Positions 1 through 64,000 of a DNA stretch of 64,000 nt are shown one piece after another (the first letter of the stretch is position 1; each line of letters begins with the position of its first letter). The stretch is taken from positions 326,622 to 390,621 of the forward strand of contig CAWIPU010000006.1 of the NCBI GenBank assembly GCA_963838115.1. The letters run 5' to 3'. The notes beneath the pieces were generated by a model. The model saw only the letters and a list, made by a program, of their open reading frames with translations. It was not told the origin of the DNA and ran no database searches. The stretch is from an uncultured Chloroflexia bacterium (GTDB lineage: Bacteria; Chloroflexota; Limnocylindria; Limnocylindrales; CSP1-4). The translations under genes were made by a program, and so were the position numbers.

Positions 1-321
1 AGCATCACCGAAGCGCTCCACCATGGAGTGCCCATGGTGGTCCTGCCCTTCTCGACCGACCAGTTCGACGGCGCTGCGGCGATCGAGCGCGGTCTGGCTG
101 GTGTGGCCCTGGATCCCAACCGCTCCTCACGCCACCTCATCGCCGGAGCCGCCCGCGGTCTGCTGCGGCGGCCACCGCCCGCGCCCGCGCGGATCGGCGA
201 ACTCCTACGGACACGGCCCGGGCCGGAACTCGCGTACGACGCCATGACTTTACTCACACCTGTCGCATCATCGCAGACCCCACGGGCCCTGCCGAACGCA
301 GTCGTTTCCCCTTCAGCTTAG
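1..321 (+). CDS. C-terminal fragment of a GT1/GT-B (MGT/UGT-like) glycosyltransferase; the 5' end lies outside the window
   Basis: The frame is open from base 1. ...SITEALHHGVPMVVLPFSTDQFDGAAAIE... resembles the C-terminal nucleotide-sugar-binding half of GT-B glycosyltransferases. Confidence 0.55.
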   Translation, partial: SITEALHHGVPMVVLPFSTDQFDGAAAIERGLAGVALDPNRSSRHLIAGAARGLLRRPPPAPARIGELLRTRPGPELAYDAMTLLTPVASSQTPRALPNAVVSPSA

Positions 322-373
322 TCTGACCGCTTCACCACCCCGGCGCTGCCCCTGCGCGACGGACAACCAATCA

Positions 374-403
374 ATCGAGCCGGCCCCGAAGGACCGGCTC
401 GAT
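374..403. terminator. Hairpin between convergent genes (putative bidirectional intrinsic terminator)
   Basis: Perfect 10-bp inverted repeat ATCGAGCCGG / CCGGCTCGAT with a 10-nt loop. It lies between the stop at 321 (+) and the stop at 426 (-). Confidence 0.5.
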
Positions 404-425
404 GTGCCAGAAGGGTGGTGGCGGA

Positions 426-944
426 CTATGGCAGCAGGACGTCGTTCACCACGTGGATGTAGCCATTGCTGGCGCGGACGTTCGGCAGGATGATGCGAGC
501 ACCATCGATCTTGATGCGCCACCACTTGCCGGTGATGGCAGCCGTCTCGCCGTTCAACATCGTTACGGAGCTGCCGATGGCCTTGCGAGCGTCACGGTAG
601 GAGACCACCCCGTCGATGACGTGGTAGGTCAGGATGTTCAGCAGCGCGGCAGAGTCCTTTGCGAAGGAGGAGCACACGTTGTGGGCGTTGAGACCGAGTT
701 CGCGGAAGGCGCGGTCAGTGGGGGCAAACAGCGTGGTGCTGGGCTGCGACAAAACGTCCACGACGGCGGAGCCGAAGTAGTCGCAGGTCGCTGCGGCCAG
801 GAGTGTGTCGAAGGCGCCGGTGTACTCGTTGACCTGTGCGGCCCGCTCGACGATGTTCTTGCCTGAGTTTGCGCTGGCGACCGGCGCGATAGCCGTGAGC
901 GCCAGCGAAGCCAGCAACACGCCGGCGATGAGCTTCTTGATCAT
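426..944 (-). CDS. Secreted fasciclin (FAS1) domain protein
   Basis: Signal peptide MIKKLIAGVLLASLALTAIAPVASA. FAS1-type motifs TLFAPTDRAF, YHVIDG and NGYIHVVNDVLLP. GGGAGA lies 7 nt upstream of the second ATG (944); the ORF maximum is 959. Confidence 0.8.
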   Translation of the reverse strand: MIKKLIAGVLLASLALTAIAPVASANSGKNIVERAAQVNEYTGAFDTLLAAATCDYFGSAVVDVLSQPSTTLFAPTDRAFRELGLNAHNVCSSFAKDSAALLNILTYHVIDGVVSYRDARKAIGSSVTMLNGETAAITGKWWRIKIDGARIILPNVRASNGYIHVVNDVLLP

Positions 945-1079
945 GCTTGAGTCTCCCATTTGGTAGGCGGCTATCCGGTTCGGTGGCTGGCTGCGGATGA
1001 AGAAGTGCGATCAGAGGTCGGGTTCCAGAGAAGACCCATTCCTCGGATCGCACCAGCATCTATCTAGCCGGCAAGCGCC

Positions 1080-1655
1080 TTATGCGGCTGGCGGAAGGCC
1101 CACCTCGTCAACGACGTGGATGATGGCGTTCTTGGAGCGGATGTTCTTGACCTTCACCTCGCCGCCGTCCCAGGTCACGACCTCGCCGGAGCCACCGATG
1201 GCAGCCGGGGCGCCATTGAACATGGTGATCTCGCCACCACGGGCGGCCTTGGCCTGCTTGTACCAGATCTTGGCATCGCCGAAGACGTGGTAGGCCAGGA
1301 TGTCGAATAGCGTGTCTTTGTCGACTGTGCAGACGTTGCTCGGGGTGAGGCCGCCCGGGATACCAAGCGCGCTACCGAGCTTGCGGAAGGCGTAGTTAGT
1401 GGGCGCGAAGATAGTGATGGGGTCGGCGGTCGCAAGCAGGTTCACGACCGCACCATCGAAGTACTCACAGGTGACTGCGGTGATGAGGGTCGCCAACCGG
1501 TCGTTGTTGTTGGCACTGAAGCCGACGACACGCTCGACGGCATTCTTGCCCGACTTGACTTGGCCCTTGGATTCGGGCGCCGCACTGACGGTCGGGACGA
1601 TCGCCGTGGCGGCGATGCTGGCCAGCAACACGCCGGCGATAAGCTTCTTGATCAC
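1080..1655 (-). CDS. Secreted fasciclin (FAS1) domain protein, paralogue of 426-944
   Basis: Same MIKKLIAGVLLAS signal peptide. Motifs TIFAPTNYAF, YHVFG and AIIHVVDEV. GAGGAGG SD lies 9 nt upstream of the GTG start. Confidence 0.8.
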   Translation of the reverse strand: MIKKLIAGVLLASIAATAIVPTVSAAPESKGQVKSGKNAVERVVGFSANNNDRLATLITAVTCEYFDGAVVNLLATADPITIFAPTNYAFRKLGSALGIPGGLTPSNVCTVDKDTLFDILAYHVFGDAKIWYKQAKAARGGEITMFNGAPAAIGGSGEVVTWDGGEVKVKNIRSKNAIIHVVDEVGLPPAA

Positions 1656-1694
1656 TGCTTGGTTCCTCCTCAGGGTTGTGCGGGATGGAGACCC

Positions 1695-1731
1695 GTGTGG
1701 GGCTGGCCCGGGGGAAGGCCAGACCCCACAC
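1695..1731 (-). terminator. Hairpin downstream of the 1749-3044 gene
   Basis: GTGTGGGGCTGGCC ... GGCCAGACCCCACAC imperfect inverted repeat, 18 nt past the stop codon. There is no clear U-tail. Confidence 0.4.
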
Positions 1732-1748
1732 GAGTGTCCGGGGGAGTG

Positions 1749-3044
1749 CTAGTTGGCGGATGCCTCTTCGACGAGGATCACGTTGAAGGAGTCGGGGAAC
1801 TGGCCGATGGCGATGGCGCTATAGGCCTTGCCGTCCTCGAGCATGAGCGGCGGGATATCGAAGGCGGTGTCCTTCTTGCCAGCGGGACGAACCTCTAGGT
1901 CGATCTCACCGGCCGGCACGTCCAGGTAGCCCTTGGCCTTGCCGAACTTCAGGTTCTTGACGACGGCACCCTTCTTGCCGGAGCCATCGGGCGCGATGTC
2001 GACCTTGGGCGCGTTGGCACTCAGGTGGACGACGCGGATCTTGGCACCCTCAGCCGAAGGCTGGACGGCCTTGTCCTTGAGGACGACGGCAGTGATGTCA
2101 GCGAGATCGTTGGTAGCCGCGACCGTGGTCAGCGTGCCGCCATCGAAGGTGAGTTCAGCATCGATGACCACTGGCCCTTCATCGAGGGAAGCGCCGGTCG
2201 GCACGACCTGGACCTGGTAGGTGCCGGCGGGCACGTACAGGTAGTCAGAGAGCGTGCCGAAGGGCACGTCGGTCAGGATGGCGCCACCATTGGCATACAC
2301 ATCCACGTTGGGCGCGTCGGCGCTGAAGTGACCGACACGCACGCCGGCGAGCGCAGCGTCGACGGCGGGGACGACAGTGAACGTGCCGTCGCCCAGGCTA
2401 CCGACCGCGTAGACCGTGTAGCTGACGCCGTCGGTGATGGTGATCTCAGGGATGTCGAAGGCGACATCGGTCGAACCGGCGGGCCGGATCTCGAGGTCGT
2501 AGGCGCCACCCGGGAGGGCGAGGTAGCCCGTATCGTTGGGATACTCGAGGCCCTCGATGAGGGCGTCACCGCCGTCAGGGGCGATGTCGACCGCGGGCGC
2601 GTCGGCGCTGAGGTGCGCGACTCGGAGCTGCGCGGTATCAGAGCTGGGAGCCGGGTCGTCCAGGATGACCTGCGGGACGATGCCCGAGGCGAGACTGCCG
2701 GTGGCGGCCACGGTGGTCATGGTGCCCGCATCGAAGGTCAGCGCGGCGTCGATGACGATGGGGCCTTCCTCGAGGGTGGCGCCATTGGGGACGACCTGGA
2801 TCTGGTACTCACCGCCTGGGACTTGTAGATAGTCGGTGATCTGGCTGAAGGCCAGACCCTCGCCGATGAGCCCACCGTCGGCGTAGATGTCGACAGCGGG
2901 GGCGTCACCAGCTCCGTGCAGCACACGGACCATCGCGTTCTCGTCCTGGGCGGCCGTGGCAAACGGGATGGCGGTGACGGCGGCCAAAGCGGCGACGGTA
3001 CCGAGCATCCCGGCCTTGCGGCGAAGGGATAGCTGCTTGCGCAT
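1749..3044 (-). CDS. Secreted protein with three DUF4397-like repeats
   Basis: Signal peptide (MRKQLSLRRKAGMLGTVAALAAVTAIPFATAAQ). Three internal repeats follow the pattern VRVxHxSADAPxVDIxxDG...YxxxPAGxYxxxV. AGGAAC SD. Confidence 0.75.
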   Translation of the reverse strand: MRKQLSLRRKAGMLGTVAALAAVTAIPFATAAQDENAMVRVLHGAGDAPAVDIYADGGLIGEGLAFSQITDYLQVPGGEYQIQVVPNGATLEEGPIVIDAALTFDAGTMTTVAATGSLASGIVPQVILDDPAPSSDTAQLRVAHLSADAPAVDIAPDGGDALIEGLEYPNDTGYLALPGGAYDLEIRPAGSTDVAFDIPEITITDGVSYTVYAVGSLGDGTFTVVPAVDAALAGVRVGHFSADAPNVDVYANGGAILTDVPFGTLSDYLYVPAGTYQVQVVPTGASLDEGPVVIDAELTFDGGTLTTVAATNDLADITAVVLKDKAVQPSAEGAKIRVVHLSANAPKVDIAPDGSGKKGAVVKNLKFGKAKGYLDVPAGEIDLEVRPAGKKDTAFDIPPLMLEDGKAYSAIAIGQFPDSFNVILVEEASAN

Positions 3045-3091
3045 GGGGGTTTGTTCCTTTCGAACGGGTCGCTTCTCAGCGAATTCGGAGA

Positions 3092-3131
3092 CCGGGCTGG
3101 TGATGTGGATGGAACCGCATCACCAGCCCGG
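3092..3131 (-). terminator. Hairpin downstream of the 3151-3897 gene
   Basis: Perfect 14-bp inverted repeat CCGGGCTGGTGATG / CATCACCAGCCCGG with a 12-nt loop, 20 nt past the stop codon. Confidence 0.5.
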
Positions 3132-3150
3132 TGGTGTCGTGGAGCCGCGG

Positions 3151-3897
3151 CTACGCGGCGGGGGACTCAGCGGCCATGTCGTCAGCCGCGGGGGACTCAG
3201 CGGCCATGTCGTCAGCCATCAGGCTGGCGTCGACGGCCGGAAGGACCGTGAAGCTACCGTCGGCCAGGGAGCCGATCGCGAAGACGGTGAAGCTGTTGCC
3301 GCCGTCAAGCATCAGGGGGTCGATATCGAAAGCCACATCGGTCGTGCCGGTGGGGCGGATCTCGAGGTCGTACTCACCTGCGGGGAGGTCAAGGTAGCCA
3401 GCTGCATCGGGGTAGGCGAGGTTCTCGACCACCACGTCACCACCGTCCAGGGCGACGTCGACGGCCGGGGCGTCGGCGCTGAAGTGGACCACGCGAACCT
3501 GTGCGATGCCGTCCTGCGGCATGGGATCGTCAGTCAGGACCTGGGCCTCGATGTTCTCAAGGCTGTTCGTCGCGGCGACGGTCGTCATGGTGCCCGCAGC
3601 GAATTCGAGGTCGACGGGACCGATGACAGCACCATCGGCCGGATCGGCACCAGCTGCCACCACTTCGATGGTGTAGGTGCCACCGGGAACCTCAAGGTAG
3701 TCGGAGAGCACGCCGAAGGGCACATCGTTGAGGATGGCACCACCGTTGGCGTAGACATCGACCGCGGGAGCGTCAGGGCTGAAGTGCCCGACGCGGACCT
3801 TGGCCGTCTCGTCTTGCGCGAATGCGCCGAGGGGGAGCGCCATGACCGCGGCGAGGGCGGCAGTGGCGGCGATGACTTGGATCTGGTTCTTTCGCAT
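3151..3897 (-). CDS. Secreted protein with two DUF4397-like repeats
   Basis: Signal peptide MRKNQIQVIAATAALAAVMALPLGAFAQ. The VRVGHFSPDAPAVDVYANG repeat pattern matches the neighbouring gene. The C-terminus carries a 2x30-bp tandem duplication (AAESPAADDM). Confidence 0.75.
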   Translation of the reverse strand: MRKNQIQVIAATAALAAVMALPLGAFAQDETAKVRVGHFSPDAPAVDVYANGGAILNDVPFGVLSDYLEVPGGTYTIEVVAAGADPADGAVIGPVDLEFAAGTMTTVAATNSLENIEAQVLTDDPMPQDGIAQVRVVHFSADAPAVDVALDGGDVVVENLAYPDAAGYLDLPAGEYDLEIRPTGTTDVAFDIDPLMLDGGNSFTVFAIGSLADGSFTVLPAVDASLMADDMAAESPAADDMAAESPAA

Positions 3898-4100
3898 CTC
3901 TGTGTTCGTCCTTTCGAGTGGGTGTTCAGTAGAGGAAGGCGAGAGTCCTTCTCGTGATCTTCACTGGGATGGAGCGGTCTACGCCCCGGTCCGTGGGCCC
4001 CTCAGGGGCACCACCGTTGAGTCATCTCCTGTGTCCTCCTTGCTTCTCTCCTCTGCTGTGTTAAGAGTTTGTCTACCTGATGTCCTTGACGATAGCCGAA

Positions 4101-4150
4101 CTGTCTAATGCTTGTCAAGGGTTTGTGTCACGAAAGCGACATGCTATAGT
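4101..4150 (+). promoter_or_regulatory. Putative promoter of the carH-like gene, with three tandem 11-bp operator-like repeats
   Basis: cTGTCTAATGC / tTGTCAAGGGT / tTGTGTCACGA at 4101-4133, with TGT recurring every 11 bp (ACA on the opposite strand). They overlap a -35-like TTGTGT. An extended -10 TGCTATAGT lies at 4142-4150. The ATG at 4160 implies a nearly leaderless mRNA. Confidence 0.4.
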
Positions 4151-4159
4151 CGACAAAGC

Positions 4160-5077
4160 ATGTACAGCATCAAACAAGCATCGATCCGCTCCGGGGTAAG
4201 CATTCCCCTCATCCGTGCCTGGGAGCGCCGCTACGGCGTCGTCAGCCCCCAGCGCACCGCATCGGGCTATCGTCTGTACGACGACGACGCCATCTCAACG
4301 CTCGTGCGCGTGCGCGAGCTGACGGAGAGTGGCTGGACGGCGAGTGAGGCGAGTCGGGCTGTCCTGGCGGGGGAAGTCGCCATCGATCCGATGCCACCCC
4401 AGCTCCTGGTGACGTCTGGCGACGATGCCACCCGCCCTCACCAGATGGTGCTGATCGATCGGTTCAACGAAGCTGCCGTCGCCATGGATATCGCCGCCAT
4501 CGGCGCTGCCTTGGATGAGATGTTCGCGCAGGGCTCGTTCGAGTCCATCGTGGACGATCTGCTCATGCCCGCCTTGGTCGAGATCGGTCGTGCCTGGCAA
4601 GAAGGAAGGCTTGACGTCGCCGCCGAGCACACCGCGAGCGCAGCCGTCCATCGGCGTCTATCGGCACTGTATGAGGCGGCAGCCACCGTGGCAGACCCAC
4701 TCCTCGTCGTCGGACTCCCACCGGGGGCGCGGCATGAGTTGGGCTCACTGGCGTTCGCCGTGGCGGTACGTCGACTGGGCGTCGGGGTGCTGTACCTGGG
4801 AGCGGACGTCCCCGTCACGAGCTGGGTCCACGTCATCATGCAAAACCGTGCAAGGATGGCCGTCGTGGCCGTGGTACAGGAGGCCGACCGCATCGCTGCC
4901 CTCGAGGTGGCGAGGGCGCTGCGGGACGCTGGCCTGCGCCCCACTCTTGCCGTCGGCGGTGGAGGTGCGCGTTGGGAGGGAGCAGAGGAAGCCGGTATGG
5001 TGGTGCTTCCCGATCGCATCAACGAGGCTGCGGCGGTGGCCGCGCGATTGGCGCGGGAGGCCACGCCAGCCAGCTAG
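4160..5077 (+). CDS. MerR-family regulator with a C-terminal cobalamin-binding domain (CarH/LitR-type putative light sensor)
   Basis: N-terminal MerR HTH (MYSIKQASIRSGVSIPLIRAWERRYG). W-x9-EH motif (WQEGRLDVAAEH). B12-binding xHxxG motif (ARHELGSL), followed by YLGADVP and GGGG. Confidence 0.75.
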   Translation: MYSIKQASIRSGVSIPLIRAWERRYGVVSPQRTASGYRLYDDDAISTLVRVRELTESGWTASEASRAVLAGEVAIDPMPPQLLVTSGDDATRPHQMVLIDRFNEAAVAMDIAAIGAALDEMFAQGSFESIVDDLLMPALVEIGRAWQEGRLDVAAEHTASAAVHRRLSALYEAAATVADPLLVVGLPPGARHELGSLAFAVAVRRLGVGVLYLGADVPVTSWVHVIMQNRARMAVVAVVQEADRIAALEVARALRDAGLRPTLAVGGGGARWEGAEEAGMVVLPDRINEAAAVAARLAREATPAS

Positions 5078-5138
5078 ACGAGACCGGCCAGCTAGACGAG
5101 GGGGGACCCATGGGCTCGGCTTCACGGCGCGTCGATCG

Positions 5139-5906
5139 ATGAGCCTGCGGCTCACGATCCTCGGCGCATCGGCAGCTTGGACCGATCGTCCCTGCCGCCC
5201 ATCGTCGTGCTACCTCGTGGAGATCGGCAGCGAAGGCATCCTGCTTGACTTGGGCCAAGGTGCCTTGGGGTCGCTGTTCCCGCATCGTGACCCCTCCAGT
5301 CTGAACGCGGTCGTGATCAGCCACATGCACGGCGATCACCACGTGGATCTCATCCCGCTGCGCAATCTGCTCCGCTACGGCTATGACGAGCCGCGCCGCG
5401 TCGGCTTGCATGCCCCGGCGGGCCTACGTCATCGCTACGACGTCTTCAGCGGTGAAGACGGCTTCCTGGACATCCTCTTCGGTCCGGACCTGGTCGAAGG
5501 CACTCGCCGGACGGGGCGTTTCGACTTGCGAGCGCAACGCGTGACCCACTCGGGCCAGAGCTACGCCTTCCGGGTCAGCGACACGAACGATCCCGATGCT
5601 CCCGGCCTCGTCTACAGTGGCGACTGCGGCCGCGCGGATGAGCTGCTGCCGTTGATCCAAGAGGGTGACACCGTGCTTTGCGAAGCATTCTGGTCGACCC
5701 TCGAACCGATAGCTGGCGCCAACCACCTTGCCGCCGCGGATGCGGCTGATGTCGCCCGACGCGGAGGAGCTGCACACTTGATCCTGACCCACATCCTTGA
5801 GGCTCACGGTCCTCAAGCTGCGCTGCACGCGGCCGAGGGCATCTTCCCGGGCTCGGTCCAGCTGGCCGAGCCGGAGCTGGTCATTGAGATCGGACCTGGC
5901 CGATGA
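5139..5906 (+). CDS. MBL-fold metallo-hydrolase
   Basis: MSLRLTILGASAAW... with the HxHxDH motif (ISHMHGDHHVD). The long N-terminal extension of the ORF (from 4515) overlaps the carH-like gene in another frame and was discarded. Confidence 0.75.
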   Translation: MSLRLTILGASAAWTDRPCRPSSCYLVEIGSEGILLDLGQGALGSLFPHRDPSSLNAVVISHMHGDHHVDLIPLRNLLRYGYDEPRRVGLHAPAGLRHRYDVFSGEDGFLDILFGPDLVEGTRRTGRFDLRAQRVTHSGQSYAFRVSDTNDPDAPGLVYSGDCGRADELLPLIQEGDTVLCEAFWSTLEPIAGANHLAAADAADVARRGGAAHLILTHILEAHGPQAALHAAEGIFPGSVQLAEPELVIEIGPGR

Positions 5907-7592
5907 GTGCGCCCGGAACGACCGTGCTCTCGGTGCGGACGCGGATCCGTAGCCTGGTGGCTGAGGCATGGGCGCAGGCGACCGAATCGGGAGCGCTGCC
6001 AGCCATCGATGCAAAGCTCCGACCAGAGATCGAGATCGAACGACCATCCGATGCGGAGCATGGCGACCTGGCCGCGAACCTGGCCATGCGACTGGCGCGG
6101 CCGCTGCGACGCTCACCACTGCAGATCGCCGAGGTGCTGGCCGAGAGTCTGCGCTCCGTTGCCGCCGGTTCGGTCTTGACCGAAGTCCAGGTGGCACCGC
6201 CCGGCTTCATCAACATGCGCCTCTCCGCCGCGTGGCTGGAGAGCGTGCTCGATGAGGCTCGTGAGGCGGGAGATGCCTTCGGCCGAGTGACCCAGGAGCA
6301 GCCGCTCCATCTCAACATCGAGTTCGTCTCGGCCAACCCGACCGGCCCACTCCACGTCGGCAATGCTCGCGGTGCCTTTGTGGGGGACCTGTTGACGCGC
6401 GTGCTAGAGGGCGGCGGCCACACCGTTACGCGAGAGTACTACTTCAACGATTCAGGTACCCAGATCCGTCAACCTCGGTGCCTCGGTGGTCGCTCGACGG
6501 CTGGGCGAGGAGGTGCCCGAGGACGGATACCGCGGCGACTACGTCGAGGACCTCGCCGCCGAGCTGCCCCAAGACGTTTGGACCGCGGCCACCGCAGACG
6601 GCGCGGACCGCGACGGTATCGTCGCCGCGTGGGCCCAAGAGCGCGTCCGTGCCGGGATCGAGGAGAGCCTGGCTCGACTGGCTGTCCACTTCGACGTCTG
6701 GAAGAGCGAAGCCAGCCTGCACCGCGATGGCTGGGTCATGCGTGCCGTGGAACGACTGCAGGCTGGCGGCCACATCTTCGAGCAGGATGGCGCCACCTGG
6801 TTCCGCTCCACCACCTTCGGGGACGACAAGGACCGCGTGGTGTTCCGCTCGAATGGCGAACCCACGTACTTCGCGTCCGATATCGGCTACGTCAGCGAGA
6901 AGTTCAGTCGCGGCTTCGACCGGCTCATCTACATCTGGGGAGCCGATCATCACGGTACCGTCGCGCGCGTCCGTAACGCGGCTGAGGCGATGGGTTTCGA
7001 CAAGGACGCAGTGGAGATGCTGCTCGTAGCCTGGGTCCGGTTCGTGCGCGACGGCGTCGACGTCCCTATGAGCAAGCGCTCGGGCGAGTTCCTGGCGCTC
7101 GACGAGTTGCTCGAGGAGATCGGTGTGGATGCAGCGCGCTGGTCGTTCGCCTCGCGCGCGGCGAGTTCGCCCATCGATGTCGATATCGAGCTGGTCCGCA
7201 GGCAGTCCTCGGAGAACCCCGTTTACTACGTGCAGTACGCTCATGCCCGCATCAGCTCGATCCTGGCCAGGGCAGCCGCCGCCGGCCTGTCACCTGCGCC
7301 AAGCTTCAGCGGTGTGCTCCAGGGTGATGAGGTGGCCAGCGGCTTGGCACGCGAGGTGCTGCGCCTTCCGGAGGTCGTTGAGGACGGAGCCCGGGCCGAG
7401 GAGACACACGGCATCACCGCTTATGCCATGGAGTTGGCGACGACGTTCCACGCCTTTTATCGTGATCGCCGTGTCGTCGATCCTGACGACCCCGTGACCT
7501 CGGCCGGCCGACTGGCCCTCATGGGCGTGACGCGCAGTGCTATCCGCAACGCTCTGGCCTTGCTGGGCATCTCAGCTCCCGAATCGATGTAG
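5903..7592 (+). CDS. argS: Arginine--tRNA ligase, reading frame broken by a 1-nt frameshift near 6468-6472
   Basis: The N-terminal part (frame of 5903) carries the class I HIGH-type motif ANPTGPLHVGNARG and ends at ...YYFNDSGTQIR. The continuation NLGASVVARRLGEEV... through to YVQYAHARISSIL is in the frame of 6486. The start overlaps the upstream stop (ATGA). Confidence 0.85.
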
Positions 7593-7633
7593 GCGATACG
7601 ACTGCTGGAATCGAGCGACCGAATGCGGCTATG

Positions 7634-7664
7634 ACGAAGGCCGGGCTCGAGGCCCGGCCTTCGT
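7634..7664. terminator. Bidirectional hairpin between convergent argS and the giant gene
   Basis: 13-bp perfect stem ACGAAGGCCGGGC / GCCCGGCCTTCGT with a 5-nt loop. Confidence 0.55.
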
Positions 7665-7710
7665 ATGCTTATCTCGCTGCAGGCCAGTAGGCGACGCCAC
7701 GCACCTACGG

Positions 7711-10700
7711 TTACGGAGCAGCGATCTCGTCACCTAGGCCGAGCGCCTCAGCCACCGCGGCCAGTGCGGCATCGTCGCTGGTCAGCAGGACCAGCACCGG
7801 ATTGGACGCACCCGAAGACGCGTCCGCTTCAAGCACGGCGTGCGCGCCTGGCAGGTCCGCGATGACGGCGTTGGCGGCGTCGCCGAACCTACCGACGTTG
7901 CCCGCCTTGTCCCATTTGGTCTGCCAAACGATCGCCCATGATCCGTCGGGGCCATCGAGACTGACGAGTCGATCGCCACCCCAACCGGCAGCGGCCTTGT
8001 CGTCTCCGAGCCAAACCGCGGTCCGGAGCTCACCCATGGTTTGCTGCCACTGTTCGCTCCAGCCCTGGCCGAGCGCGTTGCCGATCCCGTCCAACACAAG
8101 GGACGTGGGCCGGTCGTCGGGATAGCGCTTGGGGTGAAGGATCTGCTCGGTCGTCTCGGGCACCCTGTCCCAAGCGCCGTTCACCGCATCCCAGCCGCCC
8201 TTATTGCGGAGGAAGTCAACGAACGACTGGCCCTCGACGAAGGGGAACGCGTACTCGCGCTGCAGCAGCTGCGGCATGGACCTCAGGATGCCTCCGTCGC
8301 CAGGGACCACCACGCCATCCACCTTGGCCTGATTGCCCGAGTTCACGTTCTGAGCGGACCAAGCGAGCATCGTGGCCGTGCCATCACCTTCTTCGAGCGC
8401 GGAAGCGGCGAGCACGGCATCGGCGTCGGTGGGTTCATCGACGACAGCGGCGTCGGCACCGAACGCCTGGTGTACGGCGGCCTGGCCGAACTCGCGAGCG
8501 GCCTCGGCGCGCTGCGGCAAGTTGAGCTTGTCGATGTCTCGGAGGATGGACTGGCGACCACGAGACTGGAGGTACGTGATCGGGAGATCCTGCCCATAGA
8601 GCTGGTCGAGGAGGGAGGCGAGATCATCATCGTTTCCGAGCAGCCCCATGCGCTTGAGAGCCTGTTCCTCCTGGGTCAGCGTGGATGATGGATAGAGGTT
8701 GTCGGCGGCCTGCCTGAGGAAGTCCGCCTGCTCGGCCGAACTGGCGCCGTCGTATGGGGTATTGCCCAGGTCCAACTGGCGGATCTCGGGCACCGTGAAG
8801 GCAACCGCATCCAACTGGTCGGCCACCTGCGCATTATCTAGGGAACCGCCATCGCCCCGAGGCTCGATCACCGGGCCCAGTGACACGACGTAGTCAACGC
8901 CACTGCCCTTGTCCAGCTCGGTTTCTGCAGGTGGATCCTGGCTGGTGACGATGCCAGCCGCGGCCGAGTCGTTGGCCTCGGCGCGCTCGCCAGGCTTCAA
9001 GCCCGCCGATGTAAGTGCATCGAGTGCATCGGCCTCGGGGAGACCGGTCACGTCGGGCACGCTGACCTGCTTGGGGCCGCGGCTGACGATGAGCGTCACC
9101 TCGGCGCCGACCTCGACGGTCTTGCCCGCGGCCGGTTCGGTCTTGACGGCGTCACCCGCGGCGACCTTGCCGTTGGTGCGTTCGTCGATGCTGACCGCGA
9201 GACCCTGCTCCTTGAGCGCGGCCTCGGCGTCGGCGGCCGACTGGCCGGCCACGTCGGGGATGTCGACCGCGGGCGGGCCGGAGCTGACGGTGAGATCCAC
9301 CGTGCTGCCCTGGTCCACCGAGCCGTCGGCTTCGGGATCCTGGGAGAGGACGGTGCCGGCGGCGGCAGCGGCCTCGGCCTTGCTGGTCTGGCCCGGCTTG
9401 AGCCCGGCGTCCTTGATGGCGGCCTTGGCATCGGCCTCGGGGAGACCGGTCACGTCGGGCACGCTGACCTGCTTGGGGCCGCGGCTGACGATGAGCGTCA
9501 CCTCGGCGCCGACCTCGACGGTCTTGCCCGCGGCCGGTTCGGTCTTGACGGCGTCACCCGCGGCGACCTTGCCGTTGGTGCGTTCGTCGATGCTGACCGC
9601 GAGACCCTGCTCCTTGAGCGCGGCCTCGGCGTCGGCGGCCGACTGGCCGGCCACGTCGGGGATGTCGACCGCGGGCGGGCCGGAGCTGACGGTGAGATCC
9701 ACCGTGCTGCCCTGGTCCACCGAGCCGTCGGCTTCGGGATCCTGGGAGAGGACGGTGCCGGCGGCGGCAGCGGCCTCGGCCTTGCTGGTCTGGCCCGGCT
9801 TGAGCCCGGCGTCCTTGATGGCGGCCTTGGCATCGGCCTCGGGGAGACCGGTCACGTCGGGCACGCTGACCTGCTTGGGGCCGCGGCTGACGATGAGCGT
9901 CACCTCGGCGCCGACCTCGACGGTCTTGCCCGCGGCCGGTTCGGTCTTGACGGCGTCACCCGCGGCGACCTTGCCGTTGGTGCGTTCGTCGATGCTGACC
10001 GCGAGACCCTGCTCCTTGAGCGCGGCCTCGGCGTCGGCGGCCGACTGGCCGGCCACGTCGGGGATGTCGACCGCGGGCGGGCCGGAGCTGACGGTGAGAT
10101 CCACCGTGCTGCCCTGGTCCACCGAGCCGTCGGCTTCGGGATCCTGGGAGAGGACGGTGCCGGCGGCGGCAGCGGCCTCGGCCTTGCTGGTCTGGCCCGG
10201 CTTGAGCCCGGCGTCCTTGATGGCGGCCTTGGCATCGGCCTCGGGGAGACCGGTCACGTCGGGCACGCTGACCTGCTTGGGGCCGCGGCTGACGATGAGC
10301 GTCACCTCGGCGCCGACCTCGACGGTCTTGCCCGCGGCCGGTTCGGTCTTGACGGCGTCACCCGCGGCGACCTTGCCGTTGGTGCGTTCGTCGATGCTGA
10401 CCGCGAGACCCTGCTCCTTGAGCGCGGCCTCGGCGTCGGCGGCCGACTGGCCGGCCACGTCGGGGATGTCGACCGCGGGCGGGCCGGAGCTGACGGTGAG
10501 ATCCACCGTGCTGCCCTGGTCCACCGAGCCGTCGGCTTCGGGATCCTGGGAGAGGACGGTGCCGGCGGCGGCAGCGGCCTCGGCCTTGCTGGTCTGGCCC
10601 GGCTTGAGCCCGGCGTCCTTGATGGCGGCCTTGGCATCGGCCTCGGGGAGACCGGTCACGTCGGGCACGCTGACCTGCTTGGGGCCGCGGCTGACGATGA

Positions 10701-13700
10701 GCGTCACCTCGGCGCCGACCTCGACGGTCTTGCCCGCGGCCGGTTCGGTCTTGACGGCGTCACCCGCGGCGACCTTGCCGTTGGTGCGTTCGTCGATGCT
10801 GACCGCGAGACCCTGCTCCTTGAGCGCGGCCTCGGCGTCGGCGGCCGACTGGCCGGCCACGTCGGGGATGTCGACCGCGGGCGGGCCGGAGCTGACGGTG
10901 AGATCCACCGTGCTGCCCTGGTCCACCGAGCCGTCGGCTTCGGGATCCTGGGAGAGGACGGTGCCGGCGGCGGCAGCGGCCTCGGCCTTGCTGGTCTGGC
11001 CCGGCTTGAGCCCGGCGTCCTTGATGGCGGCCTTGGCATCGGCCTCGGGGAGACCGGTCACGTCGGGCACGCTGACCTGCTTGGGGCCGCGGCTGACGAT
11101 GAGCGTCACCTCGGCGCCGACCTCGACGGTCTTGCCCGCGGCCGGTTCGGTCTTGACGGCGTCACCCGCGGCGACCTTGCCGTTGGTGCGTTCGTCGATG
11201 CTGACCGCGAGACCCTGCTCCTTGAGCGCGGCCTCGGCGTCGGCGGCCGACTGGCCGGCCACGTCGGGGATGTCGACCGCGGGCGGGCCGGAGCTGACGG
11301 TGAGATCCACCGTGCTGCCCTGGTCCACCGAGCCGTCGGCTTCGGGATCCTGGGAGAGGACGGTGCCGGCGGCGGCAGCGGCCTCGGCCTTGCTGGTCTG
11401 GCCCGGCTTGAGCCCGGCGTCCTTGATGGCGGCCTTGGCATCGGCCTCGGGGAGACCGGTCACGTCGGGCACGCTGACCTGCTTGGGGCCGCGGCTGACG
11501 ATGAGCGTCACCTCGGCGCCGACCTCGACGGTCTTGCCCGCGGCCGGTTCGGTCTTGACGGCGTCACCCGCGGCGACCTTGCCGTTGGTGCGTTCGTCGA
11601 TGCTGACCGCGAGACCCTGCTCCTTGAGCGCGGCCTCGGCGTCGGCGGCCGACTGGCCGGCCACGTCGGGGATGGTGCGCATGTTCGAACCTGTCGATAG
11701 GATCAGCCTCAAGGAGGAGTCAAGTGGAACCACAGAGCCCGCAGCGGGTTCGGTCTTGACGGCCTTACCCGCGTCGATCTTCTCCTGCGACTGTTCGACG
11801 GTTTCGCCGACGGTCAAGCCCGCGGACTCGATAGCTGCGACTGCGTCGGCTTGGGATAGATCACGGACATCAGGAACATCGACGTTGGGCGTGACGCCGT
11901 CGCTCCTGACATAGGCGACCGCGGAGCCCCGGGGCACCTCGGTGCCGGCGGCGGGATCGGAGCTGATGACATCGCCCGCGGGGACGCTGTCGCTGTAGGC
12001 GCTCGTGACCTCACCGACGCTGAGCCCGGCGTCGCTGAGCGTCTGCTCGGCGTCGGCGGCGGGACCCGCGAGGTCGGGCACGGCCACGGTGGGCACGGGC
12101 ACGGCCACCTGCAGGCTCACCGTGGAGCCCACGGGCAGCTCGGTGTCGGGGGCGGGGTCCTGGTCGAGGATGGTGTCGGGGGCGGCCGCGTCGGTCTCGC
12201 GGGACTGGGTCTCGAGGCCGAGACCGGCGGAATCGGCGGCGTCCTGCGCCGCGGCCAGGGTCAGGCCCACGAAGTCGGGGGTGGCCACGGTCTCCACGCC
12301 GTCGCTCCTGACATAGGCGACCGCGGAGCCCCGGGGCACCTCGGTGCCGGCGGCGGGATCGGAGCTGATGACATCGCCCGCGGGGACGCTGTCGCTGTAG
12401 GCGCTCGTGACCTCACCGACGCTGAGCCCGGCGTCGCTGAGCGTCTGCTCGGCGTCGGCGGCGGGACCCGCGAGGTCGGGCACGGCCACGGTGGGCACGG
12501 GCACGGCCACCTGCAGGCTCACCGTGGAGCCCACGGGCAGCTCGGTGTCGGGGGCGGGGTCCTGGTCGAGGATGGTGTCGGGGGCGGCCGCGTCGGTCTC
12601 GCGGGACTGGGTCTCGAGGCCGAGACCGGCGGAATTGGCGGCGTCCTGCGCCGCGGCCAGGGTCAGGCCCACGAAGTCGGGGGTGGCCACGGTCTCCACG
12701 CCGTCGCTCCTGACATAGGCGACCGCGGAGCCCCGGGGCACCTCGGTGCCGGCGGCGGGATCGGAGCTGATGACATCGCCCGCGGGGACGCTGTCGCTGT
12801 AGGCGCTCGTGACCTCACCGACGCTGAGCCCGGCGTCGCTGAGCGTCTGCTCGGCGTCGGCGGCGGGACCCGCGAGGTCGGGCACGGCCACGGTGGGCAC
12901 GGGCACGGCCACCTGCAGGCTCACCGTGGAGCCCACGGGCAGCTCGGTGTCGGGGGCGGGGTCCTGGTCGAGGATGGTGTCGGGGGCGGCCGCGTCGGTC
13001 TCGCGGGACTGGGTCTCGAGGCCGAGACCGGCGGAATCGGCGGCGTCCTGCGCCGCGGCCAGGGTCAGGCCCACGAAGTCGGGGGTGGCCACGGTCTCCA
13101 CGCCGTCGCTCCTGACATAGGCGACCGCGGAGCCCCGGGGCACCTCGGTGCCGGCGGCGGGATCGGAGCTGATGACATCGCCCGCGGGGACGCTGTCGCT
13201 GTAGGCGCTCGTGACCTCACCGACGCTGAGCCCGGCGTCGCTGAGCGTCTGCTCGGCGTCGGCGGCGGGACCCGCGAGGTCGGGCACGGCCACGGTGGGC
13301 ACGGGCACGGCCACCTGCAGGCTCACCGTGGAGCCCACGGGCAGCTCGGTGTCGGGGGCGGGGTCCTGGTCGAGGATGGTGTCGGGGGCGGCCGCGTCGG
13401 TCTCGCGGGACTGGGTCTCGAGGCCGAGACCGGCGGAATCGGCGGCGTCCTGCGCCGCGGCCAGGGTCAGGCCCACGAAGTCGGGGGTGGCCACGGTCTC
13501 CACGCCGTCGCTCCTGACATAGGCGACCGCGGAGCCCCGGGGCACCTCGGTGCCGGCGGCGGGATCGGAGCTGATGACATCGCCCGCGGGGACGCTGTCG
13601 CTGTAGGCGCTCGTGACCTCACCGACGCTGAGCCCGGCGTCGCTGAGCGTCTGCTCGGCGTCGGCGGCGGGACCCGCGAGGTCGGGCACGGCCACGGTGG

Positions 13701-16700
13701 GCACGGGCACGGCCACCTGCAGGCTCACCGTGGAGCCCACGGGCAGCTCGGTGTCGGGGGCGGGGTCCTGGTCGAGGATGGTGTCGGGGGCGGCCGCGTC
13801 GGTCTCGCGGGACTGGGTCTCGAGGCCGAGACCGGCGGAATTGGCGGCGTCCTGCGCCGCGGCCAGGGTCAGGCCCACGAAGTCGGGGGTGGCCACGGTC
13901 TCCACGCCGTCGCTCCTGACATAGGCGACCGCGGAGCCCCGGGGCACCTCGGTGCCGGCGGCGGGATCGGAGCTGATGACATCGCCCGCGGGGACGCTGT
14001 CGCTGTAGGCGCTCGTGACCTCACCGACGCTGAGCCCGGCGTCGCTGAGCGTCTGCTCGGCGTCGGCGGCGGGACCCGCGAGGTCGGGCACGGCCACGGT
14101 GGGCACGGGCACGGCCACCTGCAGGCTCACCGTGGAGCCCACGGGCAGCTCGGTGTCGGGGGCGGGGTCCTGGTCGAGGATGGTGTCGGGGGCGGCCGCG
14201 TCGGTCTCGCGGGACTGGGTCTCGAGGCCGAGACCGGCGGAATTGGCGGCGTCCTGCGCCGCGGCCAGGGTCAGGCCCACGAAGTCGGGGGTGGCCACGG
14301 TCTCCACGCCGTCGCTCCTGACATAGGCGACCGCGGAGCCCCGGGGCACCTCGGTGCCGGCGGCGGGATCGGAGCTGATGACATCGCCCGCGGGGACGCT
14401 GTCGCTGTAGGCGCTCGTGACCTCACCGACGCTGAGCCCGGCGTCGCTGAGCGTCTGCTCGGCGTCGGCGGCGGGACCCGCGAGGTCGGGCACGGCCACG
14501 GTGGGCACGGGCACGGCCACCTGCAGGCTCACCGTGGAGCCCACGGGCAGCTCGGTGTCGGGGGCGGGGTCCTGGTCGAGGATGGTGTCGGGGGCGGCCG
14601 CGTCGGTCTCGCGGGACTGGGTCTCGAGGCCGAGACCGGCGGAATTGGCGGCGTCCTGCGCCGCGGCCAGGGTCAGGCCCACGAAGTCGGGGGTGGCCAC
14701 GGTCTCCACGCCGTCGCTCCTGACATAGGCGACCGCGGAGCCCCGGGGCACCTCGGTGCCGGCGGCGGGATCGGAGCTGATGACATCGCCCGCGGGGACG
14801 CTGTCGCTGTAGGCGCTCGTGACCTCACCGACGCTGAGCCCGGCGTCGCTGAGCGTCTGCTCGGCGTCGGCGGCGGGACCCGCGAGGTCGGGCACGGCCA
14901 CGGTGGGCACGGGCACGGCCACCTGCAGGCTCACCGTGGAGCCCACGGGCAGCTCGGTGTCGGGGGCGGGGTCCTGGTCGAGGATGGTGTCGGGGGCGGC
15001 CGCGTCGGTCTCGCGGGACTGGGTCTCGAGGCCGAGACCGGCGGAATCGGCGGCGTCCTGCGCCGCGGCCAGGGTCAGGCCCACGAAGTCGGGGGTGGCC
15101 ACGGTCTCCACGCCGTCGCTCCTGACATAGGCGACCGCGGAGCCCCGGGGCACCTCGGTGCCGGCGGCGGGATCGGAGCTGATGACATCGCCCGCGGGGA
15201 CGCTGTCGCTGTAGGCGCTCGTGACCTCACCGACGCTGAGCCCGGCGTCGCTGAGCGTCTGCTCGGCGTCGGCGGCGGGACCCGCGAGGTCGGGCACGGC
15301 CACGGTGGGCACGGGCACGGCCACCTGCAGGCTCACCGTGGAGCCCACGGGCAGCTCGGTGTCGGGGGCGGGGTCCTGGTCGAGGATGGTGTCGGGGGCG
15401 GCCGCGTCGGTCTCGCGGGACTGGGTCTCGAGGCCGAGACCGGCGGAATCGGCGGCGTCCTGCGCCGCGGCCAGGGTCAGGCCCACGAAGTCGGGGGTGG
15501 CCACGGTCTCCACGCCGTCGCTCCTGACATAGGCGACCGCGGAGCCCCGGGGCACCTCGGTGCCGGCGGCGGGATCGGAGCTGATGACATCGCCCGCGGG
15601 GACGCTGTCGCTGTAGGCGCTCGTGACCTCACCGACGCTGAGCCCGGCGTCGCTGAGCGTCTGCTCGGCGTCGGCGGCGGGACCCGCGAGGTCGGGCACG
15701 GCCACGGTGGGCACGGGCACGGCCACCTGCAGGCTCACCGTGGAGCCCACGGGCAGCTCGGTGTCGGGGGCGGGGTCCTGGTCGAGGATGGTGTCGGGGG
15801 CGGCCGCGTCGGTCTCGCGGGACTGGGTCTCGAGGCCGAGACCGGCGGAATTGGCGGCGTCCTGCGCCGCGGCCAGGGTCAGGCCCACGAAGTCGGGGGT
15901 GGCCACGGTCTCCACGCCGTCGCTCCTGACATAGGCGACCGCGGAGCCCCGGGGCACCTCGGTGCCGGCGGCGGGATCGGAGCTGATGACATCGCCCGCG
16001 GGGACGCTGTCGCTGTAGGCGCTCGTGACCTCACCGACGCTGAGCCCGGCGTCGCTGAGCGTCTGCTCGGCGTCGGCGGCGGGACCCGCGAGGTCGGGCA
16101 CGGCCACGGTGGGCACGGGCACGGCCACCTGCAGGCTCACCGTGGAGCCCACGGGCAGCTCGGTGTCGGGGGCGGGGTCCTGGTCGAGGATGGTGTCGGG
16201 GGCGGCCGCGTCGGTCTCGCGGGACTGGGTCTCGAGGCCGAGACCGGCGGAATCGGCGGCGTCCTGCGCCGCGGCCAGGGTCAGGCCCACGAAGTCGGGG
16301 GTGGCCACGGTCTCCACGCCGTCGCTCCTGACATAGGCGACCGCGGAGCCCCGGGGCACCTCGGTGCCGGCGGCGGGATCGGAGCTGATGACATCGCCCG
16401 CGGGGACGCTGTCGCTGTAGGCGCTCGTGACCTCACCGACGCTGAGCCCGGCGTCGCTGAGCGTCTGCTCGGCGTCGGCGGCGGGACCCGCGAGGTCGGG
16501 CACGGCCACGGTGGGCACGGGCACGGCCACCTGCAGGCTCACCGTGGAGCCCACGGGCAGCTCGGTGTCGGGGGCGGGGTCCTGGTCGAGGATGGTGTCG
16601 GGGGCGGCCGCGTCGGTCTCGCGGGACTGGGTCTCGAGGCCGAGACCGGCGGAATCGGCGGCGTCCTGCGCCGCGGCCAGGGTCAGGCCCACGAAGTCGG

Positions 16701-19119
16701 GGGTGGCCACGGTCTCCACGCCGTCGCTCCTGACATAGGCGACCGCGGAGCCCCGGGGCACCTCGGTGCCGGCGGCGGGATCGGAGCTGATGACATCGCC
16801 CGCGGGGACGCTGTCGCTGTAGGCGCTCGTGACCTCACCGACGCTGAGCCCGGCGTCGCTGAGCGTCTGCTCGGCGTCGGCGGCGGGACCCGCGAGGTCG
16901 GGCACGGCCACGGTGGGCACGGGCACGGCCACCTGCAGGCTCACCGTGGAGCCCACGGGCAGCTCGGTGTCGGGGGCGGGGTCCTGGTCGAGGATGGTGT
17001 CGGGGGCGGCCGCGTCGGTCTCGCGGGACTGGGTCTCGAGGCCGAGACCGGCGGAATCGGCGGCGTCCTGCGCCGCGGCCAGGGTCAGGCCCACGAAGTC
17101 GGGGGTGGCCACGGTCTCCACGCCGTCGCTCCTGACATAGGCGACCGCGGAGCCCCGGGGCACCTCGGTGCCGGCGGCGGGATCGGAGCTGATGACATCG
17201 CCCGCGGGGACGCTGTCGCTGTAGGCGCTCGTGACCTCACCGACGCTGAGCCCGGCGTCGCTGAGCGTCTGCTCGGCGTCGGCGGCGGGACCCGCGAGGT
17301 CGGGCACGGCCACGGTGGGCACGGGCACGGCCACCTGCAGGCTCACCGTGGAGCCCACGGGCAGCTCGGTGTCGGGGGCGGGGTCCTGGTCGAGGATGGT
17401 GTCGGGGGCGGCCGCGTCGGTCTCGCGGGACTGGGTCTCGAGGCCGAGACCGGCGGAATCGGCGGCGTCCTGCGCCGCGGCCAGGGTCAGGCCCACGAAG
17501 TCGGGGGTGGCCACGGTCTCCACGCCGTCGCTCCTGACATAGGCGACCGCGGAGCCCCGGGGCACCTCGGTGCCGGCGGCGGGATCGGAGCTGATGACAT
17601 CGCCCGCGGGGACGCTGTCGCTGTAGGCGCTCGTGACCTCACCGACGCTGAGCCCGGCGTCGCTGAGCGTCTGCTCGGCGTCGGCGGCGGGACCCGCGAG
17701 GTCGGGCACGGCCACCGGCTCGGGACCGAGCGAAAGGACATAGTCCACCGCGGAACCGGGATCGACCTCGGCATCGGCGGCGGGATCGGAGCTGATGACG
17801 TGACCCGCCACGATGCTGTCATCGGTAGCCTCGCTGACGTCGCCGGGCACGAGGCCGGCATCATCGAGGGCGGCCAGGGCGTCGGCCTCCGGGAGGTCGA
17901 TGAGGTCGGGCACGGCCACCGGCTCGGGACCGAGCGAAAGGACATAGTCCACCGCGGAACCGGGATCGACCTCGGCATCGGCGGCGGGATCGGAGCTGAT
18001 GACGTGACCCGCCACGATGCTGTCATCGGTAGCCTCGCTGACGTCGCCGGGCACGAGGCCGGCATCATCGAGGGCGGCCAGGGCGTCGGCCTCCGGGAGG
18101 TCGATGAGGTCGGGCACGGCCACCGGCTCGGGACCGCTGCTCACGACGAGCGCGATCCTGCTGGCGGGCGCCAACTCGGCATCGGCTTTGGGGTCGGTGC
18201 TGATGACGATAGCGGCCTCGACAGTGTCGCTGGACTCCTCGGTGATCGCACCCACCCTGAAGCCAGCGTCCCGGATGTCCTTGACTGCGTCGTCCTGGGA
18301 GAGTCCCACCACGTCGGGCACTAAGTCGGTAGGAACAGCGGCGGCAACGGAGAGTTCGATCGTGGAGCCGACCTCCACCGCCTCACCTGGCGGGGGATCT
18401 TGGCCGACGACGGTGTCAGGCTCGACCTGGTCGGTCTCCACCTGATTGACACGGACGACGAGTCCGTAGTCATCTGCTGTAGCTTCCGCGTTCGCCAGCG
18501 TCAAGCCCTGGAAGTTGGGCGTATCGACGGAAGCGATCGCGGATGGTTCGGCGCTAGGCACCTCGGTCACGACCGGCGATGGCGACAGGCTCGCGTCGAC
18601 ATCAGTCGGTGAGTCGAACGGACGCAACACGATGAGCACGATGGCTAGTGCCACGATGAATGCACCTACGAGGATGCCGCCGACCAGCAGGACAGGCGTG
18701 CCCTCCTCGGGTGGCTCACCGCCATCACCGGAAGGCAGGATCGGGGGCTCGAGCGTCATCTCAGGCTTGGCGGCCAGAGCGGCGAGGGCGGCTTCGGTAG
18801 CCTCCGGGTCGGGCGCGACGGGCGTGGTCGTCCAAGCGGCTCCAGCAGCAGCGGCGTCAGCTGCCTCGGCGTCGGTCTCGGCGACGGTGCCTGTGGCTGC
18901 CTCGTCCTCGTCGGTATTCGCCTCGACCTCAGTCTCGGCGTCCACGGCTTCGTCGGCTTCAGCATCGTCGCTGGGTTCGGCGCCCACATCCTCAGCAATT
19001 GGTGAGGCCGCGAATTCTGGCTGCTCTGGGGTCGACTCGGCATCTTCAGGTCGGGGCGAGGTCGGGGAAGCGTCTGTGGACGGTGTGAGGTCGCCGGGAT
19101 CCGGCTTCTGATCAGTCAT
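7711..19119 (-). CDS. Giant single-pass membrane protein (3802 aa) with about 48 PASTA domains and a C-terminal degenerate metallopeptidase-like domain
   Basis: Uninterrupted 11,409-nt ORF. Acidic low-complexity N-terminus of about 145 aa. One TM helix (VLLVGGILVGAFIVALAIVLIVL). Repeated units of about 67 aa fit the PASTA pattern (VPDxxGxxxxxAxxxLxxAGLxxG...GxVIxxxPxAGxxVxxGSxVxL). The last ~390 aa are homologous to the neighbouring 19261-20649 product. Confidence 0.9.
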   Translation of the reverse strand: MTDQKPDPGDLTPSTDASPTSPRPEDAESTPEQPEFAASPIAEDVGAEPSDDAEADEAVDAETEVEANTDEDEAATGTVAETDAEAADAAAAGAAWTTTPVAPDPEATEAALAALAAKPEMTLEPPILPSGDGGEPPEEGTPVLLVGGILVGAFIVALAIVLIVLRPFDSPTDVDASLSPSPVVTEVPSAEPSAIASVDTPNFQGLTLANAEATADDYGLVVRVNQVETDQVEPDTVVGQDPPPGEAVEVGSTIELSVAAAVPTDLVPDVVGLSQDDAVKDIRDAGFRVGAITEESSDTVEAAIVISTDPKADAELAPASRIALVVSSGPEPVAVPDLIDLPEADALAALDDAGLVPGDVSEATDDSIVAGHVISSDPAADAEVDPGSAVDYVLSLGPEPVAVPDLIDLPEADALAALDDAGLVPGDVSEATDDSIVAGHVISSDPAADAEVDPGSAVDYVLSLGPEPVAVPDLAGPAADAEQTLSDAGLSVGEVTSAYSDSVPAGDVISSDPAAGTEVPRGSAVAYVRSDGVETVATPDFVGLTLAAAQDAADSAGLGLETQSRETDAAAPDTILDQDPAPDTELPVGSTVSLQVAVPVPTVAVPDLAGPAADAEQTLSDAGLSVGEVTSAYSDSVPAGDVISSDPAAGTEVPRGSAVAYVRSDGVETVATPDFVGLTLAAAQDAADSAGLGLETQSRETDAAAPDTILDQDPAPDTELPVGSTVSLQVAVPVPTVAVPDLAGPAADAEQTLSDAGLSVGEVTSAYSDSVPAGDVISSDPAAGTEVPRGSAVAYVRSDGVETVATPDFVGLTLAAAQDAADSAGLGLETQSRETDAAAPDTILDQDPAPDTELPVGSTVSLQVAVPVPTVAVPDLAGPAADAEQTLSDAGLSVGEVTSAYSDSVPAGDVISSDPAAGTEVPRGSAVAYVRSDGVETVATPDFVGLTLAAAQDAADSAGLGLETQSRETDAAAPDTILDQDPAPDTELPVGSTVSLQVAVPVPTVAVPDLAGPAADAEQTLSDAGLSVGEVTSAYSDSVPAGDVISSDPAAGTEVPRGSAVAYVRSDGVETVATPDFVGLTLAAAQDAANSAGLGLETQSRETDAAAPDTILDQDPAPDTELPVGSTVSLQVAVPVPTVAVPDLAGPAADAEQTLSDAGLSVGEVTSAYSDSVPAGDVISSDPAAGTEVPRGSAVAYVRSDGVETVATPDFVGLTLAAAQDAADSAGLGLETQSRETDAAAPDTILDQDPAPDTELPVGSTVSLQVAVPVPTVAVPDLAGPAADAEQTLSDAGLSVGEVTSAYSDSVPAGDVISSDPAAGTEVPRGSAVAYVRSDGVETVATPDFVGLTLAAAQDAADSAGLGLETQSRETDAAAPDTILDQDPAPDTELPVGSTVSLQVAVPVPTVAVPDLAGPAADAEQTLSDAGLSVGEVTSAYSDSVPAGDVISSDPAAGTEVPRGSAVAYVRSDGVETVATPDFVGLTLAAAQDAANSAGLGLETQSRETDAAAPDTILDQDPAPDTELPVGSTVSLQVAVPVPTVAVPDLAGPAADAEQTLSDAGLSVGEVTSAYSDSVPAGDVISSDPAAGTEVPRGSAVAYVRSDGVETVATPDFVGLTLAAAQDAANSAGLGLETQSRETDAAAPDTILDQDPAPDTELPVGSTVSLQVAVPVPTVAVPDLAGPAADAEQTLSDAGLSVGEVTSAYSDSVPAGDVISSDPAAGTEVPRGSAVAYVRSDGVETVATPDFVGLTLAAAQDAANSAGLGLETQSRETDAAAPDTILDQDPAPDTELPVGSTVSLQVAVPVPTVAVPDLAGPAADAEQTLSDAGLSVGEVTSAYSDSVPAGDVISSDPAAGTEVPRGSAVAYVRSDGVETVATPDFVGLTLAAAQDAADSAGLGLETQSRETDAAAPDTILDQDPAPDTELPVGSTVSLQVAVPVPTVAVPDLAGPAADAEQTLSDAGLSVGEVTSAYSDSVPAGDVISSDPAAGTEVPRGSAVAYVRSDGVETVATPDFVGLTLAAAQDAADSAGLGLETQSRETDAAAPDTILDQDPAPDTELPVGSTVSLQVAVPVPTVAVPDLAGPAADAEQTLSDAGLSVGEVTSAYSDSVPAGDVISSDPAAGTEVPRGSAVAYVRSDGVETVATPDFVGLTLAAAQDAANSAGLGLETQSRETDAAAPDTILDQDPAPDTELPVGSTVSLQVAVPVPTVAVPDLAGPAADAEQTLSDAGLSVGEVTSAYSDSVPAGDVISSDPAAGTEVPRGSAVAYVRSDGVETVATPDFVGLTLAAAQDAADSAGLGLETQSRETDAAAPDTILDQDPAPDTELPVGSTVSLQVAVPVPTVAVPDLAGPAADAEQTLSDAGLSVGEVTSAYSDSVPAGDVISSDPAAGTEVPRGSAVAYVRSDGVTPNVDVPDVRDLSQADAVAAIESAGLTVGETVEQSQEKIDAGKAVKTEPAAGSVVPLDSSLRLILSTGSNMRTIPDVAGQSAADAEAALKEQGLAVSIDERTNGKVAAGDAVKTEPAAGKTVEVGAEVTLIVSRGPKQVSVPDVTGLPEADAKAAIKDAGLKPGQTSKAEAAAAAGTVLSQDPEADGSVDQGSTVDLTVSSGPPAVDIPDVAGQSAADAEAALKEQGLAVSIDERTNGKVAAGDAVKTEPAAGKTVEVGAEVTLIVSRGPKQVSVPDVTGLPEADAKAAIKDAGLKPGQTSKAEAAAAAGTVLSQDPEADGSVDQGSTVDLTVSSGPPAVDIPDVAGQSAADAEAALKEQGLAVSIDERTNGKVAAGDAVKTEPAAGKTVEVGAEVTLIVSRGPKQVSVPDVTGLPEADAKAAIKDAGLKPGQTSKAEAAAAAGTVLSQDPEADGSVDQGSTVDLTVSSGPPAVDIPDVAGQSAADAEAALKEQGLAVSIDERTNGKVAAGDAVKTEPAAGKTVEVGAEVTLIVSRGPKQVSVPDVTGLPEADAKAAIKDAGLKPGQTSKAEAAAAAGTVLSQDPEADGSVDQGSTVDLTVSSGPPAVDIPDVAGQSAADAEAALKEQGLAVSIDERTNGKVAAGDAVKTEPAAGKTVEVGAEVTLIVSRGPKQVSVPDVTGLPEADAKAAIKDAGLKPGQTSKAEAAAAAGTVLSQDPEADGSVDQGSTVDLTVSSGPPAVDIPDVAGQSAADAEAALKEQGLAVSIDERTNGKVAAGDAVKTEPAAGKTVEVGAEVTLIVSRGPKQVSVPDVTGLPEADAKAAIKDAGLKPGQTSKAEAAAAAGTVLSQDPEADGSVDQGSTVDLTVSSGPPAVDIPDVAGQSAADAEAALKEQGLAVSIDERTNGKVAAGDAVKTEPAAGKTVEVGAEVTLIVSRGPKQVSVPDVTGLPEADALDALTSAGLKPGERAEANDSAAAGIVTSQDPPAETELDKGSGVDYVVSLGPVIEPRGDGGSLDNAQVADQLDAVAFTVPEIRQLDLGNTPYDGASSAEQADFLRQAADNLYPSSTLTQEEQALKRMGLLGNDDDLASLLDQLYGQDLPITYLQSRGRQSILRDIDKLNLPQRAEAAREFGQAAVHQAFGADAAVVDEPTDADAVLAASALEEGDGTATMLAWSAQNVNSGNQAKVDGVVVPGDGGILRSMPQLLQREYAFPFVEGQSFVDFLRNKGGWDAVNGAWDRVPETTEQILHPKRYPDDRPTSLVLDGIGNALGQGWSEQWQQTMGELRTAVWLGDDKAAAGWGGDRLVSLDGPDGSWAIVWQTKWDKAGNVGRFGDAANAVIADLPGAHAVLEADASSGASNPVLVLLTSDDAALAAVAEALGLGDEIAAP
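9026..11674 (-). repeat. Tandem array B: 402-bp unit (di-PASTA, 134 aa), about 6.6 copies, in frame inside the giant gene
   Basis: Period 402 is visible in the sequence and in the six identical antisense ORFs at 9096, 9498, ... 11106. I saw no substitutions between copies. Confidence 0.9.
11894..17715 (-). repeat. Tandem array A: 402-bp unit (di-PASTA, 134 aa), about 14.5 copies, in frame inside the giant gene
   Basis: Period 402 (14 identical antisense ORFs at 12005 ... 17231). The only variable site seen is at 12234+402k (c/t on the + strand), giving AADSAG versus AANSAG. Confidence 0.9.
17701..18135 (-). repeat. Tandem array C: 204-bp unit (single PASTA, 68 aa), about 2.1 copies
   Basis: 17701-17904 is identical to 17905-18108, and a third copy begins at 18109. 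Confidence 0.85.
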
Positions 19120-19196
19120 GGCAGGCGGACGATACGGGAGTGGGCCGCGTCATGCGAGCACCCCGACCGGTACTTCTGGGCTGATACCGACACAAG

Positions 19197-19218
19197 TGTC
19201 CGTTTCTTCATCGTCCGC
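19197..19218 (-). promoter_or_regulatory. Conserved 22-nt element upstream of the giant gene (copy 1)
   Basis: TGTCCGTTTCTTCATCGTCCGC (+ strand) matches 20673-20694 at 20 of 22 positions, while the flanking sequence is not conserved. It lies 77 nt upstream of the ATG at 19119. Confidence 0.35.
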
Positions 19219-19260
19219 CGCTCCTCGCTTCACTCGCCGGCGGCTCGAGATGTTCAGTCG

Positions 19261-20649
19261 TCAGAGGCCGAGCGCCACCTCAAGGGCACCCAATGTCTCC
19301 TCACTGTCGGCCACCAGAATGAGTACTGGAGAGGATAGACCTCCGACGATATCGGCATCGGTCACGGAGTGCGCACCGGGCAAATCCTTCATGGCATCCT
19401 GCGCGGCTTGGTGGAACTCCTTCTGGTCGGCCTCGGTGTCCCAGTCGCTCTGCCAGACCACGGCCCAGGCACCACCAGGACCATCGAGGCTCACCAGCCG
19501 GTCACCGCCCCAGCCGGCCGCCGCGGAGGCATTCGGCAACTGTCCGGGCAGGCCTGGGAACAACGACTGGCGCTTGTCGCCATCTGCCACCCACACGCCG
19601 ACCTGCATCTCGCCGAGGGTCTGCTGGTAGCTGGTGGACCAGTCTGGACCGAGCGACGCAGCGACTTCGGGCAGGACGATCTCGACGGGCACCTCATCGG
19701 GATACAGCTCTGGGTGCAGGATCTGCTCGGTCGAAACCGGCTGCGCATCCCACGCCTGGTCGACCGCGGCCCAGTCACCTCGACCACGGAGCGCCATCAC
19801 ATACGCGTAACCGTCGATATAGGGGAACTCAAGCTGTCGCTGCAGGATCATGGGCATACGGCTGAGCGTCTTTTGGTCCTGCTTGGTGAGCGACTGTGCC
19901 GCGACTCGTAGCAGATCGGTCAGCTTGAGCTCACGAGTCGCCCAGTCGTACATCACCGCGGTGGCGTCGCCTTCGATGAGTGCCTGTTGGGCGAGGATGG
20001 CGTCGGAGCGATCGAGATCATCGATACGCTGGCCCTCCAGGTCCCACTGGGCATCCTGCAGCGCATGGTCATATTCATGCGCGACGACGATGGACTCCAG
20101 CGCCCCGATCTTGTCGATGGGACCGATGAGCGAGAACGTCTTGGTCAGTGGGTCATAGTAGGCCAACACCTGGCTGTCATAGATGGCGAGGATGAGCTCC
20201 TCAAGGTCGTCATCCGGCCCCAGGAGACCAAGGCGCGTGAAGGCCGCGTCCTCGGCTTGGACAGCGGCGTCGCTGTACTCAGCACGGAACAGGGCGCGCA
20301 GTTCACTGCGGAAGGCCTGGCTGTCGATGACGCGATAGGCGACGTCCTCGGCCGGCGGCAACCCACGTACCGGGTGGACCCCGCCGATGATCTGGCCGAC
20401 CTTCTTGACCATCTTGGAGTCGAACCCATCCGGCAGCGGTGCCGCCACCGCCGCGAGGCTGGCCTGGGGCGACTGCGAAGCGTCCTGAGCGCTGGCTGGC
20501 CCGAGGCCGAAGGACGCCAGCAGCACGATCGACACGAGTGCGGCCGACAGGGCGAAGCGGTTGCCAGGACGCGGGTGTGGAGCGTGATACGTCGATGCCA
20601 TAGGAGTGCATTCTGCCAGTACGACGCGACTAACACCATCGAAGGCCAT
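19261..20649 (-). CDS. Secreted or membrane-anchored HExxH-motif protein (putative zinc metallopeptidase), paralogue of the giant protein's C-terminal domain
   Basis: Hydrophobic N-terminal segment FALSAALVSIVLLASFGLGPASA. HEYDH motif followed by IEGDA. Clear similarity along its length to residues ~3410-3802 of the giant protein (shared blocks include GLLGxDDDL, EQILHP, AAGWGGDRLVSLDGP and DLPGAH). An alternative start is at 20601. Confidence 0.8.
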   Translation of the reverse strand: MAFDGVSRVVLAECTPMASTYHAPHPRPGNRFALSAALVSIVLLASFGLGPASAQDASQSPQASLAAVAAPLPDGFDSKMVKKVGQIIGGVHPVRGLPPAEDVAYRVIDSQAFRSELRALFRAEYSDAAVQAEDAAFTRLGLLGPDDDLEELILAIYDSQVLAYYDPLTKTFSLIGPIDKIGALESIVVAHEYDHALQDAQWDLEGQRIDDLDRSDAILAQQALIEGDATAVMYDWATRELKLTDLLRVAAQSLTKQDQKTLSRMPMILQRQLEFPYIDGYAYVMALRGRGDWAAVDQAWDAQPVSTEQILHPELYPDEVPVEIVLPEVAASLGPDWSTSYQQTLGEMQVGVWVADGDKRQSLFPGLPGQLPNASAAAGWGGDRLVSLDGPGGAWAVVWQSDWDTEADQKEFHQAAQDAMKDLPGAHSVTDADIVGGLSSPVLILVADSEETLGALEVALGL

Positions 20650-20672
20650 CTCCGAGTGAGCGATCGGTGAGA

Positions 20673-20694
20673 TGTGCGTTTCTTCATCGTTCGC
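20673..20694 (-). promoter_or_regulatory. Conserved 22-nt element upstream of the HExxH paralogue (copy 2)
   Basis: TGTGCGTTTCTTCATCGTTCGC, identical to 19197-19218 at 20 of 22 positions. Confidence 0.35.
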
Positions 20695-20735
20695 GGTCTG
20701 GTGCCTTTACGCTCGGCAGCTAGAGTTCTGGACAC

Positions 20736-20817
20736 GGAACCGTGAAGCAAGCCTTCACAGTTCCCTCTCCCTCCCTCTGGAACGAGGGGCGCTGATTGGG
20801 CAAGCGCCCCTCGTTCC
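20736..20817. other. Two consecutive stable hairpins in a divergent intergenic region
   Basis: GGAACCGTGAAG/CTTCACAGTTCC (one mismatch) and a perfect 14-bp stem GGAACGAGGGGCGC/GCGCCCCTCGTTCC, separated by a CT-rich tract. Confidence 0.4.
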
Positions 20818-20886
20818 TTCTGTGTGCCTCCCGCTCCCACTTCCTTGCCGCTGTGACCCGCGCGCGCCTGTGGCACCATCGGGTCC

Positions 20887-21573
20887 ATGGAAATCACGTG
20901 GTACGGCGGCTCATGCGTTCGCCTCAAGGGACGTGAGGGGGTCGTCGCCGCAGACCCGTTCCGGTCGTTCGCCGGGCCTACAGGGCGTGGTCTGACCGCA
21001 GATATCGTCTCCTACGGCCACCCCGATGAGCCCGTGGCTGCGGGTCGCGGCAGCAATGCCACGCCTAGCGTCACCTCGCGACTGCTGGGGGTGCCGTTGC
21101 CGACGAGCCTGGAAGGCGCGTTCGTCCTCGATTCGCCGGGCGAGTATGAGGTCCATGACGTCATGACGACCGGCGTGCGCACCTTCCGCGACGATGAACA
21201 GGGCGCGTCGCGGGGGTTGAGTACAGCATTCGTCTATGAGCTCGACGGTATCTACGCCGCCCACCTCGGCGACATCGGGCACCGCCTGGACCAAGAGACC
21301 ATCCGTGAACTCGGCCACGTTGACGTGCTCTGCCTGGGCATCGGGCCACAGCTCAGCGCCGCGACCGCGGCTGAGGTCGTTGGCCAGCTCGATGCCCACA
21401 TGGTCGTACCGCTCCCGCTCAGTGAGGCCGCCGCGGAACCGGGGGCTGACCTCGACAAGTTCCTCAAAGAGATGAGCGTGCCCGATCTGCAGCCGGTGAC
21501 CAGCTTGAAGGTCACCATCTCGACTATCCCCAACGAAACCACTGTCGTCCTGTTGGAGCAACGCGGCCGCTGA
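20887..21573 (+). CDS. MBL-fold metal-dependent hydrolase (UPF0173-like)
   Basis: The MEITWYGGSCVRLKG... N-terminus and overall length are typical of the small beta-lactamase-fold hydrolase family. Confidence 0.65.
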   Translation: MEITWYGGSCVRLKGREGVVAADPFRSFAGPTGRGLTADIVSYGHPDEPVAAGRGSNATPSVTSRLLGVPLPTSLEGAFVLDSPGEYEVHDVMTTGVRTFRDDEQGASRGLSTAFVYELDGIYAAHLGDIGHRLDQETIRELGHVDVLCLGIGPQLSAATAAEVVGQLDAHMVVPLPLSEAAAEPGADLDKFLKEMSVPDLQPVTSLKVTISTIPNETTVVLLEQRGR

Positions 21574-21594
21574 GTGCCTTGGCTGCGGGCGACC

Positions 21595-22590
21595 CTAGCC
21601 TTCCCGGCCGACGGTCCAGGAACTCGCCCGAGCCTGCTCCAGGCGGACCTCAACCATCACGTCGGGGTCGAAGCGGCGGATCCGCAGCCAAGTGGCTGCC
21701 TCAGCCACACGGCGCTCGGCGGGATGAAAGGTGCTGGAGCCGATGTGGTCGGCGACCTCGACGAGGGCGGCCGCAGGGAGCAAGCCGACGAGCTCGGAGT
21801 CGAGCAAGCTCACGCGCTCCTCGGCAGCCAGGCGCTGGGCTTCTTCCCAAACACGCCACAGTGGCGTGCGCTGATGGTCGAGGATGTTCATCGACAGCTG
21901 CGCGCAGCCCTGGGAGACGAGGTCGATCCCCAGCGCCTGGACCGCGGCCAGACCGCCGCCGCGTTCGCGGATGTGAGCTGCCACGCGGCGAGCGACCGCG
22001 AGATCGGTCGTGGACAGCTGGATGTTGAAGGCGATCAGGAAAGGCCGCGCACCGACGGCGGTCGCACCCGCGGTCGGGTGTGGAGATGAGGGACCGAAGT
22101 CGGGCTGGCCCTCAGGACGGGTCATGGCCGCGGCCAAGCCTTCGAACCCGGGCCGACGGATGGCCTCCAGCGCCCGCCGGTCCGGTCGCTGGGCGGCCTC
22201 CGCATAGAGGTAAACGGGCAGCTGGAACCGATCGGCGAGAAGCTCCGCGAACTCGCGAGCACCATCCACACACTGGGCCATGGTGGTGTCACCAAGAGGC
22301 ACGAAAGGAATGACATCCACGGCCCCGATACGAGGGTGCCGGCCGCGCTGGTGGCGCATGTCGATGCGCTCGATGGCCGTGGCGACTGCGGACTCCATGG
22401 CGCCCATGACACGTCCCGGAAACCCTGCCACCGTGAACACGCTGCGACCGTGGTCAGGGTCACTGCTTCGATCGAGCAGCCAACTGCCGGCCTGCCGCTC
22501 GATGGCGGCAGCGATGGCGTCGAGCGTCTCCTGATTGGTACCCTCGCTGAAGTTGGGCACGCACTCTACGAGGCTCTCGAAGTGGTCCAT
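21595..22590 (-). CDS. Glutamate formimidoyltransferase
   Basis: The N-terminal VECVPNFSEG motif and overall similarity match the formiminotransferase (FTCD N-terminal) domain. Confidence 0.8.
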   Translation of the reverse strand: MDHFESLVECVPNFSEGTNQETLDAIAAAIERQAGSWLLDRSSDPDHGRSVFTVAGFPGRVMGAMESAVATAIERIDMRHQRGRHPRIGAVDVIPFVPLGDTTMAQCVDGAREFAELLADRFQLPVYLYAEAAQRPDRRALEAIRRPGFEGLAAAMTRPEGQPDFGPSSPHPTAGATAVGARPFLIAFNIQLSTTDLAVARRVAAHIRERGGGLAAVQALGIDLVSQGCAQLSMNILDHQRTPLWRVWEEAQRLAAEERVSLLDSELVGLLPAAALVEVADHIGSSTFHPAERRVAEAATWLRIRRFDPDVMVEVRLEQARASSWTVGREG

Positions 22591-22617
22591 GCCGATGATG
22601 GTAGGCGAGCGACGCGA

Positions 22618-23376
22618 CTAGTCGAGTTCGCGACGCATCACCGGAAAGCGCTCATCGTGGATGGCCAGTTCGAACCCGCAAGCTTCCCAGAAGGCTGGTG
22701 TCGCGGTAGATGCCTCATCGACCCCCAAAGTCAAGTCGGGATAGGCCTCGACAGCCGCGAAGCCTCGCGAAGCCAAGTCCTCGACGACCGCTTCCACGAG
22801 CTTGCGACCGAGCCCTTCGCCACGCGCCACGGCACTCGTCGCGACACAGGTGATGACCGCGGGCAGCGGCGAGCTGGGCAGTCGCGGGTAGAGGTCCCGG
22901 ATGTGTTGAGCACGCGGGTAGGCTGAGAGCGGGCCGAACTGAGCGAAGGCCGCGGGTTCGCCAGCGTGGAGCAGGGTCTTGGCGTACGAGCCGAAGACCA
23001 CCCGGCCACGCACGAGCAGGCGCAGCTTCCTCGGCGCGTCGGCCGACGGGGCCCGCGGGTCCACTTCAGGGACCGGCGCGAATGGATTGAAGTCGGTCGC
23101 CTCGAAGGCACCCCCGGGCATCGCGAATGGGTTGAAGTCGCCGCCCTCGCCAACCGGAGCGGCGAAGGGATTGTCCGCGGGCGGCCGTGGTGCCGGTCTG
23201 GCTGCCGGTTGGGCAGGCTTCCACCAGAATGCTCGGGCAGCCTTCGATCCGTGGATCTCGTTCTCCCAATAGTCACAGCTGCGATGGTCGAACCGCGCAT
23301 CAGCACACGGTGGAAGCAGGGCGAACATAGAGTCGTCGGTGACATCTCGGATCTCGATGTCGGCGGGTCTGGTCAC
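22618..23376 (-). CDS. GNAT-family N-acetyltransferase with a Pro/Ala-rich insertion containing NPF repeats
   Basis: The C-terminal half has an acetyl-CoA-binding-like RGEGLGRKLVEAVVEDL. The N-terminal part carries a Cys/His cluster (PPCADARFDHRSCDYWE). The insertion contains DNPFA, DFNPFA, DFNPFA. Confidence 0.65.
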   Translation of the reverse strand: MTRPADIEIRDVTDDSMFALLPPCADARFDHRSCDYWENEIHGSKAARAFWWKPAQPAARPAPRPPADNPFAAPVGEGGDFNPFAMPGGAFEATDFNPFAPVPEVDPRAPSADAPRKLRLLVRGRVVFGSYAKTLLHAGEPAAFAQFGPLSAYPRAQHIRDLYPRLPSSPLPAVITCVATSAVARGEGLGRKLVEAVVEDLASRGFAAVEAYPDLTLGVDEASTATPAFWEACGFELAIHDERFPVMRRELD

Positions 23377-23395
23377 ACCGCGCAGTGTAGGCGGC

Positions 23396-24109
23396 CTAGA
23401 CCCCGAAACGGAGGCTGTCCGCGATCTCGTCGAAGACGGCTTCGACGTCTTCGCTCACATCGGGGCCCGCGATGAAGTTGACCAGGTAGGCTTGGCGGCC
23501 GAACCGGAAGAGATATGAACGAACGCTCAACTCACCGACATCAGGGTCGTCGATGGTGTAGTCGAAGCGGACCGCCTTGGCGGCATTCAACACGACGTCA
23601 TGTGCGGAGATGGGCTGGCTGGTCAGACCCGGAAGTTCGATGATCTGCTCTCGGACGTGCGACTTGACCTCTCTGGCCCGCATCCCCAAGGTGGGCTGGA
23701 CCAGGACGACCAGCGTCGGTGACGCTTCGCTCTCGCTGAAGGCGGCGGCGGCGACCGCGCTCAGACGGACATCGGTCGCGTCGATCACTGCGCCGATCCG
23801 AGTCGCCAAGCCCGGCATGCTCGACGCGATGGCCAAGAGCAAGTCCTCAGATCGGTCCGCATCGACGGCCACGGCGATCCATCCCGGAGGCAGGTCCATG
23901 GCGTATCCATCGGGATGGGGCCACCACGTCTCGGCTTCGCTGCCGACGGCAGCGGGTGCGGCGCTCCCAACCTCCGGCGTGGACAGAGGAGTCCGGTCGG
24001 GGCCGAGCAAGGCTTGGAGCACGGCGGTCGTCGGCGCACTGCAGCCCACGGCGATGAGGCCCACTAGTGCGAGGACGAGGAAGCCGACTGGGGTGTTCCG
24101 GCGCTTCAT
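23396..24109 (-). CDS. Putative lipoprotein of unknown function
   Basis: MKRRNTPVGFLVLALVGLIAVGC is a signal peptide with a lipobox-like LIAVGC. The ORF maximum (24229) would run into the riboswitch promoter region, so the start was moved to 24109. Confidence 0.55.
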   Translation of the reverse strand: MKRRNTPVGFLVLALVGLIAVGCSAPTTAVLQALLGPDRTPLSTPEVGSAAPAAVGSEAETWWPHPDGYAMDLPPGWIAVAVDADRSEDLLLAIASSMPGLATRIGAVIDATDVRLSAVAAAAFSESEASPTLVVLVQPTLGMRAREVKSHVREQIIELPGLTSQPISAHDVVLNAAKAVRFDYTIDDPDVGELSVRSYLFRFGRQAYLVNFIAGPDVSEDVEAVFDEIADSLRFGV

Positions 24110-24207
24110 CTCGGCCACAGGATGCCCCAGAACTCGCGAATCTGCAGGCGATCGATAGATCCCGCCGAGGACGGACCGCTGCCTCATCCGACCTTGAGAT
24201 CGGCCAC

Positions 24208-24220
24208 TGCTATAGTCGAC
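24208..24220 (+). promoter_or_regulatory. Extended -10 promoter element for the riboswitch-ABC transcript
   Basis: TGCTATAGTCGAC, identical to the 13-mer at 4142-4154. It lies about 20 nt upstream of the first riboswitch helix. Confidence 0.45.
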
Positions 24221-24238
24221 TGACATCACGCAGATAGA

Positions 24239-24399
<161 letters not shown>

Positions 24400-24514
24400 A
24401 CCGCCGACCTCGTGTCGGCCGCTGGTCGCACTTGGAGCGCGAAGGCCCGTAGACCGGGAATGCGTACTCCCCTTCACTTGCGGTACCTCGATGGTGTGGC
24501 TGGAGGTCATACCG

Positions 24515-25282
24515 GTGGATGCTATCGAGCTCCGTGGGGTCTCCCGAAGCTTCGACATCAAGGGCTCACGCTTGATCGCCCTCGAAGGGCTTGACTTGTG
24601 TGTGGCGGAGCGTGAGATCGTCGCTATCGTCGGGCCCAATGGCTGCGGCAAGTCCACGCTGCTTCGTGTCATCAGCGGCTTGCTGCCACCCGATCGCGGG
24701 TCGGTACTTGCCTACGACTCGACAGTGGCAGGTATCGACCCTCGTGTCGGGCTGGTGTTCCAGGAGCCTCGCCTGCTGCCCTGGCGCGACGTGCTGGGCA
24801 ACGTCGCCTTTCCGCTCGAGCTGGCGGGCGTCAAGCGCAGCGACCGCGAACAGCGGGCGCGCGCAGCATTGCGACTGACTGGGTTGGAGGCGTTCACGGA
24901 GGCCTACCCTGACCAACTATCTGGCGGCATGGCACAACGCGCAGCACTGGCCCGCGCATTGGCGCCGGAGCCGGACGTACTCCTGCTCGATGAGCCCTTC
25001 AGTGCGCTCGACGCCATGACTCGCGAACGGCTCGATAGCGAACTGTTGACGTTGTGGGGCAAGACGGGAACGACCATCGTGCTGGTCACGCACAGCATCT
25101 CCGAGGCGGTGTTCGTCTCCGATCGTGTGCTGGTGATGTCACAGCGGCCGGGTCGTATCGTGGCCGACATTCCCGTCCCAGCATCGCGCCCGCGCAGCCT
25201 CGCGAATGGCGGGGCGTCGATGTTCAGCTCGGCCGCAGATGAGGTCCGACGGATCCTGTCGGGGACCGAGGCGGCGGCGTGA
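24515..25282 (+). CDS. ABC transporter ATP-binding protein (NitT/TauT family)
   Basis: Walker A GPNGCGKST, signature LSGGMAQR and Walker B LLLDEP. GGAGG lies 8 nt upstream of the GTG at 24515, and an in-frame ATG at 24491 is an alternative. The upstream part of the ORF covers the riboswitch and is not coding. Confidence 0.85.
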   Translation: MDAIELRGVSRSFDIKGSRLIALEGLDLCVAEREIVAIVGPNGCGKSTLLRVISGLLPPDRGSVLAYDSTVAGIDPRVGLVFQEPRLLPWRDVLGNVAFPLELAGVKRSDREQRARAALRLTGLEAFTEAYPDQLSGGMAQRAALARALAPEPDVLLLDEPFSALDAMTRERLDSELLTLWGKTGTTIVLVTHSISEAVFVSDRVLVMSQRPGRIVADIPVPASRPRSLANGGASMFSSAADEVRRILSGTEAAA

Positions 25283-26061
25283 CGTCCGTAGCGCCGCCGC
25301 TATGGCGACGTGCCTTGCATGATCTCCTTCCCGTATTGGCGGCGGCGCTGCTCTTTGTCCTTGTCTGGGCGGCCATCGTGGTCATCGGCGACTACCCGAC
25401 ATACATCCTTCCCGGCCCGCTGGTCGTGGCGCAACGCTTCACCGAAGGGTGGCTCGAAGGCACCATCGTGTCCCACTTCCTGACCACCTTGGTCGAGGTC
25501 ATGCTGGGCCTCCTCGTCGGTGGCAGCGCCGGGATCCTGACCGGCATCCTGCTGGCACGATCACGGTTGGCGGCACGCATGCTTTCGCCGTACATCGTGG
25601 CGGCACAGGCCACGCCGATCCTGGCGCTGGCTCCGCTCATCGCCCTTTGGTTCGGCACGGGTCTGGGGAGCCGCGTGCTTATTTGTGCGCTCATCTGCTT
25701 CTTCCCCATTGCCGTGGGCACGATGGTCGGGATCCGCTCGGTGGACCCTCGGCTGGTCGAGCTCGGCCGCAGCCTTCGCGCTACGCGAGGGCAGAGGTTG
25801 GCCCACATCGAAGTACCTTCAGCCCTGCCTCAGATCATGGGTAGCCTGCGCATCGGCGTCACGCTCGCGGTGGTCGGCGCGATCGTGGCTGAATGGGCTG
25901 GTGGCGATCGTGGCCTGGGCGTGCTGATCAACCTGGCTCGCGGCAGCATGTTCGACATCCCGTTGATGTTCGCCACACTGTTCACCATCGCCCTCTTGGG
26001 GGTGACTCTCTACCTGATCGTCGTCGCCATCGAGCGACGCCTCGTCCGCACCCACCCCTGA
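25279..26061 (+). CDS. ABC transporter permease (NitT/TauT family)
   Basis: Multi-TM protein of BPD-transporter type. The start overlaps the ATPase stop. Confidence 0.85.
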   Translation: MTSVAPPLWRRALHDLLPVLAAALLFVLVWAAIVVIGDYPTYILPGPLVVAQRFTEGWLEGTIVSHFLTTLVEVMLGLLVGGSAGILTGILLARSRLAARMLSPYIVAAQATPILALAPLIALWFGTGLGSRVLICALICFFPIAVGTMVGIRSVDPRLVELGRSLRATRGQRLAHIEVPSALPQIMGSLRIGVTLAVVGAIVAEWAGGDRGLGVLINLARGSMFDIPLMFATLFTIALLGVTLYLIVVAIERRLVRTHP

Positions 26062-26085
26062 AGTTGCGAAAGGGATCACATCACC

Positions 26086-27117
26086 ATGCATCGTCCTCAT
26101 CGGTCTGCTCGTGTCCTCGGCGGTTTGACCATCGCCCTGACGTCCCTGCTGACCCTCGGCGTGGCAGGCAACTCCGCACAGTCTGAACAACCCATGGCGA
26201 TGGAGCCTGTCCCATTGACCGTTGGACTGGGCTACATCCCCAGCGTCCAGTTCGCGCAGTTCTATCTGGCCGATGCGGCCGGCTACTACGAGGATGCCGG
26301 GCTGGATGTGACGTTCCAGAACAAGATCGACCCGGAACTCATCACCCTGCTCGCCCAAGGGTCGATCGACATAGGCATGGCCGATGGCACCAGCCTCATC
26401 CCGGCCGTCAGCCGCGGTATCCCCGTGGTCTACGGCGCCACCATCTACGCCACCGATCCCAACGTCGTCTTCTCGCTTGCCGACCGCGGGATCGTCGCCG
26501 TGGCAGATCTGGAGGGCAAGTCGATCGGCGTCCCCGGACGCTACGGGTCGTCCTGGGTGGCCCTGCAAGCGCTGCTCCAGACTGCCGGCCTTGGCGCCGA
26601 CGACGTCGACATCGTGAGCTACCCCGACTTCGGCCAGAGCGTGGCCGTGGCGCAGGGACAGGTCGATGCTGCCACCGGTTTCGTCACCAACGAACCGGTC
26701 CAGCTGCGTCTCCAGGGACTTGATGTCAGCGAGCTTCACGTGTACGACTTCGCCCGCCTGCCGGGACCGGGCCTGGTGACCGGCCGGGAGACGCTCGCGA
26801 AGAAGGGCGATGCCCTCCGGGCGTTCACCGCGGCGACCGTGCGAGCGATGGAGGCCATCGTTGCTGACCCGCAGTTGGGGCTCGACGCCACCTTTGCGCG
26901 TGTGCCCGAGCTGGCCGGCGAGCCTGAGACTCAGCTCGCCATCCTCGAAGCCACGATCGGCACCTGGCAGAGCGAGTACAGCGCCGAACACGGGTTTGGC
27001 AGCGTTGACCGCGGCGCGTGGCAGTCGGGCATCGACATCATGTCCTCGCTGCCTGATTCGGTGGTGGCTGGGACCGTGACGGTCGACGATCTCGTCACCG
27101 ACGCGCTGCAGCCTTGA
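26086..27117 (+). CDS. ABC substrate-binding protein, NMT1/THI5-like (ThiY/RibY-like)
   Basis: Signal peptide, then LGYIPSVQFAQFYLA... typical of NMT1/THI5-type binding proteins. It sits in an operon with the permease and ATPase. Confidence 0.8.
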   Translation: MHRPHRSARVLGGLTIALTSLLTLGVAGNSAQSEQPMAMEPVPLTVGLGYIPSVQFAQFYLADAAGYYEDAGLDVTFQNKIDPELITLLAQGSIDIGMADGTSLIPAVSRGIPVVYGATIYATDPNVVFSLADRGIVAVADLEGKSIGVPGRYGSSWVALQALLQTAGLGADDVDIVSYPDFGQSVAVAQGQVDAATGFVTNEPVQLRLQGLDVSELHVYDFARLPGPGLVTGRETLAKKGDALRAFTAATVRAMEAIVADPQLGLDATFARVPELAGEPETQLAILEATIGTWQSEYSAEHGFGSVDRGAWQSGIDIMSSLPDSVVAGTVTVDDLVTDALQP

Positions 27118-27119
27118 AG

Positions 27120-27326
27120 ATGGTCGATACTGAGGGCATGACTGATGTCGAACCCGCGACGGTGGGGGCCACGGACGACCATACCGATGATGTGGCAGGG
27201 CACGGCCATGCGCCCGCCGCAGAACCGCTGGGCCCAATCGACCTGCGGGCTTGGGCCTACGCGGTCATGGGCGGCGCCGTCGGCCTGGTGGTCGTGGTCG
27301 CCCTGTTCGTCGCTGGCGGCAACTGA
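27120..27326 (+). CDS. Small acidic protein with a C-terminal TM helix (hypothetical)
   Basis: It starts right at the end of the binding-protein gene, has GC-rich third codon positions, and has a C-terminal hydrophobic helix AVMGGAVGLVVVVALFVAGG. Confidence 0.35.
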   Translation: MVDTEGMTDVEPATVGATDDHTDDVAGHGHAPAAEPLGPIDLRAWAYAVMGGAVGLVVVVALFVAGGN

Positions 27327-27368
27327 ACCCCGGCACGCCTCCGGTGGGTCACGCGACGATCGCCCGAA

Positions 27369-28040
27369 CTATTCGTTCTCAGGCTGACGCAGGCCACCTC
27401 TGACGACCCGCTCCCGCGCACGGTCAGTGGTGCTTTGGATCTGCTGGAGGCGCTGACTGAGCTCAGCGCTCACGGCGCCTGCGAAACTCTCATCCCCGAC
27501 CGAGTCGAGGTTCGCGGCCACGTTGGCGCCAGCGGACCGGGCAGCACACTCCAGCAGCAGGGCGCCCACCTCAAGATCACTGGCAACGTTGAGATTGGTG
27601 CGACCGGCGAGCCGCTCGATGAGACTGATCTGGGTATGGCAGGCCTTGACGATGGCTAGTGGTACGTCCGTTGCCTGACGAGCCGCAGCGCGAGTAGCCT
27701 CAGCGCGGGCCGTCTCCCCAGCATCGGTCTCGTGAGGCATCTGCCTCGCCGAGCGGTAGGCAGCGTAGGCCGCGGCGTCCTCATCAGCCAAGGCAAGGAA
27801 GCGTGCCCGTGCGGCGTCGGAGGCATCCAGCGCCTCGCGGTGCAGCGCCGAATGCTCGGCGTATTTGGGCCGGTCGAGTGAAAGACGTACGACCATGGCG
27901 GTGAGGCTGGCGGCCAGCGCCGCGGCCACCGCGGCTGCCGCGCCACCGCCAGGGGTCGGCTGCTCTGACGCAAGCGCCTCGGTGAACTCACCGATGGGAG
28001 CGGAAGCGGTCGTATGTGTCGTGTCGCTCATCAGTGGCAT
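27369..28040 (-). CDS. Cyclodeaminase/cyclohydrolase family protein (FTCD C-terminal-like)
   Basis: All-helical, Ala-rich protein. PTPGGGAAAAVAAALAASL is the characteristic N-terminal motif of formiminotetrahydrofolate cyclodeaminase-like proteins. Confidence 0.7.
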   Translation of the reverse strand: MPLMSDTTHTTASAPIGEFTEALASEQPTPGGGAAAAVAAALAASLTAMVVRLSLDRPKYAEHSALHREALDASDAARARFLALADEDAAAYAAYRSARQMPHETDAGETARAEATRAAARQATDVPLAIVKACHTQISLIERLAGRTNLNVASDLEVGALLLECAARSAGANVAANLDSVGDESFAGAVSAELSQRLQQIQSTTDRARERVVRGGLRQPENE

Positions 28041-28095
28041 TCTCGCACGCCACGCCCGTCGTCCGCGAGAGGGATAGCCGCGACACCGGGACGAT

Positions 28096-28368
28096 TCAGG
28101 CGGCCTCCGCGAGACCGGCTACCTGGCTCGCCAACTCCTCGACCGTCCAGCGCCGATCACGCAGCAGATGGACGAGTCGATAGCGACGACCTGACGCCTC
28201 GACGACGAAGACCCTGCGTGGCCCGGACCGCAGTGGATAGGCAGCGGTCTCGTCGCGGACGGACTCCAGGCGGGTCACCGAGAAGCGCTCGTCGGTCGTG
28301 CGGACCTCCCGTGGACGTCCGGCAGCATCCACTGCGACCGAAAGGCTGGTGGCATTGAAGTGGAACAT
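28096..28368 (-). CDS. Small (90 aa) SOS-box-controlled protein of unknown function
   Basis: ATG at 28368 preceded by GAGGAG (8-nt spacing). A LexA-type promoter lies directly upstream. The product is MFHFNATSLSVAVDAAGRPREV...RRYRLVHLLRDRRWTVEEL.... Confidence 0.6.
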   Translation of the reverse strand: MFHFNATSLSVAVDAAGRPREVRTTDERFSVTRLESVRDETAAYPLRSGPRRVFVVEASGRRYRLVHLLRDRRWTVEELASQVAGLAEAA

Positions 28369-28422
28369 GGTGATGGCTCCTCTGTGGGAACGACGCGACC
28401 GAGGGCACATCCGGACGACAGT

Positions 28423-28480
28423 CGAACATCTGTTCTATGACGCTTCACGAGATGCTATCGAACATCTGTTCTAGTGTCAA
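28423..28480 (-). promoter_or_regulatory. Promoter with two LexA (SOS, Cheo-type) boxes
   Basis: CGAACATCTGTTCT occurs at 28423-28436 and 28459-28472 (GAAC-N4-GTTC). On the minus strand the arrangement is TTGACA-ct-AGAACAGATGTTCG-a-TAGCAT, which has the same geometry as the lexA promoter. Confidence 0.8.
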
Positions 28481-28586
28481 CCCAGGGGCGCTGGTTTGTG
28501 TAGGGGCGCTGGTTTGTTGATGGGCTGGTCGGAACGAGCGTCGTCCCGTGATGTGCCAACTCCCGTGTCACAGACGGTCAGCAGGC

Positions 28587-29834
28587 TCAGGCATCATCGG
28601 GTGGTTCGGAGAAGACTCGCCCGATGCTGCCCCCCTCGGGCGCAGTCATGGGATCGCGCTCGAATGGCTCCGCCACGTCACTATCAAGCAGTCGCGCACG
28701 TCGGATTGCCCTGGTGCCGAAACGCCGGCGGATCTTGTCCGCAGCCTCGGTGGCAAGGCGGCGGCGTTCGTCGGTCACGTCGAAGAACGACATCTGCTCA
28801 CCATCGTCGAGGTGCGATGCGCCGACCCCGAGCAGCCGGATCCGGCTACCGCGGAGGTGCGGGCGAGCCAGTTCCACGGCCGCCCTGAACACGACTTCCG
28901 TCTGGTCGGTCGGTTGCCGAAGGGTACGCTGGCGAGTGATGGTGGTGAATGAGGAGTCGCGCACCTTGATGACGATAGTGCGGGCCTTCACGCCACCTGC
29001 ACGCAGGCGGCTCGCTACCCCCTCCGAAAGCGCCAGCAACGTGCGCTCAAGCACCTCATGGTCTGCGGTATCGACAGCGAAGGTGTGTTCATGGCTCACC
29101 GAGCGTGCTGGCTCGGCCGCCGACACCGGGGTCGGATCGATGCCACGCGCGCGCTGCGCCAACACAGGGCCCTGCCGCCCGAAGCGTCGTGCCAGCAAGT
29201 CATCTGGCAGGTCGGCCAGATCGCCGATGGTACGGACGCCGAACTCCGCGAGAACGGCTTCCGTCTTGGCTCCCACGCCCCAAAGTCGCGAGATGGGCAA
29301 GGGCGAGAGGAACGCCGCCTCGGTCCCAGCCGTGACCACCACCAAGCCATCGGGCTTCTTAAGATCAGATGCGATCTTGGCTACCAGCTTGGTCGATGCC
29401 ACGCCGACCGAGACCGTCAGGTCCAGCTCAAGCCGGACGGTCGCCCGTATGGAGCGCGCGACCTGGACCGCTGAACCGTGGAGGGCTTCTGAGCCAGCCA
29501 TATCAAGGAATGCTTCGTCGATGGAGACCTGCTCTACGGCGGGCGTGTAGCGCCGCAAGATCTCCATGACCTGACGGCTGATCGCGTTGTACTTGCGGCC
29601 GTCGACCGGTACGAAGACAGCATCCGCACACAGGCTGGCCGCGGTGCGAAGTGGCATGGCTGAACGAATGCCGTAGCGGCGCGCCTCGTAGGAGGCCGCC
29701 GAGACCACACCCCGATCGTCGCGCCCGCCGCCCCCGACGACGACGGGTCGGCCGCGCAGCTGGGGGCGGTCTCGCTGCTCGACGGCAGCGAAGAAGGCGT
29801 CGAGATCGACGTGCAGGATGGTGGCGCTGATCAC
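28587..29834 (-). CDS. dinB: DNA polymerase IV (Y-family)
   Basis: MISATILHVDLDAFFAAVEQRD..., the SIDEAFLD catalytic motif, and a full-length Y-family polymerase architecture. Confidence 0.9.
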   Translation of the reverse strand: MISATILHVDLDAFFAAVEQRDRPQLRGRPVVVGGGGRDDRGVVSAASYEARRYGIRSAMPLRTAASLCADAVFVPVDGRKYNAISRQVMEILRRYTPAVEQVSIDEAFLDMAGSEALHGSAVQVARSIRATVRLELDLTVSVGVASTKLVAKIASDLKKPDGLVVVTAGTEAAFLSPLPISRLWGVGAKTEAVLAEFGVRTIGDLADLPDDLLARRFGRQGPVLAQRARGIDPTPVSAAEPARSVSHEHTFAVDTADHEVLERTLLALSEGVASRLRAGGVKARTIVIKVRDSSFTTITRQRTLRQPTDQTEVVFRAAVELARPHLRGSRIRLLGVGASHLDDGEQMSFFDVTDERRRLATEAADKIRRRFGTRAIRRARLLDSDVAEPFERDPMTAPEGGSIGRVFSEPPDDA

Positions 29835-29870
29835 CGCACCATGATGTCTTGGCGGGCAAGCCCGCAGTCG

Positions 29871-30317
29871 TCAGCCCTTGGGCTCGACTGCGATGGTGAC
29901 CTCGGGGGTCATCCCGGCGAAGACGCGGATGGCGACCTTATAGGTGCCCAACTGCCGCAGCGGCTCATCAAGGTCGATCCGGTGACGGTCGATCTCGATA
30001 CCACGGCGAGCCAGCGCGTCGGAGATGTCCTTGGCGGTGATGGAGCCATAGAGCTTGCCGCCCTCGCCGACCTTGACGCCCATCGTCAGCGTCGTGCTGC
30101 TGATGCGCTGTGCAGCGATCTCTGCCTCCGCTCGCTCCTTCTTGCGCTGCACTTCGCGGCTGGCGATGTCGTGCTGCCAAGCGCGGTAAGTGCCGCCCGA
30201 CGCCGGGACGGCCAGGCTTCGCGGGATGAGGTAGTTGCGGGCGTACCCGTTGGTGACGTCCTTGAGTTCGCCGCTCTTGCCGAGTGGGCCCACATCCGCT
30301 GTGAGGATGACCTTCAC
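29871..30317 (-). CDS. rplI: 50S ribosomal protein L9
   Basis: MKVILTADVGPLGKSGELKDVTNGYARNYLIP is the canonical L9 N-terminus. Confidence 0.95.
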   Translation of the reverse strand: MKVILTADVGPLGKSGELKDVTNGYARNYLIPRSLAVPASGGTYRAWQHDIASREVQRKKERAEAEIAAQRISSTTLTMGVKVGEGGKLYGSITAKDISDALARRGIEIDRHRIDLDEPLRQLGTYKVAIRVFAGMTPEVTIAVEPKG

Positions 30318-30811
30318 GCTGAGACTGCCTCCTTGTCCATTGCTTCTTTCTCCATGTAACCACGGTCTTCCAGTTCCGCCTTGACCACGTCAGCACTGGC
30401 TTCCAAGAGCGCCGGAAGGCGGCGGGCGATCGTGCGGATGGGCAGCGGGAGGAAGCGTCGTGCGGCTTCCATGTCGCGCTCCAATTCACGACCGTCGATG
30501 CCAAGGGTATACATCTTCTCGACCATGAGCGATTTTGGGATCCCTTCCAGGAACAGGTCGATGGCGATGACGGTCACCATCACGTCGTCGAACCTACCGA
30601 TGAAGGGGATGGCATCAGGGATGATGTCGATCGGCGAGAGCACGTACACGGCGGCAAGACCAAGGATCGCCTTCCTTGACCATGACACCCGTCCGTCCAC
30701 GGCCAACTCCGCGATGAGCCGACCATAGGTCGGCGCACGCGAAGCGATCGGGATGAACGGCCAGAGGCTGAGCGCAGCCAGCCCCAGCCTGAAGGTGCTT
30801 CTCACGGCCAT
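30314..30811 (-). CDS. DUF1232 (YkvA-like) membrane protein
   Basis: LSPIDIIPDAIPFIGRFDD is the signature of the DUF1232 family. The start is uncertain (alternatives at 30853 and 30976). Confidence 0.65.
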   Translation of the reverse strand: MAVRSTFRLGLAALSLWPFIPIASRAPTYGRLIAELAVDGRVSWSRKAILGLAAVYVLSPIDIIPDAIPFIGRFDDVMVTVIAIDLFLEGIPKSLMVEKMYTLGIDGRELERDMEAARRFLPLPIRTIARRLPALLEASADVVKAELEDRGYMEKEAMDKEAVSA

Positions 30812-30892
30812 CGGGAGCGAGAGTCTAGCAGCAGCCGAACATTCGGCTCGCATCCAGACAGTCCCCCACCGCGGCGGCGCCCAAGCGGCCCC

Positions 30893-30921
30893 TTGACAAC
30901 CGAACAGGTGTTCGGTACTGT
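30893..30921 (+). promoter_or_regulatory. lexA promoter with an embedded SOS box
   Basis: TTGACA (30893-30898), a 17-nt spacer containing the perfect palindrome CGAACAGGTGTTCG (30901-30914), then TACTGT (30916-30921). GGAGG SD precedes the GTG at 30939. Confidence 0.85.
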
Positions 30922-30938
30922 TCAGTCCAGGAGGTCCC

Positions 30939-31589
30939 GTGACCAAGCACGACGCACTCCGCAAGCAGCGGATCATCGACTACATCGCCGCCACCGTTCA
31001 CGAGAGCGGGTATCCGCCGTCCGTTCGGGAGATCGCCGCCGCCGTGGGCCTTGCATCGACCTCGGCCGTGCACCATCACCTCTCGGCGCTGGAGCGGGAG
31101 GGCAAGCTGCAGCGAGACGCGACACAGTCACGCGCGCTGCGTCTGACCAGAGCTGCAACGGTGACGAGTGCCTCGGGCATTGACGTCTTGACCGGGACTC
31201 ATGATGGTCAGGCTCGGGTGCTGCCCGTCATCGGCGAGATCGCCGCCGGTGGCCCCATCGAGGCCTATCAGGATGCCAATGAGTCCGTCAGCATTCCTGA
31301 CATCATCAACACGACCGCAAGCACGTACGTCCTACGGGTGCGGGGGGACTCCATGGTCGATGCCCACATCATGGACGGCGATCTCGTGGTGATCCGAGAA
31401 CAACAGACCGCGCTCGATGGTGACATCGTCGTGGCGCAGGTGGACGAGAACGCGGTCACACTGAAGCGCTTCTTCAAGGAACGCGACCGCGTGCGGCTGC
31501 AGCCCGCGAATGATGCCTATGAGCCCCAGTTCTATGACGATGTGCGGATCCAGGGCAAGCTCGTTGGGGTGATTCGCCGGGTCGATTAA
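30939..31589 (+). CDS. lexA: LexA repressor
   Basis: Winged-helix N-terminus, an AAG cleavage region (EIAAGGPIE), and the S24 peptidase Ser (RGDSM) and Lys (TLKRF). Confidence 0.95.
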   Translation: MTKHDALRKQRIIDYIAATVHESGYPPSVREIAAAVGLASTSAVHHHLSALEREGKLQRDATQSRALRLTRAATVTSASGIDVLTGTHDGQARVLPVIGEIAAGGPIEAYQDANESVSIPDIINTTASTYVLRVRGDSMVDAHIMDGDLVVIREQQTALDGDIVVAQVDENAVTLKRFFKERDRVRLQPANDAYEPQFYDDVRIQGKLVGVIRRVD

Positions 31590-31766
31590 GTACGTCGCAG
31601 GGCTGCATATGCACTTGTCCACGGGTTATCCACAGGCTTGGTGGAGAGTCGGCGGCTCGTTCGTGGAGATGCACCTTGCGTGGCCCGTGCGGAAACAACG
31701 AACATCAGGTCGTCCCACCGCACCCACTGATCTCACTGGTCCTATCGCCATCTTCGGAGTCTTCGC

Positions 31767-33131
31767 GTGTCGATCGATCGTTTGCCGCCGCAGTCGATAG
31801 AAGCCGAACAGTCGGTGCTGGGCGCGCTGCTGATCGATAAGGACGCCGTCATCGAGGTCGCGGAGTTGCTCCAAGCGGGGGACTTCTACCGACAACACCA
31901 CGGCACCATCTACGCCGCCGTCCTAGACCTGTACGAGCGCCGGGAGCCGGTCGATATCGTTACGGTCAGCGAAGTCCTGGAGCGACAGGGCCGCCTCGAT
32001 GAGATCGGTGGCGCCGCCTATCTGACCAGCCTCATCAATCTGACGCCAACGGCCGTGAACGCTGTCCACTACGCGCGCATCGTCGAGCGCAAGAGCGTCC
32101 TTCGCAACCTGATCAGCGCGGCCGGCAAGATCGCCGGCCTGGGGTACCAGGAAGATGGAGACATCGGTGAGGTCATCGACCGTGCCGAATCGGAACTCTT
32201 CGCCGTCAGCGAGAAGCGGGTCGAATCGGGCTTCGCACCGCTGAAGTCCCTGTTGCACAGCGCCTACGATCGTCTCGACTACCTGCACCAGCACAAAGGT
32301 GAGATCAGCGGCATCCGCACTGGCTTCGCCGACCTTGACGCGATGACGACCGGCCTACAGAAGTCCGATCTAGTGCTGGTCGCCGCCAGACCGTCCATCG
32401 GCAAGACCAGCCTGGCCCTGAATTTCGCCGAACACGCCGCGGTGAATGAAGGCAAGGTCGTGGGCGTCTTCAGCCTTGAGATGAGCAAGGAGCAACTTGT
32501 GCTTCGTCTTCTCTCATCGGTGGCCAACATCGACTCACAGCGCCTGAGGACCGGCTTTCTCGAGGAGATGGACTTCACGCGACTGGCCCCGGCCATGAAC
32601 AAGCTGGCTGAGGCGCCCATCTTCATCGATGACACGCCCAACATCAGCGCCATGGAGCTACGGACAAAGGCACGCAGGCTGCAAGCCGAATCGGGGCTAG
32701 ACCTGATCCTCGTGGACTACCTGCAGCTGATGCAGTCGAGCGCCACATCTCGGGACGCTAACCGCGTACAGGAAGTCAGCGAGATCTCGCGTAGCCTCAA
32801 GGCCTTGGCGCGCGAGTTGCAGGTGCCCCTGGTCGCCCTCTCGCAGCTGTCACGCCAGACGGAGAACCGCGGTGAGAAAGGGGAACCCCGCCTATCGGAC
32901 CTACGGGAATCTGGCGCTCTCGAGCAAGACGCAGATATGGTCATGTTCCTGTGGCGAGAAAAGGAACGCAGCGCGGACGACCACGATCAGGATGGCGAGA
33001 TCATCAACCTCAGGCTCGCCAAGCATCGAAACGGCCCCACAGGCGACACCAAGTTGTGGTTCAAGAAGCGGCAGACGAGGTTCGTGTCCTACGCTGAGGA
33101 AGATCACTACGCCGCGAGCGCGTACGGGTAG
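31767..33131 (+). CDS. dnaB: Replicative DNA helicase
   Basis: PPQSIEAEQSVLGALL N-terminus, Walker A ARPSIGKTS, and the full DnaB C-terminal RecA-like domain. No intein. Confidence 0.95.
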   Translation: MSIDRLPPQSIEAEQSVLGALLIDKDAVIEVAELLQAGDFYRQHHGTIYAAVLDLYERREPVDIVTVSEVLERQGRLDEIGGAAYLTSLINLTPTAVNAVHYARIVERKSVLRNLISAAGKIAGLGYQEDGDIGEVIDRAESELFAVSEKRVESGFAPLKSLLHSAYDRLDYLHQHKGEISGIRTGFADLDAMTTGLQKSDLVLVAARPSIGKTSLALNFAEHAAVNEGKVVGVFSLEMSKEQLVLRLLSSVANIDSQRLRTGFLEEMDFTRLAPAMNKLAEAPIFIDDTPNISAMELRTKARRLQAESGLDLILVDYLQLMQSSATSRDANRVQEVSEISRSLKALARELQVPLVALSQLSRQTENRGEKGEPRLSDLRESGALEQDADMVMFLWREKERSADDHDQDGEIINLRLAKHRNGPTGDTKLWFKKRQTRFVSYAEEDHYAASAYG

Positions 33132-33177
33132 ACGACTACAATCTTGGCGGTCACACGAGTCGACGAAGAGGAGACCG

Positions 33178-33384
33178 ATGGGCGTCATCATCATCCGCGA
33201 GATGGTCGGCAGCAGCCCCGAGTCATGGAGCGCAGCGGCCGCTGACGCTGTGTCGCGAGCATCGCACACGGTGCGAAACATCCGCCGTGTGGAAGTCGTC
33301 AGGCACACCGCCCGAGTGGATGACGGGCGGATCGCTGATTTTGAAGTCGAGTTGAAGATCTTCTTCGAGTACGAGGGCACCTGA
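33178..33384 (+). CDS. Dodecin-family (flavin-binding) small protein
   Basis: A 68-aa product, MGVIIIREMVGSSPESWSAAAADAV...FEVELKIFFEYE, typical of dodecins. GAGGAG SD. The rest of the listed ORF (from 32872) overlaps dnaB. Confidence 0.7.
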   Translation: MGVIIIREMVGSSPESWSAAAADAVSRASHTVRNIRRVEVVRHTARVDDGRIADFEVELKIFFEYEGT

Positions 33385-33415
33385 CCGGACTTATCCACAC
33401 CACGTTAAGCGTGAA

Positions 33416-36400
33416 GTGAGAGCGCATCCTGATGATGCGTCAATGGCCGCAGCACAGGTGAACTTCGAGCACACCCAGCGCAGCTCCGCATCCGGTGGGG
33501 ACGCTCGGGCGCATTCATCTGGCCTGGCGATCATCGCTAGCAAGATCAGCCCGGCGGTGCAAGAGCGCTCCGTGCTCAGTCGCCCAAGACTCGTCGAATG
33601 GTTCAGCCGCCATGCCGCGGCGCGCCTGGTCCTCATCACGGCAGAGGCAGGCTACGGCAAGTCCACGCTGCTCAACGACTTCGCACTCCAAACGCGCGAC
33701 CGCTGCGCATGGTATCGGATGGAAACGTCTGATGGCGACTGGATCACCTTCCTGAGTCACATGGTGGCCGCCCTCCGCGAGGTCACGCCTGGCTTTGGAG
33801 CAGCCACCGAGGCGCTACTCCGGCACGTCGCTGCGATGGGGCCCTCCAGGGAGGTCGTGGTAGCCCAGTTCCTGGCGGACCTCGGCTCGGTCGACGCGGG
33901 GCGCATCGCCGTGATCCTGGACGACTACCAGTACGTCGAAGGGTCGGGCGACATACGCATGATCCTGAGCCGCATGTTGGAACGCGCTCCTGACCAGATG
34001 TACTTCATTCTGGGAGGTCGTGGAAAGCCCAACCTCACACTCGGTCGACTGATTTCCCAGGGTCGCGTAGCCGAACTCAATACCGACGACCTACGCTTCA
34101 GTCGCCCGGAGATCGAGGAGCTGTTCGCGGTGACATATGGGCAGCCCTTGGACGATGCCACCTGCAGCGTCGTAGCCGAGAGGACCGAGGGTTGGGCCGC
34201 GAGCCTTCAGTTGGTCGCAGCGGCGATCGCCCAGACCCAGCCGGACGAGGTCGCGAGCTTCATTCAGGCACTGAGCGGGGCGAGCGCGCCCATCTACGAC
34301 TTCCTCGCCGAGGAGGTCTTGACCCGCCTGTCACCAGAAACACAGCGCGTCCTGATGCACGCGTCGATGCTCGATCGAGTTCAGCCTGAGTTGGTGCGAG
34401 CCGCGTTGTCGGAGTCGGACGACGGGCAGGAGGCGGAGACCGTCGATGCCGCGCTCAATGACGCCGAGGCCCTCGGGCTGCTTGGGAACAGAAGCGACTC
34501 ACCGGCCAGCGGTCGACGCATCCATCCACTATTCCGCGACTTCCTCCAGGCTCAGCTGGCTGGATCGATGTCTGAGTCGCGCATCCTAGCCATGCATGGC
34601 GCCATCGCAGCGGCGGCGGAATCATCGGACTGGCAGGTTTCGGCGAAGCACTTCGCTCTGGCAGGGATGCCAGAGGATGGCTACCGAGTCCTGAGCTGGG
34701 CCGCCAGTGAGGCGTTGGGCACGGGTGCGTGGGGGGCGGCGGTCGAGGTCGTGGAATTGATGCCGGGCACACCCCCTCCCGTAGCGGTCAAGGTAATCCA
34801 AGCCAGAGCCCTCGTGAGCGACGGGTGGGCGGACGACGCATTCGAGCTCCTCTCGAACGTAGACCGCCGAACCTTGTCGCCAGAGGAACGCGGGCTCGTC
34901 GGCCTCACGTGCGCCGCCATCCATCATATGAACGGCGACGGGGCGAGAGTCGCCGAGGAAGTCGAAGCGATCGCGGCTGACGATCGCGTGCCACCGCCAC
35001 TCCACGAGGTTGCGATCTCGTGGCGCCAGATCCTGGTTGCCAGTGCGGGCGGATGCATCACCGATGCCGTGCATCTGCTCCGACGGCTGGCCATAGACCA
35101 ACGCCGGGCTGGTCTCCACTACTTCGCCGGCGTAACGTTGCACAACCTCGCATATGCCGAGTTGGCCACTGCGGATTATGGACAGGCTACGGGCCTTCGC
35201 TGGCGAGGCGCTAGCCCATCTTGAACAAACCGACGACGGCACGGGCGATTGCGGCATCAACACGGACCATCGGTGCCGTCGCAGTTTCGGAGATAGGGAA
35301 CTTTGAAGAGGGGCTCCGAGCATCGTCTGCCATCGCCAGTGAACCTGGAGCCACAGCAGACGCGATAGCAGATGCGGCCTATCTACATGCCGTGTGTGGT
35401 CGGAACAGCCAAGCTCGCTCGCTGCTCGCCGCGGTTTCAACGGCGGGACGCTCCTTGGGCAAATGGTCTCGCGAGCTTGGTTCGCGCGCCCAAGGTTACT
35501 ACGCGACCATTGCGTTGCAGTTGTGCGAGGGCCAGTTGCCGGCGGCTGCGGCGTATCTGGTGCACCTCAAGCGACTTCAATCAGCTGGCATCGATGCATC
35601 TTCTCGCGTCGCTCTAGTTGCCGCAACAGTGGCTGTTGTGCACAGGGCGCCAGGCGCCGAAAATCTCGTTCGTCTCGCCCTGGACGCAGCGTCAACTCAA
35701 AATGCTTGGAGATGGGAAGCACGAGCTCGCATTCTGGAAGCCGTCGTCAATCGAGATGCGGCCGGCCTAGCGCACTTGATCGCAGCCGCAGAAGAACGGA
35801 CTCAGCGTTGGCGGTCCTCGAGTTGGCGGACGCCATCGCAATCATGATTGGGTCACTCGTCCCGATACCCGATGCCCTTGAGCGATCGATCCTCCGCGAG
35901 CCAGCCCGATGGATCACTGCGCTGCGACGTCAAGTCCAGGACAGACGGAGTGAGGATGCCAGTGCCGCCGCCGCGCTGGTGGCTCGGTTTGGATCTGCGG
36001 ACGACGCCACCCTCCTCCGGGAGTTTGACCGAGCGTGCGAAGGGAAGAGCAAGCGCCGGGGCTTGGCGTCACAACTCATACGTCGGGTCAGCCCAACCGT
36101 TCGTGTTCACGACCTCGGGCTAACGAGCTACGAGGTAGGTAATCGTCTCGTCACCATCACGGAGACACGACGCAAGTCCGCAGCCCTGCTCCTCTACTTG
36201 GTGACCCGGTCAGGCTTGGCTGCGGCTCGAGAGCAGGTGATGGAGGCTTTATGGCCAGACCAGAACCCGAAGTCAGCCATGAACAGCCTTCATCAGACGA
36301 TCTTCTTCCTCCGTAGAGATATCGAGCCGTGGTATGAAGACGGCTCATCGGCAGATTATGTTCGCGTCGAATCGGAGTTGGTCTACCTCGACCAGGACTT

Positions 36401-36836
36401 GTTCCAAATCGATAGCGTGGCCTTTGCTCGGCAGGCAGCCGACATCCTCGCTACCGGGACAACCCTGAAACGCGGCCCCGAACTCTTGCGGCTATACAAA
36501 GGTGGATTTGCTCCGGAATTCGAGTACGAGGAGTGGACGGAAGACTGGAGGGTCCAACTCCACGGAGCCTACTTGCATCTTGCACAGGCGACCTCCCGAG
36601 CCCTCATCACTGAGGGACGCTATCCGGAGGTCGTCGATGTGCTCACGCCAGTCGTAATTCTCGATGCGACTGCGCTGGATCTGCGTTCAACGCTCGTGTC
36701 ATGTTTAGCAGCCATCGGCGCCCATGACGCCGCCCAGGCTCACTACCGCAGCATGGCCGCAGCGCATGAGCGTGACCTTGGCATTCCTGCACGAACATAC
36801 GAGGAGTTGACGAGGAGACCACCCGGCCATGAATGA
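33416..36836 (+). pseudogene. Large STAND/AAA ATPase - helical repeat - winged-helix/BTAD transcriptional regulator, split over three frames (pseudogene or sequencing-error frameshifts)
   Basis: Walker A ITAEAGYGKSTLL, as in MalT/AfsR-like ATPases. The C-terminal segment ...RKSAALLLYLV...EALWPDQNPKSAMNSLHQTIFFLRR... plus a BTAD-like helical region. Frame changes occur near 35195-35240 and 35790-35800, and coding-like sequence continues across each one. Confidence 0.6.
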
Positions 36837-37277
36837 GTAACCCTACGTACTAGTACTTATAGGGGCCAGACAGACCCGTGCCTAGTGTGCGCGGTGATCA
36901 GCCAACAGGCTGAGATCCAACAAGGAGCGTGCACCTTGCACCACTTCGGGGGGCTCGAGAGAGGGGACCTTCGAAGTAGCGGAACCGTGCCGCTCCCCAA
37001 TGCGCCCGCTGTGGCCAGTGCCTCGCGGGGCAAGAAGGGGTATGAAATGAATCCCGTCAATCACGTCAAGCCCTGGTAGCTCAGATGCCTCGCACTTTGC
37101 TGTCGAGGCTCACGCTGCTGTCAACCATCATCGCGACCCTAGCTCATCGCGGGCAGCGCGGGCATTAGACCGATCTGAAGGACCTAGCGCGCTCCCAGTA
37201 CGAATGTTGGATGGGGAGTATGCCGTATCAGTCGTGATACTGGCAGTCTCCCTGTTGGCATTCAGGAGTAGCGCGCC

Positions 37278-38685
37278 TTGTCATCCAACCTTCGGATTGT
37301 TCTGATAGCCGTCACAGTGACGGCTATCGCGCTGCTCGCGGTGACTTGGCATCTATTCCCACCTCACAACTGGCCGCTGTTCCGTTTGCCTTGGTCAACT
37401 TGGAGTTACACGAGCCTCCTATTCTGGATCGCAGTGGCTCTCGTCGCATCGGCGTCACCCGTGCACGTCCCACGCGGAAACGTCGTGAGTGTTGCAGGCG
37501 CTCCAATTGTCGCGGCAGGCATCCTCGGAGGGCCCCTAGCTGCCGCTTTGGTGGCCATCGTCGGAACCTTCGAGTGGCGCGAGTTCCGTGGAGACGTGCC
37601 TTGGTACGGCGTCGTCTATAACCACTCGTTTCCGGTCTTCGCCGCCGTAGCATCAGGCTCCGTCTATCTTCTACGTATCAGACTCCTTCCTTCACGTGAC
37701 TGCACAGCCGGCCGACGTCTATCCGAGTCTGCTTGGAGGCGTTGCGGCAGGCGTCGTATATGTACTGGTCGGGACCGCAATGTCCTCTCTAGCTGTTGCC
37801 CTGCGGGAAGAACGTCGGCTGGTGGTGGTGGTCAAGTCGGAGTTCCGGACGTTCGGATTGACGCTGATCGGCCTGACGCCGATGGCGTGGCTGATGGCGC
37901 TGGCATATCCGGTCGTAGGCCCATGGGTGGCGCTCGTGTTCGCGGTGCCGCTCTACACGACTCGAGCGGCGTTCAAGGTGGTCGTGGACATTCGAGAGAT
38001 GTTCACCCAGACCGTGCGGGCACTCGCGTCGGCCATCGATGCTCGTGATCCCAGCACCAAGAAACACTCCGAGCACGTGTCGGGCATCGCGGTCGAGATC
38101 GGGCAAGCCATGAACCTGAGTGAAACCGAGCTGGAACAGCTCGAATGGGCGGGCCTCCTGCACGACATCGGCAAGATCGGCATCCGGGACGCCGTCCTGT
38201 TGAAGCCAGAGAAGCTGACACGTGAGGAGCGGATGCTGATGAACGAGCATCCAGCGAAAGGCGAGGAAATCCTCAAGGACGTCGATCGACTGGCCGCCGA
38301 GCGCCCCCTCATCCGGCACCACCACGAGTGGTACAACGGCTCAGGGTATCCTGACCGACTGATCGGTGAGGAGATTCCGCTCCTGGCGCGCGTTCTCCAT
38401 GTCGCCGACGCGTTCGAGGCGATGACTGCCTCGCGCCCCTATCGTCCCATTCCCTTGAGCAGCGTCGAGGCCATCGCGGAACTGGACCGTTACGCTGGCA
38501 TCCAGTTCGATCCCAACGTAGTAAAGGCATTCGCGCGGACCAAGACAGCGACGCAGACGACCCAAGATCACGACGACCCAGGTGAGCCAGAACAGTATCT
38601 CGCGCCAGTGCCGACGCTGGGCCAGGTCGCGGCGTCGCGAGCCAAGGGCGCACTGCCTACGAGCTCCGCCTCGGCCGAAACCTAG
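37278..38685 (+). CDS. Membrane-anchored HD-GYP domain protein (putative c-di-GMP phosphodiesterase), frameshift near 37668-37690
   Basis: Multi-TM N-terminal region. HD motif (LLHDIGK) and HHEWYNGSGYP (GYP motif). The N-terminal TM part is in the frame of 37278 and the remainder is in the frame of 37696. Confidence 0.75.
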
Positions 38686-38774
38686 ACGGAGCTCTCCGAG
38701 CACATGGCGGGCTGGTCCCCGCAAAGCCGAGCGCGCCCAATGCCACGCGCAGAACCACACCCGAACGACCGCTG

Positions 38775-40766
38775 ATGCTGCTCATCGCCGTCATCCTAGG
38801 CGTCCTTGCCGGCCTGGCAGCAGGAGGGCGGCTGAGCAACCTCCTGTCGGCCCGCCTCCGCTTCGGTGCGCTCATCGTCGCGGGGCTGTTGCTGCGCATG
38901 GTGACGCAGTGGCTCATCGACCAGGGCGTCGATGTGATCGAACAGTTGCGCCTGCCGCTGTTCGCATTGTCGTTCGGCCTGGTTGTGGTGGCGCTGTGGC
39001 TCAACCGCTCGCAGCCAGGGCTCCTGCTGGCCATGGTCGGTGTCGCTGCCAACGGACTCGCGATCGTCCTGAATGGCGGCTACATGCCGGTATACCTGCC
39101 GGCCGTAGAGCTGGTCGGTCTCAGCGTCGATGATCTCTCTGCCACATTCAACACACCGCTTCCGACCGACATCGGCTGGGAGTTCCTGCTGGCCGGAGGT
39201 CCGCTGGGTGATGTGCTGCCCATCGGCATCCCCTTCCTGCCCAATGTCATCAGCCTGGGTGATGTGTTGCTGGCTGCAGGTATCGCCTGGTTCCTGTTCT
39301 CGGCCGTCGCACATGGTTCAGCCAACCCCGACAGCGGGGTGGTCTCGATGTGGAGTGCGAAGGCGCGGACGGAGGCGAGAGAAGACCCAACACTGACTCG
39401 TGCTGGCCTGGACCGACCCATCGTCATCGGCTCTGGTATGGGTCCCGGGCTCAGCCCGACAAGGCCTGAAGTCACGGTCGGGGCACCACCGCCAGGGCCG
39501 GTCGCGTCTGTCCCGAGTCTCGGTCAACGTGTCCGGGAGCACCCCTACGTGCGCTTGGCACATGATGCACGCTTCTCGGCCTTCTGGCTGGCCGGGACGA
39601 TCAGCCTGTTCGGGGACCGGTTGCACCAGATAGCCTTGGGCGTGATGGTCCTGGCCGTTACCGGTTCGGCCATGCAGACTGGCCTGGTCTTCCTGGCCGC
39701 GACCTTGCCCAATCTGGTACTAGGGCCGATCGCCGGCACCTTCGTCGATCGCTGGGACCAGAAGCGGGTGATGGTCGCCACGGACCTGTTGCGCGCCGCA
39801 CTGGTGCTGACGCTGCCGTTCCTGGCTGAGGTGCACATCTGGCTCATCTACCCAGCCGTCTTCATCATCACCACCATCAGCCTGTTCTTCCGTCCGGCCA
39901 AGGCTGCGATCGTCCCTCGCATCGTGCCACGCGAGGACCTGACCCCGGCCAACGGCGCGATGTGGACGGGTGAGACGATCGCCGACATCGCTGGATACCC
40001 CCTGGCGGGTGTGTTCGTGGCTCTGGTGGGCACCAACCTGGCGTTGGCGTTCTGGATCGACTCGGCCACCTACATCGTCAGCGCCGTGCTGCTCGCCGGA
40101 CTGGTGATCCCACCGGTCGCGCGGTCGGCTGCGACCCATGTCAGTGGCGCGATGGCCGCATTCGTCGCGGAGTTGCGCGATGGATGGCGTTTCCTCCGGG
40201 GCGAGGCGGCGCTGTTCCAGAACACGATCGTTAGCGTGATGGCGCAGCTCTCGATCGGTGCCACGCTGGCATTGATGGTCGTCTATGCGCAGCGATCGCT
40301 CGACGGCGACGTGATCCCATATCCCGAGAACTACGCCATCATCGAGGCAGCCATCGGTGTCGGCAACCTCATCGGAGGGTTCGTCGTCGGCGCCATCGGA
40401 GCGCGACTTCACAAGGGCTGGCTGGTCATCACTGGCTTCGCCGTCATGGGCCTGGCGACCATCGTGCTTGGCCTGACCTCCAATGAGCTGCTGGCGGTCG
40501 TTGCGGCTGTGGTGATCGGCGTCTTCAACCTCGTCTATGTCATCCCCAGTCAGACTCTCTTCGCCGAGCGCACTCCGGCAGGCATGATGGGGCGAGTCGT
40601 GGCCATCCGCTCCAGCATCGTCATGGGTGCGCTAAGTGGGGCGATGGCCGTGAGCGCTGGACTGGCCGATCGTGTCGATGCTGGGGTGATCATCGCCGCG
40701 ACCGGTGTGCTCACCGTCCTATCCGCTGTCGTCGCGGCCTGGCTGCCGGCCGTGCGCGACGCATAG
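38775..40766 (+). CDS. Fusion of a DUF5317-like membrane domain with an MFS transporter
   Basis: The first ~190 aa are small-membrane-protein-like with an NGGYMPV motif, which I recall as typical of DUF5317. After a Pro/Gly linker comes a 12-TM MFS module (FWLAGTISLFGDRLHQIAL..., DRWDQKRVM). Confidence 0.65.
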   Translation: MLLIAVILGVLAGLAAGGRLSNLLSARLRFGALIVAGLLLRMVTQWLIDQGVDVIEQLRLPLFALSFGLVVVALWLNRSQPGLLLAMVGVAANGLAIVLNGGYMPVYLPAVELVGLSVDDLSATFNTPLPTDIGWEFLLAGGPLGDVLPIGIPFLPNVISLGDVLLAAGIAWFLFSAVAHGSANPDSGVVSMWSAKARTEAREDPTLTRAGLDRPIVIGSGMGPGLSPTRPEVTVGAPPPGPVASVPSLGQRVREHPYVRLAHDARFSAFWLAGTISLFGDRLHQIALGVMVLAVTGSAMQTGLVFLAATLPNLVLGPIAGTFVDRWDQKRVMVATDLLRAALVLTLPFLAEVHIWLIYPAVFIITTISLFFRPAKAAIVPRIVPREDLTPANGAMWTGETIADIAGYPLAGVFVALVGTNLALAFWIDSATYIVSAVLLAGLVIPPVARSAATHVSGAMAAFVAELRDGWRFLRGEAALFQNTIVSVMAQLSIGATLALMVVYAQRSLDGDVIPYPENYAIIEAAIGVGNLIGGFVVGAIGARLHKGWLVITGFAVMGLATIVLGLTSNELLAVVAAVVIGVFNLVYVIPSQTLFAERTPAGMMGRVVAIRSSIVMGALSGAMAVSAGLADRVDAGVIIAATGVLTVLSAVVAAWLPAVRDA

Positions 40767-40874
40767 TCAACGGAGCGCGATGCCTTCACACGGGGGCCGA
40801 CGCATCCCTCAGGCAAGAGCGGCCTGTGCCCGCGATAATCAGTGCCACGCAAGGACGAGGGAGAGCTCAGCCGC

Positions 40875-41459
40875 ATGACTGACCAGCACGAACCGAAAGA
40901 CGCCATCTCCGAGGATCCGCCGGTCGAGGAGGCCGAGCCGGTCGAGGCTACTGCGCCGGAAGCTGCTGAGCCCGAGGTGGCTGCGCCAGCCCCACCGACG
41001 AGTGGGTCTAAGCCGACCGTGGAAAGCTCCAGGAAGCCGGCCGCGAAGAACTCGTCGAAGCCAGCCGCGAAAGATCCCCAGAGCCCCGACGAGCTGCCCT
41101 ACATCGACGATCCGGCAAGCAAGTGGTGGATCGCGCTCATCGCGGCGGTGTTCGTGCTCATCTTCGCCGGGGCGATCCTGCTCGGCTCGGGCGGCCTGTT
41201 CGACTCCGGTGACACGACCCCGTTGCCGGAGGCCACACTGGCCGCTTCCGTGGGGCCAGCGGTGACAGCAGCGCCGAGCGTATCGCCGGCGGGCACAGTC
41301 GTACCGTCGGCCACGGATACGCCAGCTCCCGCGGCCACGGCCGAACCGACCGTCAAGCCGCAGCCCACCCCGTCGCCGACGCTTGAACCGACGGCCCAGC
41401 CTGTTGGATCGATCGTGCCCGACGCCAGCGAAACACCCGTCGACAGCCCGGGTAGCTGA
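40875..41459 (+). CDS. Pro/Ala/Glu-rich single-pass membrane protein (hypothetical)
   Basis: Acidic N-terminus MTDQHEPKD..., TM helix WWIALIAAVFVLIFAGAILLG, then a Pro/Thr/Ala-rich extracytoplasmic tail. The ORF maximum starts at 40842. Confidence 0.5.
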   Translation: MTDQHEPKDAISEDPPVEEAEPVEATAPEAAEPEVAAPAPPTSGSKPTVESSRKPAAKNSSKPAAKDPQSPDELPYIDDPASKWWIALIAAVFVLIFAGAILLGSGGLFDSGDTTPLPEATLAASVGPAVTAAPSVSPAGTVVPSATDTPAPAATAEPTVKPQPTPSPTLEPTAQPVGSIVPDASETPVDSPGS

Positions 41460-41468
41460 CACCATGGG

Positions 41469-42165
41469 GTGAACCGGAAGCCTGGCGGACCGCCCTCGAC
41501 CGACCCCTTCGCGGCCGAACGTACGGCCATGTTGCGCGACCAGCTGGAGGCGCGTGGCATCCACGACCCTGCCACGCTCAATGCCATGGCGACCGTGCCC
41601 CGGGAAGCCTTCGTGTCGGAGGACCAGATCGGCGACGCATACGCTGACGGCGCCATGCCCATCGGACGTGGGCAGACTATCTCGCAGCCGTACATCGTGG
41701 GCCGCATGACCGCCCTACTGGCGCTAGCCGCGCACGGCTGGCCCTGGAACGACGCTCCTCCGTCCGTCCTTGATGTCGGGACCGGCTCGGGATACCAAGC
41801 AGCGGTGCTAGCGCAGACAGGCGCCCGGGTCGATCTCGATCGAGCGCGATCCAGACCTGGCTGAGGCCGCACGTGAGCGCCTGGCGCGACTTGGCTTTGA
41901 GGTCGAGGTGGTCGTCGGCGATGGAAGTGCCGGCTATCCACCGGCTGCGCCCTACGCCGGCATCGTGGTGGCTGCGGCTAGCCCGCGGGTGCCGGGCCCG
42001 CTGGTGGAGCAGCTGGCGGACGGAGCTCGCTTGGTGGTGCCGGTGGGGTCGCGACGGTCACAGCGTCTCACGGTGGTGCACAGGAGTGGCCAGCGCACGT
42101 CCACGACGGTCTCGGACGGCTGCGTCTTCGTGCCACTCTTGGGCACCTACGGCCATCCCGACTGA
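41469..42165 (+). CDS. pcm: Protein-L-isoaspartate O-methyltransferase, frameshift near 41826-41832
   Basis: TISQPYIVGRM and the SAM-binding VLDVGTGSGYQAAVLA are in the first frame. ...SIERDPDLAEAARERLARLGFEVEVVVGDGSAGYP...VVPVG continues in the frame of 41908. The shift sits at a CCCGGG run. Confidence 0.8.
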
Positions 42166-42199
42166 TCGGTCCGTCGGGCCGGTGCTATCCTCGCCCGCG

Positions 42200-43273
42200 A
42201 TGACACACGTCTTCGTTGCTCCCCACCCAGACGATATCGCGCTCTCGTGTGGCGGCCTCGTTGCCAGTCTGCGAGAACTCGGCCAGTCGGTCACCATCCT
42301 GACCGTCTACTCCGGGGGGCTTGGGGCTGGGACCGGATACGAGGACAGACAGCGCCAAGCACTAGGTTTCGGCACCAAGGCCCTGGCGCCGAACACGCAA
42401 GCGTTCAACCGTGGAAACATCGCCGCCGAGTACCCAGTCGCAACGACGATCGGCTCGGGCGCCCCTTGGCAAGCCGATCCAGCACGCATCGAGGCGACCC
42501 AGGACCGCGCCAACACGCAGGCTCGCCAGTTCTGGCAGCGGGCCGCCTGGTCTCGGAGCGCCAACGTGACTAACGACGCACATGAGGACCGGCAACTGGC
42601 CGACGACCTGCCCGGCCACGGCACGCTGCTGTCATATGACCTGGCCAACGCCGACGCGACGACCCTGCGCAAGGCAGAAGACGAGCGTTGGGCCTACTTC
42701 ATCGAGGCGGCACTTGTGGATCTCGACCTGCCCGACGCGAGCCACCGAGGCTACGCCGGTGATGACGCGCTCCTGGGGCACCCCACTCTCGATGACGAAC
42801 CGCCGACCGACATCCTGCGCCGCGAGATCCTGCGCCTGGAACCACAGCAGGTCTATTTCCCGTTGGGCATCGGTGGCCACGTCGATCACCGTCTGTGCCG
42901 CGATGCGGGACTGGCGATGCTGGCGGACTCACCAGCCTGGGTGATGCCGGCGCCCGACATGATCGGGCGGCTCTCGTTCTACGAGGACTTCCCGTACGCC
43001 TGGTGGCGCGGATTCTCCGGACTGGCCGACCTGGCCAGCCAGGACATCGTGGTACCCCCCGGCCTGGGGCTCGAGGCACGCTACGCCGATATCAGCGATC
43101 AGTTGGAGCGCAAGAACGCCGGCCTGAAGATGTATGCCGGGCAGGTCCAGCGGCTATTCGATGGCGAGCAGGGCATGTTTGACGCGGTTACCGGATACGC
43201 CGCGCGTGTCGCCGATGCCGGTGGCGTACGGACCGGGGCGGCTGAACGCTACTGGGGCGTCGTCCGAGCGTAG
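42200..43273 (+). CDS. PIG-L/LmbE-family deacetylase with a C-terminal extension
   Basis: MTHVFVAPHPDDIALSCGG is the PIG-L signature. The upstream part of the listed ORF (from 41873) overlaps pcm in another frame. Confidence 0.7.
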   Translation: MTHVFVAPHPDDIALSCGGLVASLRELGQSVTILTVYSGGLGAGTGYEDRQRQALGFGTKALAPNTQAFNRGNIAAEYPVATTIGSGAPWQADPARIEATQDRANTQARQFWQRAAWSRSANVTNDAHEDRQLADDLPGHGTLLSYDLANADATTLRKAEDERWAYFIEAALVDLDLPDASHRGYAGDDALLGHPTLDDEPPTDILRREILRLEPQQVYFPLGIGGHVDHRLCRDAGLAMLADSPAWVMPAPDMIGRLSFYEDFPYAWWRGFSGLADLASQDIVVPPGLGLEARYADISDQLERKNAGLKMYAGQVQRLFDGEQGMFDAVTGYAARVADAGGVRTGAAERYWGVVRA

Positions 43274-43306
43274 CCAGAAACGGGGCTCCCAGAGCGCGGT
43301 GACCGG

Positions 43307-44191
43307 TCAGGCGTCGTTGTCCGACCTTCCGGCATTGCGAGACGGCGCCACGCGGCGGTGGATGATGGGGATGCGGAACAGGTCCCAGAGCACGCTCAGC
43401 GCCAAGCGCGGCCGCACCCGCATGCGCGAGCCATGGATGTCGAGCCACATGACCGGCACGATCGCGAACCGATAGCCGAGGCGGCGGGCCAGGAAGATGA
43501 CCTCCGCGTCGAACACGATGCCGCTCGTCTTGAGGCGACCGAAGAGATCCAGGCCGGCGGCTCGCCGGAAACCCTTGAAGCCGCACTGTGTGTCTGGGAT
43601 GTCGCCCGTGACCCAGAGCCCTGCCAGCCACCGGTAAAGGCGACCCAGGGTACGGCGATACGCGGGCTGGCTGGCCCGTCGGTCCGAGCCGTCAGGCTGG
43701 ATGCGGCTGCCGAGCGCGACGTCGGCAGTCTGCAACGCCTGCGCCAACAGGGGGATCTGATCGGGAGGCGTGGCCATGTCAGCATCGGCGAAGATGATGA
43801 TGTCACCCTGCGCCGCCATCACGCCGGCGGTCACCGCGGCGCCTTTGCCGGCGTGGCGGCGGCGGAGCACGCGCAGCCGGGCTGGCGAGCCATCGAGTCC
43901 TGGCTGCGCCTCTGGGCGGGCCTCCACGATGTCGGCTGTCGCGTCTTCCGAGCCATCGTCGACGATGAGTACCTCCCAGGTACCAAGCTCATCGGACGAA
44001 CGGCCACCGCTTCGGGGCAGGCCACCGCGATATAGCCAGCCGAAGAGCTCGTCAAGCGCAGGCTCGATACGCTCAGCCTCGTTGAACGCCGGCAGCACGA
44101 TGGTCAAGTGGGCATGTCCCAGATCGCCAGATATCACCAAGAGAAGGCTAGCGGTCGCGGCCCGCACTCGCAGATGGCTCCTTGGTCCCAT
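43307..44191 (-). CDS. GT2-family glycosyltransferase (polyprenyl-phosphate glycosyltransferase-like)
   Basis: LTIVLPAFNEAERI, VLIVDDGSEDAT and FADADMATPP (DxD). The start is uncertain; the ORF maximum is 44347. Confidence 0.75.
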   Translation of the reverse strand: MGPRSHLRVRAATASLLLVISGDLGHAHLTIVLPAFNEAERIEPALDELFGWLYRGGLPRSGGRSSDELGTWEVLIVDDGSEDATADIVEARPEAQPGLDGSPARLRVLRRRHAGKGAAVTAGVMAAQGDIIIFADADMATPPDQIPLLAQALQTADVALGSRIQPDGSDRRASQPAYRRTLGRLYRWLAGLWVTGDIPDTQCGFKGFRRAAGLDLFGRLKTSGIVFDAEVIFLARRLGYRFAIVPVMWLDIHGSRMRVRPRLALSVLWDLFRIPIIHRRVAPSRNAGRSDNDA

Positions 44192-44294
44192 CGTAAAGGC
44201 ACCGCAGCGCACCTGTTCCAACACGATGACCCCCGGGGCCTGACCCTTTCGTACTACCGAGGCGTGGCACCGTCCATGGCAGTGTGTCAGCGAC

Positions 44295-45932
44295 ATGGCG
44301 ATCCCCATCCTGCTCTTCGCGGTCGCCTTTGGCGCGCGCATGCTCACGGCTGCGCTATTCGCCGAACCTGCCTATCCCGACGCCTACTACTACGCCAACC
44401 TGGCACGGGAGCTCGCGGCCGGGGGCGGCTTTTCGGTCGACTACATCTGGAACTTCATCGAAGTCGGCGGGGTGCTCCCGGACGTAGGCGTCTTGCCCAT
44501 CCCCTCGAATGCCCATTGGATGCCACTGGCCGCGCTGGTGCAAGTGCCGTTCATCTGGTTGCTGGGGCCGACCAGCGTAGCCTCAGGCCTGCCGTTCTGG
44601 CTTGCCGCTGCCACGGTCGCGCCTTTGACCTGGTTCATCGGGCGTGATGCCGGCATGCCCTCATGGCAGTCGGCCGCGGCAGGGCTGCTGGTGGCGATGC
44701 CGGCCGGCGTGTCGCCGTTTCTGGGGCAGCCTGACAATTTCGCCATCTTCATGTTCCTGGGTGCGTTGGCACTATGGTTGTGCGGACGTGGACTGCGGGG
44801 CCACCATCGCTCCTTCGCCGCGGGCGGGGTCGTGGTCGGTCTAGCATTCCTCTCGCGCAACGACGGCGCGCTGCTGGGCTTGCCCTTCGCGCTGGCCTTT
44901 CTGTACGACTTGGTGCGGCGACCCCGCGGCTCTCGTATCGGCTGGTGGCCCGCCCTCCTCTGCGCTGGCGGCTTCCTCATCGTCATCGCCCCGTGGCTGC
45001 TGCGACAGCTGCAGGTGTTCGGCTCCATCTCACCGTCGTCAGCCGGTGGACGCGTCCTCTTCATCGGCACGTATCGAGAGCTCTACAGCGTCACCACCAA
45101 GACCACGCTGACCTCGTTCCTGGCACAGGGTGCCGGAGCGGTCATCACGAGCCGTTTGACCGGGCTATGGGATGCCGTCCGCATCTTCGTGGCCGGGCCC
45201 CTGCTGCTGCTCCTCTTGCCGTTCCTGCTCATCGGCTCATGGGTCGGTCGCCACAGGCGGGACTTCGCGCCGTGGTTCGTCTATGCCATGGCCCTCTTCC
45301 TGTTCACCGCCATCGTGTCGGCCGTCCACGTGCCCTATGGCACCTTCATCCACTCCGCGGTGGCGCTGATTCCTCACGCCTACCTGCTGGTGATGCTGGG
45401 GGTCGCCTCTGTCGTCGGCTGGATCGCTTCGCGTCGCCCCTCATGGAACGCGCCGCGTGCCAGCCGCAACTTCAGCTTCATGCTCGTTGGTGTGATCGGC
45501 GTGGCGTCGATCCTTGCGACCTCGTCGACGGTCGGTACCTGGAAGCGTGAGCGCGACGGTCGCAGCGCGGTCCTCGCGATGCTCTCGGAGCGGGCTGATC
45601 CCGGCGATGTCGTCATGAGCCCCGACGCCGGCGCATACCAGTACTACGGCGACTGGGCGGGCGTGGTGACGCCGGACGATCCACTCCTGACCGTCGAGCG
45701 AGCCTTGGCCCTGTACCACGTACGCTGGCTGGCACTCGAGGGCGCCCACATCACGACGGATCTCGAGCCGCTGCTCCGGGGCGAGGTCCAGCCCGACTGG
45801 CTGTCAGCCCCGCTGGTCGTGGTGCCACCGCTTCCGCGGAAAGACGACGAGACCGCGCCAGCCGACCCGTTGCCCAGAGCTGCACTGTATGCGGTGTGCC
45901 TCTCCGAGACCGACACGCGGTGCGACCCATGA
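44295..45932 (+). CDS. Polytopic membrane glycosyltransferase (GT39/ArnT-like, PMT_2-type)
   Basis: More than 10 TM segments. The N-terminal AEPAYPDAYYYANLARELAAGGGF loop is typical of lipid-linked-sugar-dependent GT-C enzymes. Confidence 0.65.
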   Translation: MAIPILLFAVAFGARMLTAALFAEPAYPDAYYYANLARELAAGGGFSVDYIWNFIEVGGVLPDVGVLPIPSNAHWMPLAALVQVPFIWLLGPTSVASGLPFWLAAATVAPLTWFIGRDAGMPSWQSAAAGLLVAMPAGVSPFLGQPDNFAIFMFLGALALWLCGRGLRGHHRSFAAGGVVVGLAFLSRNDGALLGLPFALAFLYDLVRRPRGSRIGWWPALLCAGGFLIVIAPWLLRQLQVFGSISPSSAGGRVLFIGTYRELYSVTTKTTLTSFLAQGAGAVITSRLTGLWDAVRIFVAGPLLLLLLPFLLIGSWVGRHRRDFAPWFVYAMALFLFTAIVSAVHVPYGTFIHSAVALIPHAYLLVMLGVASVVGWIASRRPSWNAPRASRNFSFMLVGVIGVASILATSSTVGTWKRERDGRSAVLAMLSERADPGDVVMSPDAGAYQYYGDWAGVVTPDDPLLTVERALALYHVRWLALEGAHITTDLEPLLRGEVQPDWLSAPLVVVPPLPRKDDETAPADPLPRAALYAVCLSETDTRCDP

Positions 45933-47584
45933 ACTTCACCATCCCAGCCGCACTTTATCTACTGGCGCTGGCCATCCGCCTCATCGCTGGGGGCCAAGTG
46001 CCGTTCCCGGCGACCGAACCCAGTGCCTACTACGTGGATGTTGCCCAGAATCTCCTGGCCGGCCATGGCCTGGTCAGCGATGGCGTTTGGAGCTATGCCA
46101 CAGCCCCGCTGCAGGTCCCCAAACCCGCCTTCGAGCTGTGGTTGCCCATGAGCACGTTCGTGTCCGCCGCGACGATGTCCGTGCTGGGATCGACGTTCTG
46201 GGCCGCGCAGGTGGGTGGTGCCATCCTGGGAGCCGCCGTGGCGCCCCTGACCTGGGCCGTCGGGAGCGAGGCCGCGCGGACGGTCGGGCTCGACCGGCGG
46301 CGAGCCCGAGCCGTCGCAGTCGCTTCGGGCCTGCTGGCGGCAGTGCTGGCTCCCCTGGTCCTGGGATCTGTCGTCCCCGACTCGTACACGCCATTCACCG
46401 TCTTCGTGCTGGTGAGCGCGCTGCTGGTGCCGCGCGTCGTGGGTGCCGGAGAAGGTCGGGCGGATACCGCCGCACGATCGACCATCGTCGCGGGCCTTGG
46501 GCTCGGGATCGCCATGGGACTCGCCTACCTTTCGCGCCAGGAGGCCATCTGGCTGGGCGCGACGGTGCTCGTGCTGTTGGGCTGGGCATCGCGCCGATGG
46601 ACTCCGGGCATGCGACGACGGCAGACGTTCGGACGGCTGTGGCCCATCTTCAGCGGTGGCCTAATCACGGTGTTGCCATGGCTGCTGCGCAACGCCATGG
46701 AGTTCGGTAGCCCCTTCCCGGGCCAGGCCATCGAGAACATGTTCCTGGTGGACAACGAGGACATCTTCGCTTTCCGCGACCATCCCGAGGCGGCGACGTA
46801 CCTGGCACAAGGGCTTGCCACCGTGCTGTGGAACCCACTGGTAGCTGCCTGGGACGGCATCCTCAACGTCATCGTCCTGCCGGCCTTCCCGGTGGGCCTG
46901 GCCGGCCTCATCGCGCTACCCGGCCTGTGGCGCTCAGCCGCGCTACGCCGACCTACGGCCCTGGTCGTGCTTCTGCTGAGTGGCGCCCTCACGTTCGCGA
47001 GCACGATGCTCCTGTTCCCGGTGGCCACGCGCTGGGGGACGTTCATGCACGCCTCGGGACCTCTGTTGGTGGCGCTGGCCGTGATGGCCGCCCTGGGTGG
47101 CGATGCGCTGCTGGCGCGAGTCTCCGAGTGGCGCGCCTGGGAGAAGCCCAACGCCATCCTTGCCCCGCTCGCACTGGTCGCCATGGCCGGGCTGTTCAGC
47201 GTCTTGAGCGTGTATCTCTATTCGGAGCAGTCGCGCCAGACCCAAGCGCGCTACGCCGACTTGGCGGCATCCCTGCAAGCGAGCGCCAAGGCGGCTGGAC
47301 AGGACGTGCCCGACACGATCGTCACCGACCACCCCATGTGGTTGGCTGGTGCCCTGGAGCGGCACGCCATCGCGCTTCCCGACGAAGGACTCGCCTCCAT
47401 CATCGATCTGAGCGAGGTCTTCGACGCGCCCTGGGTCATCGTCGTCGACGAACGTGGACGCTATCCGGAGGCACTACTCGATGCCGCGGCCCGCGACTGT
47501 CTCATCGCCGAACCTGAGCCGCTGGCGGCTCGGGGCGGCGGGGCCTGGCTCTTCAGGCTGGGTCAGGAGTGTGCGACATCGTGA
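45929..47584 (+). CDS. Second polytopic membrane glycosyltransferase (GT39/ArnT-like)
   Basis: The ATG overlaps the upstream stop (ATGA). PATEPSAYYVDVAQNLLAGHGL loop and many TM segments. Confidence 0.6.
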   Translation: MNFTIPAALYLLALAIRLIAGGQVPFPATEPSAYYVDVAQNLLAGHGLVSDGVWSYATAPLQVPKPAFELWLPMSTFVSAATMSVLGSTFWAAQVGGAILGAAVAPLTWAVGSEAARTVGLDRRRARAVAVASGLLAAVLAPLVLGSVVPDSYTPFTVFVLVSALLVPRVVGAGEGRADTAARSTIVAGLGLGIAMGLAYLSRQEAIWLGATVLVLLGWASRRWTPGMRRRQTFGRLWPIFSGGLITVLPWLLRNAMEFGSPFPGQAIENMFLVDNEDIFAFRDHPEAATYLAQGLATVLWNPLVAAWDGILNVIVLPAFPVGLAGLIALPGLWRSAALRRPTALVVLLLSGALTFASTMLLFPVATRWGTFMHASGPLLVALAVMAALGGDALLARVSEWRAWEKPNAILAPLALVAMAGLFSVLSVYLYSEQSRQTQARYADLAASLQASAKAAGQDVPDTIVTDHPMWLAGALERHAIALPDEGLASIIDLSEVFDAPWVIVVDERGRYPEALLDAAARDCLIAEPEPLAARGGGAWLFRLGQECATS

Positions 47585-47789
47585 ATGTCGACGCCGGGAG
47601 GGCCACCGGCAACGCCTATACTCCGAGCCACATGGATGCCGGGACGCCGCTCGCGCGGCGGCAACGAAGCAGGACAGAGCAGGCATGCGTGCGGGTGCGC
47701 CCCGAGTGCGCGCCGGCGGACATCGTCAGCCAGGTGGATGAGGGCACGACGCACTGGCTCGTGCCTCACCCCAGGGAGAGGAGTATGGA

Positions 47790-48536
47790 ATGAGCCCGGG
47801 CGAGTACGCAGGACCGGATCGGCGCCGAGGTGGCCCCGACCGGCGAGACCCCAACGCACGGATCAAGATCCTGCTCGTCGATGACCATGCCCTGTTCCGT
47901 GTGGGCATGCGGCAGACCCTCGAAGTCGAGGCCGACTTCGAGGTCGTGGCGGAGGCCGAGGATTCGCGCAGTGCCATCGATGCCGCCGGGGCCCACACAC
48001 CTGACATCGTGTTGCTGGACCTTTCGCTTCCGGCTCCGGGCGGGATCGAGACGACCCAGCGCGTCAAGCGCGAGGTGCCAAGCACCGGCATCATCGCGTT
48101 GGCGGCGTCCGAGGACGAAGATCAGCTCTTCGAGGCCATCAAGGCCGGGGCCGCGGCCTTCCTGCTCAAGGACATCAGCCCTGAGGACCTGGTGACGATC
48201 ATCCGCCGAGTCAACCAGGGCGAATACCTTATCAACGACAAGGTATTCGCACGTCCGTCGGTCGCCAACCGTGTGCTCAAGGAGTTCCGCGAGCTGGCGG
48301 TCTATGGCCAGGAGGCAGCCCCCATCTTCGCGCCGCTGTCGCCGCGTGAGGTCGAGATCTTGGACAACATCGCCAAAGGCATGACGAACAAACAGGTCGC
48401 CTATGCCCTTTCCATCAGCGAGCAGACGGTCAAGAACCACATGAGCTCCATCCTGCGCAAGCTGTCGGTGAACGACCGTACGCAGGCCGTGGTCTACGCC
48501 ATGAAGCAAGGCTGGATCAGGATCCCTGAGGATTGA
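47790..48536 (+). CDS. NarL/FixJ (LuxR-type) response regulator
   Basis: REC domain (ILLVDDH ... VLLDLSLP) and a C-terminal LuxR HTH (LSPREVEILDNIAKGMTNKQVAYALSISEQTVKNH). GGAGAGGAG SD. Confidence 0.9.
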   Translation: MSPGEYAGPDRRRGGPDRRDPNARIKILLVDDHALFRVGMRQTLEVEADFEVVAEAEDSRSAIDAAGAHTPDIVLLDLSLPAPGGIETTQRVKREVPSTGIIALAASEDEDQLFEAIKAGAAAFLLKDISPEDLVTIIRRVNQGEYLINDKVFARPSVANRVLKEFRELAVYGQEAAPIFAPLSPREVEILDNIAKGMTNKQVAYALSISEQTVKNHMSSILRKLSVNDRTQAVVYAMKQGWIRIPED

Positions 48537-49828
48537 GCATCCCGGAGCAGCCGCACGCTCCTGGTGATCTGCCGGGCGCTGGCGATCGACTGGCTTCGTC
48601 AGGTCCGGCTCCCGAGGGCAACGTGAACGCGCCCGAGGACAGAGCCCACGCTGGGCCTGGCCCCGGCTTGGCCCGACCCAGCATCGCGAGGCTGCGCGGG
48701 GAGATCGAAGAAGACATCCGTCGGATCGAAGGCGAGAACAGCGAGATCGACATGCTCATGGAGCAGGTCCTCATCGAGATCGAGCGACATGAGGGCCGCC
48801 GATCCAAGATGGAGACCCGCCTCACCACCCTTGAGACGAGCGGTTCGCCTGATCCCGATGAGTTGGTCGAGGTACGCGATGGCCTGATGGCGCTGACGCG
48901 CCGAGAGCTGCTGTTCGACTCGCAGCGCCAGGTGCTTGAGGGCAAACAACGCGTGCTGGCACGCTTCCTGCAGCGACTCGTCGAGATCGACAACACCCTG
49001 TCCGACCTGGGTGGCGCTCCCACGCGACCAGCTCCGGTCGCCTCACCGGGCCTGCGAGCGCTGGCGTCAGCTGGTGGTGGTGCCCGGGCAGCTGACCAGC
49101 CGGCCATGGCGATACGCAGCCAGGAGGACCTCCGACGCGACATCGTGCGCCAGTTGCACGATGGCCCGGCGCAATCGATCGCCAATATCGGACTCCAGGC
49201 GGAGATCGTCGAACGCCTCATGCAGAAGGGCGACTCTCGGGTCGGTGAGGAGATCCGGGCACTCTCCCGTTTGGTGCAACAGGCCCTCGATACCACCAAG
49301 GAGTTCATCTTCGAGATCCGGCCCATGGTCCTCGATGACCTTGGCTTGGGGCCGACCATCCGCCGCACCACCAGCGATCGCGCCCGACGCTCCGGCATCA
49401 ACATCGACTTCGATTCGCAGGGCATCGAGGAGCGCCTCGACCCGGACATCGAAAGCGTGGTCTATCGCAGCGTGGACGAGACCATCATCGGCTACCTGAC
49501 CTTGCGCCCACCTTCGGTGCTGGTGCGACTCGACTGGGGCGAGCATGAGCTGGTGGCCACGGTCGAGGGCACCTGGCCACGGATCAACCCTGAGGGCCAG
49601 ACCGAGTCGAGCGGGGCCGCAACAGGTCGCTCGGTCGATACGCCACCAGCGCTGCTCGCGATGATGCAGGAGAAGTGGAGCGCAGATCAGGCAGCCGACC
49701 GGGCTATGCGCAGCCTGCCGCCCGAGCGCGTCTCCGAGATCGGGACTCGCGCGCGCGCCATGGGCATGACCATGACCATGCGCGACGAGGGCCAAGTGAT
49801 GGAGTTGATCGCGCCCATCAGGCGGTAG
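48533..49828 (+). CDS. Soluble HisKA_3-type histidine-kinase-like protein with a degenerate ATPase domain
   Basis: Coiled-coil N-terminal part and an H-box RQLHDGPAQSI. The C-terminal region aligns to HATPase_c, but the N-box Asn and the G1/G2 glycine motifs are not recognisable. No TM segments. Confidence 0.65.
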   Translation: MSIPEQPHAPGDLPGAGDRLASSGPAPEGNVNAPEDRAHAGPGPGLARPSIARLRGEIEEDIRRIEGENSEIDMLMEQVLIEIERHEGRRSKMETRLTTLETSGSPDPDELVEVRDGLMALTRRELLFDSQRQVLEGKQRVLARFLQRLVEIDNTLSDLGGAPTRPAPVASPGLRALASAGGGARAADQPAMAIRSQEDLRRDIVRQLHDGPAQSIANIGLQAEIVERLMQKGDSRVGEEIRALSRLVQQALDTTKEFIFEIRPMVLDDLGLGPTIRRTTSDRARRSGINIDFDSQGIEERLDPDIESVVYRSVDETIIGYLTLRPPSVLVRLDWGEHELVATVEGTWPRINPEGQTESSGAATGRSVDTPPALLAMMQEKWSADQAADRAMRSLPPERVSEIGTRARAMGMTMTMRDEGQVMELIAPIRR

Positions 49829-49846
49829 GCGGCCCGGAGCCCGTCG

Positions 49847-50839
49847 TCAGGCCAGGTCCGCGAAGTGCGGCCAGAGTGCCGCATCGAAGTCCGGCATGAG
49901 CACGCGTAGGCGCTCGACCTGGGGTCCGTAGTAGCGCTTCAGCATCTCGATATGCTCGGCGGGCACGGACAGCTTCTCCAGCTTGGCCTGGTTGCGGGGC
50001 CGTGCCAGCACCTTGGGCGGCAGCTGGTGCGGTGGCAGACCCAGGAAGTCGAATGTCCGCGCCAGCATCGCGGAGGCGTCGGCGGCGCACGCCTCGTACT
50101 GCATGATCAGGAGCCGTTCAGCCGGATACGACCGCAGCAGCCACTCGATCTGCGTGGCGTACATGCCCCGTTCGATGGCGTCGGTCACGACGCGGACGCG
50201 ATCACCGAACACCCGCAGCGCGCCGGTATCGTCGTGCTCATCGACGAGGCCGCCGCGATCCTGATGGCTGAGACCGCTGATGTAGCGCTCCACGGGGTCT
50301 CGAAGCAGGATGATGCCGAGAGCGTCCGGAGCGGCGGCCTTGATCATCGGCGGCACCCAGGGACAGCTCAGGTACTCGGGAGTCTTCTCTCCGACGAGCT
50401 TGCCCTCCGGCCGTGGAAAGAAGCGGTGGTAGGTCTGGACGTGCTCGTCGGTAAGTGGCTCGGACCAGAGGCGGTCGAAGAAGTGGAGCTCGGGCCGCTG
50501 GTTCTCAGGCTGCATCACACCGGGGTGCTCTTCGAGCAGGCGGAACCACCAGGTCGTGCCGGACTTCTGTGCGCCGAAGATGACGAAGTCGGGCGGGCCG
50601 ATACGCCAACCCGCCGGGCGGTCCGGATACTCGGGCAGGGTCTCGAAGACCTTGCGCCGTTCACGGATGCTGGCTGGGTCCATCGGCTTCGGCGTACGAG
50701 CCGGGCGCTGATCAAGGCCCAATCGCCTGCGCAGCTTGCGCAGTCGGATCTGGCGCATAGAAGAACCTCGGGCTGGGATCTGGGATGTGGCCGCCATGAT
50801 AGCCGTCGAGTGCTCGCGGGAGTGCAGCAGCGACAACAC
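49847..50839 (-). CDS. Sulfotransferase-family protein
   Basis: 5'-PSB-like loop FGAQKSGTTWW and 3'-PB-like LLRDPVERYISG. The start is uncertain (alternatives at 50797 and 50758). Confidence 0.75.
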   Translation of the reverse strand: MLSLLHSREHSTAIMAATSQIPARGSSMRQIRLRKLRRRLGLDQRPARTPKPMDPASIRERRKVFETLPEYPDRPAGWRIGPPDFVIFGAQKSGTTWWFRLLEEHPGVMQPENQRPELHFFDRLWSEPLTDEHVQTYHRFFPRPEGKLVGEKTPEYLSCPWVPPMIKAAAPDALGIILLRDPVERYISGLSHQDRGGLVDEHDDTGALRVFGDRVRVVTDAIERGMYATQIEWLLRSYPAERLLIMQYEACAADASAMLARTFDFLGLPPHQLPPKVLARPRNQAKLEKLSVPAEHIEMLKRYYGPQVERLRVLMPDFDAALWPHFADLA

Positions 50840-51078
50840 ACGGCTCCTATGCCCTATAGCCCGATAGTCATATCGCCTGAGCCGGGGGCGGTGCCTAGGA
50901 TTCCGGTGACACCTGTCACACCAGTTGGAGTCCTGCTCTTGTCGTCAACCCCCGGCGAGCACGTGCCCGCACCAGACCGGACGAAACTGCACCGTCCCGC
51001 TGGTCGAATCGATGCTTCCGGTCTACCCTTGAGCACCCGGCACGGCCGCCTGCCTTCAACGGCCATGAGGAACCGAGC

Positions 51079-52311
51079 GTGAGCGAAAAGATCCGCGTCG
51101 TCATCGTCGATGACATCGCCGAAACCAGAGAGCACCTCACGAAGCTGCTCTCGTTCGAATCTGATATCGAGGTCGTTGGCGCTGCAGCCTCTGGCGAGGA
51201 GGCGGTCGAGTTCACCGGCAAGCTACAGCCGGACATCCTGCTGATGGACATCAACATGCCCGGCATGGATGGCATCGCCACCACCGAGCGGGTCTCGGCC
51301 ACCTTGCCCGGCACGTCCATCATCATGATGAGCGTCCAGGGCGAGGCCGACTATCTGCGACGCTCTATGTTGGCCGGCGCTCGCGAGTTTCTCGTCAAGC
51401 CCTTCAGCTCGGATGAGTTGACCGCATCCATCCGACAGGTCCACATCCGCGAGAAGGCCAGGCGCGGACGGATGATCATGCCCGTCCCTGGTGCTCCGGC
51501 TCCCGAAAGCGGCAGCAAGAAGGGCAAGATCGTGACCCTGTTCGCACCCAAGGGTGGAGTGGGCCGCACGACTCTGGCGGTCAATCTTGCGGTCGCCATG
51601 GCCGGCGAGCAGCGGCAGGTTGTGACACTGGTGGACGGCTCGTTCCAGTTCGGCGACGTGGGCGTGCTACTCAACCTGAACCCCAAGAACAAGTCGATCA
51701 TCGATGTCGTCGCTGACCCTTCGGCCACCGACGAGGACCTGGTCGACACCACGCTCATCAACCACAGCACCGGCATCAAGGTGCTGCTGGCGCCACCTAG
51801 CCCGGAGATGGCTGAGCTGATCACGGTCGACCAGATCCGCCGCATGATGGGCCGCCTACGCGAGACCAACGACTTCACCGTGGTCGACCTGTGGCCGCAC
51901 TTCAACGACGTGTCGCTGGCGCTGCTTGACATGTCCGACGTGATCCTCACCATCCTCACGCTGGAGATCACCAACATCAAGAACATCCGCCTTTTCCTCG
52001 AGGTGGCGGAGCAGCTTGGCTATGGCGACAAGCTCAAACTGGTCCTGAACCGGGCGGATTCGGCATTCGGGATCCGCGTCGCTGACGTCGAGAACTCGGT
52101 CGGCCGCAAGATCGACCATCAGGTCGTCTCCGATGGGCGCACGGTCGTCTATGCCCTCAATCGAGGTGTCCCCTTCGTGTGGAGCAACAGCCAGGCTCCG
52201 GTCAGCGAAGACATCCTCAAGATCTCGCGCGCGCTCGTTTCGGGTGAAGGCTCCCCCGAAGCCGAGGATGAGAAGGAGCCGGCCAAGAAGTCACTCTTCG
52301 GACGGCGCTGA
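51079..52311 (+). CDS. Response-regulator receiver fused to a CpaE/TadZ-like ParA/MinD ATPase
   Basis: REC domain (VVIVDDIAETREH ... LLMDINMPGMDG) followed by the deviant Walker A FAPKGGVGRTT. Confidence 0.85.
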   Translation: MSEKIRVVIVDDIAETREHLTKLLSFESDIEVVGAAASGEEAVEFTGKLQPDILLMDINMPGMDGIATTERVSATLPGTSIIMMSVQGEADYLRRSMLAGAREFLVKPFSSDELTASIRQVHIREKARRGRMIMPVPGAPAPESGSKKGKIVTLFAPKGGVGRTTLAVNLAVAMAGEQRQVVTLVDGSFQFGDVGVLLNLNPKNKSIIDVVADPSATDEDLVDTTLINHSTGIKVLLAPPSPEMAELITVDQIRRMMGRLRETNDFTVVDLWPHFNDVSLALLDMSDVILTILTLEITNIKNIRLFLEVAEQLGYGDKLKLVLNRADSAFGIRVADVENSVGRKIDHQVVSDGRTVVYALNRGVPFVWSNSQAPVSEDILKISRALVSGEGSPEAEDEKEPAKKSLFGRR

Positions 52312-52345
52312 AGTCGTCATGCATCCTCGCTAGGGAGAATCCGAG

Positions 52346-53779
52346 ATGTCACTGCTGAAACGGATCGAAAGCGCCAAGCCCGGCGGCGAGGGCGCGCCCG
52401 CGACCATCCCTGGTGGGCCCTTCCCGCCAGGTGCCGTGCCGCCCCCAGGGGCAGTGACGGGCCAGCCCGGGACGCCGCGTCCGCCGATGCCACCGCGTGT
52501 GATCTCCCAGGTCCCGGTGCGTGAGTCGTTCCGCGATACCAAGTACCGCATCCAGCAGCGCGTCATCTCGGATCTGGATCCCAAGCTGGACCTCACCAAC
52601 CAGGTAGAGGTGCGGCGCCAGATCGAAGAGATCTTCAGCATCGCCATCGACGAGGAGGGTCTGGCCCTCACGCGTGCCGAGCGGGTGCGCATGCTGGAGC
52701 AGATCACCGACGAGATCGTGGGACTTGGCCCGCTGGAGCCGCTCCTCCGTGACGAGTCGATCACCGAGATCATGGTGAACGGTCCGCGCCAGGTCTACAT
52801 CGAGCGCGCCGGCCGCCTGGAGCTGACCAACATCGCCTTCCAGAACGATGACCACGTGATGCGCATCATCGACCGCATCATCGCCCCCATCGGCCGCCGC
52901 GTGGATGAGTCGAGCCCCATGGTAGACGCTCGCCTGACCGACGGCTCGCGCGTCAACGCCATCATCCCGCCACTCAGCCTGGTGGGGCCGGTCATCACCA
53001 TCCGCAAGTTCGCGGCCTCGCCCTTCACGGTCGACGACCTCATCCGCTTCGGCACGGCCACACCCGAGATGTTCGACTTCCTCAAGGCGTGTGTCGAGGC
53101 GCGACTGAATGTCTTCGTCTCCGGTGGCACCGGCTCGGGCAAGACCACGACCCTCAACGTGCTCTCATCGTTCATCCCCAACGATGAGCGTATCGTCACC
53201 ATCGAGGACGCCGCCGAGCTGCAGCTTCGCCAGGAGCACGTCATCACACTGGAGTCGCGCCCGCCCAACATCGAGGGCAAAGGGGCCATCACCATCCGCG
53301 AGCTCGTCCGCAACTCGCTGCGCATGCGGCCCGATCGCATCGTCGTCGGTGAGTGTCGTTCTTCCGAGGCGCTTGACATGCTGCAGGCCATGAATACCGG
53401 CCACGACGGCTCGATGTCCACCGGCCACTCCAACAGCCCCCGCGACATGCTCTCCCGCCTTGAGACCATGGTGCTGATGGCGGGAGTCGATCTGCCGCTG
53501 CGTGCCATCCGCGAGCAGATCGCTTCGGCCGTCGACCTGATCGTGCATCAGTCGCGCCTCAAGGATGGAACGCGCCGCGTCACCAGCATCACCGAGGTGC
53601 AGGGCATGGAGGGAGACGTGGTGGTCATGCAGGAGGTCTTCACCTTCGAGCAGACCGGCATCATCGACGGTCAGATCCAGGGCATCCTGCGTCCCACCGG
53701 CATCCGGCCCAAGTTCACCGAGAAGTTCGAGGTCATGGGCATCAACCTGCCGCCTGCCCTCTTCGGGTATCGGTCCTAG
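52346..53779 (+). CDS. cpaF: Tad pilus secretion ATPase (CpaF/TadA)
   Basis: Walker A SGGTGSGKTT, TIEDAAEL, GHDGSMST(G)HSNS, and the typical CpaF length and N-terminal domain. Confidence 0.9.
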   Translation: MSLLKRIESAKPGGEGAPATIPGGPFPPGAVPPPGAVTGQPGTPRPPMPPRVISQVPVRESFRDTKYRIQQRVISDLDPKLDLTNQVEVRRQIEEIFSIAIDEEGLALTRAERVRMLEQITDEIVGLGPLEPLLRDESITEIMVNGPRQVYIERAGRLELTNIAFQNDDHVMRIIDRIIAPIGRRVDESSPMVDARLTDGSRVNAIIPPLSLVGPVITIRKFAASPFTVDDLIRFGTATPEMFDFLKACVEARLNVFVSGGTGSGKTTTLNVLSSFIPNDERIVTIEDAAELQLRQEHVITLESRPPNIEGKGAITIRELVRNSLRMRPDRIVVGECRSSEALDMLQAMNTGHDGSMSTGHSNSPRDMLSRLETMVLMAGVDLPLRAIREQIASAVDLIVHQSRLKDGTRRVTSITEVQGMEGDVVVMQEVFTFEQTGIIDGQIQGILRPTGIRPKFTEKFEVMGINLPPALFGYRS

Positions 53780-53788
53780 GAGGTCACG

Positions 53789-54805
53789 ATGGATCCTGCC
53801 GTCCTCGTCGCTATCCTGGCCGCCGTCGCCGTCCTGTTGTTGTTCTTCGGCGTCTTCGGCGGTCGGCGTGTCTCCCCGACCGAGCGTCTGGAGCAGGTGG
53901 CGATCGCTGCCACCGAAGCCCGCAACCGCGACCGCGACCCGAAACGGGGCAAGACGCTGCGAGCCCGCCTGTTCAGCGGCCGCGCCGCCACCGGCGTCGA
54001 TCGCGTCGTGGAGCGGCGTGACTGGGGCTCCAATATGGCTCGCGAGCTCGCCCGCGCCGATCTCCAGCTGCGACCCTCGGAGTACCTCGCCATCAGGATC
54101 GGCGCCATCGTCGGCGCTCCCATGGCGATGTACCTGCTGGGCGCGACGGTCTTTCCCACGCTCGGCAGCCCGCTGGCCATCTTGCTGGCGGCCGTGCTGG
54201 GCTGGTGGATTCCTCGCTTCTACGTCAACTACCGCAAGAACAAGCGACTACGGTCGTTCAACAACCATCTCGCCGACACCATCACCCTGGTCGCCAATGC
54301 GCTGCGTGCCGGTGCTTCCTTCCTGCAAGCTATCGAGCTGGTGGTGCGTGAGACACAGCCACCCATCTCCACCGAGTTCAACCGCGTCATCCGCGAGGTC
54401 AATCTCGGCCTGCCCTTCGAGCAGGCGCTGAACAACATGGTGCGCCGCGTGCGCTCGGAGGACCTCGAGCTGATGTCCACCGCGATCACCATCCAGCACC
54501 AGGTCGGCGGGAACCTCGCCGAGATCCTGGACTCCATCGCCTTCACCATCCGTGAACGCATCCGGATCAAGGGCGACATCCGCACGCTGACGGCCCAGCA
54601 GCGGATGTCCGGCTACGTCGTGGCTGGCCTGCCCATCGGCCTGGTCGTCATCCTTTCGCTCATCGCACCCAACTTCATGGCGCCGATGTTCGGTGACCCG
54701 AGGATCTTCGGCATCCCGGCCGGCGTCATCATCCTCGTCATCGGAGGCGTGATGATGGGTATCGGATTCCTGCTCATCCGCCGTATCGTCGACATCGAGG
54801 TCTAG
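53789..54805 (+). CDS. tadB: Type II secretion system F-family protein (TadB)
   Basis: T2SSF domain membrane protein immediately after cpaF. GGAGG SD. Confidence 0.8.
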   Translation: MDPAVLVAILAAVAVLLLFFGVFGGRRVSPTERLEQVAIAATEARNRDRDPKRGKTLRARLFSGRAATGVDRVVERRDWGSNMARELARADLQLRPSEYLAIRIGAIVGAPMAMYLLGATVFPTLGSPLAILLAAVLGWWIPRFYVNYRKNKRLRSFNNHLADTITLVANALRAGASFLQAIELVVRETQPPISTEFNRVIREVNLGLPFEQALNNMVRRVRSEDLELMSTAITIQHQVGGNLAEILDSIAFTIRERIRIKGDIRTLTAQQRMSGYVVAGLPIGLVVILSLIAPNFMAPMFGDPRIFGIPAGVIILVIGGVMMGIGFLLIRRIVDIEV

Positions 54806-54807
54806 CC

Positions 54808-55737
54808 ATGGGACTCCCCTTCCTCATGGCGTTGCTGGCTGCCGGCGGCGTCTTGCTCATCGTTTGGTCGCTGCTTGGTACGCGAACCTCAGACCCGGTC
54901 CAGGCGCGGTTGACCCATCTGGGCACCCTCGAAGGTGTCACCAGCCTTGAGGAGATCGAGCTCCAGCAGCCCGTCATGGACCGGACACTGCGACCGCTGA
55001 TGCGTCGCCTCTCCGGTGTGGGCACACGCTTCACCTCGCGTGACCGGGTCGGTCGCACCGAGGGCCGCCTGGCTGAGGCCGGCTATCCCTATGGCCTGCG
55101 CACCATCGACTTCATGGGCTTGAAGGTGGTCGCCTCTCTGGTCACCAGCGGACTCGCCTTCCTCCTCTTCGGCGTGGCCTTGGGATCAGGCGCGAGCTCA
55201 GGCCTCATCATTGCCGTCATCGGCTTGGTGATCGGCTTCTTCGTGCCCGACTACTGGATAGTCAATCGCATCAAGGGACGCCAGAAGGCCATCCTGCTGG
55301 GCATCCCCGACACGCTCGACCTGCTGACCATCTCGGTCAAGGCTGGACTGGGCTTCGATGCCGCGCTTGGAAAGGTGGTCGAGAAGACACAGGGACCCCT
55401 GTCGGATGAGTTCCGCCGCGCTCTGGCGGAAGTGCGCATCGGCAAGCCCCGTCGTGATGCCCTCAAGGAGCTGGTGGCTCGCACCAACGTGCCCGCGCTG
55501 ACCAACTTCATCGGAGCCATCATCCAGGCCGAGCAGCTCGGTGTGGCCATCGCCAACGTCCTTGAGGTGCAGTCCGAGCAGCTCCGCATCGAGCGCCGAC
55601 AGCGGGCTGAAGAGATGGCGGCCAAGGCGCCCATCAAGATGCTGTTCCCGCTGGTGGGATGCATCTTCCCCTCGCTGTTCATCGTCATCCTGGGGCCGGC
55701 CATGATCCTCATCATGTTGAACCTGACCAAGGTCTAG
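54808..55737 (+). CDS. tadC: Type II secretion system F-family protein (TadC)
   Basis: Second T2SSF-domain membrane protein, following tadB. Confidence 0.8.
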   Translation: MGLPFLMALLAAGGVLLIVWSLLGTRTSDPVQARLTHLGTLEGVTSLEEIELQQPVMDRTLRPLMRRLSGVGTRFTSRDRVGRTEGRLAEAGYPYGLRTIDFMGLKVVASLVTSGLAFLLFGVALGSGASSGLIIAVIGLVIGFFVPDYWIVNRIKGRQKAILLGIPDTLDLLTISVKAGLGFDAALGKVVEKTQGPLSDEFRRALAEVRIGKPRRDALKELVARTNVPALTNFIGAIIQAEQLGVAIANVLEVQSEQLRIERRQRAEEMAAKAPIKMLFPLVGCIFPSLFIVILGPAMILIMLNLTKV

Positions 55738-55774
55738 GCTGACGCAAGTCCGTCCACACCGGCATGGTGCACCA

Positions 55775-56155
55775 GTGACTCAAGGACGGCAGCGTCTCCG
55801 ACGGATCGCTGACGACGCCATCGTGTGTGAGCGACTGGTGATGGGCGGATCGTTCCTGCAGCGCTTCAGGGGCCTGATGGGGCGCGCCTCGATGGACGCC
55901 GGCGAGGGCCTGTGGCTGCAGACGTCGAGCATCCACATGATGTTCATGCGGTTCCCCATCGATGCACTATTCGTGGGGAAGGCCGGCCCGGACGGCCGAC
56001 GCACGGTCGTGAGGCTGCGCCCGGATCTACCGCCGTGGCGGGGACTCGTCTTGCCGGTGAGAGGTGCGCATGCGGTCATCGAGCTGCCGGCGGGGACCCT
56101 CGCTCGTTGCGGTCTGTCCGAGGGCGAGGAGGTCGTCGTCGAGCCGACCGCTTAG
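55775..56155 (+). CDS. DUF192-domain protein
   Basis: GLWLQTSSIHMMFMRFPIDALFV... matches the conserved core of DUF192 (COG1430). Confidence 0.6.
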   Translation: MTQGRQRLRRIADDAIVCERLVMGGSFLQRFRGLMGRASMDAGEGLWLQTSSIHMMFMRFPIDALFVGKAGPDGRRTVVRLRPDLPPWRGLVLPVRGAHAVIELPAGTLARCGLSEGEEVVVEPTA

Positions 56156-56224
56156 GCCCGCTCGCTGCGCGGGTGATACACGGCCAATCCTCTGATAAGG
56201 ACGGGCCAAGCGGCGCCCGCCACC

Positions 56225-56887
56225 ATGGGCACGATGCGCATCCTGCTGGACCTACTGGTGCCCCCGCGCTGCCCCGGCTGCGGACGTGAAGGCGAGCCGC
56301 TGTGCCAACGGTGCCAACGGCCGCTGCGGCGGCGCCTGGACGAACCGGCTGGCGCACCCGTGGGCATGCCCGTGACGATGCCGCCCGGTCTGCTGCAACT
56401 GGAGTGGTGCGCCATGTACAGCGGGCCCGTCCGTGCCGCCCTGCACGCGTTGAAGTATCGCGGGGAGCGCCGCCTCAGCCAACCACTGGGAACCTACATG
56501 GCCGAACGCTGGCGCCGAGCGGGACGCGGCGGCGAGCTGGTCACCTGGGTACCGGTGCATCGGCTGCGACGGCGCGAGCGTGGCTTCGACCAAGCCGAGG
56601 AACTGGCGCGCGTGATGGCCTCGCAGCTGGGACTGCCGGCGGCGCGATGCCTGGAGCGTCGACAGCGAACAGTGGCGCAGCACTCACTCGACCAGCGCGA
56701 GCGTGCCGGCAACACGTCTGGGGCGTTCGCGGTGCCATCCGACAGCAGGGAACTCATCGCTGGACGCTGGATCGTGCTGGTCGATGACATCGTGACCACG
56801 GGCGCGACCCTCGCGGGCTGCTGCGCTGCGCTGCAGGCGGGGGGCGCCGGGGCGGTTTCGGCGGTGGCGGTCGCGCGAGACCGCTGA
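56225..56887 (+). CDS. comF: ComF-family phosphoribosyltransferase-fold protein
   Basis: N-terminal Cys4 cluster (CPGC...CQRC) and the C-terminal PRTase motif VLVDDIVTTGATL. Confidence 0.85.
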   Translation: MGTMRILLDLLVPPRCPGCGREGEPLCQRCQRPLRRRLDEPAGAPVGMPVTMPPGLLQLEWCAMYSGPVRAALHALKYRGERRLSQPLGTYMAERWRRAGRGGELVTWVPVHRLRRRERGFDQAEELARVMASQLGLPAARCLERRQRTVAQHSLDQRERAGNTSGAFAVPSDSRELIAGRWIVLVDDIVTTGATLAGCCAALQAGGAGAVSAVAVARDR

Positions 56888-56982
56888 GATGGCGCCCGGC
56901 GGACCGAGGCGAACACGCCATTCGGACGTGGCGGGCATTGTGACAGGAGCCTACTATCAGTCCAAAAGCGGAGGTGCAGCCG

Positions 56983-57573
56983 GTGCGAACCACGATCAGA
57001 GGCAAGAACCTGACCGTATCGGACAAGGACCGAGCCTACATCGAGCGCAAGATGCAGCGCCTGGAGCGGATGCTCGACGACCGCAGTGAGGCGGACGTGG
57101 AGTTGCGCCTGGAGGGCAATCACAAGGTCGACGGCAGCCACATCGTCGACGTGACGCTCTCGACGGCCGGTCAGTCACTGCGGAGCGTTGCGACAGGGGC
57201 ATCCTTCAAGGTTGCCGCTGATGAGGTCATCGACAAGATCGAGCGACGAACCGTCGAGGCCCGCCAGCGACCGCGAGATCGGCGGCGCCACGCGCAGCTT
57301 CGCTATGCCAGCTCCAGCGGAGAGCTGCCACCAGGGACCGATGGGGAGCGCGAGGTTGCGGAGCCAGAGACGCTGGTGGTGAAAGTCAAGCGCTTCGCCA
57401 TCGAGCCCATGTTCGAGGAAGACGCCATCGCTCGAATGGAAGAACTGGGGCATGCGTTCTTCATCTTCGTCAATGCCGAGAACGAGCGAGTGGCCGTGCT
57501 CTACCGCCGACGTGACGGTCGCTACGGGCTCATCGAACCGGCTATCGGCGGAGCCTACAGCGCTGAGGGATAG
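56983..57573 (+). CDS. hpf: Ribosome hibernation promoting factor (long HPF)
   Basis: The RTTIRGKNLTVSDKDRAYIERK N-terminal domain and the C-terminal dimerisation domain (KRFAIEPMFEEDAIARMEELGHAFFIFVN). GGAGG lies 8 nt upstream of the GTG at 56983; the ORF maximum is 56974. Confidence 0.9.
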   Translation: MRTTIRGKNLTVSDKDRAYIERKMQRLERMLDDRSEADVELRLEGNHKVDGSHIVDVTLSTAGQSLRSVATGASFKVAADEVIDKIERRTVEARQRPRDRRRHAQLRYASSSGELPPGTDGEREVAEPETLVVKVKRFAIEPMFEEDAIARMEELGHAFFIFVNAENERVAVLYRRRDGRYGLIEPAIGGAYSAEG

Positions 57574-57984
57574 CGACGGCGCCGGGCGTACGACTGGGCC
57601 ACGAGAGCCCTTGTCGGGCCTGACCGTGCGCCTTCACGTTATCTGCCCGCTGGCCCGTGAAGCCTGAGGGTCGCCCGTGGCACCTGGGTGACCAAGTCGG
57701 CGCTCTCGGGACTTCGTGTGCACCTGTTGGTGCCAGTGCGCCCACGGGTTACCCCTGTGCACGTGGGCAACCCGTAGGCGGCAAAGCACACCCTGGGCGG
57801 CCTACGGGTGTCTCATGAGCCGCCAACCTGGTGGCCATGGGGGGACCACCTCCCCACCCGGTGCCCCGTACCAATGGACCATATTCCCCGGGGCGTCCCC
57901 GCACCGATGATGGTCCCTGCCGCCGAACGGTGGCTCACCCGGGCACCACAGCCCAGGTGTCGACGATGACGCTGTCGGGGTGCT

Positions 57985-58428
57985 ATGAGCGTCCAGAACC
58001 CACGGGCCTTCAACGAGTGGCTGCGAGCACAGCTCAAGGCGAAGAAGATGTCCCAACGCCAACTGGCACAGCAGTCGGGTGTGGATCACTCCACGATCTC
58101 ACGGCTGCTTCGGGGTGACCGCACGCCTTCCCTCGGTACAGCCACGAAGTTGGCCAAGGGCCTGCGCGAGCTGCGCGACGACGTCGATTCACCACAGTAC
58201 TTCGGTCTTACCTCGTCATCGAGCACACATCCGACCGCACGGGTCGAGTACGCGCTCCGCTCCGACGATCTGATGAGTGAGCCACAGGTCCGGCAGGTGA
58301 TGGAGTACTACCTGGCATTGCGCATGCGCCGTCTTTCGGTGCGCCAGACCGGCCGTTATGCGCCGGTGCGTCCGGTCGCCGCGGTGCGCTCGATCCCGAC
58401 TCGCACCGAACCCAACAAGCGGCACTGA
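57985..58428 (+). CDS. XRE-family helix-turn-helix protein
   Basis: MSQRQLAQQSGVDHSTISRLLRG is a typical HTH_3 motif. Confidence 0.75.
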   Translation: MSVQNPRAFNEWLRAQLKAKKMSQRQLAQQSGVDHSTISRLLRGDRTPSLGTATKLAKGLRELRDDVDSPQYFGLTSSSSTHPTARVEYALRSDDLMSEPQVRQVMEYYLALRMRRLSVRQTGRYAPVRPVAAVRSIPTRTEPNKRH

Positions 58429-58505
58429 TCGGCGGCGCTCCCGCCGGCCGCAGTGACTCATCTCGACCACGGCCCTGTCTGCGCTTGCCCGGCGCTGTGC
58501 CCCGA

Positions 58506-59684
58506 CTAGGCCGTGGTCGTTCCCTGTTCTGAGGGTGTGTTGCCACTGGCATCGGAACGCCCGCCCTTGGTCTTGGGCGAGAGCAGGTAGGCGATGAAGC
58601 CGAGCACGATGACTGATAGCACGCTGATGGCGCGGTCGACAAGGGCGATGGCAGCGGCCTCGGTGGGATCGGCCTGGTAGACGACGGTCAGGATACCGAC
58701 GATCCCGGCCTCGACGATCCCGAGGCCGGCGGGCGTGAAGGGCACGGCGGTAAGCAGGGACGCCACCAGGGCCACGAAGAATGCGCCACTGATACCGAGC
58801 GAGATATCGAAGCCGAGTGAGTCCACCACGAAGAGCAGACGCATCGCTTCAGTGGTCCAGATGAGCCCCGTGAGCACGGCTACCAGGGGCAAGGTGCGGC
58901 GATCGGCGGAGAAGACACCCTCTTCGAAGCGCTCGTAGAGCTCCTTGATCCTCACCGGAAGCGGCAAGCGCTCGACCAGTCGGCGTCCGAAGTTGCGAAG
59001 CGTGAGCAGCGCAGCGGCGAGCACGATCATCACCACGATGCCGATGAACATGATCGTGCGGACGGTCTCACCCATCCCCGAGCGGAAGGACCAGAAGGCC
59101 GCCCCCAACCCCAGGATGACGATGGCGAAGATGTCGAAGATGCGTTCGATGAAGATGGTCCCGAAGGTCGCCGAGAGCGACACTGGGTAGTTGATCTTCA
59201 GCAGCCAGGCACGATAGACCTCGCCCAGCTTGGCCGGAACGACGCTGTTGACGAGCCAGCTGACGAAGATGATCTCCGTCGAGTCGCGGATGCTGACCTC
59301 GGCACCGATGCCCCGCAGCAGGATGGACCAGCGATACCCGCGCAGGGGGAAGCCGAGGTAGTAGATGACGAAGGCGGCCAGGAGCCAGGCGGGGTCGGCT
59401 GCCAGCACGTAATCCACCAAGGTGTTGAGCTCGAAGCCCGGCAGGGCCAGCACGAACAGAAGCAGTACCAAGACGGGGACGATGATCGAGGCCTGCGTGC
59501 GACGATCTCGCAGGCGCTGCGTGAGCGGGACGGCACCTTCCGAGAAGTCGTCCTCGAGGAGTGGGTCCTGCTTGACGTCATCGCCGACGTCTGGTGAGGC
59601 CTCGAAAGCCGACTGGAATGGCTCGGTTCGATCGCCGAACCCGTCGTCCTGACCCTCCTCAGGGCTTGAGGGCTCTTCACTCAC
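58506..59684 (-). CDS. Flippase-like / LPG-synthase-TM (UPF0104) family membrane protein
   Basis: Acidic N-terminus followed by about 8 TM segments, with RGYRWSILLRG and VPAKLGEVYRA motifs typical of this family. The GTG at 59684 overlaps the upstream stop (GTGA) and is preceded by GGAGGG. Confidence 0.65.
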   Translation of the reverse strand: MSEEPSSPEEGQDDGFGDRTEPFQSAFEASPDVGDDVKQDPLLEDDFSEGAVPLTQRLRDRRTQASIIVPVLVLLLFVLALPGFELNTLVDYVLAADPAWLLAAFVIYYLGFPLRGYRWSILLRGIGAEVSIRDSTEIIFVSWLVNSVVPAKLGEVYRAWLLKINYPVSLSATFGTIFIERIFDIFAIVILGLGAAFWSFRSGMGETVRTIMFIGIVVMIVLAAALLTLRNFGRRLVERLPLPVRIKELYERFEEGVFSADRRTLPLVAVLTGLIWTTEAMRLLFVVDSLGFDISLGISGAFFVALVASLLTAVPFTPAGLGIVEAGIVGILTVVYQADPTEAAAIALVDRAISVLSVIVLGFIAYLLSPKTKGGRSDASGNTPSEQGTTTA

Positions 59685-60439
59685 GAGGTGCCCTCCTCTC
59701 CCGGAGCGGGACGGATGCGACCATTGCCACGCAAGCGGTTGACCAGCTTGGCCAAGGGCGTCCACAGCCGCACGTAGTAGGACGCGCGGCCGATCATCAG
59801 CTCCGCTGCGGGCAATAGTGCTCGCAGCTCCACGGCCGTGGAAAAGGCTCCTGGCAGCACGGTGGAGGCAACCCCCAGCTCGGTGATACTGTGCGCATCT
59901 GACGAGGCCACCCCGGGCAGTCCGTGGCTATGTGCAAAGGCTGCCGCCAACGGGTTGGCATCGCGATAGGCGCGCGCGTTGTGAACTTCCACGTAGTCAA
60001 CCATAGACGCCAACGCTTCGAGCTTGCCTTCCCCGTCGCCGGCATTGCGGCCACCTGAGCTTCGGAAACCGTCAAAGGGATGCGGCAAGCCCACCAGGCC
60101 GCCCTGCTCGCGGATGGCCGCCGCGGTCTCCGCGGCCGAGAGTCCGGGCGGCACGACGCGCTCCAGGAAGAGCCCCAGCATGTCACCGTCAGACGTTCGG
60201 ACCTCTTCGCCCACGATGACCTGCAGTGCTGTCGGTGCCAGCTCCTGAGCACGCTGGGCCCCGTCGATACGCTCGTGGTCGGTGACCGCGAGGTGCGTCA
60301 GGCCGATCCGCATCGCTTTCTCGATCATCTTGCGTGGGTCCGAGAGCGAGTCGAATGAGGCCGAACTATGCGAGTGAAGGTCGACGAAGGAGCGGCCGAC
60401 CGGCGGCGCGGTCCCGGCCAAGTCCTGCTGCGGGGCCAC
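59681..60439 (-). CDS. PHP-domain metal-dependent phosphoesterase
   Basis: The VDLHSHSSASFD and HLAVTDHERIDG motifs of the PHP superfamily. Confidence 0.8.
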   Translation of the reverse strand: MAPQQDLAGTAPPVGRSFVDLHSHSSASFDSLSDPRKMIEKAMRIGLTHLAVTDHERIDGAQRAQELAPTALQVIVGEEVRTSDGDMLGLFLERVVPPGLSAAETAAAIREQGGLVGLPHPFDGFRSSGGRNAGDGEGKLEALASMVDYVEVHNARAYRDANPLAAAFAHSHGLPGVASSDAHSITELGVASTVLPGAFSTAVELRALLPAAELMIGRASYYVRLWTPLAKLVNRLRGNGRIRPAPGEEGTS

Positions 60440-60441
60440 GC

Positions 60442-61431
60442 CTACACCTTCTGCACGAGTGATGCCTTGAAGAACTCGAAATGCTCCATCGCGAGGCCAG
60501 TACCCAAGGCCACGCAGTTGAGCGCGTTCTCCGCGACGTGACAGGGCACGCCGGTGACCTGTGTCAGCAAGCGATCCATGTTTCGCAGGAGGGCCCCGCC
60601 GCCGGTCATCACCATGCCCTTGTCGATGATGTCACTGGCCAGTTCCGGTGGGGTCTCTTCAAGCACTGCGCGTACGGCGGTCACCACCTGTTGGAGGGGC
60701 TTCTCCATGGCTTCCATGACCTCGGAGCTGGTCAGTGGGATGGTCCGCGGCAGCCCCGCCACGAGGTCTCGGCCCCGGACGTCGAGTGTCAGCTCGCGCT
60801 CGAGCGGCAGGGCCGTGCCGATGGCGATCTTGACCTCCTCCGCAGTACGCTCGCCGATCATCAGGTTGTACTTGCGGCGGATGTAGCTGGCGATGGCCTC
60901 GTCGAAGCGACTCCCACCGACGCGCAGCGAGCGACTCACGACGATGCCACCAAGCGCCACCACGGCGATCTCGCTGGTACCGCCGCCGATATCGATGATC
61001 ATGTTTCCCGAGGCACCCGAGATGGGCACGTTGGCGCCGATCGCAGCGGCCAGGGGCTCCTCGATGAGGTAGGCCTCGCGAGCGCCGGCTTTGAGTGCCG
61101 CGTCGCGTACGGCACGCTTCTCGACGCTGGTCACTCCAGAGGGCACGCAGACCATGACTTCCGGCTTGGTGAAGGATCGGCCAGCCTTGCGAATGAAGTA
61201 GCGCAGCATCGCCTCGGTGATGACGTAGTCGGCGATGACGCCATCCTTCATGGGTCGGATGGCGGAGATGTTGTCCGGAGTGCGGCCGATCATCTCGCGC
61301 GCCTCCTCGCCGACGGCGAGGATATGGTGACTCTCGCTCACGGCCACCACCGAGGGTTCGCGGATGACGATGCCCTTGCCTACGACATAGACGAGCACGT
61401 TGGCCGTGCCCAGGTCGATCCCGATCTTCAT
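60442..61431 (-). CDS. mreB: Rod-shape-determining actin homologue MreB
   Basis: [16 protein letters not shown]..., [11 protein letters not shown] and [12 protein letters not shown] match MreB throughout. Confidence 0.95.
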
Positions 61432-61442
61432 CCGCGCGACCC

Positions 61443-62765
61443 CTAGCGCTCGGAATCCGGTTCGATACTCGCACCCAGGTCGAGCAGCTTGCTCTCGATG
61501 CCCTCGTAGCCGCGACGCACATGGTGCACACCACGGATGGTGGACGGGCCATCCGCCGCCAGGGCACCCAGGATGAGCGAGGCGCCTGCACGAAGGTCAC
61601 CGACTTCCACGGTCGCGCCCTGCAGTCGGACGGGCCCGCTGATGACCGCGTGATGGGCATCCTGGATCTCTGCCTGTGCACCCATGAGCGCCAGGTCGGT
61701 CAGCCACTCCAGGCGGTCCTCATAGATGGTCTCGTGGACGGTGCTGCGGCCTCGTGCCTGCGTCAGCAGGACCCCGGTGGGCGGCTGCAGGTCGGTCGCA
61801 AGGCCCGGATAGGCGGCCGTGGTGATGTCGGTGGCGTGGTAGCTTCCCGGCTCGGCAGCGCTCACGGTGATGCGGTCATCCGCTCCGCTCACGCTGACGC
61901 CGATCTCGGCGAGCACATCCAGAAAGGCACCCAGATGGGCCGATGGCGCACCACGCAGCGTGATCTCACCCCCGGTCACTGCAGCAGCGACGGCGAATGT
62001 GCCCGCCTCGATACGATCCGCCACGACATGGTGCGTGGCGCCGCGAAGACGGCGTCGACCTTCGATCTCGATGACGTCAGGCGCGGTACGCTCGACCTCA
62101 GCGCCCATCACCTGCAGGAAACCGATGAGGTCGTCGATCTCCGGCTCTCGTGCCGCCGGCCGGATGGTGGTGTGACCGTCGGCGAGTGTCGCGGCGAGGA
62201 TGGCGTTCTCCGTGCCCATCACGGTGACGTGCGGGAAGACGATGTCACCCCCGCGCAGGCGGCCCGGTGCCTGGGCGAAGTAGTAGCCGTTGCGGTAGTC
62301 GATGGTGGCGCCCAACGCCTGCATGGCTTCGACATGCAGGTCGACCGGGCGACGGCCGATGCGGTCGCCGCCGGGATTGCTGATGATGACACGGCCGAAA
62401 CGGGCCAGCAGCGGGCCGAGCAGGATGAAGCTGGCACGCATCCTGGCGGCGGCCTCGAGTGGCACGAAGAGCCAGTCCACGTCGCCGGCCGAGACTTCGT
62501 AGGTGTTGGGCTCGGGATGGTCCACCACGACGCCGAGATCGCTCAGGACCTCCGTCATGAGCGTGACGTCGTCGATCTGGGGAACATTGGTGAAGCGGCA
62601 GCGCTCGCCGGTCAGCGTGGCCGCGGCCAGCAGCTTGAGGGCTGCGTTCTTGGAGCCACTGATGGGCACCTCACCACGCAGCGGCACACCACCTGCGATG
62701 CGGATGGTCTCCTGCCGCACCGGCGGGGCCTGGTACTCCCAGTGGAAGGGCCGAGTCGCTGCCAT
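61443..62765 (-). CDS. murA: UDP-N-acetylglucosamine 1-carboxyvinyltransferase
   Basis: [29 protein letters not shown] (the active-site position is Asp here) and HHVRRGYE. Confidence 0.95.
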
Positions 62766-62789
62766 TGCGCTAAGTCTCAGCCATCGCGG

Positions 62790-63218
62790 CTATCGGCGCT
62801 GGCGGGGGCCCTCGCGGTGCCGGCGCTCGGCAACACGGATCCGCAGGAGCGCTCGTTCCATCGAGGCCCGGGCGCGCGCGAGGTCGGCCGGCTCGTCGAA
62901 GCCGGCCCTGATGGCACGCTCGGCCTCACTGCGCGCCTCCTCAGCGGCTTCGAGGTCGATCTCAGATGAGAGGTCGGCCAGCTCTGCCATGACCACGACC
63001 TTGTCCGGGCGCACCTGCACGAAGCCACCAGCGATGGCGAAGTACTCGTCATCGCCGCCCTTGCGGATGCGCAGCTCGCCCACACCGAGAGTCGAAAGCA
63101 GGGGTGCATGGTGCGGCAGGACGCCGATCTCACCCTCGATCCCTGGACAGAAGACCGCATCGACCTCGTCCGAGTAGGCCTGGCGTTCGGGCGTGACGAT
63201 CTCCAACAGCAGCGGCAC
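62790..63218 (-). CDS. atpC: F0F1 ATP synthase subunit epsilon
   Basis: LEIVTPERQAYSDEVDAVFCPGIEGEIGVLPHHAPLL is the canonical epsilon N-terminal barrel. Confidence 0.9.
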   Translation of the reverse strand: MPLLLEIVTPERQAYSDEVDAVFCPGIEGEIGVLPHHAPLLSTLGVGELRIRKGGDDEYFAIAGGFVQVRPDKVVVMAELADLSSEIDLEAAEEARSEAERAIRAGFDEPADLARARASMERALLRIRVAERRHREGPRQRR

Positions 63219-63259
63219 AGCCTAAGCCTCTGCGCTGGGTGGCCGGCAGGTCATGAGGA

Positions 63260-64000
<741 letters not shown>

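Follow-up and report, generated by a model that had tools for sequence, protein, structure and literature searches.

What is a chain of 48 PASTA domains for when it is anchored in a membrane and attached to no enzyme? PASTA domains are usually presented as short tails that serve cell-wall kinases and penicillin-binding proteins for sensing or localisation. The chain considered here is encoded by a single giant gene of an uncultured soil Chloroflexota bacterium, within the 64,000-nucleotide stretch of DNA that was analysed (hereafter the window). The gene belongs to a conserved family that uses 30–48 PASTA units without an attached enzyme; a cell-wall sensor domain has seemingly been reused as a stalk.

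Coordinates of the giant gene, its parts and the gene upstream of it are collected in Table 1. The third-position GC of the giant ORF (0.89) fits a coding frame, and the start of the protein (MTDQKPDPGD) was kept in orthologues. Long ORFs on the opposite strand (e.g., 8909..11914) were regarded as by-products, because the repeats are stop-free. Scans for promoters and terminators at both ends of the gene returned nothing useful. The protein contains 0 cysteines in 3802 residues and has a net charge of about -470. Comparison of the giant protein with Pfam returned no wall-sorting signal, no known adhesive domain and no LPXTG motif. A sequence-only reading of the window had described one unbroken 11.4-kb ORF encoding an acidic head, a single TM helix, about 48 PASTA units laid out as 2 + 2 + 29 + 1 + 13 + 1 and a non-repeat tail of ~390 residues, with no kinase or transpeptidase module. 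The frame and the architecture were borne out: Pfam PF03793 (PASTA) matched 48 stretches in that layout (2000 bits; cut-off 23.2), and neither a kinase nor a transpeptidase was found among the Pfam families matched. The tail was also present, at 384 residues; that reading had not recognised it as an apparently dead paralogue of the zincin-like protein encoded upstream, and had also overlooked the conserved pairing of the two genes and the species-specific amplification of unit types.

Table 1. Positions in the window of the giant gene, its domains and repeats, and the upstream paralogue.
Feature	Position	Strand	Residues	Remarks
Giant ORF	7711..19119	-	3802 aa + stop codon	ATG start, uninterrupted
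Head, predicted cytoplasmic	18694..19119	-	1–142	Acidic, low-complexity, net charge -35
Conserved juxtamembrane motif	18742..18840	-	94–126	AAWTTTPVAPDPEATEAALAALAAKPEMTLEPP
Single TM helix	18622..18696	-	about 142–166	Hydrophobic
PASTA units 1–2	18124..18528	-	198–332	Types A and B, one copy of each in the giant
Array C	17716..18123	-	333–468	Two identical 68-aa PASTA units
Array A	11887..17715	-	469–2411	29 PASTA units, 14.5 x 402-bp two-unit repeat
Unit H	11680..11886	-	2412–2480	Single PASTA unit between arrays
Array B	9067..11679	-	2481–3351	13 PASTA units, 6.5 x second 402-bp two-unit repeat
Unit L	8866..9066	-	3352–3418	Last and divergent PASTA unit, adjoins tip domain
C-terminal (tip) domain	7714..8865	-	3419–3802	384 aa, DUF8575 (PF26686)/Hvo_1808-like, zincin-like fold, metal motif lost
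R-E-F-G-Q	8482..8496	-	3542–3546	At the HExxH position of active family members, from alignments
Upstream paralogue	19261..20649	-	ORF of 462 aa	Secreted DUF8575/Hvo_1808-like putative zinc metalloprotease

A custom HMM placed 48 units back to back over residues 198–3418, in the order A B C C (D E)x14 D' H I (J K)x6 L. Tandem Repeats Finder resolved the same region at the DNA level into 402 bp x 14.5 at 11894–17715 (99% matches), 402 bp x 6.6 at 9026–11674 (100% matches) and 204 bp x 2.2 at 17698–18136. The 14 full copies in array A vary at one nucleotide only (G/A, giving D or N), and the 6 full copies in array B are identical in DNA; exact copy number in 100%-identical arrays is not provable from sequence alone, and consensus polishing of long reads may partly exaggerate the perfect identity of the repeats.

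The giant gene was found in the same neighbourhood at nine related Chloroflexota loci (designated L plus a number), mostly in MAGs from deep Nanopore sequencing (PMC12313526), with 30–44 PASTA units per locus. Two of the nine carry intact ORFs (3226 and 2621 aa); several orthologues are broken by frameshifts. Compared between species, not strains, unit counts were 48 in the window, 44 in a sister species (L083; ~85% nucleotide identity), and, at seven other long-read loci, 30 (L009), 34 (L002), 35 (L004), ~36 (L084), ~37 (L001), 38 (L006) and ~38–41 (L010). The best relative in the genome collection was 62% identical in the tip domain; L083 is closer and was found by a search with the N-terminal region. 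Identical-DNA repeats were also seen in L006 (22 x 204 bp) and L009 (16 x 198 bp), at 99.9–100% identity as in the window.

About 12 unit types form a common scaffold, on which the amplified unit type differs by lineage. Unit A is the first PASTA unit in all orthologues, and unit H is kept single-copy in L003, L006, L009, L083 and L084. The unit type of array C is present in 22 copies in L006 and 4 in L009, and the two-unit repeat of array A recurs in L083 in fewer copies. Amplification of a different unit in each lineage points to selection on length and not on a particular unit. Orthologous units share only 76–91% identity between sister species, against full identity among the copies inside one genome, a pattern that indicates concerted evolution; in L083, a hybrid unit marks a recombination junction.

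Beyond the last PASTA unit, the tip domain retrieved 458 homologues, most of which carry PF26686 (DUF8575), an assignment taken from the precomputed annotations of these homologues; the local Pfam copy, without the PF26686 model, gave no match for the tip domain or the upstream protein. NCBIfam Hvo_1808 matched the tip domain at E 6e-26 (91.6 bits, under the equivalog cut-off of 200) and the upstream protein at 149.9 bits. DUF8575 is found widely in Chloroflexota, and MAGs of Planctomycetota, Verrucomicrobiota and Myxococcota contain it too. No function is known for the family; all that is known of Hvo_1808 is that this haloarchaeal lipoprotein has served as a model substrate.

The upstream protein is 39% identical to the tip domain (E 1e-74), and its gene is separated from the giant gene by 141 bp. 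Its likely start is M17 (at 20601), its N terminus is signal-peptide-like, and both HEYDH (20065–20079) and EGDAT are present. Most DUF8575 members carry HExxH and a downstream Glu, a gluzincin-type metal site. The tip domain of the giant keeps the downstream EGD, and AARE[FL][GD][RQ] replaces HExxH in the eight related loci with a readable motif (in L010 the motif is obscured by frameshifts). Judged by this loss of HExxH, the tip domain is catalytically dead. It is nevertheless well conserved among relatives (55–67% identity). In 9/9 related loci, the gene for the upstream paralogue immediately precedes the giant gene, and HEYxHALQD is kept in the paralogue each time. This pairing of a dead tip with an active-type paralogue is probably the key to function.

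The tip domain was modelled with AlphaFold2 (pLDDT 95.1). No PDB entry matched the model in Foldseek at E <= 0.001, and sequence and profile searches of PDB chains with the domain yielded no hit under E 0.8 (best 3cmn, a putative hydrolase). Foldseek matches to the TiME/PknH sensor (target-normalised TM ~0.39) were too weak and were set aside, as was a match to an M1 peptidase (E 1.2). The label 'zincin-like' is thus taken from motif and family, as no solved structure was a significant neighbour.

The PASTA fold is a small alpha/beta fold with one helix against a three-stranded sheet. An AlphaFold2 model of four consecutive units (pLDDT 95.5) shows a helix and strands in each unit, and single units superpose on PASTA 3 of PknB (3ouv) with a target-normalised TM of 0.84 and rmsd of 1.4 A. 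Over three consecutive domains, the four-unit model fits the S. aureus PrkC ectodomain 3py9 (E 4.6e-16, TM 0.62) and PrkC 3m9g (target-normalised TM 0.72, rmsd 4.1 A), and it also superposes on PknB (5e12, 2kui). On the compact PBP2x pair, one domain only can be fitted (rmsd ~16 A). The units of the giant are thus predicted from the four-unit model to be linear and PrkC/PknB-like, not PBP2x-like. At ~3–3.5 nm per PASTA unit in PknB and PrkC structures, the full array of 48 would measure roughly 150 nm when extended. A linear arrangement has been reported for the PASTA domains of kinases (PMC3601408).

At the other end of the protein, the head varies in length and sequence among orthologues, save at both ends; the juxtamembrane motif AAWTTTPVAPDPEATEAALAALAAKPEMTLEPP hardly changes between the window, L002, L004, L006 and L009. 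The TM helix would act as a signal-anchor that leaves the N terminus inside, since no characterised protein is known to have cytoplasmic PASTA domains and the upstream paralogue has a signal-peptide-like N terminus. The flanks of the helix do not clearly follow the positive-inside rule (acidic on the N-terminal side, one Arg on the C-terminal side).

With moderate confidence, the giant is proposed to be a periscope-type, length-variable extracellular stalk that displays a dead binding domain, probably together with the adjacent active protease. Such a protein would cross the membrane once with its N terminus inside, and its 48 head-to-tail PASTA units would form a long, strongly acidic, cysteine-free rod outside the cell, with a globular zincin-like domain without HExxH at the far end. 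The array would act mainly as a spacer, whose length could be reset quickly via recombination between DNA-identical repeats of 198–402 bp. The dead protease domain would be the functional head, which may bind a ligand without cleavage and/or dock the secreted active paralogue; docking would hold the active enzyme a fixed distance away from the cell. A fibre or stalk had been preferred to a sensor in the sequence-only reading, and this preference gained indirect support from the linear model, the variable identical repeats, the lineage-specific amplification and the adhesin-type modules on other multi-PASTA proteins (described below).

The array could instead bind wall material and not be an inert spacer, because kinase PASTA domains bind muropeptides or lipid II. 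The giant would then be a multivalent peptidoglycan binder or a wall-embedded ruler, whose units bind muropeptide or nascent glycan and which runs inside or along the wall, tethers the membrane to the sacculus or sets envelope thickness. This is rather doubtful, although all 48 units are bona fide PASTA and the membrane anchor is as in PASTA kinases. Muropeptide binding is described for the PASTA domains of PrkC, PknB and StkP, as is control of septal wall thickness by the PASTA repeats of StkP (PMC5786024, citing Zucchini et al.). The amplified unit of the giant, however, differs by species and diverges freely between sisters, unlike conserved ligand sites, and wall binding leaves the conserved distal globular domain and the paired active paralogue unexplained. 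An extended 48-unit chain would, at the unit size given above, be several times any known wall thickness. Furthermore, some PASTA domains, e.g., that of PonA2, are known not to bind muropeptides.

Less probable still is that the giant arose from a PASTA kinase and serves as a sensor or signalling scaffold, with an ectodomain that senses wall or environmental ligands and a juxtamembrane motif (AAWTTTPVAP...) that either recruits a separate kinase or is phosphorylated by one. It would account for the near invariance of the 33-residue motif, with its TTTP cluster beside the TM helix, in an otherwise variable head; in PASTA kinases, the juxtamembrane region is both phosphorylated and of functional importance (PMC12077195). 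Yet the giant has no kinase domain, and a search with the juxtamembrane/TM/first-unit region for a kinase-linked ancestor returned 12 orthologue fragments only and no kinase. No kinase or phosphatase gene is present in the conserved neighbourhood, and neither 30–48 units nor fast copy-number turnover is needed for sensing.

That the array was inflated from a shorter gene during assembly, or that the ORF is an unexpressed, decaying pseudogene, is highly improbable: arrays of 100% identity are hard to assemble in copy number, several orthologues are frameshifted and so is the adjacent essential gene argS (indel errors or real decay therefore do occur in the window), but the 11.4-kb frame is open with coding-type third-position GC, a non-periodic single-nucleotide variant is resolved among array copies, the short-read contigs L003 and L005 break exactly inside the arrays as expected of real repeats, and the nine independently assembled relatives, mostly long-read MAGs and two of them with intact ORFs, carry 30–44 units at the same locus, from which the long array is taken to be real. 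The earlier doubt about assembly expansion was therefore not upheld, and on comparative sequence evidence the giant gene is a real, conserved gene for a membrane-anchored protein. Long-read metagenomes recover what short-read assemblies systematically break.

Kinase-less proteins with at least 10 PASTA units are widespread in metagenomes, where at least 91 such clusters were counted; dozens of clusters in public metagenomes carry 10–32 units. Some of these proteins also contain Big_9/cadherin/PKD/dockerin, LamG + Big_7, InlB B-repeat or beta-helix modules, like those of surface proteins. The possibility that the representatives are all fragments of the giant family was rejected: DUF8575 occurred in 0 of the top 70, and several carry unrelated surface modules. 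Searches of the literature on PASTA with Chloroflexi, stalk, adhesin and giant proteins, and on DUF8575, did not return a description of the architecture. The earlier statement that it has no described function thus held for the literature searched, and the architecture itself proved not to be unique.

A broader and more tentative possibility is that tandem PASTA arrays form a general class of extracellular stalk, hitherto unrecognised, in uncultivated members of Chloroflexota, Planctomycetota and other phyla. In the giant family, the array would then be a genetically tunable tether of ~100–170 nm, with a pseudo-enzyme at the rod tip that positions the pair of dead and active zincins, i.e., an extracellular protease complex, at a defined distance from the cell. 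If this tether reading is true, PASTA is a structural building block too and not a wall-sensing module alone. If the arrays are stalks, the functional repertoire of PASTA widens, the concept of periscope and fibrillar surface proteins is extended to a further repeat type and a further phylum, and DUF8575 gains a first functional handle in an active secreted enzyme and a dead tethered copy.

The giant was compared with five known systems. Class B PBPs (PBP2x, S. aureus PBP1) likewise carry PASTA on the outer face of the membrane; the giant is without their transpeptidase domain, its four-unit model does not fit the compact two-PASTA arrangement of PBP2x, and its match to spoVD_pbp is confined to the PASTA end of the profile. 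PASTA Ser/Thr kinases (PknB, PrkC/Stk1, StkP, IreK) share with the giant a single-pass membrane anchor, predicted to be N-in for the giant as well, and linker-free, head-to-tail PASTA units. In place of their Hanks kinase domain, the giant has the 142-residue acidic, low-complexity head, and its match to NCBIfam PknB_PASTA_kin covers only the PASTA part of the profile (positions 362–563). The kinases have 3–5 units, whereas the giant has 48, with DNA-identical repeats and a distal DUF8575. Within the DUF8575/Hvo_1808 family, the tip and the upstream gene are clear homologues; in the giant, however, the domain is joined to 48 PASTA units and has RExxQ where HExxH stands in other members. Fibrillar adhesins (PMC8286594) resemble the giant in their many-domain stalk and terminal globular domain, but the tip of the giant is not a known adhesive domain (no adhesive family in Pfam), and the stalk families listed in the accessible text and supplement of that paper do not include PASTA. 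Other multi-PASTA proteins do combine PASTA with Big, cadherin, PKD, LamG or dockerin modules. PASTA is likewise absent among the repeats in the available parts of the periscope protein papers (PMC8201768) and their supplements. Unlike periscope proteins (SasG, Rib, Sgo_0707/SHIRT; PMC8201768), which belong to host-associated Firmicutes, the giant comes from an uncultured soil Chloroflexota and is anchored by an N-terminal TM helix and not a C-terminal LPXTG, so its head is C-terminal. Like them, it has long tandem repeats of very high DNA identity whose number varies between homologues, and a non-repeat domain far from the anchor; a rod-like stalk is predicted for it from the four-unit model, which resembles linear PrkC.

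The giant PASTA-repeat protein was encoded by a single open frame with an ATG start, 3802 aa in length and uninterrupted as the sequence-only reading had described it, with a third-position GC of 0.89, the value expected of a real gene at a genome GC of 65%. Pfam PASTA (PF03793) matched 48 stretches of the protein (2000 bits), and no other Pfam family exceeded threshold; the earlier claim that kinase and transpeptidase modules are absent was upheld, matches to NCBIfam PknB and SpoVD being restricted to the PASTA ends of both profiles. With a unit HMM built from five of the protein's own PASTA units, aa 198-3418 resolved into 48 contiguous units, arranged A B C C (D E)x14 D' H I (J K)x6 L, in exact agreement with the 2 + 2 + 29 + 1 + 13 + 1 layout counted previously. 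Array A (D/E units) varied at one G/A site only across its 14 full copies, in a non-periodic pattern; array B (I/J/K units; six full copies) and array C (two copies) were free of variation, a repeat identity possibly overstated by polishing. The protein had no cysteine and a net charge of about -470. The outline given earlier was recovered in full: an acidic, low-complexity head (aa 1-142), a single hydrophobic helix directly after it (about aa 142-166) and a C-terminal tip of 384 aa without repeats. The charge pattern flanking the helix was ambiguous, which is a weak point. A putatively cytoplasmic juxtamembrane motif, AAWTTTPVAPDPEATEAALAALAAKPEMTLEPP, was nearly invariant and also present in related loci L002, L004, L006 and L009, among which the remainder of the acidic head differed in both sequence and length; the motif's TTTP cluster is a candidate site of phosphorylation or docking.

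A search with the C-terminal domain found 458 homologues; those nearest in sequence (52-67% identity) were named 'PASTA domain-containing protein' in Chloroflexota / Candidatus Limnocylindrales MAGs, many being partial proteins on short contigs. Homologue contigs, a scan of one genome per species and an N-terminal-region search provided nine related loci: L001, L002 (same contig as L008), L003/L005 (two contigs from one MAG), L004, L006, L009, L010, L083 and L084. PASTA units were counted by six-frame scans in eight of these (L001, ~37; L002, 34; L004, 35; L006, 38; L009, 30; L010, roughly 38-41; L083, 44; L084, ~36). The ORF was intact in L006 (3226 aa) and L009 (2621 aa); the other counted loci carried an orthologue frame with a few frameshifts, many in L010. 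The 'MFD' MAGs come from soils and sediments in Denmark that were sequenced deeply by Nanopore (PMC12313526). In the sole short-read MAG both contigs (L003 and L005) ended within the arrays and so cut the gene, as expected of true repeats. The 30-44 units of the eight counted loci counter the concern, raised with the first description, of an assembly expansion of a shorter gene; the giant is not an artefact.

Some dozen unit types, arranged in the same order, formed a scaffold common to all orthologues, running from first unit A through a 'VAVPDLxDLPEAD' type, a 'VAVPDLxGPA' type, the single conserved unit H and a near-tip two-unit repeat to a divergent last unit. The amplified type differed by lineage (C type x22 in L006; D type x16 in L009; D-E and J-K two-unit repeats in the window and L083), and amplified copies were identical in DNA within each genome. 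L083 aligned to the window at ~85% identity across 16.7 kb that included genes and flanks, and held both arrays in fewer copies (44 vs 48 units), with orthologous units at 76-91% identity only. These sequences indicate concerted evolution of the array with rapid copy-number turnover. Unit totals of 30-48 regardless of amplified type favor a reading in which selection acts on array length rather than specific binding sites. The fifth PASTA unit of L083 (~11.2-11.4 kb) was a chimera, C-type in its first two thirds and D-type in its last third, and is a footprint of unequal recombination between unit types.

The tip was assigned to PF26686 (DUF8575), related to the NCBIfam Hvo_1808 surface-protein family. 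An upstream paralogue (462 aa, signal-peptide-like N terminus) lay on the same strand at a gap of 141 bp and was 39% identical to the tip (E 1e-74). It carried HEYDH and a downstream EGDAT, a gluzincin-type metal-site pattern; the tip had R-E-F-G-Q at the HEYDH-aligned position and retained the downstream EGD. An upstream gene with HEYxHALQD was present in 9/9 related loci, and AARE[FL][GD][RQ] in the tips of the eight with a readable motif (L010 was obscured by frameshifts). Retention of HEYxHALQD upstream together with RExx[RQ] in tips across loci argues that loss of the tip's metal ligands is old and maintained, active-motif and apparently dead copies co-occurring. In a third clade (proteins P0045, P0060 and P0072 on Limnocylindrales contigs), 1-4 PASTA units set apart by Pro/Thr/Glu-rich linkers were joined to a DUF8575 domain keeping HExxH; these active-motif fusions suggest that the PASTA-DUF8575 fusion predates inactivation, and this form is possibly the ancestral, active version of the giant's architecture. 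Structure prediction of the C-terminal domain, proposed earlier with a Foldseek search, gave a confident AlphaFold2 model (pLDDT 95.1, pTM 0.93; N-terminal part helical, C-terminal part alpha/beta) with no significant solved relative by Foldseek or profile search. All that is known of Hvo_1808 itself is that it is a haloarchaeal lipoprotein serving as a model substrate, and no mention of DUF8575 was found in the searchable literature.

Kinase PASTA ectodomains are linear and modular (PMC3601408). The companion prediction for the repeats, an AlphaFold2 model covering four adjacent units (aa 469-736; pLDDT 95.5, pTM 0.62), matched the S. aureus PrkC ectodomain best in the PDB (3py9, E 4.6e-16, TM 0.62/0.60), with PknB PASTA 2-4 also among the best matches. 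Against 3m9g, also an S. aureus PrkC ectodomain (three PASTA), the target-normalised TM was 0.72 (rmsd 4.1 A, 203 columns); against the compact PBP2x pair only one domain fitted (rmsd ~16 A). If the whole array were extended in the same way, and if each PASTA unit added ~3-3.5 nm, as in PrkC/PknB structures, the 48 would reach a length of about 150 nm, several wall thicknesses.

A profile of the giant's units was searched against 1.84 billion representative proteins (48,929 matches). Among the best 150 of these, the unit HMM counted at least 10 units in 91, at least 20 in 15 and at least 30 in 3 (maximum 32), so that the search proposed for proteins with more than ten PASTA domains found at least 91 with 10 units or more. 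No Hanks kinase motif was found among the best 150, and no DUF8575 in the top 70. Some multi-PASTA matches had identical units and others fully diverged ones; their non-PASTA parts included Big_9/cadherin/PKD/dockerin, LamG plus Big_7, InlB-type B repeats and a beta-helix, so that long PASTA arrays lacking a kinase are found repeatedly in settings that resemble those of surface proteins. The giant's architecture is not unique, and its 48 units were the largest count among the proteins examined. No description of long kinase-less PASTA-array proteins was found in the searchable literature, and PASTA was unmentioned in periscope-protein and fibrillar-adhesin papers and their readable supplements. 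P0123, a 3298-aa protein of a Planctomycetota MAG, interleaved 30 PASTA units with three ~311-aa domain copies and ended in a related 372-aa segment; GGWD-like motifs were abundant in the segment and the copies, and the segment, the only one scanned, had no Pfam match. P0123 is a different multi-PASTA architecture, also undescribed.

The conserved gene order was MBL-fold gene, DUF8575 gene, giant, argS, MBL, CarH-like regulator, two DUF4397 genes and fasciclin, in an ordinary chromosomal setting with dnaB, rplI and dinB. The arginyl-tRNA synthetase gene (argS) of the window consisted of two overlapping ORFs in different frames, and was one gene of ~563 aa in L001 and L002; the split is either an assembly indel error or a genuine lesion in an essential gene. 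The CarH-like gene and the metallo-beta-lactamase-fold gene following it adjoined argS in related loci too. Four secreted-looking genes (fasciclin and DUF4397) formed a cluster, of which both DUF4397 genes and one fasciclin gene kept their position relative to the giant in L001 and L002; the cluster may thus belong to a neighbourhood of cell-surface genes. Elsewhere, an FMN riboswitch lay directly 5' of an ABC transporter operon, which suggests flavin-regulated uptake, and two ORFs lay at and beside the stretch in which the window's GC reaches its minimum (0.597).

Features of the window and their coordinates
Feature	Position	Strand	Remarks
Fasciclin-domain proteins	426-959, 1080-1655	-	secreted-looking cluster, 426-3897
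DUF4397 proteins	1749-3044, 3151-3897	-	same cluster
CarH-like MerR regulator	4112-5077	+	B12-binding domains
Metallo-beta-lactamase-fold gene	~5100-5906	+	
argS	5903-7592	+	ORFs 5903-6976 and 6486-7592; frameshift within ~6474-6514
Giant	19119-7711	-	
DNA repeat array B	9026-11674		second 402-bp unit x 6.6, Tandem Repeats Finder
DNA repeat array A	11894-17715		402 bp x 14.5, Tandem Repeats Finder
DNA repeat array C	17698-18136		204 bp x 2.2, Tandem Repeats Finder
Juxtamembrane motif	18742-18840	-	
Upstream paralogue	19261-20649	-	
FMN riboswitch	24241-24395	+	RF00050, 74.9 bits
ABC ATPase	24275-25282	+	
ABC permease	25279-26061	+	
NMT1/THI5-like binding protein	26086-27117	+	
AAA_22-domain ORF	33416-35224	+	602 aa
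ORF	35394-36836	+	480 aa
GC dip	36-38 kb		

The reading with the best support, to which we give about even credence, is that the giant is a periscope-type surface stalk. Its N terminus would act as a membrane anchor and the PASTA array as a length-variable rod, at the far end of which a zincin-like, catalytically dead domain would form a head that binds a ligand or docks the putatively active secreted paralogue. A multivalent wall binder or ruler is unlikely; in its favor, StkP PASTA repeats are reported to affect septal wall thickness (PMC5786024). A signalling scaffold operating through the conserved TTTP juxtamembrane motif is more doubtful still. That the giant is an artefact or pseudogene is highly improbable; the protein is real, conserved and unusual. 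With respect to the periscope-type reading, surface proteins with repeat stalks are known; a stalk built of PASTA units and bearing a pseudo-protease tip would be new.

Follow-up and report, generated by a model that had tools for sequence, protein, structure and literature searches.

Two neighbouring genes on the minus strand of a 64,000-nucleotide stretch of Chloroflexota DNA (the window) encode versions of one domain, and the question raised by this locus is what a giant, membrane-anchored protein does with a copy that lacks the HExxH motif kept by its free-standing neighbour. The first-pass annotation had read the pair as an active secreted metallopeptidase-like enzyme beside a tethered pseudo-enzyme on a PASTA stalk. 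The gene for the free-standing paralogue encodes 462 aa from its first ATG and lies upstream of the giant's gene, whose reading frame is intact; the ORF coordinates agree with the adjacency on one strand reported earlier, the gap between the genes being exactly 141 bp. The host is described as a soil-type Chloroflexota bacterium. The features of the two genes are:

19261–20649, minus strand: free-standing paralogue (P0002), a signal peptide followed by a PF26686/Hvo_1808-like, zincin-like domain
20065–20079, minus strand: HEYDH of the paralogue (aa 191–195), an HExxH motif in the helix predicted to carry the active site
19960–19974, minus strand: EGDAT of the paralogue (aa 226–230), E226, in the following helix, being a candidate for the third zinc ligand
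7711–19119, minus strand: giant protein of 3802 aa, running from an acidic N-terminus through a single TM helix and 48 PASTA domains to a C-terminal pseudo-zincin head
18622–18684, minus strand: single predicted TM helix of the giant (aa ~146–166; Kyte-Doolittle maximum 3.0 at aa 145–147)
8872–18528, minus strand: PASTA stalk of 48 back-to-back domains (aa 198–3416), delimited with a PASTA HMM built for this analysis
7714–8871, minus strand: C-terminal head of the giant (aa 3417–3802), homologous to the paralogue domain, with catalytic-type residues replaced
8482–8496, minus strand: REFGQ of the head (aa 3542–3546) in place of HExxH, both His changed and the Glu kept
8377–8394, minus strand: EEGDGT of the head (aa 3576–3581), aligned to EGDAT, with the Glu kept where most of the clade has Gln

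The homology of the two products, which had been proposed for the last ~390 aa of the giant, is borne out by BLASTP, in which the paralogue aligns with the C-terminal 429 aa of the giant at 39% identity across 322 aa (E 2e-74), and the similarity is not one of low complexity. The shared blocks GLLG(P/N)DDDL, TEQILHP..YPD, AAGWGGDRLVSLDGP and DLPGAH are found in both products where the annotation had placed them. The alignment also agrees with the pairing of HEYDH in the paralogue with REFGQ in the giant, by which both His residues are replaced, and it sets IEGDAT of the paralogue against EEGDGT of the head.

By the labels of its homologues, the domain is placed in Pfam PF26686, a large family of uncharacterised surface proteins that by sequence profile is related to the NCBIfam Hvo_1808 family. 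The PF26686 label is precomputed on all close homologues of the paralogue and of the giant. Against NF038145, the equivalog model of the Hvo_1808 family with a curated whole-protein cut-off of 200 bits, 149.9 bits (E 1.2e-43) were obtained for the paralogue and 91 bits (E 9.7e-26) for the head; because both scores fall below 200 bits, the two are relatives of that family and not equivalogs. Among the candidates scored, the paralogue has more than 2,100 homologues, and the giant head matches 5,792 representatives at 50% identity. The profile and Foldseek searches suggested in the first-pass annotation, which had left the family unassigned, thus give it a name (PF26686/Hvo_1808-like), with Zincin_2 as a distant fold match. 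Members of the Hvo_1808 family are extracytoplasmic and cell-associated and share, by profile, the domain family of the paralogue and the head; by comparison, the reference proteins are archaeal (haloarchaeal) lipoproteins, whereas the proteins described here are bacterial and either secreted or anchored through a TM helix and PASTA domains. The sole experimental data on the family describe HVO_1808 as a processed, cell-associated lipobox protein (PMC2945643), and searches of the literature under PF26686, HVO_1808 and the combination of 3CMN and Chloroflexus returned no functional data, HVO_1808 appearing only as a model of lipoprotein processing.

The free-standing paralogue probably begins at Met17 (ATG at 20601), giving a product of 446 aa, the length of most orthologues. 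Its N-terminal signal peptide has a hydrophobic core at aa ~31–50 and ends at ASA|QD (aa 52–56). In the AF2 model of the paralogue (pLDDT 93.5), a small beta-sheet precedes two consecutive helices that carry the HExxH motif and the Glu, with HEYDH within helix 124–143 of the trimmed model and a spacing of HExxH-x30-E, and an extra alpha/beta subdomain follows at the C-terminus. This motif pattern, together with its predicted placement on two helices after a beta-sheet, is the hallmark of gluzincins. The top and only significant Foldseek match is 3CMN (E 8.9e-4, probability 1.0, weak TM-scores of 0.39/0.50), a putative hydrolase of Chloroflexus aurantiacus in Pfam Zincin_2 (PF10103) that shares 16% sequence identity with the paralogue; M61 appears only at E 0.75. 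As in the paralogue, Zincin_2 and the gluzincins carry HExxH on one helix and the Glu on the next; the paralogue differs from Zincin_2 in having no sequence-level match to it and in its extra C-terminal subdomain. The same search with the dead head found no zincin match and did not retrieve 3CMN. Weak Zn_peptidase_2 matches occur in 33 of 75 family members, and DUF6782 and M78 matches surround the motif in distant members.

These data bear on whether the family consists of peptidases at all, since HExxH...E might serve another zinc-dependent or structural role, for example in binding or modifying a non-peptide envelope polymer, and the pair would then be the active and inactive forms of another activity. 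This reading, which we consider very unlikely, draws on the fact that no family member has a characterised activity, on the marginal fold similarity to zincins, and on two negative searches: a local Pfam scan of both domains gave nothing significant besides PASTA (in a copy without the PF26686 model), and sequence and profile searches of the PDB found no relatives. It is opposed by the gluzincin-type arrangement of the motif and by the repeated weak profile matches to zinc-peptidase families.

The giant presents its copy of the domain in an unusual setting. Its first 145 aa are acidic, of low complexity and cytoplasmic, and its first 573 aa alone match PF03793 with E 6e-73. The stalk is encoded in part by two tandem arrays with a 402-bp unit, one of 6.6 copies that are 100% identical (9026–11674) and one of 14.5 copies at 99% (11894–17715). 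Like the PASTA Ser/Thr kinases (PknB/Stk1, NF033483) and class B PBPs (PBP2x), the giant combines a membrane anchor with extracellular PASTA domains. However, the Pfam scan found no Pkinase match and the giant holds no kinase or transpeptidase module; it scores 14.8 bits against the 450-bit cut-off of NF033483, with no Hanks-type kinase N-terminal to the TM helix. Unlike those proteins, it bears its effector domain at the distal extracellular end, and known PASTA kinases and PBPs carry a handful of PASTA domains, as compared with 48 here.

Residue conservation was compared between 272 HExxH-intact homologues, nearly all free-standing, and the 44-member clade of the giant head, termed REFGR. 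H191, H195 and E226 are 100% conserved among the 272, and the conserved Tyr is kept too; HEYDH therefore occupies a conserved position of catalytic type, and the refuting case that the first-pass annotation had set out does not apply. In the REFGR clade, the sole conserved positions replaced are H191 (to R), H195 (to R/Q), L197, Q198, E226 (to Q), A229, Y277 (to F) and P327, while 38 other positions, each at least 90% conserved, are retained; the replacements thus hit ligand and catalytic-type positions specifically. No member keeps either His, and most have Gln or Leu instead of the third Glu; at the positions of H191, H195, E226 and Y277 the head in the window has R, Q, E (retained) and F. 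Its AF2 model (pLDDT 94.2) has the same topology as that of the paralogue. The head evolves with dN/dS of 0.13–0.27 (~0.15) across six species, as compared with 0.10–0.17 for the paralogue, and is therefore under purifying selection and no decaying pseudogene. The earlier reading is in part borne out by this record: the upstream product, with its predicted signal peptide and every conserved catalytic-type residue, appears to be a secreted, metallopeptidase-like protein, and the giant head has lost not only HExxH with both His ligands but also the conserved Tyr, with the fold (AF2 pLDDT 94) and selection on it maintained. Judged by its sequence, the head is a pseudopeptidase, in that it combines family homology, replaced ligand residues and purifying selection.

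The head could instead still be an enzyme of altered chemistry, a metal-independent or differently liganded hydrolase, the two genes being isozymes. The HExxH Glu is indeed retained in nearly all REFGR members, the giant in the window keeps the third-ligand Glu as well, and purifying selection on the head is strong. We nevertheless regard continued catalysis as most improbable, given the loss of both His throughout the clade, the usual change of the third Glu to Gln or Leu and that of Tyr to Phe. Furthermore, sister dead clades carry AAGQADT and AVALAEA at the motif positions, from which the Glu is absent; because these residues are entirely different, the catalytic-site positions are not under common constraint.

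Our phylogenetic comparison reveals that the PASTA-fused domains form one clade (SH-aLRT 96) and the dead forms one nested clade (SH-aLRT 97), each representing one change of state. Since intact PASTA-anchored forms exist and the dead clade is nested among these, PASTA fusion preceded the loss of HExxH. The suggestion that loss of the motif might co-occur with PASTA fusion was accordingly dropped as stated, intact PASTA-anchored forms being present in the same genus. In the survey of the two genes, a P0002-type free copy is present in 17/17 other genomes of the genus with a REFGR head, and wherever one contig holds both genes it lies upstream on the same strand, directly adjacent in most cases. 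In six genomes the sole copy is an intact PASTA-anchored one, and in two more it is an intact TM-anchored one; this complementary distribution goes back to very few evolutionary events (a single loss, and a free copy gained once or twice) and does not count as statistically independent evidence. In two of the six (G206 and G307), where the orthologous locus was checked, argS and MBL-FTCD-GNAT flank the intact anchored gene and leave no space for a free copy, and the giant is the positional orthologue of this intact anchored enzyme of sister species. A recent tandem duplication as the origin of the pair is not favoured by the best tree, in which the free and the dead clade stand apart, but an AU test does not reject the two as sisters (p 0.22), so that such an origin may still apply.

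Other arrangements are found as well. In two dead sub-clades (G189 and G350/G221) the partner is a different, non-adjacent free paralogue, so adjacency is not required; the PASTA-anchored dead copies P0140 and P0165 occur in genomes with such a paralogue. In a further protein (P0194), a cytoplasmic region is followed by two dead copies in tandem; its N-terminus looks by eye like the end of a Hanks kinase, yet gave no Pfam match, and a kinase fusion was set aside. Some REFGR genomes hold a third free paralogue elsewhere.

Dead copies in such contexts, and the third free paralogue, would suit a model in which the two proteins are independent, the head being a ligand-binding or adhesive fibre tip or a sensor-type module and the adjacency reflecting gene origin or landing site. 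The C-terminal halves of both structural models are also weakly like the extracellular sensor domains of PknH and TiME (probability 0.8–0.9, E 0.16–0.3), a resemblance taken as no more than a lead. We hold independence to be rather unlikely: it leaves aside the retention of a P0002-type gene in every other REFGR genome, mostly next to the anchored one, and the want of a free copy where the anchored copy is intact. It is also opposed by an upstream element common to both genes:

19201–19214, minus strand: 14-mer ACGATGAAGAAACG, 82–95 nt upstream of the giant's ATG
20677–20690, minus strand: second exact copy of ACGATGAAGAAACG, upstream of the paralogue

These are the only two exact copies of the element in the 3.5-Mb genome, and it is conserved in four other species; the giant-side copy lies within a longer conserved block that holds a GTGAAG box. 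Scans of the intergenic regions for sigma-70 promoters, intrinsic terminators and Rfam families returned nothing. The syntenic conservation across the genus and the shared upstream element would fit the two proteins working together.

Weighing these observations, we conclude that the genes probably encode a live and a dead member of a putative gluzincin-type surface metallopeptidase family, the one secreted and competent, the other anchored and serving as a non-catalytic binding module. The upstream gene would give rise to a Sec-secreted, putatively catalytically competent enzyme, and the giant would be a membrane-anchored protein whose 48-PASTA stalk bears at its distal end a domain copy unable to bind the catalytic zinc. 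A binding role for the head is suggested because its fold and most of its conserved surface positions are kept. Catalysis would have passed to the free copy, or remained there, and the anchored one would have turned into a binder or scaffold; the head may capture substrate, perhaps a cell-envelope or extracellular peptide, or may dock the free enzyme and position it away from the membrane. A more specific version, speculative and on balance unlikely, is that the dead head is the docking site of the secreted paralogue, for example in a heterodimer derived from an ancestral homodimer, so that catalysis would be held at the stalk tip and a one-piece enzyme would have been split into a detachable catalytic subunit and an anchor. 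Going by the number of PASTA domains, a fully extended stalk is estimated to measure roughly 100 nm or more.

Pseudopeptidases such as FtsHi with FtsH, inactive ADAMs and heteromeric M16B proteins are described as binding, scaffolding or regulating partners (PMC11266112). In those systems, as in the present one, selection has preserved, beside an active relative, an inactive homologue whose zinc ligands are substituted; the present pair differs in belonging to another fold family, in carrying the dead copy at the outer end of a giant PASTA stalk on the bacterial surface, and in that the partnership is proposed from genomics alone. Pairs of enzyme and pseudoenzyme are already well known; here, the sequence comparisons identify a new putative live/dead pair in an uncharacterised family, one with thousands of members and no characterised activity, and the dead copy heads an unusual giant PASTA stalk that has neither kinase nor PBP. 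If the docking reading is true, Chloroflexota would have a two-component surface protease of an architecture not described before, with a poly-PASTA stalk of variable length. One genus appears to offer natural controls at the same locus, an intact anchored enzyme in some species as compared with a dead anchored copy and a separate live one in others, and H191, E192, H195, E226 and Y277 are candidate catalytic residues for mutagenesis. The pair thereby gives a direct route to testing the function of the family and the purpose of the poly-PASTA stalk.

The giant PASTA-stalk protein and the free-standing secreted paralogue are encoded on the same strand with a gap of 141 bp between their ORFs, confirming the adjacency described in the first-pass annotation.

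Features of the gene pair and its flank
5903–6976, plus strand: argS frame, N-terminal domain
6486–7592, plus strand: argS frame, catalytic and DALR domains
7711–19119, minus strand: giant ORF, 3802 aa
Giant, first ~145 aa: acidic, low-complexity N-terminus
Giant, aa ~146–166: single, strong TM helix
Giant, aa 198–3416: stalk of 48 contiguous PASTA domains
Giant, C-terminal 386 aa: head
9026–11674: in-frame 402-bp (two-PASTA) tandem array, 100% identity
11894–17715: in-frame 402-bp (two-PASTA) tandem array, 99% identity
19197–19218, minus strand: element upstream of the giant
19261–20649, minus strand: paralogue ORF, 462 aa
20673–20694, minus strand: element upstream of the paralogue

The giant contains no kinase or transpeptidase module. 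Its orthologues in the genus have open frames of about 900 to 3277 aa, some of them cut by contig ends, and the stalk, which holds 402-bp tandem arrays of 99–100% identity, seems to change rapidly in length. The paralogue begins with a hydrophobic segment followed by ASA|QD, resembling a Sec signal peptide; Met17 is its likely start, since the orthologues are mostly about 446 aa long. The proposed homology between paralogue and head is borne out by BLASTP of the paralogue against the giant's C-terminal 429 aa, where 322 aa align at 39% identity (E 2e-74). HEYDH and IEGDAT of the paralogue are paired with REFGQ and EEGDGT of the giant, and the HEYDH replacement, the aligned EGD motif and the shared sequence blocks were all found as claimed. 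These two are the only family copies in the window's genome.

The AF2 models of the paralogue (pLDDT 93.5) and the head (94.2) adopt the same topology, in which a small beta-sheet is followed by a long helix with HExxH (REFGQ in the head), a second long helix with EGDAT (EEGDGT in the head), more helices and a C-terminal alpha/beta subdomain. The single significant Foldseek match of the free paralogue in the PDB, and its best fold relative, is 3CMN, a Chloroflexus "putative hydrolase with a novel fold" (E 8.9e-4, probability 1.0, TM 0.39/0.50). 3CMN is itself a member of Pfam Zincin_2, and the PF10103 protein encoded in the window's genome aligns with it at 6.5e-62 over an HETTH...EG region. 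That protein sits in a 739-aa ORF (421–2640, minus strand, of locus L074, G000:C14:~103222-104235) that in its C-terminal half resembles D-2-hydroxyacid dehydrogenases (E 1.7e-48); the ORF would be either a gene fusion or a read-through of two separate genes. Weaker support than that of 3CMN comes from Zn_peptidase_2, matched weakly by 33 of 75 family members, and from DUF6782 and M78 matches around the motif in distant members. Together, the fold match, these profile matches and the HExxH-x30-E pattern support, but do not prove, a gluzincin-like zinc hydrolase. The dead head gave only weak Foldseek matches to PknH/TiME sensor domains, covering its C-terminal half.

The domain alignment (326 sequences) reveals that H, E, H and Glu are kept in all 261 H-E-H-E sequences without a PASTA domain, nearly all free-standing. 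A 44-sequence clade including the giant, termed REFGR, carries R-E-x-x-R/Q and mostly EQGDGT. Among positions conserved in at least 90% of 272 intact forms, only eight are replaced in this clade (paralogue numbering): H191, H195 and E226, their neighbours L197, Q198 and A229, Y277 (to F) and P327. The 38 other conserved positions are kept, including E192, the G227–D228 pair and the TEQILHP..Y and GWGGD blocks. Such a pattern is the signature of a targeted loss that removed the metal site and Y277, a likely transition-state Tyr, and left the remainder of the domain intact. Judged by pairwise dN/dS (head 0.13–0.27 versus free paralogue 0.10–0.17), the head is functional and not decaying.

In a tree of 93 sequences (quick IQ-TREE, LG+C20), all the PASTA-fused domains group in a single clade (SH-aLRT 96), within which intact forms (HEYDHALQD...IEGDAT) diverge earliest. 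The dead forms all belong to a single clade nested inside it (SH-aLRT 97), which divides into three sub-clades: REFGR, AAGQADT/AAGEAGK and AVALAEA. Parsimony gives a single fusion event and a single HExxH loss, and PASTA fusion therefore preceded the loss. The co-occurrence of the two, suggested for checking by the first-pass annotation, is therefore not general, and fusion alone does not imply loss. The free paralogue falls in a separate clade with a long stem (0.54), beside TM-anchored forms of a sister genus; its placement as sister to the dead clade is not rejected (AU test, p 0.22), and a tandem-duplication origin of the gene pair is possible.

The family is present in 71 of 121 genomes of the class, and a genome nearly always has just one copy, free-standing and about 450 aa long. 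REFGR heads occur in 17 of the 32 other genomes of the window's genus, in open frames up to 3277 aa, and all 17 have a gene of the free-paralogue (P0002) type, directly upstream on the same strand where contigs allow (e.g. G170, G329 and G387). Intact anchored copies, PASTA-anchored in six genomes and TM-anchored in two, are each the sole family copy. Of genomes with other dead sub-clades, G189 and G350 have a different free intact paralogue elsewhere, and the second match in G221 is only partial, at a contig end. A third clade of paralogues, free-standing, with HExxH intact and sharing about 40% identity with P0002, occurs in some species of the genus (L054–L060, in G238, G444, G484, G360, G396, G460 and G189) but has no member in the window's genome.

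The intact anchored gene of G206 and G307 is flanked by argS and the MBL-FTCD-GNAT block, with no gene between it and the MBL gene. Because the window's giant has the same placement, it is the positional orthologue of an intact, putatively active anchored enzyme, and only where that anchored copy is dead does the locus also contain the free gene. These genus patterns are suggestive, resting on few evolutionary events, and are not statistical proof. The window's argS is split over two overlapping frames (5903–7592, plus strand), and its orthologue is a single frame in G206 and G307. The split looks like a frameshift near 6470–6490 and, as argS is an essential gene, is probably an assembly indel.

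The 3.5-Mb genome has just two exact copies of the 14-mer ACGATGAAGAAACG, one upstream of each pair gene. Both are embedded in longer blocks (...GTGAAG-N17/18-(A/G)A(C/T)GATGAAGAAACG(G/C)ACA...) that share a GTGAAG box 17–18 nt upstream and are conserved at both positions in four other species. Rfam, sigma-70 promoter and terminator scans gave no matches. The shared, conserved blocks suggest common regulation of two transcription starts, and the element could be a regulator binding site or an alternative-sigma promoter.

A local Pfam search gave no match for the shared domain. NCBIfam NF038145 (Hvo_1808 family surface protein) is matched by the paralogue (1.2e-43) and the giant (9.7e-26), both below cut-off, and database homologues of both bear the newer Pfam label PF26686. 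The family is large: over 2,100 relatives of the free paralogue pass E 0.001 among the candidates scored, and the giant's head is matched by 5,792 50%-identity representatives. One of 14 control genomes, Haloferax volcanii, contains it; all that is known of HVO_1808 is that it is a lipobox protein, processed and cell-associated (PMC2945643). Distant members have other arrangements, with the domain present in two intact copies, next to TPR arrays, or next to beta-propeller/PKD (P0136, 1336 aa; P0187 and P0251, ~1100 aa; P0264, 1283 aa), and the domain is a widely reused extracytoplasmic module. In P0194, a 1042-aa metagenomic representative, two tandem copies without HExxH (YWYTR and TYYVF) are preceded by a TM segment and an N-terminal fragment resembling, by eye, a Hanks-type kinase end, for which Pfam gave no match.

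The evidence best supports a live/dead pair of a secreted zincin-like enzyme, predicted to be catalytically competent, and a stalk-mounted pseudo-enzyme. The earlier pairing of active enzyme with pseudo-enzyme is partly supported, by intact residues in the paralogue and targeted loss in the head, and is refined here. The head would keep a binding function, and may bind substrate, dock the free enzyme or act independently. The concept resembles the pseudopeptidase precedents FtsHi/FtsH, inactive ADAMs and M16B heteromers (reviewed in PMC11266112). The putative pair lies in an uncharacterised family and comes with an unusually clean natural comparison set.
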